From a virus: a stretch of DNA of 36,392 nucleotides. Made by a program: the position numbers and the translations under genes. Positions within the stretch are counted from its first letter, which is position 1. Each line of letters begins with the position of its first letter. Under the pieces are notes generated by a model. The model saw only the letters and a list, made by a program, of their open reading frames with translations, had not been told where the DNA came from and made no database searches. The DNA lies in IMG/VR virus record IMGVR_UViG_3300002307_000022, positions 108,585 through 144,976 of that record; one strand, written 5' to 3'. Shown one piece after another: positions 1-36,392 of this stretch.

Positions 1-745
1 CCGTCTAAGCATCCAGATCTTAAAGCAGGTTGTAGAAGCAAAGACTCGCAAGCTATCAGCTCGCTGGACTTTTGAATCTGCACAGGATGCACAGGCACAA
101 CAGGGTATCGATATCGAAGCTGAAATCATGGCAGCACTTGCACAGGAAATCACTGCTGAAATCGATCAGGAAATCCTAACATCACTACGTAACTTAGCTG
201 GTACTCCAACTGAGACTTACGATCAGGCTGCTGTTTCAGGTACTGCTACATTCGTTGGTGACGAACACGCTGCTCTAGCTGTTCAGATCAACCGTGTTGC
301 TAACCTAATCGCTCAGCGCACACGTCGTGGTGCAGGTAACTATTGCGTAGTTACTCCGTTCGCTCTAACTATTCTACAGAGCGCAACAACTTCAGCATTT
401 GCTCGCACTACAGAAGGCACTTTCGAAGCTCCAACTAACACTAAGTTCGTTGGTACTCTAAACAGTGCAATGCGTGTTTATGTTGATTCCTATGCACAGG
501 ATAGCACTTCAATCCTAATTGGTTACAAGGGTTCAAGCGAGTCAGATGCACCAGCATTCTACTGCCCATACATTCCTCTAATGTCAAGCGGTGTCGTACT
601 TGATCCAGCTACTTTCGAGCCAGTCGTAAGCTTCATGACACGTTATGGTTATGTAGAGCTTTCAAATGCTGCATCATCACTAGGTAATGCTGCTGACTAC
701 CTCGGTCTAGTAGGTATCACAAACGGAAACGTAAAGTTCTCTTAA
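1..745 (+). CDS. Major capsid protein, T4 gp23-like (5'-truncated by the window edge)
   Basis: Frame is open from nt 2 (RLSIQILKQVVEAKTRKLSARWTFESAQDAQAQQGIDIEAEIM...). It carries gp23-family motifs AKTRKL.ARWT.E.AQD, EI..EID.EI, IA..TRRGAGN, GYKG.SE.DA..FYCPY.PL and F.P...FMTRYG. Confidence 0.95.
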   Translation, partial: RLSIQILKQVVEAKTRKLSARWTFESAQDAQAQQGIDIEAEIMAALAQEITAEIDQEILTSLRNLAGTPTETYDQAAVSGTATFVGDEHAALAVQINRVANLIAQRTRRGAGNYCVVTPFALTILQSATTSAFARTTEGTFEAPTNTKFVGTLNSAMRVYVDSYAQDSTSILIGYKGSSESDAPAFYCPYIPLMSSGVVLDPATFEPVVSFMTRYGYVELSNAASSLGNAADYLGLVGITNGNVKFS

Positions 746-767
746 TTAACTTAGGAAAACAAATATC

Positions 768-796
768 AAAAGCGAGTGGAAACACTCGCTTTTTTT
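768..796 (+). terminator. Rho-independent terminator of the capsid transcript
   Basis: AAAAGCGAGTG-GAAA-CACTCGCTTTT: perfect stem, GNRA loop and a run of 7 T, 22 nt after the capsid stop. Confidence 0.9.
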
Positions 797-807
797 ACGA
801 CAGATGC

Positions 808-835
808 TTGACGTATAGATGTAATTTGTTATAAT
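808..835 (+). promoter_or_regulatory. Sigma70-type promoter with extended -10
   Basis: TTGACG (808-813), 16-nt spacer, TG-n-TATAAT (827-835); the ATG of the next ORF lies 5 nt after the -10 box. Confidence 0.75.
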
Positions 836-840
836 AAACT

Positions 841-1116
841 ATGATACCGCAAATTAAAGATCCAGAAGATTGGAAAACTGTGGAGACTATGCTCCGCAAT
901 ATGATCCGTAATATGCCGGGATTCTATCATGATTTCTATGCACTAAGTAAAAATATTGATAAAATGATTAAAGAACTTAGCCTAATTGATATAGAGCTAA
1001 GGAAAAGATATTCAACAACTTACAAAGAAAAACGTACAGCAAAGCTTGAAGAAATAAATGCAGTTATTCGTATGTTCTCAAAATATCATCTCCTAGCTAG
1101 TTTATCTAAACGATAA
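841..1116 (+). CDS. Small basic, probably helical hypothetical protein (91 aa), likely expressed early and leaderless
   Basis: Fills the gap between the terminator and the next late promoter. It has its own promoter and no SD, and its K/E/L/I-rich composition differs from the flanking structural genes. Confidence 0.75.
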   Translation: MIPQIKDPEDWKTVETMLRNMIRNMPGFYHDFYALSKNIDKMIKELSLIDIELRKRYSTTYKEKRTAKLEEINAVIRMFSKYHLLASLSKR

Positions 1117-1119
1117 ATA
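1112..1119 (+). promoter_or_regulatory. T4-late-like promoter box GATAAATA
   Basis: Matches T4 late TATAAATA at 7/8 positions; the same motif recurs in most intergenic gaps of the window. Confidence 0.7.
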
Positions 1120-1189
1120 CATAGCCTCGAACGGTTTATGCGGTATCCATCCGCGTAGAGCTTAGACAGCTATAAACAGGAGAAATAAA

Positions 1190-2224
1190 ATGGGACGCCC
1201 GTTAAATAAGAAATTTTTTGGTAATAGAAACATTGGTTCAACAGGAATCGGAGACAATTACGGTATTGGTGGTGAAGGCCTTGATGCTTTTACATTAGCA
1301 GTCCAAAAAGGTAGCTTAATCATTAATTCTACATATGCACAGCCAGCTCTAGTAATTCCAGCTCCAAATCTTCCAACTGGTGTACAAGCAACTGCTACAG
1401 TAACTTGGGAAGTTGAAAGCATTACTACTAGTGGATTAGCTGGTCATAGTTATGTCACAACTACTGGAGGTGCAACAACACTAACAGGGTTAGCTGGTGT
1501 TACACTAAACATTACAGCAGTTGGTTCAGGACAAGGCGAAGTTCAAACTATGGTTCCTGTAAATCGCGGTGACTTTACTACAGTTCCTAGAGTTGCAACA
1601 ACTTATCAGATCGTTGGTGGTGATGGCAATCAGCAGGCAACTGTTAAGTATCGTGTTAAGAGCATTGTTATTTTAGAAAAAGGTTCAGGTTATACATCAG
1701 CACCAACTCTTTCATGGAGTACAGCTGGAACAAATACAGGCGGAACAGCAGTTGGTGCACCAACTGTAACACTAACAGCAGATAGCGGATTTGTAGGATC
1801 TTCAACTAATCAAGAAAATGCCATACAGATTACAGCTTGGGTTCCAGCAACTGCTGACGCAGGACGTATTAGTGGTAACGGAACTAGCGCCGTAGCTGGT
1901 GACATTGTTCGTCAAAGTGGTAGCAGCAAATATATTGTGCGTACAGCTCAAGGTGTCGGTCGTGTTAAGCTAGTAGCTGCAACTCCAGCAGCTGGTCAAG
2001 CAACTATCATCGCAACTGATAGCGACGGTGGAACATATTACGTTACAGAACTACGTGGTCGTAAGGCTCACATCATCAAGGGTGATCAGAGTGGTACACA
2101 GTTTACTACAGGTACAGACGGTATTGATGTTCCTTGGACATTTAACGGAGCATCTGCACCTAAGGTTCTTAACTCACAACCACTATTACAGGCAAATGTA
2201 AACGTACAAATTGCTAACGCTTAA
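1190..2224 (+). CDS. Putative virion structural protein (344 aa; possible head decoration or fibre protein)
   Basis: SD AGGAGA upstream; G/T/A-rich beta-type sequence with a GSGYTSAPT motif; first late gene after the capsid gene. Confidence 0.7.
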   Translation: MGRPLNKKFFGNRNIGSTGIGDNYGIGGEGLDAFTLAVQKGSLIINSTYAQPALVIPAPNLPTGVQATATVTWEVESITTSGLAGHSYVTTTGGATTLTGLAGVTLNITAVGSGQGEVQTMVPVNRGDFTTVPRVATTYQIVGGDGNQQATVKYRVKSIVILEKGSGYTSAPTLSWSTAGTNTGGTAVGAPTVTLTADSGFVGSSTNQENAIQITAWVPATADAGRISGNGTSAVAGDIVRQSGSSKYIVRTAQGVGRVKLVAATPAAGQATIIATDSDGGTYYVTELRGRKAHIIKGDQSGTQFTTGTDGIDVPWTFNGASAPKVLNSQPLLQANVNVQIANA

Positions 2225-2235
2225 GAAGGACTAAA

Positions 2236-3597
2236 ATGACAGCTAATGTCGTAAGAGTAAACAGCAACTACAAAATCCAGTCACTCGGGGGTGGTCAAAT
2301 CATCCTCGATACTGGGTTTAATCCTACCGGAGAATACGGTAAAGTAACCGTATTAGGTGATCTAGATGTTAAGGGTGCGGCTACTGTTATTAAAAGTAAC
2401 GTAGTTAGCATCCAAGACACTATTATTACACTAAACGTTGGGGAAATTGGAAACGGTGTAACCGGTAGCGTACAAGATCCCCAACGCAGTGGATTTGCTG
2501 TAGATCGAGGAACTGCTAGTGACGGAAATGCTAGATGGATGTGGGACGAAACTAGAGCTTGGTTAAATCCTCACACGGGGTCTACTAAGTATGGAGTTTG
2601 GGTAAGCAGGACTGTTGTTGGCGGTCTTGCTGGTATACAAACAAACAGCATTACTACAGGAACAACAGGCGATAATCTCTATCTATTAAATAGTGGAACT
2701 TCGATAATATCAGTTACTGGTTGCAGCAATTATGAGCAACAGGTTTTAGATTATGCTAACGGATTAGTGTACAAAGATAAAGATATTATTCCTAATATTA
2801 AGGCTGTAACTGATAGAATCAAATATGATCTATCTAATAGTTCTTCTAATAATATAAAAAGAAAAGACACAGCTGTTCGAGTGTTTGATAGTGAAATTAC
2901 CCAAGAAGTGGTAAGTTATCGAACTGTTGGAACTGCTAATGTGATCACTATAGATCATACACCTATATCAAATTTTGATCTTAATGTTACTACTAGTTCT
3001 TATGTAACTATATCAAATTGCGATAGTCCGGCTATGAACGGAACTTGGCCTGTAATTACTGCTCCAACTAACGCTTATTATTTTATTATCCAAATTGGAA
3101 CATCGGTAAGTTATTCAGATGTACCGTTTGTTGGTAGTATATCTATCGTTGGGTACAATAGTAATGCCGTTGTGTTTATTAATGGTAATGCTGTACATAC
3201 TATAAATGGTACACAATCTGATCTATATAATTTAAGATTTTCCGGAACTACTATACAGACAACTAGTGGATCGAGTGCTGCGTTGCAGCTAACTTCACAA
3301 GGTAGTTTAGCTCTATTAGCTAATAACGGTGATACAACGATAACAGCTACTAGTGGTAATATGTCATTAACAGCGAGCGGAACTATTACTATAAAATCAA
3401 GTGGTGCAGGTGATGTAAAGATAGATGATACCTTAACATTAACTAATCAATCTGTACCAGCAATAATTTCTAATACTACTAGGATTTATTCTGCTGCTCA
3501 CGGTCAAGGCAATACAGGATTATTTTTTGTAAATAGTTCATATAGCGATGAGTTTATAAGCAAAAAGAAGGCGATCGCCTTCAGTATACTAATGTAA
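2236..3597 (+). CDS. Putative fibre or baseplate-associated structural protein (453 aa)
   Basis: SD AAGGA. Contains V.GDL.V.G and I.D.IITLN.GE...G fibre-type motifs and ends in a hydrophobic tail (KKKAIAFSILM). Confidence 0.7.
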   Translation: MTANVVRVNSNYKIQSLGGGQIILDTGFNPTGEYGKVTVLGDLDVKGAATVIKSNVVSIQDTIITLNVGEIGNGVTGSVQDPQRSGFAVDRGTASDGNARWMWDETRAWLNPHTGSTKYGVWVSRTVVGGLAGIQTNSITTGTTGDNLYLLNSGTSIISVTGCSNYEQQVLDYANGLVYKDKDIIPNIKAVTDRIKYDLSNSSSNNIKRKDTAVRVFDSEITQEVVSYRTVGTANVITIDHTPISNFDLNVTTSSYVTISNCDSPAMNGTWPVITAPTNAYYFIIQIGTSVSYSDVPFVGSISIVGYNSNAVVFINGNAVHTINGTQSDLYNLRFSGTTIQTTSGSSAALQLTSQGSLALLANNGDTTITATSGNMSLTASGTITIKSSGAGDVKIDDTLTLTNQSVPAIISNTTRIYSAAHGQGNTGLFFVNSSYSDEFISKKKAIAFSILM

Positions 3598-3607
3598 GGT
3601 AAAAAAA

Positions 3608-3919
3608 ATGGCGATAGCAAACGTAGCAGTAGGAACCTCAAATACAACAATTTATACTAGTAGCGGAGATTCTATGATCGCTACTATGATATTTTGTAAC
3701 ACATCGGATGCAACAACGACTAATGTAACAGTTTATCTTTTACCTAGCGGCGGATCTGTTGGTACAGGAACTATGATCGTTAACGCATTGAATATTCCTG
3801 CAACTGAAACAGTTTTCTTTGATACTGAGAGATTGGTTTTAGGAACAGGAGATAGCATCGTAGCAAAAAGTACAGCAGCTAGTACTATAACCTGCACTAT
3901 AAGTACGGTGGCTCTATAA
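3608..3919 (+). CDS. Small beta-sandwich-type virion protein (103 aa), putative fibre cap or adaptor
   Basis: SD AAGGT. Pattern IYT...IFCNT...V.VYL...I.N.L.IPA..T......RLVL..GDSI.A; paralogous to 7646..7975 (both contain ERLVL). Confidence 0.75.
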   Translation: MAIANVAVGTSNTTIYTSSGDSMIATMIFCNTSDATTTNVTVYLLPSGGSVGTGTMIVNALNIPATETVFFDTERLVLGTGDSIVAKSTAASTITCTISTVAL

Positions 3920-4444
3920 ATGAGATTTTTAAAACAACAAAATTTAAATAAATTTCGTAGGACAGATGCTACTGTTTCCTACGATGCCAAGGGACAGATC
4001 AATCTAACTTCTTCTCTTAGTGTACTTTTGCCTAAAGGAACAACCCAACAACAACCATCTACTCCAGTAAATGGAGAGATACGGTATAATACAAGCACAA
4101 ACGAAGTAGAAGCATATTCGAACGGTGCTTGGAGAGCTTTTAGGTATAAAGAACCAACAGCAGTTACATATCAAACAATCGGAACTGGTGATTACGTTAC
4201 TACGTATTTTGGTCCACTTACACCTCCAAATCAAACCAACTATCCCAACAGCAATGGTATAACTGTATTTGGTACTAATTATGGTGCTAATATTATGGTT
4301 TATGTAGAAAATGTTTTCCAGCTATATGGTACAAATTACGTTCTAGAACAGAATCCTGTAGGATTTGCAGCAGGATGGTATTTGTCTTTTAATGAAGCAC
4401 CTCCTATAAAAGCTATAACTGTCATCTACGGATTTGACAACTAA
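3920..4444 (+). CDS. Virion structural protein (174 aa)
   Basis: Abuts the previous stop (TAA ATG). Contains the LP.GTT.Q.P..P..G.IRYNT....E.Y..G.W motif shared with the next two genes. Confidence 0.7.
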   Translation: MRFLKQQNLNKFRRTDATVSYDAKGQINLTSSLSVLLPKGTTQQQPSTPVNGEIRYNTSTNEVEAYSNGAWRAFRYKEPTAVTYQTIGTGDYVTTYFGPLTPPNQTNYPNSNGITVFGTNYGANIMVYVENVFQLYGTNYVLEQNPVGFAAGWYLSFNEAPPIKAITVIYGFDN

Positions 4445-4461
4445 CTCCTAATTTAAAATCT

Positions 4462-4469
4462 AATAAATA
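4462..4469 (+). promoter_or_regulatory. T4-late-like promoter box AATAAATA
   Basis: Intergenic, upstream of SD GGAG and the ATG at 4496. Confidence 0.65.
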
Positions 4470-4495
4470 TGTATGTCTAATTTTGGAGATACAGT

Positions 4496-6022
4496 ATGCC
4501 CAATCCTGGCGGCGGCGGAATTCACGGTCCTAGTGGCGGTAATGGTGAGATAGGTAGGATTTCCGGTCCACTATTAAAAGATAACCTTCTTAGGAATGGG
4601 GTAGATCTCGCTTTTGAAACTGACTTATTATATCTAGATGTTGCACATAATAGAATAGGTATACATACTGCTGGTCCTACGAGAGATCTTACTATCGTAG
4701 GCACTACAAATATAAATCAAGATTTAACAGTAAGTACCGCAGCTAAATTTGGAAATATTATTTTTGGAATCGATAATTATATCTCTACTACTACTGGCAA
4801 TCTAACGATATCTGCTAACAACATTTACGCTCCTATATTAACTACAGATAATTTAAGAATAGCTACTAATACGATACAGACTATAACAGCTGATTCTAAT
4901 GTAATAATAAACGCTGCGGGTAAACTTAATATACATTCTAATACAAAAATTGACGGTAATTTAGAAGTTACTGGAAATATTGATATAACACAAAATCTTC
5001 ATGTATTTGGTAATTTAAATCTAGGAACAAACACAGAAGCAACGGATCAAATTTCATTTAGTGGAGCAGTTGGCGCTGATATATTTCCTACAGTTAACAA
5101 TTATTATCAATTAGGATACCATAACGAAAAATGGAAAACTGTTTATTTTGGAACAAGTGCGATTGGACAGAATATAGGATTATATTCTGACGGATCTATA
5201 AATCCTAATATATCAAATAGTGATTTAGTATTAGCTACTGCTTCTACTTTTTTAGTTGAAGATTTATCTATCAGTGATAGTACTATTACTTCTCTCAACA
5301 ATATAATAACATTTTCTACTGCATCAGACAAAAATTTAATTATCAGTGGAACAAATGCACTAAAAATACCAGCAGGGTCGGTTAGTGACAGATCTAATCT
5401 AGAAACGGGAGACCTTAGATTCTCAACTACTGTAGGTAGATATATAGGGTACGGTGATTCAAATCTAACATTTGGTGGAATATTTTCTGATGATAGACGA
5501 ACTTACATTATACCAGAATCTGCACTTAACGAAAATGACAAAATTATAAATTTAACGATAGACACTGATATAGCTGCAACTATTAATTCTACCACAGCAA
5601 CTATAATAACTTCAGCACAAGTTAATAAAATTAATATAATAAATGATACTATATCTACTACAACTACTGATGCTAATCTTTATCTAACACCAGCAGGATC
5701 TGGTAGTGTTGTGATAGGAAATTTATCAATTAAAGACAATGTTATTTCTAATAGTTCTTCAGCTAATCTAACACTATTAGCAAGTGGTGCTATGGGATAT
5801 ATTAATTTTAATAATACAGTTGGATTAGGAATACCATCAGGAGATGTATCATCTAGACCACTTGCTCCGCAGACCGGATTAACAAGATATAACACAGCCT
5901 ACAATTATTTAGAAATATATAATGGATCTGCTTGGACACCTATTATAGGAGCATCTCCTCTAATAACTGCTTCGGATTTAAACGATTTGACTTTAGAGTA
6001 CAGCTTATTATTGGGTGCTTAA
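4496..6022 (+). CDS. Tail fibre-like structural protein (508 aa), paralog A
   Basis: N-terminal GRISGPLLK.NLLR.GVDLAFET.LLYLDV...R.GI; repeated I..N.I.T....NL.L.P.G.G units; two IP.G....R...G..R[FY] motifs; hydrophobic C-terminus EYSLLLGA. Confidence 0.75.
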   Translation: MPNPGGGGIHGPSGGNGEIGRISGPLLKDNLLRNGVDLAFETDLLYLDVAHNRIGIHTAGPTRDLTIVGTTNINQDLTVSTAAKFGNIIFGIDNYISTTTGNLTISANNIYAPILTTDNLRIATNTIQTITADSNVIINAAGKLNIHSNTKIDGNLEVTGNIDITQNLHVFGNLNLGTNTEATDQISFSGAVGADIFPTVNNYYQLGYHNEKWKTVYFGTSAIGQNIGLYSDGSINPNISNSDLVLATASTFLVEDLSISDSTITSLNNIITFSTASDKNLIISGTNALKIPAGSVSDRSNLETGDLRFSTTVGRYIGYGDSNLTFGGIFSDDRRTYIIPESALNENDKIINLTIDTDIAATINSTTATIITSAQVNKINIINDTISTTTTDANLYLTPAGSGSVVIGNLSIKDNVISNSSSANLTLLASGAMGYINFNNTVGLGIPSGDVSSRPLAPQTGLTRYNTAYNYLEIYNGSAWTPIIGASPLITASDLNDLTLEYSLLLGA

Positions 6023-6043
6023 TGAACATAATTTCCAAGGTAT

Positions 6044-6051
6044 GATAAATA
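6044..6051 (+). promoter_or_regulatory. T4-late-like promoter box GATAAATA
   Basis: Intergenic; followed by a ~95-nt leader before the ATG at 6149. Confidence 0.65.
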
Positions 6052-6058
6052 ATATTAT

Positions 6059-6145
6059 CGAGCATTAGATCAAAATGTCCGTGTCCAAACTGTGGTAAAC
6101 CCGCAATGCAAGGTGGTTAGCCGTGTAACTCGGTGGTTGGGAGAG
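6059..6145 (+). ncRNA. Candidate structured cis-regulatory 5' leader
   Basis: Hand-folded stems: 6062-6066/6074-6078, 6091-6095/6101-6105, 6121-6123/6131-6133, and a closing stem 6084-6088/6137-6141 that overlaps the SD-like GGGAGAG. About 53% GC over 6081-6148 in an AT-rich context. Confidence 0.4.
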
Positions 6146-6148
6146 TAG

Positions 6149-7639
6149 ATGTCCGTTGGTCGAATTTCGGGCCCGCTCTTAAAAGCAAACCTGCTTCGTG
6201 ACGGAGTAGATCTAGCTTTTGAGACGAGCTTATTATATCTAGATGTAGTTAACTCCCGAGTTGGTATTAAAACCAGTTCCCCAGCCTATGATCTAGACGT
6301 AAACGGATACGTTAGAACAACTAATTTAGAAGTAACTGGTCAGCTTAGTGTTAGTCCTTATCTTACTCTAAGCGGTAATACGATTTCAAGTTCAAGCGAT
6401 GGATTAAATCTAACACCGTCTACAGGTAATGTTGTCTATCAAGGCACTATTAATGTTGGAGATCTTACTGTAAGCGGAAATACTATTGCTAGTGTAAGTA
6501 GTAACGATATTAATATAACCCCAAATGGGTCCGGAACAACGCAGATAAACTCAAGCACAAAAGTTTGGGGCGATCTAGAAGTTACAGGTACTATTAATGC
6601 AGACGGTGATGTAACTATCAGTGGTAACATTATATTAGCCAATCAAAGTTCAGGATCGATAAATTTTGCAGCAGGTATATCTAGCGATATCGTTCCTACA
6701 ACTAATAATACTTACGATATAGGTGCAAACGGAATAGCTTGGAAAAATCTATATGCTTATAATATGTATGTAGGAAATATATCTGTAACAGGAAATACAA
6801 TTTCAACTGTTGATAGTGGTACTAACTTATCATTATCAGGTAATGGATTAGGATCAGTTGTACTTGATCAATTAAGTATAAAATCTTCTACTATATCTTC
6901 TAGCAGTAACAATGATATAGTGCTTAGTCCGGGCGGAACTGGAATCGTATCTATCGACTCTAATCAAAGCATACAGATACCAGTAGGAACTACACTCCAA
7001 CAACCTGCTTCCCCAGCGTCTGGTATGATAAGATATAATACTACTATTGGACATTATGAAGGATATACCGGTAGTCGTTGGCAAGTATTAGATGGCGTAT
7101 ATGATACAGATAGAAATACATATATCACTGCCGAATCAACTCCGGGCGCAAATGACAAGACTATACGATTTGTAGTTAATGGCACACAAAAAGCTGACCT
7201 AAATGCTACTAGATTTAATTTTGACAGATTACAAGCAGGTGATATTGATATCAATGTTGATACTATATCAACAGTTACATCTGGAGCAAACTTAACATTA
7301 AGTCCAAATGGTTCAGGAAAAGTAGTTGTTGGTAATTTTAATATCAGTGGAAGCACTATAAACAATACTGTTTCCGATAGTATAACTTATTTAAATAATA
7401 CAGGATCAGGCTATGTTAGGATAGGCGGAACCTACGGTTTCGTAATGCCAGTAGGAAACAACAGTAATCAGATAACTGACGTATCTAATCCTACTGGATT
7501 AACAAGATACAATACAGACAACGGTCGCGCAGAAGTGTGGGACGGCGTTGAGTGGCTATCAGTAGCAGGACCTGGCGCCGGTATTACTATAGCAGAAGCA
7601 GAAGTTTTAGCAATTTTGAATGTTTTCAGTTTTGGGTGA
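6149..7639 (+). CDS. Tail fibre-like structural protein (496 aa), paralog B
   Basis: Same N-terminal block and overall architecture as 4496..6022; hydrophobic C-terminus EVLAILNVFSFG. Confidence 0.75.
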   Translation: MSVGRISGPLLKANLLRDGVDLAFETSLLYLDVVNSRVGIKTSSPAYDLDVNGYVRTTNLEVTGQLSVSPYLTLSGNTISSSSDGLNLTPSTGNVVYQGTINVGDLTVSGNTIASVSSNDINITPNGSGTTQINSSTKVWGDLEVTGTINADGDVTISGNIILANQSSGSINFAAGISSDIVPTTNNTYDIGANGIAWKNLYAYNMYVGNISVTGNTISTVDSGTNLSLSGNGLGSVVLDQLSIKSSTISSSSNNDIVLSPGGTGIVSIDSNQSIQIPVGTTLQQPASPASGMIRYNTTIGHYEGYTGSRWQVLDGVYDTDRNTYITAESTPGANDKTIRFVVNGTQKADLNATRFNFDRLQAGDIDINVDTISTVTSGANLTLSPNGSGKVVVGNFNISGSTINNTVSDSITYLNNTGSGYVRIGGTYGFVMPVGNNSNQITDVSNPTGLTRYNTDNGRAEVWDGVEWLSVAGPGAGITIAEAEVLAILNVFSFG

Positions 7640-7645
7640 TGAATA

Positions 7646-7975
7646 ATGGCAATTTCGTTTAAGAATAAAGTAGTAACAGGATTAGGTACTTCAGACACGC
7701 TATTAATTTCCAGCGATGCTAGTACAACGATTACAATTATGGGACTTAGTATCACAAATACTACAGACAATATCATACAGGTTAATGTTTGGTTAATTGA
7801 TGCAAGTAGCAATACAGGATATTATCTAAAGAACTGTATAGTAACTCCAAATAGTAGTGTTAGGGTAGTAAACGGAGGTGAGAGATTGGTTTTAACACCT
7901 AGCAATAGTTTACACGCTTCATCTAATGTAGCAGCTAGTGCAGACATTATAGTAAGTTACGCTACACAGGTATAA
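7646..7975 (+). CDS. Small beta-sandwich-type virion protein (109 aa), putative fibre cap or adaptor
   Basis: MA.SFKN...GLSITNT...V.VWL...YYLKN..V.PNSS....NGGERLVL; paralog of 3608..3919. Confidence 0.75.
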   Translation: MAISFKNKVVTGLGTSDTLLISSDASTTITIMGLSITNTTDNIIQVNVWLIDASSNTGYYLKNCIVTPNSSVRVVNGGERLVLTPSNSLHASSNVAASADIIVSYATQV

Positions 7976-7985
7976 GGAACAGACG

Positions 7986-8345
7986 ATGACAAATTATGTA
8001 GGATTAACCCCAAAAGATGCATTAGGAAATGAACCTAGGTATTTTTATGCACTGCGTAGGACAGACGAAGGCGAACTATATTTCTGTGTTGTTGACACAT
8101 TAAGCCCAACCGATAGCATAGCAATTAATGCTCCAGGAGACGGAAATAATGATTATCCAGATTTTGAGGTAGGCACTGATTTTTTTGAAGGCAGAGATGC
8201 ATATCATAATCTAGTTTATTCTAACTTAAATTATGAACAGTATCGTTGGGATGATAAGAAACTTTATTATTATCTAGATGCAAACGGAAGTTTAGTAGCT
8301 AGAATCGGACAAACATACACATATCCTGCAGCTGAAAACGCATGA
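7986..8345 (+). CDS. Hypothetical protein (119 aa, acidic and aromatic-rich)
   Basis: SD AAGGA; in the late operon; no family recognised. Confidence 0.7.
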   Translation: MTNYVGLTPKDALGNEPRYFYALRRTDEGELYFCVVDTLSPTDSIAINAPGDGNNDYPDFEVGTDFFEGRDAYHNLVYSNLNYEQYRWDDKKLYYYLDANGSLVARIGQTYTYPAAENA

Positions 8346-8351
8346 TAAATA
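8344..8351 (+). promoter_or_regulatory. T4-late-like promoter box GATAAATA
   Basis: Overlaps the previous stop; lies upstream of SD AAGGTG and the ATG at 8377. Confidence 0.65.
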
Positions 8352-8376
8352 TTAGAAATTGAAAAGGTGATACAAA

Positions 8377-11300
8377 ATGGCTGAATTTAAATTAGGTAGA
8401 TTAAGGTTCGTATGGAAGGGACCTTGGACAACTAGTACTGCATATGTTAAAGACGATGTAGTCAGAGTCGGTGGTAAAGTTTATGTTTGTTTGCTTGGCA
8501 ACACAAGTGCCAGTACTGCATACGGATTTAACTCAGATTTAACTAGCAGCTATTGGCAGCTAATGAGCGACGGTATTAACTATATAAGTGCAGGTTGGAC
8601 TACGGGTAATACTTACAACGTTGGTGATATTGTTACTGTTAGCTCTACAACATATATTTGTACAACTGGAAACATTGCTGGAGCTACATTTGCTGGAGAT
8701 TCTAGCAACTGGGCTACACTGGCTACTGGGTTTTCAAACAGAGGTACTTGGGCAAAGAATACAGCATATAACCTAAACGATGTTGTTAAGATCAGCGGAC
8801 AAGAATACATTTGCTCTACAGCACACACTTCTACAAATGTAGACAACGCTGGATTTTATACAGACTTAGGAACAAGCAAGTGGACACTATTTGTGGGCGG
8901 ATTTGCTTGGAAATCAAGCTGGACTGCTACTACTTTTTATAACTTAAATGACATTGTAAAAGTCGGCGGCAAAGAATATGTTTGTATTTCTAGCCATACT
9001 TCGACTACTAGTTCAGACAACAGCGGATTCTTTACAGATCTAGGAACCAGCAAATGGTCATTATATGTAGACGGAACATCCTGGAGAGGCAGCTGGTCAG
9101 CTGTATATTATAACGTAGGTGATCTAGTAAGTTATGGCGGCACTGTTTATATCTGTACCACAGCACATACTGGAGTAACTTCTCTAGAAACAAATATTAG
9201 CAACTGGACACTCTTTACTAGCGGCTTTGGTTGGAAGGGAGTTTATACTAACGGACCAACTGTATATAAATTAAATGATGTCGTAAGATATGGGCCTGAT
9301 CTTTATATCTGCACAGCTACATCAGGATATACAACAAGCACAGCTACTCTCGATCTAACTAAATGGACACTATTTGTAGCAGGGTTAGAATTCCAAAGTA
9401 CATATAGTGGAAGCACTAGCTATGCATTAGGAGATGTAGTAACTTACGGTGGTTATGTATACGCTTCTAAGAGCACAAACAATTTAGGAAATACCCCCTC
9501 AACTGCTTCGTCATATTGGGATATTGTTACTACTGGCTATTCACAGCAGGGTGCATATAGCGGATCAACTGATTATAAAGTAGGTAATGTTATAACTTAT
9601 GGTGCATACGTTTACGTTTGTACACTTGATACTACAGCGGGAATACTTCCAACTAATGTAACATATTGGTCATTACTAACTACTGGTATTAATTGGTTGG
9701 GTGCTTGGAGCGGAGCAACTGCTTACAAATTAGGTGATGCAGTATCTAGAGGATCTAACAGTTATATTGCTGTAGCAGCTAATACTAACATTGATCCTGG
9801 AACAGACGGCGGATCTAACTGGAATAGCCTAACACAAGGCGCAGCTTCAAACGTATTAACTACTTCAGGTGATACACTTTATTATGGTGGCGCAGGTAAT
9901 ACAAGATTACCAGTTGGTACACCTGGACAAGTTATGAAAGTAAGCGGCAGTACATTGCCATCGTGGGGATATTTTGGACAAGTAACAAATGTTTATTATG
10001 TTGGTCCAAGCGGAACTAATGCTACTACAAATGGTCAAGGAACTACTATGGATAAGCCATTCTTAACGGTCGCTTATGCATTAGCTAATGCTCCGTTTAC
10101 TGGAAACGCAGTTGTCTATATACAGACTGGGACTTATCAAGAGACTTGCCCAATGAGCATTCCTGCAAACACCTATCTAGTAGGCGATAGCGTAGGAAGT
10201 GTAGTTATATCTCCAACTTCTGGAACAAATACACAAAATATGTTCTTACTACGAGACAACACTGGTATTACAAACGTAACATTAACTGGCTTAGTTGGTA
10301 CACTTGGATCAGTAAACGCAAACGGAACTAAACGTCCAGGCGGTGGCGCATATATAAGCATCGATACTGGTGGTAGTGGTATTACAAGTACTAACCCAAT
10401 TATTGAAAATGTAACTATAATTGGAACAAGTGGTACCTCAAGTTGCACAGGTATTAAGGTAGATGCCGCAGCAAATGCAGGTAGCGATACTGTAAGAATA
10501 AATGATGTTACTATGATATTATCCGATGGTATTGGTATATGGGCTACTGGTAATGCAAAAGTATTAGCATCATCAGTATTTGTATACTATGCTTATGCAT
10601 CAATGCTATCTGAACTCGGAGCTACTATTTCAGCAACGGGTTGCAACAGTGCATACGGAACATATGGTGTTATATCAGAATCTACACTAGCAGGAGAATC
10701 TGCACTTACAGGTACTGTTACTACACAGACACAGCAGGCAACAGTAGCCGGTGCCTTGCTTGGTAACGGACAGGTATTGTGGTTAGAATACGCCAATGCT
10801 GGACAGACTTATTCAAGTGCTACATATAGTTTTGCTAGCGGCACAGGATACGGTGCAACTGTTAGTGCTGCAAATTTTGTAACAAACGCAGTTCCGGAAG
10901 TTCGTGTTATAACTGGTGGTTCAGGATATGTAACAACAACAAACGTTGCTCAATTAGGAACATCAACTACTATCACATTAAATGCAGCTGACACAGCAGC
11001 AACTGGTGCATATGTAGGAATGCGCATAGTGCTTTCAATAGGCACAGGAGCCGGTCAATATGGTTACATAACAGCTTACAACGGAACTACTAAAGTTGCA
11101 TCTGTAAGCGCAGAATCTACATCATCAGCGGGTTGGGATGTCGCAGTAGCAGGAACCCCTGTAGTAGCAGCATTAGATTCAACTACACGTTATACTATTG
11201 AACCACGTGTAACATTTACAGGTACAGGTACAGGACTATTGGTAAGGGCAGTTGTTACATCTGGTGCGATTACTTCGATGAGAGTTATCAATCCAGGTAC

Positions 11301-12396
11301 AGGTTATAGTGCAGCACCTAGCATTACTATAACAGATCCTAATGCAGGCTCTGCAGCTACATTTACTGTGAGGCAGCAAGCTTCAGGTGTACTAGCACAG
11401 CCAACTTGGACTAGCAGAGGTACAGGATATACTGATATACAAGCAACTATTAGTGGTAACGGGTATGGTGATTATCAAGCTGTTGGATCTAACATTTACA
11501 TTGCTGGATTAGCTTCATTACCAACAGCAGGCGGAAATGTAACAATTTCAAGCAACGTATATACATTAATACAAGTTATAAGTTCAACAGGTAGTGGCCC
11601 ATACGTAGCGTATGTCCAATTAGGAACAACATTTACTACTAGCAACGCACCAGCGCATTCAACAGCAGCAAGCGTTACTTACCGCTATAGCCAAGCTAGA
11701 TTGCAAGGACACACATTCCTACAAGTTGGCGCAGGCAATGTTGCTACTGCTGGATATCCAACAGTAACAGCTACTAACGCAATCACTGCAAATCAAATTC
11801 AGCAGGTTGTTGGCGGGCGTGTGTTCTATAGCAGCTTAGATCAATCAGGTACAGCTACATTTGGTAATTTAATTAGTTCAAACGAATCTGCAGGAACAGC
11901 AACTATTAGTGCTAGCTTATTAACAGTAAGCGGATTACAGCAACTACAGTTTGCTAGCGGTGGTGCAACTATTACACAGTTTAGTACTGATGGTACGTTA
12001 GCAGCCAATAGCAATGCATTAGTTCCAACACAAGCAGCTGTAAGATCATTTGTGATCGCACAGTTAAACCAGGGTGTTGGCACATTAACTGCAAGTAATT
12101 TATCAACTGGTAGAATATCTATCAGTGGACAAACAGTAACTACTACAACCGGAAACGACCTACTGCTAACAGCAGCAGGCGGACAGTTTATACAAGTAAA
12201 TTCACAGACAAACCTTAATGCGGCGATAGTGTTAACTTCTTCAGGAACAATGACACTAAACAGTGGCTCAACATTAACAATTAATGGTAATACAGTAATT
12301 AACACTACTCCAGCAGTAGCTACTGATATTACTAACAAAAGATATGTTGACCGCCCACTTTCGCTAAATACAAGGTGGACAAACTATTGGGTATAA
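8377..12396 (+). CDS. Large fibre or spike protein (1339 aa) with nine N-terminal CBM5/12-like repeats and a probable pectin-lyase-like beta-helix
   Basis: Nine W.G.W.....Y...D.V..GG..Y.C units. Then YYV...G.......G.T...PF.T...A....., V.I..GTY.E..P..IP....LVGD, typical of beta-helix starts. GSGY/GTGY repeats follow, and TNKRYVD lies near the C-terminus. Confidence 0.75.
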   Translation: MAEFKLGRLRFVWKGPWTTSTAYVKDDVVRVGGKVYVCLLGNTSASTAYGFNSDLTSSYWQLMSDGINYISAGWTTGNTYNVGDIVTVSSTTYICTTGNIAGATFAGDSSNWATLATGFSNRGTWAKNTAYNLNDVVKISGQEYICSTAHTSTNVDNAGFYTDLGTSKWTLFVGGFAWKSSWTATTFYNLNDIVKVGGKEYVCISSHTSTTSSDNSGFFTDLGTSKWSLYVDGTSWRGSWSAVYYNVGDLVSYGGTVYICTTAHTGVTSLETNISNWTLFTSGFGWKGVYTNGPTVYKLNDVVRYGPDLYICTATSGYTTSTATLDLTKWTLFVAGLEFQSTYSGSTSYALGDVVTYGGYVYASKSTNNLGNTPSTASSYWDIVTTGYSQQGAYSGSTDYKVGNVITYGAYVYVCTLDTTAGILPTNVTYWSLLTTGINWLGAWSGATAYKLGDAVSRGSNSYIAVAANTNIDPGTDGGSNWNSLTQGAASNVLTTSGDTLYYGGAGNTRLPVGTPGQVMKVSGSTLPSWGYFGQVTNVYYVGPSGTNATTNGQGTTMDKPFLTVAYALANAPFTGNAVVYIQTGTYQETCPMSIPANTYLVGDSVGSVVISPTSGTNTQNMFLLRDNTGITNVTLTGLVGTLGSVNANGTKRPGGGAYISIDTGGSGITSTNPIIENVTIIGTSGTSSCTGIKVDAAANAGSDTVRINDVTMILSDGIGIWATGNAKVLASSVFVYYAYASMLSELGATISATGCNSAYGTYGVISESTLAGESALTGTVTTQTQQATVAGALLGNGQVLWLEYANAGQTYSSATYSFASGTGYGATVSAANFVTNAVPEVRVITGGSGYVTTTNVAQLGTSTTITLNAADTAATGAYVGMRIVLSIGTGAGQYGYITAYNGTTKVASVSAESTSSAGWDVAVAGTPVVAALDSTTRYTIEPRVTFTGTGTGLLVRAVVTSGAITSMRVINPGTGYSAAPSITITDPNAGSAATFTVRQQASGVLAQPTWTSRGTGYTDIQATISGNGYGDYQAVGSNIYIAGLASLPTAGGNVTISSNVYTLIQVISSTGSGPYVAYVQLGTTFTTSNAPAHSTAASVTYRYSQARLQGHTFLQVGAGNVATAGYPTVTATNAITANQIQQVVGGRVFYSSLDQSGTATFGNLISSNESAGTATISASLLTVSGLQQLQFASGGATITQFSTDGTLAANSNALVPTQAAVRSFVIAQLNQGVGTLTASNLSTGRISISGQTVTTTTGNDLLLTAAGGQFIQVNSQTNLNAAIVLTSSGTMTLNSGSTLTINGNTVINTTPAVATDITNKRYVDRPLSLNTRWTNYWV
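8410..9835 (+). repeat. Nine tandem ~50-58-aa CBM5/12 (ChtBD3)-like protein repeats
   Basis: Counted by eye in the translation; repeats 3 and 4 share DN.GF.TDLGTSKW.L.V.G. Confidence 0.75.
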
Positions 12397-12424
12397 TTCA
12401 AACACATAATCTAGGAGAATTTTG

Positions 12425-15400
12425 ATGACAACAGCCGCAAAATATGGCGCACAGGACTTAAACGGTAATCCAGTAAATTACCAGCAGCTAGTAAACCCAG
12501 CAAATACGGGTCCTAGCAACGTCATAGTAAACACTACCTTCGTTAATAGGACAGGTACTGCTAACAAAGCAAGATTAGCACTATCTTCAACCGCACTTGT
12601 TCCACAGACAGTGTCAAGCACACAAGGATTATACCCTATCACTGCTAACCAGACAAATAATGCTGCTAGTGTTGAAACACAGCAGATATTAACGATTGGT
12701 AGCACTAGTAGCGTAACAAACGCATTTACCACAGCGCCAATTACAGTAACAGCAACAACAGTAGGTACTAACCAGATAGTTTGCTCAAGCACAGTTACAC
12801 TCTCAGTAGGTCAACCAGTTGTATTTACATCACCAATTGGCGGGTTGCAGGCTAACATCAATTATTATGTACTAAACATAGTGAGCAACACAAACTTTAC
12901 AGTTTCAAACGTATGGAACGGTGCGATAATTTCCCTAAACGGCCAGACAACTAACGTGCTAATGTACCAGTCAACTGCTAACTTAGCAGTTGGTATGCCA
13001 ATACAGTTCCACGGTACACCATTTGGTAACGTAGTATATAATTACAATTATTATATCAACACTATCACATCGAACAATAGCTTTACTGTTTCAATAGTAG
13101 CGGGTAGCGGCACAGCTGTTACTCTAACAACTAATGCACTAGGAACTTTTGCACCATTTACTGCTGTTCCACTAACTGGTACTAGCTTTAATCCGACTAT
13201 AAACAATCCGGCAGCTCTTAACGTATCAAACGTAGTTTCAGCTACTTATAACGGTATACAGGGCCTAAGCATTGGATATGCTAATAGTTCAGGCAACATC
13301 CTTTCAACAGCTGCAATAAACATTAATGCTATCGTTGCACAAAACGTAGCTTCAACACCATATAACCCAGTGTTCATTGTATGTTCCTCAACACTTACAC
13401 TTACAACTGGTATGCCAATCGTATTCAGTGCTACTAGCGGTAGTATCACAGGCGGCGTTGTTTATTATGTTTCACAGATATTCAGTAGCATAGCATTTAA
13501 CATATCTGCTACCCCTGGCGGCCCAGTACTACCATTAAGCTCAACTACCCCAACTGGATTAACTGCACAGCAAGCAACTACTTTCTTACAAGTTGGTCAG
13601 CCTATTGTCTTTAACGGTAGTGGTACATACGGAGCAGGTGTTGCTAATCAAGCAGGTGTTGGTGGACAGGTATTTGGAAATCTAAATGTTAATACTCCTT
13701 ATTATGTATTAACTATTCCAAGCGCAACTACATTTACAGTAGCTACTACTCCAGGTGGGTCAGCAGTAACTTTATTCACTGATGGTATGAATGGTACTAT
13801 CATAACTGCTGGTAACTTTAAGATTGGTCAGCAATATGTTATCGTTTCATCTGGTAGTACTACATTCCCAGGTGCAGGTAATAATAACCAAGGAACTGTG
13901 TTCACTGCAACTGGTCCAGGTTCCGGTACAGGTACTGCGATGGTCTGTAGCAGTTATGTTTCAGGTAGCGGTCTTGTTGCCGGTGTAACTTATGCTATTG
14001 GTTGGTTAAACACAATTACTGCTGCTAACATCGATACTGCTGCCGCAACTGCAAAATCTGGTAGCAATGTCGTAGTCCAAGGTGTAAGCTATTCAGCTAT
14101 TGGTACATTCTCTTATGCTAACCCAACTGGTTCAGCAGCAGCAAATACCCAAGCAGTTAGCTATTTTGTATCAGCTACTACAACATCAAACGCAGGTGTA
14201 TTCATTCCGATCAATCCAATGATTACTACAAATGCTGCACACGTTTCAAATCCATTAACTATAGCAAGCTCAAGTGCAGTAACTAACGCATTTACTGTAG
14301 CAGCTATCGCAGTATCAGCAACAACAGCATCAACTGGATATATAACTTGTGCTAGCACAGCTACACTTGCTATCGGACAACCGGTTGTATTTGATACTTC
14401 ATTTTCTACTATCGTAGCAGGAACTGTTTATTATGTGCTAACTGTACAGTCTAGCACAACTTTCCAGATATCAGCTACACAGATTACTTCAACTATACCT
14501 AGCAACTCGCTATACCCATTAACTACTACAACTGGTCAGACAGTTAATATGTATCAAGCAACTACTAACCTACAGGTAAACGTACCAATGATATTTACTG
14601 GTACTGCTATCGGTGGTGTAACTGCTGGACAGGTATATTATGTACAAAACCTATTAACAACTACAGTAGGTGGAGCAGTTATACCAAATAGTTTCCAAAT
14701 ATCAACAATTTATGGTGGTCCTGCACTAACATTAACAACTGCTAGTGGATCAATGGTTGCAACTATTACACCGATTGTTCCAACTATCAACGTAAACGCA
14801 TCAACAGCAAGTGGATCTTTAACAGTCGGCGGTACATTAGGTACATATACTAACTATCTAACCACACAGTATGCCACTTGTTCGGCAACTGCTGGTGCTG
14901 CACCATACGAAATCACAGTTAATACAACTAGCTGGATGTCAGTGGGTCAACCAGTAGTATTCAGTTCAGTTAACACTGGTACTAACGTGTTTGCAAGTGC
15001 TTCTATCGGTAGTACAAATATAACTGCTGGTACTACTTACTATGTTGCAACTATTGATAGCTTAACAGCGTTCCAAGTGTCTGCTACATACGGCGGTGCT
15101 CCAGTTGCGTTAGGCTCAACTAGCCAGACTATGTATGTTTACCAGTCAACTGCTAACTTAAACGTAGGTCAACCTGTAGTATTTACAGGTGGTACTATCA
15201 CAGACTCTGCGCTAGCACTTAACACTACTTACTATGTTAACTCAGTATTGGGCCCTGCATACTTTACAGTTGCAAGCACTATATACGGTTCAAACCTAGC
15301 ACTAACAGGCGGTGGTACTAACATCAACAGCGTACAGATTGGTCCTCGTCCACTAATGACGATTTCAGCAACTGTAACATCAAGTGGTGTTACTATGATG

Positions 15401-18400
15401 ACATTCCCAGTAAGTGCTACACAGCAGTATACTAACTTAATTACTATTAACACTACATATCCACTATCAGTAGGTATGCCAGTTGTATTCAGTGCTGCTA
15501 CAGGACTTATGGCTGCTAACCAGCTGTTTTATGTAGCAAGTATAGTAAACGGTACGCAGTTTACTGTATCATCAACTAAGGGTGGTCCAGTGTATGTACA
15601 GAATACTACAACCGGTATTAGTGCTAACTTGTATCAGTCTACTACTAACTTGTATCTAAACCAACCACTAGTATTTTTCCCAACAGCAGCAAGTGCTACA
15701 ATTTCTAATGCTTCAAGTATTCCGACTGGTCTGACTAACATGGTATATGGTTATACAGTATACATTAACACTTTTAACAGTTTAATTTCGTTTACTATAT
15801 CACTAACACCAAACAGCTCATTACCAGGTGCTACAGCTACTACTTCAATTAGCTTGTCAAGTGCTGGTACTACTAACGCATTTGCGTTCTTACCAATGAC
15901 TAATAACGTAGCTTCAAACTTTGCTTATCAGTCTGCTCCTGTAGCAGTTACAGCAACTAGTGCCACAGCACCATACTTAATCACTTGTGCTAGCACAGCT
16001 GGTTTTGCTCTTGGACAACCTGTACAGTTTGATATAGCGATCGGTGGATTAGCTGTTAACACAACTTATTATGTATTAACTACTCCAAGTTCAACTACAT
16101 TTAACGTATCTACTACCCCGTTTGGTGGTGTGGTTGTGTTAACATCAGCAACTGGTAGTACCGGTAACGTATATCAGTCAACTGCTGGGTTAACAGTAGG
16201 TTCAGCTATACAGTTTACTACTGCAAGTTCATATCTTGGTTTGCCAACTGACACATATAAGACAGTAATTGGCGCAGCTTATAATTCATTATCAGCAGGG
16301 TTAACATTCTATATACAGAGTATACCAAGCTTTAACACAGTTATATTAACTCTAATAAACGCAAGCCCAGCATCTTTTGGTGCTGCAACAGGATACAGTT
16401 CTGGTGCTTCCATCGGTGGCTACGGTGGAATTGGTATGTTACCACTAGGCGTTGGTGCATTTACTGGTGCTACTTTATATAATGGTGTTAGCGGATTAAC
16501 AGTGACTGGAGCAGCAACTCCAGGTGCACAAAGTGGAGCTATGTATCTCAATACAATTAGCCCAACACCTCCTCTAGTAATTGGATCAACTACTGCAACA
16601 AGCAACTATTTCACTACACAGACTGTCAACGTTACTGCTGTAACTTCCGTAGGTAACTTAATTACCTGCGCTACTACACAGTATTTTTATCCAGGTATGT
16701 CTGTAGTGTTTAGCTCTGGTCTAGGAACTGGTATAGTATCGGGTACTGTTTACTACATATTAACCATTCCAAGCGCAACTACATTTACAGTATCTTCTAC
16801 ATTTAATGGTACAGTACAGACACAATCAACTACTACAGGTAATATAACTGTACAGCAGACTGCATTGTTCTTACAAGTAAATCAACCAGTTGTTTTCTAC
16901 GGAAAAATAGCAGCTAACCCAATCGTAGGTGTTAGCTTAGTGAGTGTTAGTTCGGGCGGTGTGTTAACTTTAGGTACCGCAGTTACATTAGCTGCTGGTT
17001 CTACTATTACTACAAGCTCATCATTAACTGTTGGTGCAACTGGTTTAATAGCTGGTCAGACATACTATGTCACAACAAGCGTTACAGCAAGCACTACAGT
17101 AACATTAAGTCTCACACTAGGCGGTAGTGCTATTTCTATAACTGGCGGTTCACCGACTGGTACATTAACAGTATCAATTATTGGATTAGTAAATGCACTA
17201 CCGGGTGTAACTTATTATGTAAATGAAGTTATTAATACAACATCATTTACGGTTAGCCAGTATATAAACGGATCTATATTTGCTCTACTTTCTGCAACTG
17301 CCACGCAGTTTAATGCGGTAACCGGTCCTTACAGGCAGTATAATATAAGTGCAACTCTTGCTGCGACTACTCCAAGCTTTACATTAGCAGCATTTGGATT
17401 GATTGGTACACAGTCAACTAATGGTACAAACTTAGCAATCGTGAATAATACTTTTGCTATGTATCCAGGAATGCCAATATCAATAGGCGGTACTTCGGGT
17501 GTATTAGTAGCAAATACATTATATTATGTGGTTAGTATATATGATCAGCATCGTGTTGTAGTTTCGATAGCACCTCCTAGTCAGTATGCTTCACCAAATA
17601 GTGTAGGTTATATTCCAACTACAAACAGCATCATTTACCAAACACCAAACGGTACTGCTTTACCGGTAACTACACAGATAGGAACTCAACCACTATATCA
17701 ATCAGCAGCTAAATTACAGCTTAACCAACCAGTTATGTTCTATGGTAACTTGGGTGGTATGACTGTAGCTTCTAACGCATTAGTAATTGGTAGGACTTAC
17801 ACTGTGGTATCAGTAGGTGACGCTACCTTTACTTCATATGGCGCGGCAGCAAATACTGTTGGTACAGTGTTTATAGCTACAACAACAGGCGGTGGTACTA
17901 CTGGTGTAGCATATAGCAGCTTCTTAAGCACTAGTGCGGTGTTGCTTCCAAATACTGTATATTATGTAAGTTCAGTTTCGGGCGCAGGTATTGGATCAAA
18001 CCAAGTAGCAGTTTCAGCAACACCAACGTATGCAGGAACTAACATTACTTCATATATCACAAGCGTTAGCATCGCTTCACCAGGTGTGTTTAGCACTTCA
18101 AACTTACCGTTTACACTAGTAGCTGGTCAGGCTATTACGATAACTGGTACAGCGGCTGCAACATTAGCTACAGGTAGTACTACTCCAAATCGTACATACT
18201 ATGTAACTAATATCAGTGGTTCTACTTTCTCACTAGAAACTTTTCCAGGAAACGGCGGTATACAGAATACAACTTCAACTAGCGTAAGTGGTTGGACGTT
18301 TGTACTAAATGGTATCAATCCAAACATTGCTGTTAACTTATCATCAGCAGGTCCAGCAGCACTCGGATTAGCAGCACAGGTAGCATCTACAGCACAAGCA

Positions 18401-20935
18401 ATGACAATGGTTCCGTTAATGAGCAATGTTACTGCACCGAACGTATTCCAAGCACAACCACTACCAATCGTAGCAACAAGCGGTAGCAGTGCTTATAGCT
18501 TTACAACTGGTGTAATGACTGTAGCTTATGCTACTTCAATTGGTTCTAACTTAATAACTTGCTTATCAACAGCAGGATTAACTGTTGGTATGCCAGTATC
18601 GTTTAGTGCTACCCTCGGTAACATTACAAGTGCAACTACTTACTACGTATTAACTGTTAATAGTGCAACTACATTTACTGTCGCAACTACATGGGGCGGC
18701 CAGGTATTAGTATTAACTAATGCTTATAACTACTCATATGTAAACGCATCAACTGCTAACTTAACAGCAGGACAGCCGATGGTGTTTACAGGATCAGTAT
18801 TTGGTGGTATCATAGCATATAACACCTATTACGTAGCAACTGTACTAAGCACAACTACATTTACTCTTGCTAACAGCTTGGCTGCTGCGATTGGTATCGG
18901 TGGTTCTCCAACTCTAGCACAGAATACTGCTGCAACAGGTTATATGTTAGCTTATGCAGCAACTGGTAGTACTACAACAACTGGTGCCGTTATTGGTGGT
19001 CAGAACTTAGGTGCAATGGGTACAGGTAACTATGGACTAGTTATAGGTCAACAGTATATGATCACTTCAGTAGGTTCTACAACTTGGACTACTTATGGTG
19101 CAGCTACAAGCACTGTAGGTACTATCTTTACTGCAACTGCACAGGGTGCAGCATACGGTGGTAGTGGTACATACAATATCGGTAGCACATCAGGCGCAGC
19201 AACTGGTACTGCTATCGAACTAGTAGGACTAATGGGTAATATGAATGCAAGCATTGGAGCAAATGCTCCAGCTATGTTTGCAGGTCCAACTATTACTGTA
19301 ACCGGAATCAACGGTACACAGCTTTATACACCAGGTAACACAAACTATCTAAGTGTTGGACAGGCTGTAGTGTTCACTGGTTATACTTTTATAAGTGGCA
19401 TCACAGCTGGATTAACTTACTACATACAGAGCGTTGTAAGCAGCAATGTGTTTACACTAAGCGCAACTAGTAACGGCGCTGCGTTAACATTTACTACTGG
19501 CAGCAACATACTAAGTATGCAGATCTTAAACAGCATCGGTACTAGCTTAATACCATATCAGACTTACTATACACAGAGTGTTCCAAACCCAATAGCTTGG
19601 AGCATAAGCAGCACTAACGTACAGGCTCCGGCTATTACCGTAAGCGCCACAGCATCTGGTACAGCTATAACTACTGGTGCATACACAGTAACAGCAGTTT
19701 CAGCAACTGGTAACTTGATTACTACTACAAGCACAGCTGGTCTAATAGTTGGCCAACCTATAGTATTCCCAACTAGTGTACTAGGTAACATTGTAGCAAC
19801 AACTATCTATTATGTGCAGACTGTTTACAGTGCTACACAGTTTAGCATAGCTACTTCTGCAACTGCCCAGGCATTTAATCCAGGAACTGCAACAGGTAGC
19901 GTAACTATGCAGATAGCGACTGCTAACTTAGCAGTAGGACAGCAGGTTAACTTCTCAGGCAACGTAGGTGCAAGCGGTATAGTAGTAGGAACTAACTATT
20001 ACATACAGAGCCTAAATGCTAACGGTTATCAGTTTACTGTAGCAAGCTCAGTAGGTGGTAGTGCGCTATCATGGACTGCTGCTACACTAACTAACGGACT
20101 AACTGCTAGCTTTGTAATTAATGCAACAGCACTTACAACGTCACAGACTGCAACTGTAAGTTATCAGAGCAACATATTAACACTTGCAACTGGTAGCAGC
20201 ACACAGTATTTGCTACCTAACCAACCAGTAGTGTTTACAAATACTAGTGGTGCTAACTGGAGCGGATTAAACACTCTACTCACAGTCGCAAGTGCTACTG
20301 TTCCGGCAGTAAGCTCAGCATATGTAGTTACTACAGTTACAACTAGTACCAACGTTATAACAATTAACTATGTAACTAGTAATACTGGAACTAAAACTGC
20401 TACTACGCTAATAACTGGTGCTTTCCCTGCGCTAACACTTAATCAACCGGTTGTGTTTATAGGAACAAACGTTGATAACTTAGTTGTTAACCAGACTTAC
20501 TATATACAGAGCATAACAGCTGCTACTGGTATTACAGTATCAACAACACCGGGTGGTGCAGCAGTATCTATAGGTAGTACTACTAGCCCAACTGCTGGTA
20601 CAATGCTAATGATTCCAGCATACTATGTGAAAGCAGTTACCGGTAGTAACACACTACAAGTATCAGCTACTCCAGGCGGCGCAGCAGTGTATATTCCAAC
20701 GTTCTATGCACAGGGTAATAACGTAGTACAGATGACTCCGATGCCACTAAACACAGACTTCATCTACGGTGACGTAGCTGTAGCTGCTCAGAGCCAAGTA
20801 ACTGCTAACGGTATATTAGTACCGCCAAACACTTACTTGTATGCTTCCGCAGGATTGACTGTATTTGGTTCCGGTACAGGTGGTTCAGCAACTGGTATGA
20901 ACGCAATAGCAATTGGTGTTCAGGATCTAGTATAA
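12425..20935 (+). CDS. Giant repeat protein (~2836 aa), putative adhesin or fibre appendage: a small cap domain split by a ~2,700-aa repeat insert
   Basis: SD AGGAGA (12413-12418) favours ATG 12425 over TTG 12422. About 26 copies of ST..L.VGQPVVF...G....[YF]Y[VI]..I.S.T.FTVS.T.GG; the two termini resemble the 103/109-aa paralogs. Confidence 0.8.
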   Translation: MTTAAKYGAQDLNGNPVNYQQLVNPANTGPSNVIVNTTFVNRTGTANKARLALSSTALVPQTVSSTQGLYPITANQTNNAASVETQQILTIGSTSSVTNAFTTAPITVTATTVGTNQIVCSSTVTLSVGQPVVFTSPIGGLQANINYYVLNIVSNTNFTVSNVWNGAIISLNGQTTNVLMYQSTANLAVGMPIQFHGTPFGNVVYNYNYYINTITSNNSFTVSIVAGSGTAVTLTTNALGTFAPFTAVPLTGTSFNPTINNPAALNVSNVVSATYNGIQGLSIGYANSSGNILSTAAININAIVAQNVASTPYNPVFIVCSSTLTLTTGMPIVFSATSGSITGGVVYYVSQIFSSIAFNISATPGGPVLPLSSTTPTGLTAQQATTFLQVGQPIVFNGSGTYGAGVANQAGVGGQVFGNLNVNTPYYVLTIPSATTFTVATTPGGSAVTLFTDGMNGTIITAGNFKIGQQYVIVSSGSTTFPGAGNNNQGTVFTATGPGSGTGTAMVCSSYVSGSGLVAGVTYAIGWLNTITAANIDTAAATAKSGSNVVVQGVSYSAIGTFSYANPTGSAAANTQAVSYFVSATTTSNAGVFIPINPMITTNAAHVSNPLTIASSSAVTNAFTVAAIAVSATTASTGYITCASTATLAIGQPVVFDTSFSTIVAGTVYYVLTVQSSTTFQISATQITSTIPSNSLYPLTTTTGQTVNMYQATTNLQVNVPMIFTGTAIGGVTAGQVYYVQNLLTTTVGGAVIPNSFQISTIYGGPALTLTTASGSMVATITPIVPTINVNASTASGSLTVGGTLGTYTNYLTTQYATCSATAGAAPYEITVNTTSWMSVGQPVVFSSVNTGTNVFASASIGSTNITAGTTYYVATIDSLTAFQVSATYGGAPVALGSTSQTMYVYQSTANLNVGQPVVFTGGTITDSALALNTTYYVNSVLGPAYFTVASTIYGSNLALTGGGTNINSVQIGPRPLMTISATVTSSGVTMMTFPVSATQQYTNLITINTTYPLSVGMPVVFSAATGLMAANQLFYVASIVNGTQFTVSSTKGGPVYVQNTTTGISANLYQSTTNLYLNQPLVFFPTAASATISNASSIPTGLTNMVYGYTVYINTFNSLISFTISLTPNSSLPGATATTSISLSSAGTTNAFAFLPMTNNVASNFAYQSAPVAVTATSATAPYLITCASTAGFALGQPVQFDIAIGGLAVNTTYYVLTTPSSTTFNVSTTPFGGVVVLTSATGSTGNVYQSTAGLTVGSAIQFTTASSYLGLPTDTYKTVIGAAYNSLSAGLTFYIQSIPSFNTVILTLINASPASFGAATGYSSGASIGGYGGIGMLPLGVGAFTGATLYNGVSGLTVTGAATPGAQSGAMYLNTISPTPPLVIGSTTATSNYFTTQTVNVTAVTSVGNLITCATTQYFYPGMSVVFSSGLGTGIVSGTVYYILTIPSATTFTVSSTFNGTVQTQSTTTGNITVQQTALFLQVNQPVVFYGKIAANPIVGVSLVSVSSGGVLTLGTAVTLAAGSTITTSSSLTVGATGLIAGQTYYVTTSVTASTTVTLSLTLGGSAISITGGSPTGTLTVSIIGLVNALPGVTYYVNEVINTTSFTVSQYINGSIFALLSATATQFNAVTGPYRQYNISATLAATTPSFTLAAFGLIGTQSTNGTNLAIVNNTFAMYPGMPISIGGTSGVLVANTLYYVVSIYDQHRVVVSIAPPSQYASPNSVGYIPTTNSIIYQTPNGTALPVTTQIGTQPLYQSAAKLQLNQPVMFYGNLGGMTVASNALVIGRTYTVVSVGDATFTSYGAAANTVGTVFIATTTGGGTTGVAYSSFLSTSAVLLPNTVYYVSSVSGAGIGSNQVAVSATPTYAGTNITSYITSVSIASPGVFSTSNLPFTLVAGQAITITGTAAATLATGSTTPNRTYYVTNISGSTFSLETFPGNGGIQNTTSTSVSGWTFVLNGINPNIAVNLSSAGPAALGLAAQVASTAQAMTMVPLMSNVTAPNVFQAQPLPIVATSGSSAYSFTTGVMTVAYATSIGSNLITCLSTAGLTVGMPVSFSATLGNITSATTYYVLTVNSATTFTVATTWGGQVLVLTNAYNYSYVNASTANLTAGQPMVFTGSVFGGIIAYNTYYVATVLSTTTFTLANSLAAAIGIGGSPTLAQNTAATGYMLAYAATGSTTTTGAVIGGQNLGAMGTGNYGLVIGQQYMITSVGSTTWTTYGAATSTVGTIFTATAQGAAYGGSGTYNIGSTSGAATGTAIELVGLMGNMNASIGANAPAMFAGPTITVTGINGTQLYTPGNTNYLSVGQAVVFTGYTFISGITAGLTYYIQSVVSSNVFTLSATSNGAALTFTTGSNILSMQILNSIGTSLIPYQTYYTQSVPNPIAWSISSTNVQAPAITVSATASGTAITTGAYTVTAVSATGNLITTTSTAGLIVGQPIVFPTSVLGNIVATTIYYVQTVYSATQFSIATSATAQAFNPGTATGSVTMQIATANLAVGQQVNFSGNVGASGIVVGTNYYIQSLNANGYQFTVASSVGGSALSWTAATLTNGLTASFVINATALTTSQTATVSYQSNILTLATGSSTQYLLPNQPVVFTNTSGANWSGLNTLLTVASATVPAVSSAYVVTTVTTSTNVITINYVTSNTGTKTATTLITGAFPALTLNQPVVFIGTNVDNLVVNQTYYIQSITAATGITVSTTPGGAAVSIGSTTSPTAGTMLMIPAYYVKAVTGSNTLQVSATPGGAAVYIPTFYAQGNNVVQMTPMPLNTDFIYGDVAVAAQSQVTANGILVPPNTYLYASAGLTVFGSGTGGSATGMNAIAIGVQDLV

Positions 20936-20952
20936 GATCATAATTTCAAAAT

Positions 20953-20982
20953 ACTTGGCGGTAATTAATTTTACCGCCAAGT
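20953..20982. terminator. Perfect 12-bp hairpin after the giant gene (terminator or stability element)
   Basis: ACTTGGCGGTAA-ttaatt-TTACCGCCAAGT. There is no good U-tail on +, and a short ATTTT follows on -, so orientation is uncertain. Confidence 0.6.
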
Positions 20983-21004
20983 TAAAAACAATTACCCTAA
21001 TATG

Positions 21005-21012
21005 ACTAAATA
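21005..21012 (+). promoter_or_regulatory. Variant late promoter box ACTAAATA
   Basis: Intergenic, upstream of SD GGTGA and the ATG at 21036; one mismatch to the ATAAATA core. Confidence 0.45.
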
Positions 21013-21035
21013 TGTAATATTGGTGATTGAAAATT

Positions 21036-22019
21036 ATGACAGATAACTTAACAAGATATATAACTCCTGGGTCAAATAACACTGTAAAATTCAAACAGGG
21101 CGTTTTAGCTTCTTATGAAGGAACTACACTCACAGTACAAACTAATACTGTTGTTGATAGTTTCCTATTAGGAAATTATTCTTCAGTTGATTATACTATA
21201 ACGGTTAATTTTGATTCAAATAAAAAAGAAACGATGCAAGTGCAAGTAATAGCCCGTTCTCAACAGGCTAGTGTTTTAATAAACAGCAGAGTCAGCATCG
21301 ATCAAGAGTTAATTACCCTTTCTGGAACAGTTAATAATAATACATTTACGTTATTAGCTTCAGTAACTGATCCTAGTTATAAGGGTGCAAAGCTTACATT
21401 CTTTGCTAATTATCTAGCAATAACATCACCGTTAACTACAACAGCCACTAGGGGAAGTATAACTGATTATCCTTTACCTATAGCAAGCACAAGCAATGTG
21501 ATATTCCAGCCTGTTGTTTCTAATACAGGATTTAAAAGTCCAGGATTTTATGTAGATTCAGCAGGTGTCTTAACATTAACTAATACTGCTAATCTAACCG
21601 GTAATGTAAATATACATCCTGCTGTAACAACAGGTACTATTGATAATGTAAATATTGGCGCTACTAGTCCAGGAACCGGTAATTTTACTTCAGTAACTGT
21701 GACTCAAACTTTTGGTATTAGTCCTTCAAATACAGGTAGTATTGATAATATAGTTATAGGTAATACTGTTCCTAAATCAGGAAAATTTACAAGTATAACA
21801 GCAACAGCAGGCGCAAGCATAACCGGTGATACTACTATGACTGGAAATACAACAGTAACTGGAAATACGACAGTAACTGGAAATACGACAGTAACTGGAA
21901 ACTCAGTAGTGACTGGAAATACGACAGTAACTGGAAACTCAGTAGTGACTGGAAATTTAAGTGTAGGTGGTACAGATATTAAACTATTAGCCATTGCGTT
22001 TGCTACGGTGCTAGGTTAA
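21036..22019 (+). CDS. Short fibre-like protein (~327 aa) with hexapeptide repeats and a hydrophobic C-terminal tail
   Basis: ATG 21036 preferred (SD GGTGA at 21022-21026). Two G.IDN..IG.T.P..G.FTS units, TGNTTV repeats and a C-terminal KLLAIAFATVLG. Confidence 0.75.
   Translation: MTDNLTRYITPGSNNTVKFKQGVLASYEGTTLTVQTNTVVDSFLLGNYSSVDYTITVNFDSNKKETMQVQVIARSQQASVLINSRVSIDQELITLSGTVNNNTFTLLASVTDPSYKGAKLTFFANYLAITSPLTTTATRGSITDYPLPIASTSNVIFQPVVSNTGFKSPGFYVDSAGVLTLTNTANLTGNVNIHPAVTTGTIDNVNIGATSPGTGNFTSVTVTQTFGISPSNTGSIDNIVIGNTVPKSGKFTSITATAGASITGDTTMTGNTTVTGNTTVTGNTTVTGNSVVTGNTTVTGNSVVTGNLSVGGTDIKLLAIAFATVLG
21840..21956 (+). repeat. 18-bp coding tandem repeat (6.5 copies, TGNTTV/TGNSVV)
   Basis: Units ACTGGAAATAC[A/G]ACAGTA and ACTGGAAACTCAGTAGTG; 21876-21911 is identical to 21912-21947. 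Confidence 0.95.
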
Positions 22020-22021
22020 CA

Positions 22022-22029
22022 AATAAATA
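22022..22029 (+). promoter_or_regulatory. T4-late-like promoter box AATAAATA
   Basis: Intergenic, upstream of SD GGAGA and the ATG at 22049. Confidence 0.65.
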
Positions 22030-22048
22030 GAAAGTTATGGAGATTTAA

Positions 22049-25000
22049 ATGGCTAAGAAGCAGATATTAACTTATAAATTCGTTCCAGGAAATAGTACAC
22101 CAACGACAAGTTTATATCCAAACGCAAGATTTTTAATAAATGCAAATAAAAAATTTATACAAGAAGAAGCTATTGCATATGTTCAAAATAATGTAGCGAA
22201 TAATATTCAACCATATACTAGTTATGTGTATGATGCTAATCTATTACGAACAGAGATAAGCAATACACTAGACGGGTTTACTAATGATCTAAGACACGGT
22301 GCTAATACTCTAACAGTTTTCAATGCAAATCAATATTGGAAATATGGTGTAGAACTAGTAGTCGCAAGTCCGTTAGCAGCAACCTACTCCTACATCTCAA
22401 ATATGATAAGAAATTACATTCTTACTAATACTGATTTCAATAATCTACAAACTACGGTATCTCAAGTAATCAATAACGCATATGTTTCTGAAACTGCTTC
22501 TTACAGTGCATTTAGTGCCCTGTCGTTGATTATTACTAATTCAATATTGTCGGGAACATCAACTATTCCTGCCATTATAAACGATAGAGGGTATATTAAA
22601 TTATCAGGAAATTATCATCAAAACGATATGTTAATAATAACAAATACTACTCGAAACACCATACTCTATAACTTTGCAGACCCGTCTAGTCCTACAGAAA
22701 TTACATATACAGATACTTACGATAGTGATTTTCCAGGGGCATTATACGGAAATGACAAAGTATCAACAGTTTGGTTAGATTATGATACTAGTAATATGTT
22801 GTTATCAGATGATATACAGGTATTTGTTGAAGTTGAAAATCTACCTGTAAGATTAAATCCTATAGCAACTGACGCTATGGAACGTATGAAAGTTGGTATA
22901 CCGCAGTCAATGCTTGACGCTGACTTTGAATACGGATTGCAGCCAACTAAATGGCAAACTATCGGATTAATGAGGAATTATCCTTCAATATACGAGATTC
23001 CAAACAGTGATCAAACAGTTATTAATGTTACTACAGATGCTTCGTCGGGAAATACAGGAAACGCAGGTGCTAGTTTAATAACTGTTACGACACAGAATTC
23101 CCACGGATTTTCGGTTAACCAACCATTTACTATTAAAGCATTAGCAGTATCAGTTAGCGGATTTAATCGTGCAGAAGGAAGTTTCTTAGTTAATTCTATC
23201 CCATCTGCTAACACATTTACCTACTATGCAAAATCAAAAGTAGGTACTAACAGCGGAGATATTATAAGCACAAACTACACACAGTTAAGAACTGGTGCTT
23301 TTTACACAGGAGCAGCAGTTGGAACTCCACAGTTTTCGGTTTACTCAAACGGTAGTAGCGGAACGATTACTACTAGTTTAATAACTCCAACAGGATCAAA
23401 TACTATAGCATTTACAGGAACTCCTCCGTTAGTTGGAGCACCTCTATCGGGTACAGGTATTGCCACTGGAACACAGATAACTTCTGTTTCGGGTTCTGGT
23501 AGCACAGTAGCAACAACTAGTCTATCTGTTACTGCTAATATCGGAGATAGTTCTATTACTGTAAATAGTGCTACTGGAATAGGAACAGGGTTAGCTATAA
23601 ACAGAGGTGACGGCCGCGCAGCTATAGTAACAAACGTAGTTGGAAATACACTTACTCTTAGCACAGCACTAACAAGCACTATCCTCGGTAGTAGCCAGTC
23701 TTTCCCTTCTCAAACACCTACTATTATAAGTGGGTCAGGTGTTGGTGCAGTTTTTGATATAGCAAGAGTATCAGATACTGTATATAGTGCATCTATTGTT
23801 TCTGCAGGAACAGGTTACAAAACTAACGATGTATTAAAGGTACTTGGTACTAATTTAGGAGGATCAAGTCCTGCTAATGATGCCACTATTACTGTATTAA
23901 CTGCTAGCAACAGAAATTCAGTTGCTTCGTTAGACCTTAACACAATTAACCCTGGTCAAGGATACTATTATAATACATATAATACAGTAGCATACACTGG
24001 AAGTGGTTCAGGATTAACTGTTCAGGTAACAGATCTTATAGTTACATTTAACGACGGAAACGGAAATGTTCAATACGGAATTAAAAATCTTAGTATTGTT
24101 AATCCTGGTTCAGGATATGCAATTGGTGATTATATCCAAATTGGTATCGATACCGATTTTCATGGTGGTCAGGTTACTATCGCAACGGTATCGGCGGGCG
24201 GATTGATACAATCTGTATCTGTAGCTGGAACTCCTATTTCGATTGGTCTCGTATCATTTATTAGTGCATTTACTATTAACACTCCGACTACTAGCCAAAT
24301 TGCTAGCGGTAATACAGGTATAACATATAGTGCTATACCTACTATACAGATTTCTTTCCAACCAGCTCACGGGTTTATTCCGGGAGACACTATTACAGTA
24401 CAAATTACAAGTAGTGATACTAATGCACAGCTTGCAGCTGGTGCATTCTTTGTTGAACAAGTACCGAGTCCCACCACTATCTTGTATACTGCTAGAGCAG
24501 CAGGAACGATAGCCAATACGCTTACCGGGTTTGTCTACGGAAGACCAGATAGCTATTTTATACATAGACCGTTTGATGGTGGTGTACAATTAGGAACCGG
24601 CGGACCAGCACACGGTGCTACTGCTATACGTATGAGTAAAAAATATATACGTTATCAATCAGGTAAGGGCGTTATGTATAACACAGGTGCATTATTTGCA
24701 CCAAGCTATAACATAGCTAGTATCACATCTACCGGAACAGCAATAGGCAGTATTATAACAGTAACAATGGACGACGTAGATCACGGTTGCCAAGTTGGTG
24801 GATCAATCGATCTTAGCGGAGTGAATACAAGCGGGTATAACGGAAATTATATAGTTTTTAGTATTATTACTGAACGTGTATTAACTATTATTGCAAAACA
24901 AGTATTGGGAAACACATCAGCATTGATCGGAAATCCTTGTGTATTAAGTGTTAGAAATTGGCATGGAGCAACAGTAAGGGCTGGGATATTCGATGACCAA

Positions 25001-28000
25001 AACGGCATGTTTTGGCAGTATGATGGAATAAGATTGTCAGTAGTAAAGCGTTCAAGCACTTTCCAAATTGCAGGATCTATTGCGCTAGCAACAAATTCAA
25101 ATCAAGTTTTTGGAACAGGCACTAGATTCACACAACAATTAGCAACTGGGGATCGCATAGTTATAAGAGGCATGACACACGTAGTTAGCTTGATTACTAG
25201 CGACACTAACATGAGCATCACTCCTGATTATAGAGGAACAGTTGATCTTACATCAGCAAAAGTCGCTAAAACAAATGATCTAATCGTGCCGCAAGAGTAT
25301 TTTAATAGAGACACACTTAACGGAAAAGGTGATAGTGGATACAATGTAGATATTACAAAGATGCAGATGATTGGAATACAGCACACATGGTATGGTGCGG
25401 GATTTATAGATTTTATGCTACGTGGATCTGATGGAAATTACGTTTTTGCACACAGATTCCGTAATTCTAATTATAACACTGAAGCATATATGCGTTCAGG
25501 TAACCAACCAGTAAGGTATGAAGTTATTAACGAAGGTGCTAAAGATAAATTATCAGCAGCAATTACTGCATCTGATACTGTATTACCTTTGACAAACACC
25601 TATTTCTTTCCACCTGCGGGAACAGTATGCATTGACTCTGAATTAATATCCTACACCGCTAATAATGGAACAGCATTAGTTGGCTGCACTAGAGGAACTA
25701 CACTAACACAATTTGCTGCAGGATCTAATAGAACATTCTCAGGAAGCGTTGCATCATCGCACGCATTTAATAGCGGTGTTATATTAGTATCAAATACTAT
25801 CACTCCTATCATTAGTCACTGGGGATCAGCATACATGATCGACGGACAGTTTGATAGTGATCGCGGTTACATATTCAACTATGCTGCTACAGGAGTTAAT
25901 GCTAGTACAAGTACCAATACTGCATTCCTAATACGTCTAGCACCTAGCGTAAGTAATGCACAGACTGGAGATTTAGGTGTACGTGAACTGTTAAATCGTG
26001 CGCAGATGTTGCTTTCAAACATATCTATCACTAGTGATTCAGTAAGTGGCGGCGGCGCAATAGTTGTACAGGGAATACTAAATCCTATCAATTATCCATC
26101 AGATCCAACACTAATTACTTGGACTGGGTTAAATTCACTAGGTGCTGGTGGACAGCCAAGCTTTGCTCAGATAGCATCAGGAGGTTCTGTTAGCTGGGGC
26201 GGTGGAGCAAGTACTGCTAATGCTACTGTGCAAGGTGCATTTACTAGCAGTATAACTGCTGTTAGCTTTGCTTCAGCTACTACTAACTTAACCGCAGTAT
26301 CATTTAGTCCTGTACAGCAAACAGTAAGTGCAGTTAGCTTTAATATTTTTAGCACTGGATCAGCTACTAGCTTTGGTATACAACAATCAGTAACAGCACC
26401 TGCTGTTACTCTAATACAAAATAGCACATATCAATTTGCTTTCCAAAACACAAGAAATGATTTCCTATTTCCGCAATCAGTATACGCTGCATTTACAACT
26501 CCGATCGCAGTAGGTGATGTTATATCTGTACCTACATATGTTACAGGCGCACAGACTATAGCAAGCATAACACCAAATTATATCACTATAAATTCAGTAA
26601 CATATGTGCGTATAGTAATGAGTGCAAATGCTAATGCGTCTAGCGCAACAAATACAGCAGTTTCTAGCATATTAATTACTAATCCAACTGGAGCAATATA
26701 TAACAGTGCGTTAAGCACAGGTAGGAATGATTTTCTAATACCTCAAACTACGTTTGCAGCATTTAGTCCTGCTGTAGTAGTAGGAGATAGATTATTTGCG
26801 ACAACTTATATTACTGCTGGGCAGACTATAAATTCTATAAATCAAAACTATGTCACATTAGCTGGTGTAGCGTATTGTCAGATAGTTATGAGTGCGATTG
26901 CTAACTCAACTAGCACAGCTAATACTTTAAATAGTGTCGGAGCTCAAAATATTACTGTGACCTTTACTAATGCATCGAGCTTCACTTATAACAATGCATT
27001 TAGCTCATCGAGATCAGATTTCTTAATAACTAACACTGCATATGCTGCACTTACTACTACATTAGCAGTGGGTGACATTGTTAGCGCCAGCTCGTATGTA
27101 GGCGGCGGACAGACTATATCAAGCATAACCTCAAGCTATGTTACATTTAATAGTATACCTTATACTAGGATTGTAATGAGTGCAAATGCTACTAGCACTA
27201 GTCCAGCAGCTGCTACTACAAACGCACAGAATATATCAACAACGATTACTAACGCATTAAGTAACACATATAATACAGCAGTAAGCCAATCTAGGACAGA
27301 TTTCCTAATAACGCAAACACAATATGCAGGAATATCTATCGCAGTTACTGACGCTTTAACAAATGCTACATATATTAATACTGCACATTCTATATCAAGT
27401 ATAACTCCAAATTTTGTTACTATTTCTGGAACAGTATATGCTAGGATTGTAATGAGTTCTCCTGCAAATACTACATCAACCGGCGGAACGGGTAATAATA
27501 TTACTATCGTAGCAACTTCCTCATCAACAGCTACATATGGATCAGCATTAAACAGTACTAGGTCTGATTTCTTAATTACTGACGCTCAATATGCTACGAG
27601 TGGTATATCAACTAGTGATATTTTATCATTAAATACCTTTATCACTGGTTCACAAACTATATCAACAATAACCCAATCATTCGTAACAATTAATTCGGTT
27701 AGTTATACTAGGATAGTTATGAGTGCTGTTGCAAACTCAACCAGCACTAGTGGTGCAGGACAGAATCAAACTATTACTGTAACTGCTGCTGGTTCTGCAG
27801 CTACTTACGTTAGCACTAACTATCTATTCTTTACTTCAAGTAGTTGGTTAACATCAAGTGCTACGCTTGGTACTAAGTTAGCAGTTTCTTATACACAGTT
27901 TCCAGCAGGAACATCAGTAGCAGCAGTTAGTTCTAGGACATTTAACAGTGCTATTAGCACCGTTACAAACGCAGCAAGTTCAGGTGGAGGATCTACTGTA

Positions 28001-28489
28001 ACTTATACTTTAACAGGTTCAAGTATATATCCTGTAGGGTCAACAGTTACAGTTAGTGGAATAACAGGCGGTACTGCTATGAATGGTACTTTTGTAGTAA
28101 CATCGAGCGTAGCCGGAACACTAATCGTAACTAGTACTGGATCAGGAACACCTAGTAGCTATTCCGGCGCATCTGTGGTAGGTGCTACTGTTTATCGTGC
28201 AACATTTACACAGACAGCAAACACAACTATCTCAGCTGGAGCAACACCTACATTCCAGTTTGGTGCTGCATATGCACTACCTGGAGAACAGGTATTCTCG
28301 TTCGTTAATAACCCGGGAAATACTGATCAGCTAGATCTAAGTGGATTGAAAGAAATGACTTCAACTGCTATTGGCGGAAGAGGTACATTCCCTAATGGTC
28401 CGGACGTTTTAGCTATCAATGTTTATAAAGTTAGTGGATCAGCAACACCAGTTAACGTAATTCTACGTTGGTCAGAAGCACAGGCTTAA
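22049..28489 (+). CDS. Large multidomain virion protein (2146 aa), putative fibre or adhesin
   Basis: N-terminal MAKK....Y.F.P / LIITNTTRN.ILYNF module, HG[FC]..G small beta domains, G.GY repeats, a lectin-like middle region (WYGAGFIDF...HRF), and five ~90-95-aa repeats near the C-terminus. Confidence 0.75.
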   Translation: MAKKQILTYKFVPGNSTPTTSLYPNARFLINANKKFIQEEAIAYVQNNVANNIQPYTSYVYDANLLRTEISNTLDGFTNDLRHGANTLTVFNANQYWKYGVELVVASPLAATYSYISNMIRNYILTNTDFNNLQTTVSQVINNAYVSETASYSAFSALSLIITNSILSGTSTIPAIINDRGYIKLSGNYHQNDMLIITNTTRNTILYNFADPSSPTEITYTDTYDSDFPGALYGNDKVSTVWLDYDTSNMLLSDDIQVFVEVENLPVRLNPIATDAMERMKVGIPQSMLDADFEYGLQPTKWQTIGLMRNYPSIYEIPNSDQTVINVTTDASSGNTGNAGASLITVTTQNSHGFSVNQPFTIKALAVSVSGFNRAEGSFLVNSIPSANTFTYYAKSKVGTNSGDIISTNYTQLRTGAFYTGAAVGTPQFSVYSNGSSGTITTSLITPTGSNTIAFTGTPPLVGAPLSGTGIATGTQITSVSGSGSTVATTSLSVTANIGDSSITVNSATGIGTGLAINRGDGRAAIVTNVVGNTLTLSTALTSTILGSSQSFPSQTPTIISGSGVGAVFDIARVSDTVYSASIVSAGTGYKTNDVLKVLGTNLGGSSPANDATITVLTASNRNSVASLDLNTINPGQGYYYNTYNTVAYTGSGSGLTVQVTDLIVTFNDGNGNVQYGIKNLSIVNPGSGYAIGDYIQIGIDTDFHGGQVTIATVSAGGLIQSVSVAGTPISIGLVSFISAFTINTPTTSQIASGNTGITYSAIPTIQISFQPAHGFIPGDTITVQITSSDTNAQLAAGAFFVEQVPSPTTILYTARAAGTIANTLTGFVYGRPDSYFIHRPFDGGVQLGTGGPAHGATAIRMSKKYIRYQSGKGVMYNTGALFAPSYNIASITSTGTAIGSIITVTMDDVDHGCQVGGSIDLSGVNTSGYNGNYIVFSIITERVLTIIAKQVLGNTSALIGNPCVLSVRNWHGATVRAGIFDDQNGMFWQYDGIRLSVVKRSSTFQIAGSIALATNSNQVFGTGTRFTQQLATGDRIVIRGMTHVVSLITSDTNMSITPDYRGTVDLTSAKVAKTNDLIVPQEYFNRDTLNGKGDSGYNVDITKMQMIGIQHTWYGAGFIDFMLRGSDGNYVFAHRFRNSNYNTEAYMRSGNQPVRYEVINEGAKDKLSAAITASDTVLPLTNTYFFPPAGTVCIDSELISYTANNGTALVGCTRGTTLTQFAAGSNRTFSGSVASSHAFNSGVILVSNTITPIISHWGSAYMIDGQFDSDRGYIFNYAATGVNASTSTNTAFLIRLAPSVSNAQTGDLGVRELLNRAQMLLSNISITSDSVSGGGAIVVQGILNPINYPSDPTLITWTGLNSLGAGGQPSFAQIASGGSVSWGGGASTANATVQGAFTSSITAVSFASATTNLTAVSFSPVQQTVSAVSFNIFSTGSATSFGIQQSVTAPAVTLIQNSTYQFAFQNTRNDFLFPQSVYAAFTTPIAVGDVISVPTYVTGAQTIASITPNYITINSVTYVRIVMSANANASSATNTAVSSILITNPTGAIYNSALSTGRNDFLIPQTTFAAFSPAVVVGDRLFATTYITAGQTINSINQNYVTLAGVAYCQIVMSAIANSTSTANTLNSVGAQNITVTFTNASSFTYNNAFSSSRSDFLITNTAYAALTTTLAVGDIVSASSYVGGGQTISSITSSYVTFNSIPYTRIVMSANATSTSPAAATTNAQNISTTITNALSNTYNTAVSQSRTDFLITQTQYAGISIAVTDALTNATYINTAHSISSITPNFVTISGTVYARIVMSSPANTTSTGGTGNNITIVATSSSTATYGSALNSTRSDFLITDAQYATSGISTSDILSLNTFITGSQTISTITQSFVTINSVSYTRIVMSAVANSTSTSGAGQNQTITVTAAGSAATYVSTNYLFFTSSSWLTSSATLGTKLAVSYTQFPAGTSVAAVSSRTFNSAISTVTNAASSGGGSTVTYTLTGSSIYPVGSTVTVSGITGGTAMNGTFVVTSSVAGTLIVTSTGSGTPSSYSGASVVGATVYRATFTQTANTTISAGATPTFQFGAAYALPGEQVFSFVNNPGNTDQLDLSGLKEMTSTAIGGRGTFPNGPDVLAINVYKVSGSATPVNVILRWSEAQA
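26420..27790 (+). repeat. Five ~90-95-aa protein repeats (Y..A....R.DFL ... QTI.SI...YVT.....Y.RIVMS..AN.TS)
   Basis: R.DFL anchors at about 26453, 26723, 27011, 27293 and 27560. Confidence 0.9.
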
Positions 28490-28851
28490 TCTTCTACTTT
28501 ATAGCTTGGAGTAATTAAAAAAGTGTCGGCAGTTAAATCAGCTGTCGACACTTCTGATATCATACTACCGTCTGTTATAGCTTCTAGTTGGTGGGGTCTA
28601 AGAGGTTGACAATGCCAAGTCATACCTTCACTAAGTACGCTTTCTTTATTTTCAGCAGTGTCAGTATCTATCCATCGTAGGATAAATTTGCCTGTATTAA
28701 CAAACCAGGTCTTATCTTTGATTTTATGGAAATGTAAGCTGGTCCTATTTCCAGCTTTAGGAAATACTAGCATTTTAGCACAATAATTTTCAGTATTGGC
28801 CCATACTATCTCATAACCCCAGTTTTTTTCAATTAAACCTTGCTTTGACAT
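28486..28851 (-). CDS. Cupin-fold protein (mannose-6-phosphate isomerase-like), 121 aa
   Basis: K.WG.E..W, SLHFH..KD.TW (cupin motif 1), P..PHQL (motif 2) and EVST. Confidence 0.8.
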   Translation of the reverse strand: MSKQGLIEKNWGYEIVWANTENYCAKMLVFPKAGNRTSLHFHKIKDKTWFVNTGKFILRWIDTDTAENKESVLSEGMTWHCQPLRPHQLEAITDGSMISEVSTADLTADTFLITPSYKVED

Positions 28852-28875
28852 AATATGATTATACTATAGGTTTTG

Positions 28876-29313
28876 TTATTTGTCAACCATCAGATCCAGC
28901 ATTTCAAAGATCGTATCTAATTTAGCACGTATGATTTTACTGCCTACTGTGTTTTTTATACCTTGATGTACTGGCCTCGGCCAATGATCCATTTCGCACC
29001 ATGCCCATCCCTTGTGCTCATCACTGAGTACAGGAACAAATTCTTCTTTAACGATGCACACATATGTTTGGAAATTAAAATGTTCATCATCGCTTACAAA
29101 TGTTTCTAATGGTAGTGACTTTAATGTATCTGGAAAAGCACCTATCTCTTCGATAACTTCTCTCTGTAGAGCCTGCCAAACCGATTCGTTGGGATTGACT
29201 TTACCGCCTACTAGACCCCATACTCCCTCTTTTTTACCTGAGGCTTTTTGTAAAAGTAAGAATCTTTTTGTAGATCTGCTGAGGAACAGTGCTCCACTAC
29301 TCTTTATCTTCAA
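28876..29313 (-). CDS. NUDIX hydrolase (~145 aa)
   Basis: Nudix box GGKVNPNESVWQALQREVIEEIG and downstream LSDEH..WAW. The start is better placed at TTG 29313, which overlaps the upstream TGA and has SD GGAGGA 7 nt before it. Confidence 0.9.
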   Translation of the reverse strand: MKIKSSGALFLSRSTKRFLLLQKASGKKEGVWGLVGGKVNPNESVWQALQREVIEEIGAFPDTLKSLPLETFVSDDEHFNFQTYVCIVKEEFVPVLSDEHKGWAWCEMDHWPRPVHQGIKNTVGSKIIRAKLDTIFEMLDLMVDK

Positions 29314-30679
29314 AGAACAATCCTCCAAGATCCTGCAAAGTACTCACCGTCAATGCTCTTGGTCCAAGATATTCCATCCCATTTATACTGTATCTGTGTT
29401 TTTAGATTTAACACATAAGTTGTGTCCGTTGCAGTTTGACCATCAAATACTATATTCCATTTGTCGCCGTCCCATTCTATTATATCGTTTCCGTTAGCAT
29501 AAAAATCAACACCACCTCGGCTTCTCCAAGCTGACGGTCCAGTTCCTTGGGGGTTAGTATTACTTCCTATAGCACCTAGAATTAGATACCTAGTGCCTGT
29601 AACTATATTACCCGGAGCATATTTTGTAGGATCAACTATCGCATCTATAGTACTCTTTCCGCTTATGATAGTATTCGTTGGATACGTATCTGGATCCCAG
29701 TTTACTAGCATTACGCTGTTATCTACAGGATCGATACTACAAGTACCAACTACATCATATCCTGATGCCTGTTTGAGGTGTATCTGACTTACGCCTGCTT
29801 TAAATTCTCCATATAGATCTAATAATGCAAACCAACTAGTATCTAACCCGTATTTTACATTTGGTTCTATAGCAGTGTGGCTTATGTTTTCATATCCGGC
29901 TAATAATTTTATCTGATTAGCCATAACAAACACACCGAAATTTCCTGGAGTTACATTTACTCTAGCAACAGGTTCACCAAATAAGAAATTAGGATCTATA
30001 ACACCAGTAGAATTTTCAGAAAATATATTAGTGATAATACTAGTAATAACACCAAGTTTTTTCACTTTGGCTGGCGGACTTATCCATATAGGAGTATCAA
30101 ACCCTAGCGTTGATATTTCTATATCGCTATCTACTCCGACAGGAATTGATCTATTACTCCACTGTACTTCAGATAGATAGACAACAGTGAGGCTAGTCCA
30201 GTCTATATAATTGTCTGTAGTTTGTATTTCTAAGCTAGGATTAAACAGCTGTACTATCTGTTCTATAATCTGCATCTTCTGTTCGGTGTTAGTAGACCAT
30301 ATGTCTGCTTTTACCCTGAGATTAAATGGCGTGGGCATTATCCTCTCAACGGTATAATTTTGACCTTGTGTGTTAGTATACTGTCCTGTTACAGGATCAA
30401 TACCTCGCTCTCGAATTTGTATATTTTGTGTATAACTAGCATCTTGCAGACGTTTAGTATCTAGAGTTAGTCCAGTTACATATACACTTATCCTAGGTGC
30501 GCTAGGTAGTTTATTTTCACTATTATCTCTTAATATACTACTAACGTTCCTGCTGATATCTCCGTAGAGTACAGGAACTGTTTTTAATGTACCGTCGCCA
30601 GCTTGTACTTTAAACCCACTGAGCATCCTTATCATCTGTGATAGATAGCGCCTTAGCTGGCCGTCATAAAAAAATCCAC
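29310..30679 (-). CDS. Tail completion / sheath stabiliser, T4 gp15-like, with C-terminal extension; start anomalous (GTG 30679 needs a -1 shift, first in-frame ATG is 30635)
   Basis: FFYDGQLRRYLSQMIRMLS, VPV.YG, PR.S....GL..D..R, P.P.NL.....IW.......QI.EQI..LF.P match gp15-family motifs; gene order neck then gp15 is as in T4. Confidence 0.75.
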
Positions 30680-30682
30680 TGC

Positions 30683-31237
30683 TTACCCTCCAGATTTGCG
30701 ACTAAGCGCCTTAGTAGCATGGGCTTGTCTTCTATTTGCAGCACCTTCAATGCCATAAATTTCTTCCCAAGTCATACCTTGTTTTTTACCTTTATTTGAC
30801 GATGTTCCGCCCTTATTCGGATGAGTTTTTCCTAACATTGCTCCGCCGTCTTTTCTTATCCAAGTATCAGTGCCCAGTTCTCTTCGCTTTGCGTGAGCAT
30901 TTTTTTGAGCTATACTCATGCGTTTTATACTTTCTAGATTATGTGTTTTATTATCTCCAGGAGTCCTTATATTAAATCCGTTATTAATAGAATCATATTC
31001 TATTACATATTTTTCTTCTAAAATATTTAACTCTTCTAGAGAGACAGCATTTTTATCTATCACTTCAAAGATAAAAGAATCAATACCATATTTCTTTATA
31101 GCATTATGAAAATGATAAGTTTTTTCACTATATCTACTACCGCTAATATGTTCTAATCTACGATGGTTAGGATCTTGTATAGTTTGACCTATATAAGAAC
31201 GCCCCGAATCTATATGTGTAAACTTATAGATATACAT
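30683..31237 (-). mobile_element. Free-standing GIY-YIG (Seg-like) homing endonuclease gene, 184 aa
   Basis: YIY(10 aa)YIGQT, R..EH, FHNAIKKYG..F.FEVI, LEE..[VI].....NGFN catalytic-domain motifs; basic NUMOD3-like tail (KTH..ESIKRMS, MLGKTH). Inserted between two structural genes. Confidence 0.88.
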
Positions 31238-32754
31238 TAAAAATCTGCCCTAGGTAATAGCGCCTTGCTAAGTGCTTGGCGTTCAGGTATACTGTCACTG
31301 TATATAGTCCAAGATATAACATCGCCTACTAATAAAACATACTGTGTTTGGAAAGCTAGATATCCGTCGACACTTGTTGGCGGGTTTGTTGGCATATTTG
31401 TCTCGTTTACGAACACTTTAACATTATATTTCTTATCATAACTTGTCCTAGTTGTAACGAGACTATTTTTTAGATCTACTTCAGCAGTTGGTGAAGTTGG
31501 ACCAAAATAACGAGCAGGATTAGCTATCACGGTATCTCTAGCAATAGCATTAAGACCTGTAATATTTGTATTATTAATAAATCCAGTTTTTTGTGTCGCT
31601 CTAGTATCTGTTTGTGTCATAGTCATTGCCACATTATCCTCAAACACTATCCATCTTTTACCGTCATATCTAAACATCCTGTTTGGTAGATAGTCTGTCC
31701 TTAGATAAAAATCACCAGTAGCAGCAACTGGAGGAAATGCTATACCAAACCCAAAAGGTAATCCATTAGGCGGATAACCTTGTCCAAGCATATAGCCTTG
31801 GTAACCAGGCTTTAAAGGAGGTGGATTAACTACATCTATTGATTGACTGCTATCGATAGGAATATCTGTATTGTCTACCGTAAGAAGTGAACTCTGTCCT
31901 TTATCGTTTAATGCTAATGTATAATAATTATTGGTGTTGTAACCGCTTACCGGAGCATTAGATTCTGCTTCAGTTACTACACCTTCGTTAAGCAACATTT
32001 CGATATTATATGAACTCATCATAGAACGTAAATTATTACTGGAATCTTGCGGAGAAAAATAGCTTTCATTTGGAGGATTTACACCTGTACATTGTGCAGT
32101 AACAGTATACAAGATGCCTGCTGATTTGACTGTTTGTCCAGGATAATAAGTAGTAGCAGCATTATATGTACCAGCATAATTGTCTGTGTTGCTCGGCATA
32201 TCTAGTATATCTTTAAATTCTTGGCTATCTATGATAGGTTTAAGTTTTAATCTATAAAGATGTGGATACCAAGTGACTGAAAATCCTTCAGCTGCTCTAT
32301 TGATATCTTCAACTACATAAAATCTTTTTAATCCGTAAGCAAAACTGTTAAGAGCATAATCGTCAATTAAATGTGGAAGTTCTATCACATCGCCGCTCAT
32401 AACTTTCCTACCTAGCGTCTCTACGCTATTATTAATATGGATAGTCATAAAGATCGTATCGTTTTGTAAAAATAAACCAAACTGGCTGAGATTAAAATCT
32501 ATGTCTTGTACGTTATAGACTCCTCGCATTACATATACTGTCTGATCGTACTTGCGATCTCTATTTTCTAGAAAAAGTACATCTTGTATAGTAGTTGGGC
32601 TAGTTGCTTGATCTGGGTTAGCAGGATCTGCGGGACCGATATATTTGTGGAAATAAACATCTGTTCCGCCAACTTGGAACTGTTCATAGACAGTTTTGTC
32701 TATAAATTTGTAGTCATTACCGCGTTCAGGTTTATAATTTGAAAGTCTAGGCAT
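31237..32754 (-). CDS. Neck / head completion protein, T4 gp14-like, with insertions (505 aa)
   Basis: G.DV...., D.LFLE....KY, LSQFGL...D.....H and GD.I.LP resemble gp14-family motifs; located upstream of the gp15-like gene. Confidence 0.6.
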   Translation of the reverse strand: MPRLSNYKPERGNDYKFIDKTVYEQFQVGGTDVYFHKYIGPADPANPDQATSPTTIQDVLFLENRDRKYDQTVYVMRGVYNVQDIDFNLSQFGLFLQNDTIFMTIHINNSVETLGRKVMSGDVIELPHLIDDYALNSFAYGLKRFYVVEDINRAAEGFSVTWYPHLYRLKLKPIIDSQEFKDILDMPSNTDNYAGTYNAATTYYPGQTVKSAGILYTVTAQCTGVNPPNESYFSPQDSSNNLRSMMSSYNIEMLLNEGVVTEAESNAPVSGYNTNNYYTLALNDKGQSSLLTVDNTDIPIDSSQSIDVVNPPPLKPGYQGYMLGQGYPPNGLPFGFGIAFPPVAATGDFYLRTDYLPNRMFRYDGKRWIVFEDNVAMTMTQTDTRATQKTGFINNTNITGLNAIARDTVIANPARYFGPTSPTAEVDLKNSLVTTRTSYDKKYNVKVFVNETNMPTNPPTSVDGYLAFQTQYVLLVGDVISWTIYSDSIPERQALSKALLPRADF

Positions 32755-32759
32755 TGTAG

Positions 32760-32781
32760 TATTTATTGCTAACGATAAATA
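32760..32781. promoter_or_regulatory. Back-to-back divergent late promoter boxes
   Basis: AATAAATA on - (32760-32767) and GATAAATA on + (32774-32781) within a 54-nt gap between divergent genes. Confidence 0.75.
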
Positions 32782-32808
32782 CGTTACATAAGATTGTTAG
32801 GTATAAAA

Positions 32809-33357
32809 ATGGCTCAAGTGATAATTAATCTAGGTGTTGCAGCAAATACGCAAACTGGTGATACAGTGCGATTAGCTTTTGATAAAGTAAATCAAAATTT
32901 TACAGAAATTTATTCTACGCTTAATCCTGGACTGATCCCAGACCAAACCGGTAATAGTGGCAAAGTGCTCAGCACCAACGGAGACAATTTAACGTGGGTT
33001 TCTCCTAATCAAGCACGATTAGTAAATGGCGGACATACTGTAACGCTCAATAGTAGCGGAATGTTAACAGCGGAAAACATCACTGCTAATAATATAACTA
33101 ACAATATCTTAACAACAAATCAAATAAATGCATCAAACACCAATGGAAATTTTGTTTTACAGAAAAATGGAAATTTTTGGAGTTTTGACATCGCAGGTAA
33201 CTTAACATTACCACCAGGCGGATTAATCAAAAATAGCGATGGAACACAATATGCAGGCGGTAGCAGCGGTAATGATGTTTCTATACTCATAGACGGTGGA
33301 TTTCCAACAAGCGTGTTTGATGGTACACAAGTAATCATAGATGGGGGTCTTGTTTAA
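32809..33357 (+). CDS. Fibre or connector protein with T4 gp9/gp10-like N-terminus (~182 aa)
   Basis: IN.G.AAN..TGD..R.AF.KVN.NF.EIY motif; ATG 32809 with SD AGGT preferred to TTG 32794; ends with two IDGG motifs. Confidence 0.72.
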   Translation: MAQVIINLGVAANTQTGDTVRLAFDKVNQNFTEIYSTLNPGLIPDQTGNSGKVLSTNGDNLTWVSPNQARLVNGGHTVTLNSSGMLTAENITANNITNNILTTNQINASNTNGNFVLQKNGNFWSFDIAGNLTLPPGGLIKNSDGTQYAGGSSGNDVSILIDGGFPTSVFDGTQVIIDGGLV

Positions 33358-33581
33358 TGGGAGAGATTTTATCTTTTCCTACTACACACTATAATGGTGG
33401 AGATCTGCAAATAGGAGATGTGTACCAAGCTCCTAATGGTATCGCATATATGTACGACGGTGACAAATGGATTACTGGCGGAGTGCAGTACGCAATAAGT
33501 AGCATAAATATACAGATAGACGGGGGGTATCCCGGCAGCACATATGAAACAGAATTAGTAATAGACGGGGGCTTGGTATAA
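33357..33581 (+). CDS. Small structural linker protein (74 aa)
   Basis: TAATG coupling to the previous gene; L.FP......G..Y...NG..Y.YDG.KW module followed by two IDGG motifs. Confidence 0.7.
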   Translation: MGEILSFPTTHYNGGDLQIGDVYQAPNGIAYMYDGDKWITGGVQYAISSINIQIDGGYPGSTYETELVIDGGLV

Positions 33582-35582
33582 ATGGCATCACAAATTAAAT
33601 TAAGAAGAGGAACTAAACAACAGTGGATTTCTGCTGCTCCTGTGTACTTAGGAAACGGTGAGCCTGGCTTAGAACTCGATACTCATAAAATTAAATACGG
33701 TGACGGGTCAACAGAATGGCAAGCTTTACCATATGCATCAGAACCAATTCCAAATCAAACAGGAAATGGTGGGAAATTCCTAACTACTGACGGAAACGGT
33801 ATACTCAGCTGGGCTACTATGGGCGACGATGATAGTAGTTATGTAACTAATTCAAGCTTATCAACTACATTAAGCAGCTATGCTACAACAACTGCATTAG
33901 GCAATCTAATACCATCACAGTCAGGTAACAACGGAAAGATCTTAACTACTAATGGTAGCACATTAAGCTGGACAACAGCAGGCGGATTAAGTCTAGGTAA
34001 CTTTACTTTTGACAATAGCACTATGCATATTCCAGTCTTCGGCGGTGGAAGCACATCTTACTTAAACGCAGGCGGAGTTGGGACTCGCAATAGTGTTCAA
34101 CTTAGAACAGTCGTAGAATACACCAACACAGATATCACACAATCTGAAATCGCATTAGAAGCAGGCAATGGTGGGTTTAGCGCACAAGTATACGGACACT
34201 GGACCGGCGGCGCAGACGGATCGGGCGGGCCAACACTAGTATATGCTGGTGTAGAAAATGTAAGTGGAGCTAATGGTCCAGGATTCGCTGGCATGGTTGC
34301 TATCGATCCGGGTGTGACCAGTCAGTATGCTGTGGCAGTTGATGAAGGCGGCAAGATATACATGAACGTGGGCGGCCCAGTGACCACCACGCAATACACA
34401 GCGGCACTGGGTGTGCTTACCAGCGACATCAACGGTGAAACTGGTCAGGCCAACTTGAATGGTATTGCAGTTACTCCGGACTTTACTGCAATAACAGGCA
34501 AAGACCAAATTACCATGAGCACAACCCGCGGCACTATATTGCTAGGCAACCAAGCAGAATGTCTAGGCGGAGAAAATCATTGGCACATCATGCCAGCAGA
34601 TTCATCTGCAACAGATCTATTTTTTGGCAACGACACAAACTATGTTAAATTGCCACGTGGCACAGGCAATGTAGTAGTTGGTGCAGGCGGACCAGAATGG
34701 ACATTTGACTCAGCAGGAATATTAAACTTTCCAAATAATAACGGACAGATTGGTCAGTTAGAAGCTCCATATACTGGATTAGAATTCCGCACAGGATCAG
34801 GTGCTGATTGGATTGGAATAAGTTATGGTGAGATAGAAGACAACAACACTAGCTATTTTTACTTTGATAAAGATGGCAGTAACTATCTAACTGATAATCA
34901 TAGAGCACATCTACAGATAAAAAATCCTGCACACAATGGGCATTTAGAATGGTTATTTGATTCAAGCGGTACATTAACATTACCACAAAATGCAACAATA
35001 ACTGATACTGGAAATAGTGTAGTTATAGTACCAAATTCGTTATCTAGTGATTTCCAGCTAGAGATTAAAGCATACCAAGACATTGTAACACCAGACGATA
35101 TACATATACGAGCAAATAATAATAACTATGGACTAGTTATTGGTGACAGCAATGGCGGTAGCTATGTAAACGTAAACGGTGATAATAATCAAAATACTGT
35201 TGTTATTTCAACTATTAACAAGAACGATGAAGAAAGAAAAGATTTTACTTTTGATGTGCTGGGGAATTTACACGTACCTGGCGATGTAACAGTTTCGGCA
35301 GTTGGCGCATTTAGAAACAGTAATGGCGTAAGAGCAGCGTATATAACTGAAGTACCAATAGATGTTAGCGACCTAACTGACAATATGAGCTTGCTACCAA
35401 AAGATCAATCACCAGTAGAAATAGCTATAGATGGTGGGCACGCACTAGCATTTTTTGCAGCTCCAACATCAGCAGATGGTGGTGGATCAGCTGGACGTTT
35501 TGGACCAAATAGCATTGTCTTTAACGGTGGCGGAGCCAGTGGTGGCATTTATGACACAGTATTAAACGGCGGCGGAGCATAA
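33582..35582 (+). CDS. Tail fibre protein with Mtd_N-like N-terminal domain (666 aa)
   Basis: QIKLRRGT...W......L..GEPG.E.DT.K.K.GDG.T.W..LPY; two IP.Q.GN.GK.LTT.G...LSW units; W.FD..G.L..P modules; [D/N]GG-rich C-terminus. Confidence 0.78.
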   Translation: MASQIKLRRGTKQQWISAAPVYLGNGEPGLELDTHKIKYGDGSTEWQALPYASEPIPNQTGNGGKFLTTDGNGILSWATMGDDDSSYVTNSSLSTTLSSYATTTALGNLIPSQSGNNGKILTTNGSTLSWTTAGGLSLGNFTFDNSTMHIPVFGGGSTSYLNAGGVGTRNSVQLRTVVEYTNTDITQSEIALEAGNGGFSAQVYGHWTGGADGSGGPTLVYAGVENVSGANGPGFAGMVAIDPGVTSQYAVAVDEGGKIYMNVGGPVTTTQYTAALGVLTSDINGETGQANLNGIAVTPDFTAITGKDQITMSTTRGTILLGNQAECLGGENHWHIMPADSSATDLFFGNDTNYVKLPRGTGNVVVGAGGPEWTFDSAGILNFPNNNGQIGQLEAPYTGLEFRTGSGADWIGISYGEIEDNNTSYFYFDKDGSNYLTDNHRAHLQIKNPAHNGHLEWLFDSSGTLTLPQNATITDTGNSVVIVPNSLSSDFQLEIKAYQDIVTPDDIHIRANNNNYGLVIGDSNGGSYVNVNGDNNQNTVVISTINKNDEERKDFTFDVLGNLHVPGDVTVSAVGAFRNSNGVRAAYITEVPIDVSDLTDNMSLLPKDQSPVEIAIDGGHALAFFAAPTSADGGGSAGRFGPNSIVFNGGGASGGIYDTVLNGGGA

Positions 35583-35583
35583 T

Positions 35584-36392
35584 ATGACAAACAAGATTCA
35601 GTTAAGAAGAGATACAACATCAAACTGGGAGAGAGTAAATCCTATCCTAGATGATGGTGAGCCTGGGTTAGACATCACAACTAATCAAGTAAAGTATGGT
35701 GATGGTTCCACAGCATGGAATGATTTAGATTATGCTAGTGGCGGCGGCTTAACAGATGTAGACGGTTTAGTTACTTTTCCCGGAGACTTGCTAATTGGAA
35801 CATTGTTTCCAAATGATCCTATGCCAGGCGGCAACAAGGAAAGCGTTGTATGGGCAAAAGATGATACAGAATATCTAGGACTATGGTGGGGCGGTGATCA
35901 GATCTATCCAGAAAACAATTATGGCCCAGTAGCAGGCATCATGATTGGACCCAATGACGATAATAGCTTAACTGATGATTTTACTGATAATGCTAGTCCA
36001 GTTGGAACAAGTATTGTTGCTGCTATTAATGACAAAGATGGTAATACTTTAGAGTGGCGCTTTGATCGTGATGGTAAAACAACTTTTCCTGACAACACTA
36101 TAACTCCAGTTGCTGGAAATGATTTAGCAATTAACGCTGCCAATGAATATCAAGTTAGTAGTTTGAATTTCATTGGGACAAATAACAGTTATGTCTTATT
36201 TCCAGGATTTACTGTTGGTCCAGCAACAACAAATTCATTTACAATTGAGTTTTTCTTCAGATTAGCAGATGACCCTAGTTCAATACAACATGCGTTTATT
36301 GGTTCAGGCGCCACAAATGGTCTTAGCATCTATACTGGCGCAGGTGTTGGTACACCAAATAATAATACAATAACAGTTGATTGTGATGGCAA
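35584..36392 (+). CDS. Second Mtd_N-like fibre protein, with the start of a LamG/ConA-like domain (3'-truncated; absent from the ORF track)
   Basis: Hand translation: MTNKIQLRRDTTSNWERVNPILDDGEPGLDITTNQVKYGDGSTAWNDLDY...EWRFDRDGKTTFP...SSLNFIGTNNSYV...NSFTIEFFFR; open to the window end. Confidence 0.85.
   Translation, partial: MTNKIQLRRDTTSNWERVNPILDDGEPGLDITTNQVKYGDGSTAWNDLDYASGGGLTDVDGLVTFPGDLLIGTLFPNDPMPGGNKESVVWAKDDTEYLGLWWGGDQIYPENNYGPVAGIMIGPNDDNSLTDDFTDNASPVGTSIVAAINDKDGNTLEWRFDRDGKTTFPDNTITPVAGNDLAINAANEYQVSSLNFIGTNNSYVLFPGFTVGPATTNSFTIEFFFRLADDPSSIQHAFIGSGATNGLSIYTGAGVGTPNNNTITVDCDG

Follow-up and report, generated by a model that had tools for sequence, protein, structure and literature searches.

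A single reading frame at positions 12425-20935 of the DNA analysed here encodes a giant protein whose two short ends lack the module that is repeated through its interior, and the locus raises the question of whether these ends belong together as the two parts of one small domain. The DNA (the window, 36,392 nucleotides) comes from an IMG/VR virus record of 145 kb (IMGVR_UViG_3300002307_000022), whose closing 36 kb it forms. The source is taken to be a jumbo phage because the 145-kb record is only about 40% complete according to CheckV. The window contains a block of virion genes that encode a major head protein, several fibre-like proteins, a tail sheath and large virion structural proteins. 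At the nucleotide level, the sole match among GenBank phages covered a short part of the capsid gene in the Xanthomonas jumbo phage XacN1, and relatives were found on metagenomic contigs of up to 364 kb. Four neighbouring genes are referred to below:

3608..3919, + strand: stand-alone protein of 103 aa, predicted jelly-roll (AlphaFold pLDDT 94), distant paralogue of the split domain
7646..7975, + strand: protein of 109 aa, more distant paralogue of the 103-aa protein (12.3 bits, E 7.6e-6)
8377..12396, + strand: upstream tail-fibre protein of 1,339 aa with CBM_5_12 repeats (phrog_9851, E 2.8e-162; CBM_5_12)
21027..22019, + strand: downstream gene of 330 aa, the syntenic marker used for finding related loci

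The frame is free of stop codons from 12422/12425 to 20935. As all relatives begin with MTTA, the ATG at 12425 is taken to be the true start and the product to have 2,836 aa. An iterated HMM, seeded on one internal unit of the protein, detected at least 29 copies of a 51-aa module, whereas no copy was found by this HMM in residues 1-118 or 2756-2836. The claim in the initial annotation that the termini lack the internal repeat was thus borne out, with the module matches confined to residues 119-2755. The repeat-free ends that are considered below comprise the first ~56 and the last ~63 residues. The module array is interspersed with other segments and is nearly uncharged, as is the protein as a whole, with 36 charged residues out of 2,836 and 28 D, E, K or R among the 2,717 residues of the insert. 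The refined coordinates (N-half 12425-12592; insert 12593-20743, 2,717 aa; C-half 20744-20932) give the following parts:

12425..12592, + strand: N-half of the putative split jelly-roll domain, residues 1-56, with expected strands B-E and the motifs NR and R-L-A-L (F106 profile, described below; kept in 11/11 relatives)
12593..12778, + strand: outgoing non-repeat linker, residues 57-118 (lineage-conserved; no module match before residue 119)
12779..20689, + strand: array of the 51-aa beta-module, at least 29 copies, residues 119-2755 (iterated HMM)
20690..20743, + strand: return linker, residues 2756-2773 (between the last module match and the start of the C-half alignment)
20744..20935, + strand: C-half of the putative split jelly-roll domain, residues 2774-2836, with expected strands F-I, plus the stop codon (F106 profile; relatives)

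The outgoing linker contains invariant columns such as Q60 and V62 (numbered as in an 865-aa relative), which lie inside a conserved 'LVPQ.V' motif that follows the N-half. An intein or other self-splicing insert was considered at the junctions, which were inspected for a Cys, Ser or Thr as the first insert residue, a terminal His-Asn, a nucleophile at the +1 position and splicing blocks. This candidate was rejected, as the insert starts with A-L-V-P-Q and ends in T-P-M followed by P-L-N, without the H-N and without a Pfam intein match.

Database searches with the giant protein returned no match in Pfam or PHROG, Dit included, and no useful one among PDB sequences. Neither its repeat stretch nor the 106-aa homologue described below had a useful match in Pfam, PHROGs or PDB sequence searches, and the module array likewise had no sequence match in Pfam, PHROG or PDB. 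Nothing credible was found for either terminus by tblastn against 50,697 GenBank phage records, and the ESM Atlas gave unnamed viral clusters only.

Relatives were found by two routes. A search with the C-end recovered close full-length relatives of 2,734-2,846 aa and one protein of 865 aa (L024:2749-5346) that has the same ends and a far shorter middle; the word-indexed protein search with the C-end returned seven clusters only. The uninterrupted homologue was revealed by a synteny-guided search, in which related loci were gathered around homologues of the downstream 330-aa gene. This homologue is a 106-aa protein, encoded at 2807-3127 of two related jumbo-phage contigs (L004 and L007), and its gene directly follows the homologue of the window's upstream fibre gene. 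Synteny of the upstream fibre with the split gene or its 106-aa equivalent was observed in L004, L024, L027, L029, L030, L031 and L025, and homologues of the 330-aa gene and of a 2,146-aa gene occur further downstream in the related loci. The product of the gene that comes next to the phrog_9851 fibre homologue on its downstream side has 106, 865, 870, 2,487-2,499 or 2,734-2,846 aa, depending on the phage. The initial annotation had proposed to check whether the CBM-repeat fibre of related phages is followed by a protein of ~100 aa with or without inserts; such a protein is found uninterrupted with 106 aa in L004 and L007 and in split forms elsewhere. A further form of 1,281 aa lies on a short contig whose context is too small for a synteny check.

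The number of residues inserted at the split point among these relatives is about 0, 755, 1,170, 2,380 or 2,720, and the modules number 10 in the 865-aa, 15 in the 1,281-aa and 29 in the 2,836-aa protein. When the reconstructed domains were placed in a quick maximum-likelihood tree, which has few columns, the split forms made up one branch (SH-aLRT 100) among the uninterrupted members and the 103-aa family formed a separate branch. Judged from sequence, a single insertion event, after which the repeats may have expanded, would fit this pattern. The 51-aa module was found as a single copy in the upstream fibre homologues of two relatives and not at all in the window's own 1,339-aa fibre; the upstream fibre homologues are a possible source of the insert.

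The 106-aa protein (L004:2807-3124) served as the seed for a family of ~105-aa phage domains, here called F106, with 1,289 database representatives at E<=1e-3, of which 150 were covered individually. The seed has a weak match to phrog_11338 ('tail fiber protein'), and no Pfam entry was found for it. F106 domains are common in phages and occur as stand-alone proteins, in tandem or at one end of a protein, and their partner domains include He_PIG Ig, FG-GAP, fibrinogen-like, concanavalin-like lectin and Gly_rich_2 domains. This architecture fits a conserved anchor with exchangeable binding cargo. F106, newly defined here, would be a large family of anchor domains in phage virions, as yet unnamed, that appears to act as a general socket for varied binding modules. 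The 145-kb record itself yielded no separate F106 gene. Of 174 F106 domains, 67 carry an insertion that directly follows profile position 52, which makes this by far the commonest indel site, and the split point of the giant protein (profile position 51/52) falls on this hotspot.

The first half of the 106-aa protein resembles the N-end of the giant protein and its second half the C-end. A profile built from 104 single-domain members of F106 finds the two halves at opposite ends of unaltered relatives, at complementary positions:

2,499-aa relative, unaltered: N-end, profile 21-52 at residues 28-59; C-end, profile 51-104 at residues 2445-2498 (C-end 39.6 bits, E 2.5e-14)
1,281-aa relative, unaltered: N-end, profile 5-51 at residues 6-54; C-end, profile 53-104 at residues 1229-1280 (C-end 37.8 bits)

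The same complementary pair of matches was found in the 2,487-, 2,489-, 865- and 870-aa forms. Among the relatives, the N-half signature scores 7-13 bits at the equivalent place (profile positions ~17-52, with the N-R and R-x-A-L motifs), and the C-half signature scores 38-43 bits (E about 1e-14) at the extreme C-ends (profile positions ~51-104). In the 865-aa relative, the C-end of which scores 42 bits, a complete second domain copy was considered on account of a match to profile 13-50 at residues 773-811. It was rejected, as this stretch lacks the family motifs and the longer relatives show only profile 51-104 there.

Joining the two termini gave a match across the junction in each of the comparisons made with F106. 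An alignment of joined termini from six relatives matches F106 in hhalign with a probability of 98.5% (E 2.4e-15, 98 columns), and the joined termini of the window protein itself reach 22.9 bits in HMMER (E 4e-9). BLASTP of joined termini against the 106-aa protein crosses the artificial junction with a gap of two residues; the ends of the 865-aa relative give E 1e-12 and those of the window protein E 1e-5. Weaker signals were observed for the window protein without joining: its unaltered sequence matches profile 28-55 at residues 33-61 (4.8 bits) and profile 51-88 at residues 2771-2808 (about -1 bit), while the isolated halves score 10.6 bits (N-half, E 2.7e-5) and 5.2 bits (C-half). The sublineage of the window lies on a long branch, and its C-half has lost the E-R-T-G motif and gained ~11 residues before the last strand. 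Between the C-ends of the window protein and of the 865-aa relative there is nevertheless 45% identity, and the case for the window protein itself thus rests partly on homology to its better-preserved relatives. Taken together, the matches indicate that the two termini are very probably homologous to the N- and C-halves of one F106 domain.

The 103- and 109-aa proteins of the window, with which the joined termini were said in the initial annotation to align, were found to be only distant relatives of the split domain, and their sequences suggest a link to it via F106 at the superfamily level. The 109-aa protein matches an HMM of the 103-aa family built without it over its full length (12.3 bits, E 7.6e-6), and the 103-aa protein has many homologues of ~100-115 aa. 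Against the F106 profile, the 103-aa protein scores 18.6 bits (E 8.9e-8) and the 109-aa protein, weakly, 6.5 bits; hhalign relates their family to F106 with 94.5% (E 7.6e-8). The direct comparison with the joined termini was not above chance, giving 1.6 bits with the 103-aa-family HMM, which is not significant, and a 0.5% probability in hhalign, with the best local match to the 103/109-aa family in a shifted register. The alignment as drawn by eye therefore did not hold when made directly, whereas the same register was recovered via F106 (98.5% and 94.5% for the two steps). Small uninterrupted relatives of the ends, also anticipated, do exist, although the closest are F106 proteins and not the two in the window. 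Failure of the joined termini to fold as one domain or to show profile or structural similarity to the small paralogues, together with an absence of uninterrupted short homologues, had been named in the initial annotation as grounds for abandoning its reading; similarity to F106 was found, and short homologues exist, one of them syntenic.

The fold of the split domain was assigned from the model of the 103-aa protein, a distant paralogue, and is thus a predicted one. The AlphaFold model of the 103-aa protein (pLDDT 94) is a nine-strand beta sandwich with strands at 2-8, 13-17, 22-31, 38-45, 56-63, 68-71/76-78, 83-88 and 94-102, and it aligns sequentially and over its full length with jelly-rolls (Z 8-9.4). 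Its best match is the trimeric cement protein of phage KHP40 (PDB 7dou; Z 9.4, rmsd 2.6 A over 98 residues); nucleoplasmin, Ena1B (Z 8.2), the HFTV1 turret and YomS score Z about 8. Identity to the best structural matches (KHP40 cement protein, nucleoplasmin core, Ena1B and HFTV1 turret) is only 9-14% and a Z of 8-9 is near the common-fold level, which would indicate the fold and neither function nor location. Foldseek against the PDB gave nothing below E 0.001 for this model. Among predicted viral structures, many ~105-aa proteins match it at TM 0.75-0.96, several of which are annotated as cyanophage virion structural proteins and one of which is from the Agrobacterium jumbo phage Atu_ph07. 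The split point maps to the 46-55 loop of the model, between strands 38-45 and 56-63, and the homologous loop is also length-variable within the 103-aa family. The central proposal of the initial annotation, that the array is inserted in one loop of a small beta-sandwich domain, is therefore supported, with the insert located at profile position 51/52, the indel site of the family and a loop in the 103-aa model.

Jelly-roll domains consist of two sheets, B-I-D-G and C-H-E-F, and their E-F hairpin is a surface turn. Each sheet is therefore an alternation of strands from the first half (B-E) and the second (F-I), so that neither half would be able to fold alone, and the C-half, which is made last, would have to pair with the N-half, which is made first. 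On this basis we propose that the product of 12425-20935 is probably a virion appendage of an uncultured jumbo myophage, a protein of 2,836 aa built by domain insertion and self-closed in cis. One F106 jelly-roll of ~105 aa would serve as the scaffold, and its E-F loop, which joins the fourth strand to the fifth, would hold ~2,717 residues. The jelly-roll would dock the protein on the virion, perhaps at the preceding fibre, and the nested array would be the displayed cargo. With its base closed, the array would project from the docking point as a loop or hairpin anchored at both ends. Given the split-domain homology, closure of the halves within one chain, which was also put forward in the initial annotation, is likely, as judged from the homology and the jelly-roll topology. 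Structure prediction was applied to the halves in two ways. A two-chain complex of the N (1-64) and C (2768-2836) parts scored 0.01, with the fold of the partners uncertain, and for the natural 865-aa relative AlphaFold2, supplied with an alignment of 11 split-lineage proteins, gave a mean pLDDT of 37.7 with the termini at about 27-30. An alignment with 86 added uninterrupted homologues was discarded, as MAFFT had placed their N-halves on the last repeat.

The resemblance of the termini to F106 might be compositional, with unrelated short motifs in a T/S/V/A-rich protein looking like beta strands. Such a chance likeness would agree with the lack of a significant direct match to the 103/109-aa family of the window, and it is in chimeras with internal segments of the protein that it comes closest to the observed score. 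The true score was not reached by any of 884 chimeras in which the N end was fused to an internal stretch (maximum 20.9 bits), by any of 886 in which an internal stretch was fused to the C end (maximum 20.0 bits) or by any of 500 shuffles (maximum 11.2 bits). The best chimeras are close to 22.9 bits, and the C-half of the window protein is therefore considered weak when taken alone and secured through its relatives. Complementary and non-overlapping profile coordinates were found in at least six natural sequences, with C-half E-values of about 1e-14, and these stand against chance together with the hhalign probability of the joined termini (98.5%), the coincidence of the break with the F106 indel hotspot and the uninterrupted homologue at the syntenic site. 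Chance is strongly disfavoured by these observations, and we regard it as highly improbable.

Homology of the halves leaves two other ways in which they might behave. The domain may have been split long ago and no longer rebuild a jelly-roll, the N end acting alone as an attachment peptide and the C end acting alone, for example by nucleating the folding or oligomerisation of a linear fibre. The divergence of the window C-half, with its lost E-R-T-G motif and ~11 extra residues, would suit such relic halves, and an N-terminal anchor with an independent C-terminal element is common in phage fibres. However, the two halves have been conserved jointly through four size classes, most of which keep the core motifs intact, and half a jelly-roll is not known to exist as a stable unit, which renders this explanation improbable. 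Alternatively, the N-half of one chain may pair with the C-half of another to form antiparallel dimers, closed rings or head-to-tail chains. The homology evidence demands that the halves pair and is silent on whether they do so in the same chain; moreover, a module array that forms a stiff rod would keep the two ends of a chain well away from each other, and the fold resembles polymerising jelly-rolls such as the Ena1B pilus subunit (Z 8.2). On the other hand, the ancestral domain is encoded as a monomer, most loop insertions close in cis, and both ends of the insert arise from one hairpin, with nothing in the present data in favour of swapping. Pairing between chains is thus unlikely, and closure in cis is the reading with which we continue.

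If both ends return to one anchor, the protein has no free distal C-end, unlike an N-anchored fibre, and this affects how receptor-binding geometry is to be read in these widespread freshwater jumbo phages. A more far-reaching and tentative possibility is that the paired halves, either in cis or between chains, act as a clasp that turns the uncharged array of ~2,700 residues into a closed loop or a head-to-tail chain. If true, this would be a fibre architecture that has not been described for any phage and the largest known insertion of a domain in a loop, and its length would be easily tuned by gain and loss of repeats (about 0 to 2,720 residues among the relatives). Nested domains are familiar; an insert ~25 times the size of its ~105-residue host, present in a natural size series at one loop, represents an unusually clean system. 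The series allows one to study how much stretching a discontinuous domain tolerates while still folding, when synthesis of its first half precedes that of its second by minutes. Against closure in cis stands the length of the spacer, as 2,717 residues between the halves reduce the effective concentration at which they meet in the same chain.

The giant protein shares with F106 the two halves of the domain, to which its termini are homologous, and its gene follows the phrog_9851 fibre just as that of the 106-aa protein does. The other members are contiguous, whether stand-alone, in tandem or terminal, whereas the copy in the giant protein is interrupted at profile position 51/52 and its halves lie 2,717 residues apart.

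Among known systems, the evolved Dit proteins of siphophage baseplates carry carbohydrate-binding modules in loops of a galectin-like beta-sandwich domain (PMC7291167). Like these, the giant protein would be an adhesion-device protein with cargo nested in a loop of a small beta-sandwich domain that is rendered discontinuous. Unlike them, it has no sequence relation to Dit and its host fold would be a jelly-roll instead of a galectin-like one. Evolved Dits carry one or two compact modules, whereas the giant protein has ~2,717 inserted residues with at least 29 tandem modules, ~25 times its host domain. The N-terminal ring and galectin-like domains of Dit were not found in it by Pfam and PHROG searches. 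It is thus comparable with evolved Dit in its working and not a member of that family, and evolved Dit may be regarded as its closest functional analogue.

A second comparison is offered by the tip domain of the T4 long tail fibre protein gp37, a six-stranded antiparallel needle (PMC7291167). In the gp37 tip structure of Bartual et al. 2010, the chain reportedly runs out to the tip and back, with both segments passing the same base, which makes gp37 a precedent for an out-and-back course. It differs from the giant protein in that the hairpin is found at the distal tip only and the termini do not form one domain, and the two have no sequence relation. The scale is far larger in the giant protein than in either evolved Dit or gp37, with ~2,717 residues in a host of ~119 residues. 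Literature searches found no description of the F106 family or of a comparable split anchor. Cargo domains nested in a loop are a design already known from phage adhesion proteins; the split protein is an extreme variant of it, and it is this extremeness that is new.

The giant protein (window 12425-20932) contains nearly no charged residues, as aspartate (14), lysine (10), arginine (7) and glutamate (5) together make up 1.3% of its 2,836 residues, and 59% of the protein consists of threonine, alanine, serine, glycine and valine. The longest open reading frame for this protein begins at TTG 12422 (window 12422-12427). All the relatives begin with MTTA..., one codon after this TTG, which makes ATG 12425 the likely start.

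Another member of the split lineage, in which the F106 jelly-roll domain is interrupted by an insert, was found on a metagenome contig:

L039:3-995, partial open reading frame of a split-lineage protein on a 2.4-kb contig

Upstream of its last 51-aa modules lies a sequence of another type, rich in tryptophan, glycine and threonine and without a Pfam match. In some cases the nested cargo may be something other than the 51-aa module.

The 51-aa module was also observed once in each of two homologues of the upstream phrog_9851 fibre, L004:210-2795 (41.9 bits) and L024:76-2718 (20.9 bits), and no copy was found in the window's own 1,339-aa fibre. Three proteins of window 3920-7639 (174, 508 and 496 aa) look like paralogous fibre proteins; they have in common a segment of ~60 aa with matches to N-terminal regions in numerous PHROG families whose function is unknown.

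Elsewhere in the window (28486-31237), the minus strand carries, directly downstream of a tail-sheath-like gene, genes for a cupin with the annotation 'cysteine dioxygenase' and for a NUDIX hydrolase, and a GIY-YIG homing endonuclease gene is positioned between the tail-sheath-like gene and a virion structural gene.

The database proteins P0081, P0088, P0091, P0118, P0185 and P0221 show F106 in two arrangements, as tandem pairs of ~215 aa and as a terminal domain fused to FG-GAP, He_PIG Ig, fibrinogen-like, Laminin_G_3 or Gly_rich_2 domains. In related loci, the 106-aa (uninterrupted F106) and 865-aa (split-lineage) genes are likewise followed by Gly_rich_2 genes.

What the first reader, a model, noticed from the sequence alone, without database searches (positions are those of the whole stretch)
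12683..20700. Russian-doll nesting: repeat domains inserted inside other copies of the same repeat
Seen in sequence: the ~26 repeats (by-eye count of [YF]Y[VI] cores) are not simply tandem. One pattern has a domain's first strands (LTIGSTSSVTNAFT), then a complete copy (PITVTATTVGTNQIVCSSTVTLSVGQPVVF...NVLMYQ, ~12734-12970), and only then the rest of the outer copy (STANLAVGMPIQF...YYI). This 'two starts, two bodies' pattern with a (Y/Q)Q-[SA]T..L junction recurs several times. A second pattern has a whole copy between an outer QPVVF and its YYV (e.g. ~16880-17220 and ~20220-20630). Inference: a branched, tree-like chain built by recursive domain insertion at two or more permissive loops.
Basis: partly seen in the sequence, partly recalled or inferred. 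Interest (0 to 1): 0.8.

Follow-up and report, generated by a model that had tools for sequence, protein, structure and literature searches.

The report
Phage giant protein of nested beta-barrels
A 2,836-residue virion-type protein of an uncultured T4-like phage is built from about 26 copies of one small beta-barrel, and most copies sit inside loops of other copies rather than simply following them, which is an unusual way to build a repeat protein.

Summary
Gene 12425-20935 (+) encodes a nearly uncharged protein of about 26 copies of an ~80-aa beta-barrel. The barrel matches the E1-FCCH / EF-Tu-domain-2 fold (VIA Z 7.2-8.7), a fold already known as a phage decoration and insertion domain.

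Each barrel has three parts in order: a start hairpin (S), the QPVVF strand (N) and a YYV body (C). Ten 160-aa super-repeats read S S N C N C, not S N C S N C. This means a complete barrel lies between the start hairpin and the body of a second barrel.

AlphaFold2 folds such a unit at pLDDT 92 and pTM 0.85. Structure alignments find one contiguous barrel (model residues 25-105). Other single-barrel alignments run from residues 4-7 to residue 172, which fits a second, discontinuous barrel made of 5-24 plus 106-172. Weak covariation agrees.

A second insertion site, the QPVVF-YYV loop, holds a whole barrel three times (aa 1497-1590, 2291-2370, 2609-2726) and an unrelated ~55-aa module once. One of these inserts is present in three close relatives and cleanly absent in two. 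Relatives reach three nesting levels.

I could not inspect model coordinates or PAE maps. The function is inferred only; my best guess is a multivalent virion appendage. This is a new variant of a known kind.

The parts
12425..20935 (+). Gene for the giant repeat protein (2,836 aa from the ATG; a TTG lies one codon upstream at 12422)
   Evidence: The 100%-identical database protein P0002 starts at the ATG. No Pfam or PHROG family hit.
12689..12733 (+). Super-repeat 1: start hairpin of the OUTER barrel (aa 90-104, LTIGSTSSVTNAFTT)
   Evidence: S-element hit. Strands 11-16 and 23-25 of the AF2 model at pLDDT 95-97. Single-barrel alignments reach back to model residues 4-7.
12734..12970 (+). Super-repeat 1: complete INNER barrel (aa 105-183; S, N and C contiguous)
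   Evidence: HMM 83.5 bits. Model residues 25-105 align to E1 FCCH 4p22_B with Z 7.2, rmsd 2.4 A, 73 aa.
12971..13165 (+). Super-repeat 1: body of the OUTER barrel (aa 184-248; N and C, with no start hairpin of its own)
   Evidence: HMM 74.6 bits. Element order is N C directly after the inner C. pLDDT 91-96.
13280..13795 (+). Super-repeat 2 (aa ~287-458); the outer barrel has a ~17-aa longer QPVVF-YYV loop
   Evidence: spliced 67.8 bits
14252..14758 (+). Super-repeat 3 (aa 611-779), order S S N C N C
14819..15325 (+). Super-repeat 4 (aa ~800-968)
15374..15853 (+). Super-repeat 5 (aa ~985-1144)
15869..16396 (+). Super-repeat 6 (aa ~1150-1325); the outer barrel has an enlarged QPVVF-YYV loop
16571..17311 (+). 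Super-repeat 7 (aa 1384-1630): its outer barrel carries two inserted barrels, one after the start hairpin and one in the QPVVF-YYV loop
16841..16909 (+). Nested case 1: N-half of the host barrel (aa 1474-1496, ..LQVNQPVVFYG)
   Evidence: HMM positions 2-29 only. Spliced to its C-half it gives a 47.8-bit full-length match.
16910..17191 (+). Nested case 1: inserted divergent barrel (aa 1497-1590)
   Evidence: HMM 4-64. blastp E ~1e-11 to barrels in other proteins. Present in P0001, P0003 and P0005; absent in P0004 and P0006.
17192..17311 (+). Nested case 1: C-half of the host barrel (aa 1591-1630, ..GVTYYVNEV..FTVSQ..)
   Evidence: HMM positions 31-66, E 4e-9
17333..18052 (+). Super-repeat 8 (aa ~1638-1877). 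The QPVVF-YYV loop of its outer barrel holds an unrelated ~55-aa module (aa 1778-1835, nt 17753-17926, motif G..Y.V.S.G.T.F...GA..N..GT.F.AT).
   Evidence: Spliced host gives 24.5 bits full-length.
18458..18949 (+). Super-repeat 9 (aa 2013-2176), order S S N C N C
19253..19663 (+). Nested case 2 ('nested A'): host N-half aa 2278-2290, inserted complete barrel aa 2291-2370 (nt 19292-19531), host C-half aa 2371-2414
   Evidence: The inner barrel is model 22-105, pLDDT 70-85, and aligns to 4p22_B with Z 8.7. The host halves are poorly modelled (pLDDT ~25).
19628..20095 (+). Super-repeat 10 (aa 2403-2558). It is present only in the window's clade, lying between nested A and nested B.
20153..20707 (+). 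Nested case 3 ('nested B'): host start plus N-half aa 2578-2608, insert with one barrel aa 2609-2726 (nt 20246-20599), host C-half aa 2727-2762
   Evidence: Order N [N C] C. Conserved in all family members. Spliced host gives 39.3 bits. Lambda gpJ 490-567 aligns over model 309..514 with 67 aa at rmsd 3.0 A.

Best explanation
The gene encodes a giant, almost uncharged structural protein of a T4-like myovirus. Its ~26 repeats are FCCH / EF-Tu-domain-2-like six-stranded beta-barrels of about 80 aa. Each barrel is made of a start hairpin S (beta1-beta2), strand N (..L.vGQPVVF.G, beta3) and body C (G.l..gtYYV..i.S.ttFtvS.t.gG...L.., beta4-beta7).

The barrels are joined mainly by insertion rather than end to end. 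The basic 160-aa unit is a two-barrel nest, S(outer) - [S N C](inner) - N C(outer). In it a complete barrel sits in the beta2-beta3 connection of another barrel. This unit occurs ten times.

A second permissive site is the beta3-beta4 loop between QPVVF and YYV. It holds a further complete barrel three times and an unrelated ~55-aa module once.

The N and C termini of this barrel lie next to each other; the fold is already known as an insertion domain in E1 enzymes, the P22 coat protein and endosialidases. The polypeptide therefore runs through the outer barrels and carries the inner barrels as side branches.

Shown here: the element grammar, the fold, the insert presence/absence polymorphism and a high-confidence two-barrel model. 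Inferred: that the host half-segments pack into one barrel in every case, and that the protein is a bead-and-branch virion appendage. I think it most likely gives multivalent, low-affinity binding to host surface polysaccharide, by analogy with the sugar-binding barrel of endosialidases (from my own knowledge, not tested).
For: Context: major head protein, tail fibre (CBM5/12), virion structural proteins, sheath-related and baseplate genes surround it.

Repeat map.

Fold:
- VIA-align gives 4p22_B (E1 FCCH) at Z 8.7, rmsd 2.2 A, 75 aa on model 1, and Z 7.2, rmsd 2.4 A, 73 aa on model 2.
- Other matches are phi92 endosialidase barrel 4hiz_A (Z 6.6, 24% id), phage FCWL1 9jlf_E (Z 6.9-8.6) and EF-Tu domain-2 barrels.
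- A relative has a sub-threshold Pfam E1_FCCH hit (P0106, 25.3 bits; cut-off 29.5).
- The nearest named ESM-Atlas cluster is viral E1_FCCH (0.91).

Pattern 1:
- AF2 of aa 80-251 with 42 natural super-repeats gives pLDDT 92 and pTM 0.85. The strands of S(outer) plus body(outer) mirror those of S(inner) plus body(inner).
- Outer-barrel alignments span model 4..172, 5..172 and 7..172 with 70-73 residues aligned to single ~90-aa barrels: 3agp_A (Z 6.2), 5i4q_C (Z 5.9) and 7c3a_A (Z 4.8).
- S(outer) resembles S(inner).
- Pairs carry two S, singles carry none or one.
- mfDCA on 187 non-redundant super-repeats finds S(outer)-body(outer) couplings 15 times against 8.6 expected in the top 100, and S(outer)-inner 6 times against 8.5.
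- The S(inner)-by-inner coupling pattern correlates with S(outer)-by-outer (r 0.125; null 0.001 +/- 0.034) but not with S(outer)-by-inner (0.005).

Pattern 2:
- Split HMM hits.
- Splice test.
- An ~83-aa insert sits exactly between NQPVVFYG and G.TYYV in P0001, P0003 and P0005 and is absent in P0004 and P0006.
- Nested A and B are conserved across the family at 33-90% identity.
- Relatives show 22 N[k units]C cases, 12 of them with a whole two-barrel nest inside a third barrel.
Against: - Model coordinates, contact maps and PAE were not available, so discontinuous barrels are inferred from first/last aligned residues, DSSP and confidence.
- Some VIA rows (27..140) show that a strand of the neighbouring barrel can be pulled into an alignment, so ranges alone are not proof.
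- Model 1 (10-row alignment) is poor: mean pLDDT 52. The host halves of nested A are at pLDDT ~25, and nested B is only 55-76.
- The DCA signal is weak (Meff 159) and the sequences are related paralogues.
- All Z-scores are below or near 8, the range that the tool calls 'a common arrangement'.
- No experimental or proteomic evidence that the protein is in the virion. No evidence on oligomeric state or ligand.
Confidence: 0.72

Rival explanations
1. Plain tandem array. All barrels are contiguous, and the extra 'start' segments and orphan half-copies are linkers or decayed remnants of repeats that do not fold together. The 160-aa period would simply be a larger repeat unit made of linker, domain and domain.
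For: - The 66-position HMM aligns the last strand of the inner copy (..NVLMYQ) with the strand preceding QPVVF in odd copies. A reading in which every copy is contiguous from that strand onward is therefore possible at sequence level.
- The host halves of nested A are unmodelled (pLDDT ~25).
Against: - The N-extension is a confident beta-hairpin (pLDDT 95-97) in a pTM 0.85 two-barrel model.
- It resembles the inner barrel's own start hairpin.
- A full barrel as matched to solved structures needs about 80 aa including that hairpin (model 25-105), and the second body has none of its own.
- Single-barrel alignments stretch from residues 4-7 to 172.
- Orphan halves are conserved family-wide and splice into full-length matches.
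- The contiguous form of the same barrel exists in P0004 and P0006.
Confidence: 0.13
2. Crossed (strand-swapped) double barrel. The first hairpin completes the first body and the second hairpin completes the second body, or strands are shared in one continuous sheet. The two barrels would then be intertwined rather than one inserted in the other.
For: - A long continuous strand (model 96-104) leads from the inner barrel into the outer one.
- Several alignments of the inner barrel extend to residue 140, which suggests tightly packed or shared sheets.
- DCA shows some S(outer)-inner and S(inner)-outer couplings.
Against: - Nearly all inner-barrel alignments begin at residues 25-28, i.e. with the second hairpin, and end at 105.
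- DCA top couplings favour S(inner)-inner and S(outer)-outer. The homologous-pattern correlation is seen only for that pairing.
Confidence: 0.1
3. Prediction artefact. The nested fold is imposed by AlphaFold2 from an alignment of paralogous repeats, and the real protein is a trimeric or otherwise intertwined beta-fibre in which these segments pair between chains.
For: - Many phage fibres are trimers whose monomer predictions mislead (general knowledge).
- The protein is extremely poor in charged residues (36 of 2,837), which is unusual for soluble globular domains.
- Oligomeric state was not tested.
Against: - The fold found is a common monomeric phage decoration domain.
- Independent lines that do not use AF2 (element grammar, indel polymorphism, splice test, DCA) point the same way.
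Confidence: 0.05

Closest known systems
E1 FCCH domain (Pfam PF16190) as a phage decoration domain, e.g. on siphovirus tail-tube proteins (PMC13576161; PDB 4p22, 2v31, 9n71, 9jlf)
   Same: [quoted passage not shown] It is used on the outside of phage particles. In E1 enzymes it is itself an inserted domain, so its termini are adjacent.
   Different: No Pfam hit for this protein. Known cases have one barrel fused or inserted into a different fold. Here about 26 copies are inserted into one another.
Endosialidase beta-barrel domain (phage K1F / phi92; PDB 1v0e, 4hiz) and P22 coat-protein I-domain (2m5s)
   Same: Similar barrels: 4hiz_A Z 6.6, rmsd 2.2 A, 24% identity over 70 aa; 2m5s Z 5.1. Both are classic insertion domains of phage structural proteins. 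The endosialidase barrel binds sugar (own knowledge).
   Different: Their hosts are unrelated folds (beta-propeller, HK97 fold) and each holds a single insertion. No self-nesting and no repeat array.
Nested multi-domain adhesins such as the pneumococcal pilus adhesin RrgA (domains inserted within domains; recalled from memory, not checked here)
   Same: A 'Russian-doll' chain topology, with surface-exposed adhesive function.
   Different: Those nest different folds once each. They are not a periodic repeat in which one fold is inserted into copies of itself at two defined loops.
Uncharacterised giant proteins of uncultured freshwater/marine Caudovirales (BFVD A0A6J7WDX3, A0A6J7WHK8; database proteins P0003-P0173)
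   Same: True homologues with the same barrel and super-repeat. BFVD Foldseek E 2.6e-11 at 31% id. 2,654 cluster representatives match the repeat profile at E<=1e-3, in proteins of up to ~7,000 aa.
   Different: They are unannotated. The nested grammar has not, to my knowledge and in four literature searches, been described for them.

Membership tests
E1_FCCH-like beta-barrel (fold level) | [quoted passage not shown] | tested here: met
   VIA-align: 4p22_B Z 8.7, rmsd 2.2 A, 75 aa and Z 7.2, rmsd 2.4 A, 73 aa on the pLDDT-92 model. Also 2v31 and 9mc4. Z is near the tool's caution line of 8, so this supports a shared fold, not proven homology.
Pfam PF16190 E1_FCCH (sequence family) | Score at or above the Pfam gathering threshold (29.5 bits) | tested here: not met
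   No hit for P0001 at E<=0.01, nor for 68 single copies at E<=1. A relative, P0106, reaches 25.3 bits, E 1.6e-5. The ESM-Atlas nearest named cluster is viral E1_FCCH at 0.91.
Domain-insertion (nested) architecture | The host domain is discontinuous in sequence, and its two segments together equal one complete copy | tested here: met
   Split HMM hits. Spliced hosts give single full-length matches of 47.8, 39.3, 20.2 and 24.5 bits. The contiguous natural form exists in P0004 and P0006.
Domain-insertion (nested) architecture | The two host segments pack into one folded domain in 3D | tested here: inconclusive
   Supported indirectly by pLDDT 92 / pTM 0.85, single-barrel alignments spanning 4..172 and 309..514, and weak DCA. 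Coordinates and PAE could not be inspected.
Domain-insertion (nested) architecture | Recursion: an insert that itself contains an insert | tested here: met
   In relatives a whole two-barrel nest lies in the QPVVF-YYV loop of a third barrel: L004 aa ~1125-1331 and ~1775-1985, and 12 cases family-wide. In the window itself depth is two, with one barrel (aa 1384-1630) carrying two inserts.
Phage tail fibre / virion structural protein | Encoded in the structural module and homologous to proteins shown to be in virions | tested here: inconclusive
   The neighbours hit tail-fibre, virion-structural, sheath and baseplate PHROGs. The protein itself matches no PHROG and no record in the phage collection.

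The most novel reading that the evidence does not exclude
The whole 2,836-aa protein may be one recursive nest. The conserved N-terminal ~75 aa and C-terminal ~65 aa would close into a single anchoring domain, as another first-stage note proposes. The ~2,700 aa between them would be a tree of self-inserted barrels, up to three or more levels deep in relatives, giving a brush-like, branched monomeric virion appendage. Self-insertion of a barrel with adjacent termini would then be a general, so far undescribed, way in which phages grow giant proteins; 2,654 clusters carry the repeat.
Probability: 0.3. Interest if true: 0.78.

Novelty: new variant of a known kind. Interest (0 to 1): 0.62.

Why it matters
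Repeat proteins are normally beads on a string. Here one small barrel, already known as an insertion domain, is inserted again and again into copies of itself at two defined loops, and the resulting two-barrel nest has itself become the unit of duplication.

- This gives a natural test case for how nested domains fold, since the inner domain must fold without blocking the outer one.
- It also bears on how giant phage proteins grow, and on how repeat-annotation software, which assumes contiguous units, miscounts such families.
- The family is large (thousands of clusters in uncultured phages) and unannotated, so a correct domain grammar would improve annotation of many viral 'dark' proteins.

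Tried and rejected
- Database searches for P0001 found nothing useful. Pfam and PHROGs gave no family. Pfam on 68 single copies gave only scattered chance hits.
- A first 47-row alignment for the nested region aa 1375-1650 (A2) was rejected. MAFFT aligned canonical copies chimerically, pairing the host N-half with the insert C-half, which would have biased the fold. That region was therefore not predicted.
- AF2 of the C-terminal 572 aa with 10 orthologues gave a poor model (pLDDT 52). I used it only for its better parts.
- Foldseek against the PDB found no match at E<=0.001 for the two-barrel model.
- Tandem Repeats Finder found no DNA-level array, and DNA repeats are only 60-85% alike, so there is no recent duplication. 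The inserted barrel aa 1497-1590 has no close paralogue in the same protein, so its source copy could not be named.
Loci were obtained with the search for related loci instead.
- Four literature searches found no description of self-nested barrel repeats. Absence from that library is not proof of novelty.
Full report
**Context.** The window is part of the structural module of a T4-like myovirus known only from metagenomes. The flanking ORFs match the following:
- major head protein
- a tail-fibre protein with five CBM5/12 modules
- virion structural proteins
- a sheath-related protein
- a homing endonuclease
- a baseplate-wedge/fibre connector

The 2,146-aa neighbour is 39-45% identical to virion structural proteins of Synechococcus phages S-CAM1 and S-CAM3. 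The target ORF (12422/12425-20935, +; P0001) has no Pfam or PHROG family and no match in the phage record collection. It has full-length relatives in metagenomes at 29-100% identity (P0002-P0029). It is T/S/A/G/V-rich, with only 36 charged residues in 2,837.

**Observation.** A 66-position HMM from 14 obvious copies maps ten abutting pairs of repeats and several split matches.

I built separate HMMs for the start hairpin (S, ~16 aa), the QPVVF strand (N, ~15 aa) and the YYV body (C, ~45 aa), and kept only hits above the best score seen in 20 shuffles of the protein. The order of elements is:
- S S N C N C at aa 90-242, 611-779 and 2013-2176
- the same with one or both S sub-threshold at the other seven pairs, where the two starts are still visible by eye, e.g. 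TLTISNTTTSTNVFTT / SVAVTATTVSTNIITT in relatives
- N [..C] C at aa 1483-1628
- N C C at aa 2307-2415
- N [N C] C at aa 2593-2758

The first start scores a mean of 8.1 bits against an HMM of the second start, versus 1.1 +/- 4.8 for shuffles. Across 173 family proteins, the first unit of an abutting pair has two S upstream in 70 of 131 cases. Isolated units have none or one in 321 of 333 cases (family-only figures). No S lies between the two bodies, because the inner body abuts the outer N at the [YQ]Q-[SA]T..L junction.

**Fold.** AF2 of aa 80-251, using an alignment of 42 natural super-repeats from the window and seven related loci (A6), gave mean pLDDT 92 and pTM 0.85.

VIA-align against 48,161 PDB representatives matches model residues 25-105 (second start plus first body) to these structures:

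| Target | Z | rmsd | Aligned |
|---|---|---|---|
| E1 FCCH domain, 4p22_B | 7.2 | 2.4 A | 73 aa |
| Phage FCWL1, 9jlf_E | 6.9 | 2.4 A | 73 aa |
| Tail-tube decoration domain, 9n71_B | 6.8 | 2.8 A | 71 aa |
| phi92 endosialidase barrel, 4hiz_A (24% id) | 6.6 | 2.2 A | 70 aa |
| Many EF-Tu domain-2 barrels | about 5-6 | | |

The inner copy of nested A in the other model gave the same list, with 4p22_B at Z 8.7. A relative has a sub-threshold Pfam E1_FCCH hit, and the nearest named ESM-Atlas cluster is viral E1_FCCH. FCCH-like barrels are a described external decoration of siphovirus tail tubes (PMC13576161). A complete barrel therefore needs about 80 aa including a start hairpin. The second body of each pair has none of its own.

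**Pattern 1 (barrel inserted after the start hairpin).**
- In the model, the extra N-terminal segment forms strands 11-16 and 23-25 at pLDDT 95-97. The strand series 11-16, 23-25 | 114-118, 131-138, 141-145, 167-171 mirrors 28-33, 40-42 | 53-56, 69-74, 79-83, 96-104.
- Several single ~90-aa barrels align with 70-73 residues over model ranges 4..172, 5..172 or 7..172: 3agp_A (Z 6.2), 5i4q_C (Z 5.9) and 7c3a_A (Z 4.8). Residues 106-172 are only 67 residues, so part of those alignments must come from the first hairpin.
- As a check independent of AF2, I collected 187 non-redundant super-repeats (Meff 159) from all family proteins and ran mean-field DCA. Among the top 100 couplings, outer-start to outer-body pairs are enriched (15 against 8.6 expected), while outer-start to inner-barrel pairs are not (6 against 8.5). 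Inner-to-outer body pairs are depleted (17 against 32.9).
- The coupling pattern of inner start by inner body correlates with outer start by outer body (r 0.125; shifted-matrix null 0.001 +/- 0.034; 0.1% of nulls reach it). It does not correlate with outer start by inner body (0.005).

The DCA signal is weak but points the same way.

**Pattern 2 (barrel in the QPVVF-YYV loop).** There are three cases in the window: aa 1474-1630, 2278-2414 and 2578-2762.
- Removing the insert in silico turns two partial matches into one full-length HMM match of 47.8, 20.2 and 39.3 bits respectively.
- Nature has done the same experiment. P0001, P0003 and P0005 carry an ~83-aa insert exactly between NQPVVFYG and G.TYYV, whereas P0004 and P0006 have the uninterrupted barrel.
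- The insert is a bona fide barrel with its own start hairpin (blastp E ~1e-11 to copies elsewhere).
- Nested A and nested B are conserved in every family member examined, at 33-90% identity.
- In the low-quality C-terminal model (pLDDT 52 overall; nested B 55-76), lambda gpJ residues 490-567 align once to the contiguous inner barrel and once, with 67 residues at 3.0 A, across model 309..514. That second range covers the two host segments of nested B.
- The same loop holds a non-barrel ~55-aa module at aa 1778-1835 and is simply longer in three other copies.
- In relatives a whole two-barrel nest sits in this loop of a third barrel, giving three levels (L004; 12 of 22 detected cases).

**Evolution.** The 160-aa nest is itself the duplication unit. 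The window's clade has one extra nest (aa ~2399-2566) between nested A and B relative to other members, and in L004 nests follow each other with a 160-aa period. DNA-level similarity between copies is only 60-85% and TRF finds nothing, so the array is old. The repeat profile finds 2,654 cluster representatives at E<=1e-3, in proteins of up to ~7,000 aa. BFVD hits are uncharacterised proteins of uncultured Caudovirales.

**Limits.**
- I could not read model coordinates or PAE, and both AF2 jobs are used.
- An alignment for aa 1375-1650 was discarded because MAFFT built chimeric columns.
- Function, oligomeric state and virion location are inferred from context only.

**Verdict.** The fold and the phenomenon of domain insertion are known. 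Systematic self-insertion as the repeat principle appears undescribed in the literature I could search. I rate it a new variant of a known kind.

Noticed in passing
window 12425-12650 and 20740-20935: The N-terminal ~75 aa and C-terminal ~65 aa (..TDFI..D....GILVPPNTYLYAS...AIGVQDLV) are the most conserved parts of the family. Another first-stage note proposes that they form one domain split by the repeat region. The C-terminal tail alone was unmodelled (pLDDT <35).
   Followed up: partly
window 13830-13990, 17753-17926, 19080-19230: There are three copies of a ~45-aa motif (h.hG..Y.h.S.G.T.F...GA.....GT.F.AT..G.G.G). It is unrelated to the barrel and has no Pfam hit. One copy sits inside the QPVVF-YYV loop of a barrel.
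   Followed up: partly
window 12425-20935: The protein has only 36 D/E/K/R residues in 2,837 (1.3%). T+S+A+G+V make up 59%.
   Followed up: yes
window 26252-27790 (gene 22049-28489): The neighbouring 2,146-aa virion protein shows five short ..(A/T)VSF motifs in a row, followed by five ~95-aa repeats (R.DFL...RIVMS).
   Followed up: partly
window 12770-12790 and equivalent positions: There is a single conserved Cys in the second strand of the inner start hairpin (..NLITC.ST..) in most pairs. Only 8 Cys occur in the whole protein.
   Followed up: no
L007 (Ga0208257_1000001, 352,510-bp contig): A family member (2,499 aa) lies on a 352-kb metagenomic contig, much larger than typical T4-like cyanophage genomes. 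It could be a jumbo phage or a misassembly.
   Followed up: no

Follow-up and report, generated by a model that had tools for sequence, protein, structure and literature searches.

The window analysed here, a stretch of 36,392 nucleotides from the virus record IMGVR_UViG_3300002307_000022, contains a gene coding for a protein of 2,146 aa (Table 1), which matched the profile phrog_5838, 'virion structural protein' (E 1.2e-239). Similarity to the phrog_5838/S-PM2p175 group over the conserved central part was significant at both the profile and the sequence level. Matches in tblastn were obtained in 85 phage records, Synechococcus phages being in the majority. The virion structural protein of S-CAM1 (SXBG_00214) showed 47% identity, in three pieces running from residue 181 to the C-terminus and covering 60% of the query, while identity was 44% with that of S-CAM3 and ~34% with S-PM2p175, where it was limited to the N-terminal two thirds. 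Going by the annotation of these relatives, the protein is presumably located in the virion. The array module described below forms the C-terminus of this large fibre-like virion protein and lies within a tail-fibre gene cluster. A Pfam scan of the whole protein (E <= 0.1) returned a single entry, a sub-threshold Gp18_dom_I (sheath domain) outside the array region, and a PDB sequence search with the protein gave no match. Its most conserved part was the C-terminal jelly-roll half, the only part matched by the majority of 151 representative clusters.

Table 1. Features of the gene and of its C-terminal region (window coordinates; strand and range positions in the last column are those of the five-body AlphaFold2 model; pairings and folds are as predicted)
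Feature	Position	Strand	Residues (aa)	Remarks
Whole gene, virion structural protein of a T4-like cyanomyovirus	22049..28489	+	2,146 in total	ORF list; phrog_5838, E 1.2e-239
Jelly-roll, N-terminal half	25865..26206	+	~1273-1386	ends with the GGQPSF loop
s0, outermost strand, pairs with basal body B6	26207..26242	+	1387-1398	DSSP strand 119-122
s1 unit, ITAVSF, first strand of D5	26243..26278	+	1399-1410	DSSP 130-135, pLDDT 87-93
s2 unit, LTAVSF, first strand of D4	26279..26314	+	1411-1422	
s3 unit, VSAVSF, first strand of D3	26315..26350	+	1423-1434	
s4 unit, GSATSF, inferred first strand of D2	26351..26380	+	1435-1444	DSSP 166-174
s5 unit, VTAPAV, contiguous first strand of innermost D1	26381..26416	+	1445-1456	
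B1 and trailing strand L12, innermost domain, presumed tip	26417..26683	+	1457-1545	HMM body 1
B2 and L23	26684..26968	+	1546-1640	HMM body 2; then strand 360-371
B3 and L34	26969..27250	+	1641-1734	HMM body 3; 154..465 stops after strand 460-465
B4 and L45	27251..27520	+	1735-1824	HMM body 4; 142..554-556 stops after strand 549-554
B5 and L56	27521..27790	+	1825-1914	HMM body 5; 128..645 stops after strand 638-643
Basal body B6, first part	27791..27943	+	1915-1965	
FCCH-like beta-barrel in B6 loop	27944..28192	+	1966-2048	
Basal body B6, second part	28193..28273	+	2049-2075	continues S-CAM-type body
Jelly-roll, C-terminal half	28274..28486	+	2076-2146	jelly-roll alignments end at last residue

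Strand motifs, repeat bodies and their numbers

The initial annotation had described five short motifs, 11-12 aa apart and directly followed by five repeats of ~90-95 aa, between the flanks GGQPSFAQIA and ALPGEQVFSF. In the translation of 22049-28489, all five motifs were found (nt 26252, 26288, 26324, 26357/26360 and 26390), starting at aa 1402, 1414, 1426, 1437/1438 and 1448, and both their spacing (12, 12, 11 and 11 residues) and their place ahead of the repeats were confirmed on the translated ORF. The flanks, too, lay where they had been placed, at aa 1367 and aa 2076. The fifth motif, regarded as the weakest, is a weak match indeed, but this is explained by its being the contiguous first strand of body 1, and its position carries a clean TAxSF in many homologues. 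A search of the protein for the pattern [TS]A.SF gave four hits, which all fall inside 40 residues. Shuffled versions of the protein contained it 0.25 times on average, and none of 2,000 shuffles had four in 40 residues.

As to the repeats, five units of 88-96 aa were indeed present, with R.DFL at aa 1469, 1559, 1655, 1749 and 1838, a closing RIVMS (QIVMS in one) at aa 1521, 1611, 1707, 1799 and 1888, and a pairwise identity of 41-53%, but one more body, the sixth, had been overlooked; it is diverged, spans aa 1904-2075 and carries an insert of ~80 aa. This basal body B6 shares 16-26% identity with B1-B5, its residue pattern being unchanged, and is the counterpart of the only body in S-CAM1/S-CAM3 (105-110-aa insert; aligned by eye). 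Tandem Repeats Finder, run on 25900-28489, detected no tandem repeat at the DNA level, which indicates that the duplications are old.

S, T, A and N are abundant in the array region, and Pfam gave no match there, as would fit a Thr/Ser/Ala-rich, low-complexity sequence of no defined structure, i.e. a glycosylated or flexible spacer over-read by AlphaFold2. We consider this extremely unlikely, given that conservation is position-specific, with the R, D, F, Y and M columns invariant in each body across hundreds of homologues, that the motif array was not reproduced by shuffling, that pLDDT values reach up to 97, and that the predicted folds match solved phage tail and decoration domains at an rmsd of ~2 Å.

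The prediction that the number of motifs equals the number of bodies was assessed in a homologue set of full-length database proteins, 120 of the 534 homologues being listed, and held in ~125 homologues with 0-5 bodies, wherever both could be parsed. The first 48 three-body proteins parsed all had exactly 47 residues and three motifs ahead of body 1. Four-body proteins carry four motifs and five-body proteins five; the numbers also agree in the forms with one and two bodies, and forms with none lack the motif. The length of the region preceding the bodies followed the number of bodies closely (Spearman 0.978, n=120). Unequal counts from the raw HMM (four bodies against three motifs, or six against five) were rejected, one body having been split by a foreign domain and counted twice. 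Because automatic motif counting was unreliable, region length and reading of the sequences were used for the counts: a regular expression with a loose anchor mis-counted 14 proteins (anchors misplaced or motifs degenerate), and a position matrix trained on three-body proteins gave zero over-counts but under-counted the degenerate inner motifs of four- and five-body proteins, which were counted partly by eye. The last body of every homologue was most similar to B5, bodies being conserved by their position from the C-terminal end and motifs by their position from the N-terminal end, which would agree with the outer shells being the oldest. The insert of B6 is missing from three-body homologues.

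Predicted structures and covariation

Two AlphaFold2 models were studied, one of the five-body protein of the window and one of a three-body homologue from another phage contig, built on another alignment. The pLDDT was 79 overall and 80-95 in the array for the former, and 84.5 overall and 92-97 in the array for the latter; with a pTM of 0.52-0.61, the placement of the domains relative to one another, and with it the straightness of the stalk, should be taken as tentative. A single predictor produced both models, and it uses the covariation measured below. DSSP is blind to which partner a strand pairs with; pairing was derived indirectly, from the residues at which structural matches to the models start and stop aligning.

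In both models, single PDB domains (67-80 residues aligned, rmsd 1.9-3.0, Z 5.1-7.4, with 8.1 for 9n71_B) aligned from a short strand to just past the anti-diagonal body. These ranges were 176..273, 154..465, 142..555, 128..645 and 118..807 in the five-body model, and 154..255 (s3+B1), 142..348 (s2+B2) and 119..519 in the three-body model. The ranges thus indicate an anti-diagonal pairing, as AlphaFold had been expected to show: the window protein gave the discontinuous domains s5+B1, s3+B3, s2+B4 and s1+B5, and the homologue gave s3+B1 and s2+B2. The innermost pair, s5+B1, was matched by 6e0v_A (residues 708-791 of phi92 gp150; 77 residues aligned over 176..273 with Z 7.2 and rmsd 2.2) and, over 175..276, by 8eci_2, 4jmq_C and 8hqz_H, the ranges stopping at 273-276, right after strand 269-275. 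Further out, 4jmq_A (T5 pb9) matched s3+B3 with 75 residues over 154..465, five chains, namely 7w1c_A (Z 7.1), 8ram_O, 8ftm_B, 24qj_A and 8jov_1, matched s2+B4 with 68-80 residues each over 142..554-556, and 8fth_A matched s1+B5 with 78 residues over 128..645. For s0+B6, single domains aligned over 118..807 in the five-body model (9in6_M, 75 residues) and over 119..519 and 120..519 in the three-body model, where 9n71_B lay on s0 and the basal body with Z 8.1 and rmsd 2.3. No good direct match was found in the structural comparisons for s4+B2 of the five-body model or s1+B3 of the three-body model, the sole match near the latter being 9qgy_G over 131..437 with an rmsd of 7.9. Repeat structural comparisons were dominated by the FCCH-like barrel or the jelly-roll.

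In the window protein, the ranges are concentric, running from 1..877 through 118..807, 128..645, 142..555, 154..465 and an inferred 166..371 to 176..273. In prediction, both models thus contain domains of the non-contiguous make-up A1-B-A2, and the concentric ranges indicate that an inserted domain hosts a further insertion over several levels. The models suggest that the nesting goes one level deeper than first proposed, with s0 and the basal body between the jelly-roll and the array, and that each domain also owns the strand after its body.

The outermost range corresponds to the base domain. Single jelly-roll chains of ~100-140 residues spanned the entire models (1..877 and 1..593), among them 7a02_A (Ena1B; Z 8.7, 102/112 residues, rmsd 2.7), 7dou_4 (Z 7.8, 107/124 residues), 1stm_A (Z 7.9) and the jelly-rolls of PRD1 P5 and 4-1BBL (Z 6.6-7.2); further matches were the KHP40 cement protein, satellite and nanovirus capsids, and Pgp3. 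As the alignments cover most of the solved domains, the modelled base would be an eight-stranded jelly-roll, an assignment at the level of fold only because the Z scores are near the background ceiling. The array had initially been thought to project from the C-terminal domain; what had been overlooked is that the jelly-roll is split, one of its loops holding the whole array, which would presumably project from there. The insert in B6 was matched by UBA6 (7sol_A; Z 9.1, rmsd 1.9, 75 residues over 700..779) and by UBA1 FCCH and the K1F and phi92 endosialidase barrels (Z 7.3-7.7), and 26 chains, UBA1 or UBA6 nearly throughout, reached Z >= 8. No match to the profile PF16190 was found for this insert in the Pfam scan of the whole protein (E <= 0.1), and it is therefore FCCH-like in fold rather than a member of that family.

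Folds of the TNF- and capsid-like kind often trimerise, as in PRD1 P5, 4-1BBL, the KHP40 cement protein and Pgp3, and in a jelly-roll trimer the outgoing strands might complete the barrels of the neighbouring subunit and lace three arms together. Such a domain swap would account equally well for the equal copy numbers and for the covariation, and a monomer prediction is blind to the difference between swapped and within-chain pairing. We nevertheless regard it as unlikely: both monomer models close all barrels with high confidence, and within-chain pairing is geometrically the simplest, since body 1 directly continues the last strand and the links between strands are of only ~6 residues.

Covariation of strand blocks with domain blocks was computed without AlphaFold2, as APC-corrected mutual information in 105 homologues, which also fed the AlphaFold2 alignments. 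Anti-diagonal blocks reached +0.007 to +0.010 and all others at most +0.001, the anti-diagonal being highest in 147 of 150 bootstraps. The strongest block was that of s2 with D(N-1), and s1 with D(N) was positive; in the five-body alignment, s3 had its row maximum with D3 and s4, weakly, with D2. In shells 1 and 2 alike, it is the x of TAxSF that covaries with residues just past R.DFLIT. Some anti-diagonal covariation could also arise in the absence of contact, if phages exchange concentric central segments. We rejected a parallel pairing of strand k with body k, because the last strand runs into body 1 and the subtypes of motifs and bodies associate anti-diagonally.

These data also bear on a plainer reading, in which five autonomous bodies follow each other in tandem like beads on a string, the motifs are a separate beta-meander or linker, and the equal counts are a by-product of duplication. 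In a plain repeat alignment, bodies 2-5 do each have a preceding strand that aligns to the fifth motif, DSSP is silent on strand partners, and the structural support comes from prediction alone. However, the strand ahead of each body was grouped with the previous body in the structural matches, single PDB domains ran from strand k to body N+1-k in both models, and the covariation was specific to the anti-diagonal. Moreover, the numbers agree for one to five bodies in ~125 proteins with zero intermediates, while independent arrays would be expected to drift. We therefore judge this reading to be very unlikely.

Probable nesting of the barrels and known systems

Copy numbers, AlphaFold2 ranges and covariation all support the original idea that strand k completes body N+1-k, and we consider it highly probable that, in a loop of the C-terminal jelly-roll, copies of one small beta-barrel are nested recursively. 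The C-terminal end of the protein would thus resemble a Russian doll, each small barrel being inserted behind the first strand of the next one out, with the level s4+B2 deduced by elimination and weak covariation. The C-terminal ~880 residues would form a single jelly-roll, from one loop of which the chain would make an excursion of ~690 residues (aa 1387-2075) and then return. Outbound, it would spend ~12 residues per level, contributing a first strand to each domain in turn (s0 to s5). The innermost barrel s5+B1 would fold at the distal end, and the returning chain would complete the outer barrels, B2 with s4, B3 with s3, B4 with s2, B5 with s1 and B6 with s0, the closing strand after each body adjoining the outgoing strand of its own domain.

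The domains may stack into a stalk on two legs, both of its ends lying at the base, so that a surface loop could accommodate the module; growth or shrinkage at the tip could leave the jelly-roll undisturbed. A straight, projecting and extensible stalk, with each copy inserted in the previous one, would be consistent with this arrangement. The jelly-roll, of a TNF- or capsid-like fold, might be the distal knob of the fibre-like virion protein, and the array might function either as an adjustable spacer, its length varying, or as an arm of an adhesin presenting a variable innermost domain. More tentatively, and with somewhat less than even confidence, we speculate that repeated self-insertion after the first strand gave rise to the series of zero to five levels, and that the stalk is rigid, the number of levels setting the reach of its tip to the host. 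If true, this would be the cleanest known case of recursive self-insertion as a way of repeat expansion, with living intermediates at each step.

A hairpin topology, with the chain running outward through a row of domains and back so that each is built from an N-terminal and a C-terminal piece, occurs in periplasmic adaptor (membrane fusion) proteins such as MacA and AcrA. MacA chains aligned on the nested span with Z 5.5-5.8 (5nik_D over 130..645 and 9qgy_G over the range given above), a likeness of topology only, since the rmsd was poor (7.9-8.3 Å). Unlike the array, the adaptors consist of domains of different folds, have no copy-number series and show no sequence relation to it. In the streptococcal antigen I/II adhesins, the N-terminal repeats of the A-region and the equally numerous C-terminal repeats of the P-region lie anti-parallel in pairs (A3 with P1, etc.), giving a fold-back stalk that presents a tip domain. 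Its legs are an alpha-helix and a polyproline helix intertwined, whereas the array consists of barrels completed by a donated strand, and there is no homology.

Nesting is a rare build for a repeat protein, with a solved precedent in cyanobacterial RNA polymerase. In Si3, located in the trigger loop (beta' RpoC2), discontinuous nested barrels have been solved, and AlphaFold agreed with the crystal structure to 1.08 Å (PMC10895346), and it was described as a six-level recursive insertion in a survey of insertion architectures (PMC10895346, PMC13114784). Like the array, Si3 holds many copies of a small domain of beta-barrel type in a loop of a host domain, several of them assembled from distant parts of a chain that runs out and then folds back, and it is an elongated module of ~150 Å. 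Si3 is part of an enzyme and is built of SBHM domains, whereas the array belongs to a virion protein and probably to another domain family; RNA polymerase or SBHM chains were absent from the best 50 matches per structural comparison, a number that excludes no family, and Pfam gave no hit. Of the eight domains of Si3, four are continuous, and neither the split points nor the connections are uniform, whereas in the array every level is split after one strand, so that a stack of strands precedes a stack of bodies, and close relatives differ in depth, from 0 to 5. Recursive insertion is thus already known from Si3, and it is the strict single-split variant that is new.

For a single level, the best fold matches were accessory domains of phage virion proteins, as the array domains would be: phi92 gp150 708-791, T5 pb9 89-170, the Mystique tail-tube decoration protein and Bridgette 8eci (124-residue chain). 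These phage barrels (67-77 residues, Z 6.4-8.1, rmsd 1.9-2.9, sequence identity 10-19%) occur singly or in plain tandem, and Z scores in this range may reflect a common fold only. A literature search for nested domain insertion in phages found no paper.

While repeat proteins usually grow by tandem duplication, the array seems to grow by nesting, and depths 0 to 5 are extant. Because relatives of every depth survive, the steps of recursive insertion are directly comparable, unlike in Si3. For protein design, having both chain ends at the base would allow a stalk of adjustable length to be placed in a surface loop. For annotation, N short strands followed by N bodies are an easily searchable signature, which ordinary repeat finders would misread as a linker and a tandem array. 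Finally, the innermost domain and the added inserts were the most variable parts of the module, and the module is therefore a candidate for determining contact with the host.

Strand motifs and repeat bodies among homologues

In the window protein, the initial annotation had described five short TAxSF-type strand motifs (s1 to s5) immediately followed by five repeat bodies (B1 to B5, R.DFL...RIVMS), and both series were found exactly at the positions reported. The repeats are 88-96 aa long with identities of 41-53%, no DNA-level repeat was left in the repeat region, and the motif cluster was reproduced in none of 2,000 shuffles of the protein. The fifth motif, considered the weakest match, genuinely belongs to the series, since many homologues have a clean TAxSF as their last motif, leading directly into body 1. 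The fifth repeat is followed by a sixth, diverged body (basal body), the counterpart of the sole body present in phages S-CAM1 and S-CAM3 between the conserved anchors GGQPSF and PGEQVF.F.

It had also been predicted that motif and body numbers should be equal in homologues. Searching a database with the last 807 residues of the protein gave 534 homologues, 120 of them listed, and more distant forms were added by an exhaustive search of cluster representatives. Bodies were counted with a profile made from the five window repeats, and motifs by reading the stretch from the fixed anchor QGAF to the first R.D motif. Among the homologues listed, three-body proteins carried exactly 47 residues and three motifs in this stretch (48 of 48), while four motifs were present in four-body and five in five-body proteins. 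One body accompanied one motif in P0137, two accompanied two in P0131 and P0135, and forms with no body had no motif either. The pre-body region comprised 33-35, 48, 58-63 and 69-83 residues in proteins with two, three, four and five bodies, respectively, the only overlap between steps being a single three-body protein at 58 residues (Spearman 0.978 between length and body number, n=120, among the homologues listed). Eight proteins apparently deviated from equal numbers, but these exceptions were rejected, since in each of them one body is split by an unrelated inserted domain and matched twice by the profile. Thus, the equality held for one to five bodies. The last body was always closest to window body 5 and the penultimate one usually to body 4, and the first two motifs were the most conserved. 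These results indicate that the outer shells are stable and that variation is centred on the junction, that is, on the innermost domain.

Predicted pairing of strands and bodies

AlphaFold2 models were made for window aa 1270-2146 (five-body model, alignment of 35 five-body homologues) and for the three-body homologue L007 from another viral contig (alignment of 52 three-body homologues). Mean pLDDT was 79 (80-95 in the array) and 84.5 (92-97), respectively. Pairing was read from the first and last model residues onto which the structural aligner placed a solved chain. Single domains of 67-80 residues covered very long model ranges (rmsd 1.9-3.0 A, Z 5.1-7.4), starting within a residue or two of the short strands assigned by DSSP and stopping just past the strand following one particular body, so that each domain takes in the strand after its body. 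As shown in the table, the aligned ranges are concentric, and the predicted pairing is therefore anti-diagonal, as had been proposed, with the first strand completing the last body; none of the ranges listed joined s4 and B2, which were matched by elimination.

Ranges aligned in the predicted structures and features of the window and homologous loci (s0, outermost strand)
Sequence	Positions	Strand	Feature	Match
Five-body model	176..273		s5, B1	phi92 gp150
Five-body model	154..465		s3, B3	T5 pb9
Five-body model	142..554-556		s2, B4	five different chains
Five-body model	128..645		s1, B5	8fth_A
Five-body model	118..807		s0, basal body	9in6_M
Five-body model	1..877		jelly-roll	Ena1B, KHP40 cement protein
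Three-body model	154..255		s3, B1	6e0v_A
Three-body model	142..348		s2, B2	two chains, rmsd 1.9-2.1
Three-body model	119..519		s0, basal body	9n71_B, Z 8.1
Three-body model	1..593		jelly-roll	Ena1B, Z 8.7
Window protein (aa)	1904-2075		basal body
Window	22049-28489	+	2,146-aa virion structural protein	phrog_5838 'virion structural protein', E 1e-239
Window	27944-28192		83-residue FCCH-like beta-barrel	FCCH domain of ubiquitin E1 enzymes (UBA6 Z 9.1); phage endosialidase inserted barrel (Z 7.3-7.7)
Window	12422-20935	+	2,837-aa ORF
Window	3920-7639 and 21027-22019	+	fibre-like ORFs of 174, 508, 496, 330 aa	phrog_2803, 25721, 1325 (common ~60-residue module)
Window	21027-22019	+	330-aa fibre-like ORF	phrog_7964, 5070
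Window	29310-30635		sheath or sheath-stabiliser-like tail gene
Window	30683-31237	-	GIY-YIG-type homing endonuclease gene	phrog_314/7168/5123
Window	31237-32754		virion structural gene
Locus L008	791-2551		three-body C-terminal module

Covariation was calculated without AlphaFold2, on the same homologue set as the models, as mutual information with average-product correction. For this, 105 homologues possessing between three and five bodies were pooled and their three outer shells aligned by position counted from outside. Positive values (+0.007 to +0.010) were obtained when s1, s2 and s3 were combined with the last, penultimate and antepenultimate domain, respectively, the six other combinations reaching at most +0.001, and all three maxima were retained in 147 of 150 bootstraps. 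In shells 1 and 2 the same positions covary, namely the TAxSF residue that varies and those immediately following R.DFLIT. When each alignment was analysed by itself in smaller runs, the trend had the same direction but was weak. Part of this signal could be mimicked if phages swapped concentric central segments. Altogether, we consider the nested topology of the array quite probable, and the interpretation in the initial annotation is supported, with amendments.

Recursively inserted copies of a single barrel type are already known from cyanobacterial RNA polymerase, whose Si3 insertion contains eight SBHM domains, four of them discontinuous, in a chain that doubles back (PMC10895346); a survey from 2026 describes Si3 as a six-level nested architecture, most insertions being single-level (PMC13114784). 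The phage module is thus not a first case, but it adds distinct features. It shares an out-and-back topology with periplasmic adaptor proteins, and it differs from both these and Si3 in having the same split point at every level, a sequence signature of a strand stack followed by a body stack, and close relatives that give a depth series from 0 to 5. No published description of it was found in a literature search.

Inserted domains and other possible nesting sites

The FCCH-like barrel lies in a basal-body loop other than that of the nested array; it is missing from three-body homologues and carried by some four- and five-body ones (P0010, P0016, P0053). In other homologues, a loop of the innermost (P0074, P0080, P0120, P0130) or outermost repeat body (P0091, P0096, P0114, P0110, P0117) holds one or two copies of a third type of domain, marked by a recurrent GxAGQFxC ... 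ITISG pattern, due to which profile searches count the host body twice. A separate lineage (P0141, P0143, P0144, P0153) inserts about 380 residues with basal-type bodies (YFT..SW ... KFPAGT ... YY.VTF), which appear to be nested in the loop used by the window barrel and would represent another nesting site, independent of the first. With inserts in basal, innermost and last bodies, and an apparent second nesting loop in this lineage, nesting is a habit of the family. In addition, L008 and P0122 carry the same three-body C-terminal module on unrelated upstream sequence, with the junction just before the AIVVEG strand, which suggests modular exchange of jelly-roll and array among different virion proteins.

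Proposed function and genomic setting

The chain would exit the jelly-roll, leaving one strand per level and spending about 12 residues across each domain; the innermost barrel would fold next, and the chain would then come back through the bodies. Both module ends would meet at the base, as fits a surface loop, with length changes at the tip. Capsid, cement and TNF-like domains, to which structural comparison likened the jelly-roll, often trimerise. Since, moreover, the protein is encoded among fibre genes, the module may be an arm whose length can be adjusted, carried by the distal knob of a fibre-like protein. This functional reading is much less certain than the nested topology, and pTM values of 0.52-0.61 in both models leave the relative arrangement of domains unfixed.

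The window covers the structural genes of a T4-like cyanomyovirus; among the phage families matched by its ORFs are those for the major head protein, the tail sheath, tail fibres and virion structural proteins. The virion structural proteins of S-CAM1 and S-CAM3, two Synechococcus phages, are 47% and 44% identical to the 2,146-aa protein, respectively; in these phages the gene has a tail-fibre gene on one side and gp13, the neck gene, on the other. S-PM2p175 resembles the N-terminal two thirds of the 2,146-aa protein. Only the 330-aa ORF separates it from the 2,837-aa ORF, for which no PHROG match at all was obtained. The PHROGs matched by the module common to the fibre-like ORFs form one set of unknown function. 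The homing endonuclease gene lies between the tail gene and the second virion structural gene listed in the table.
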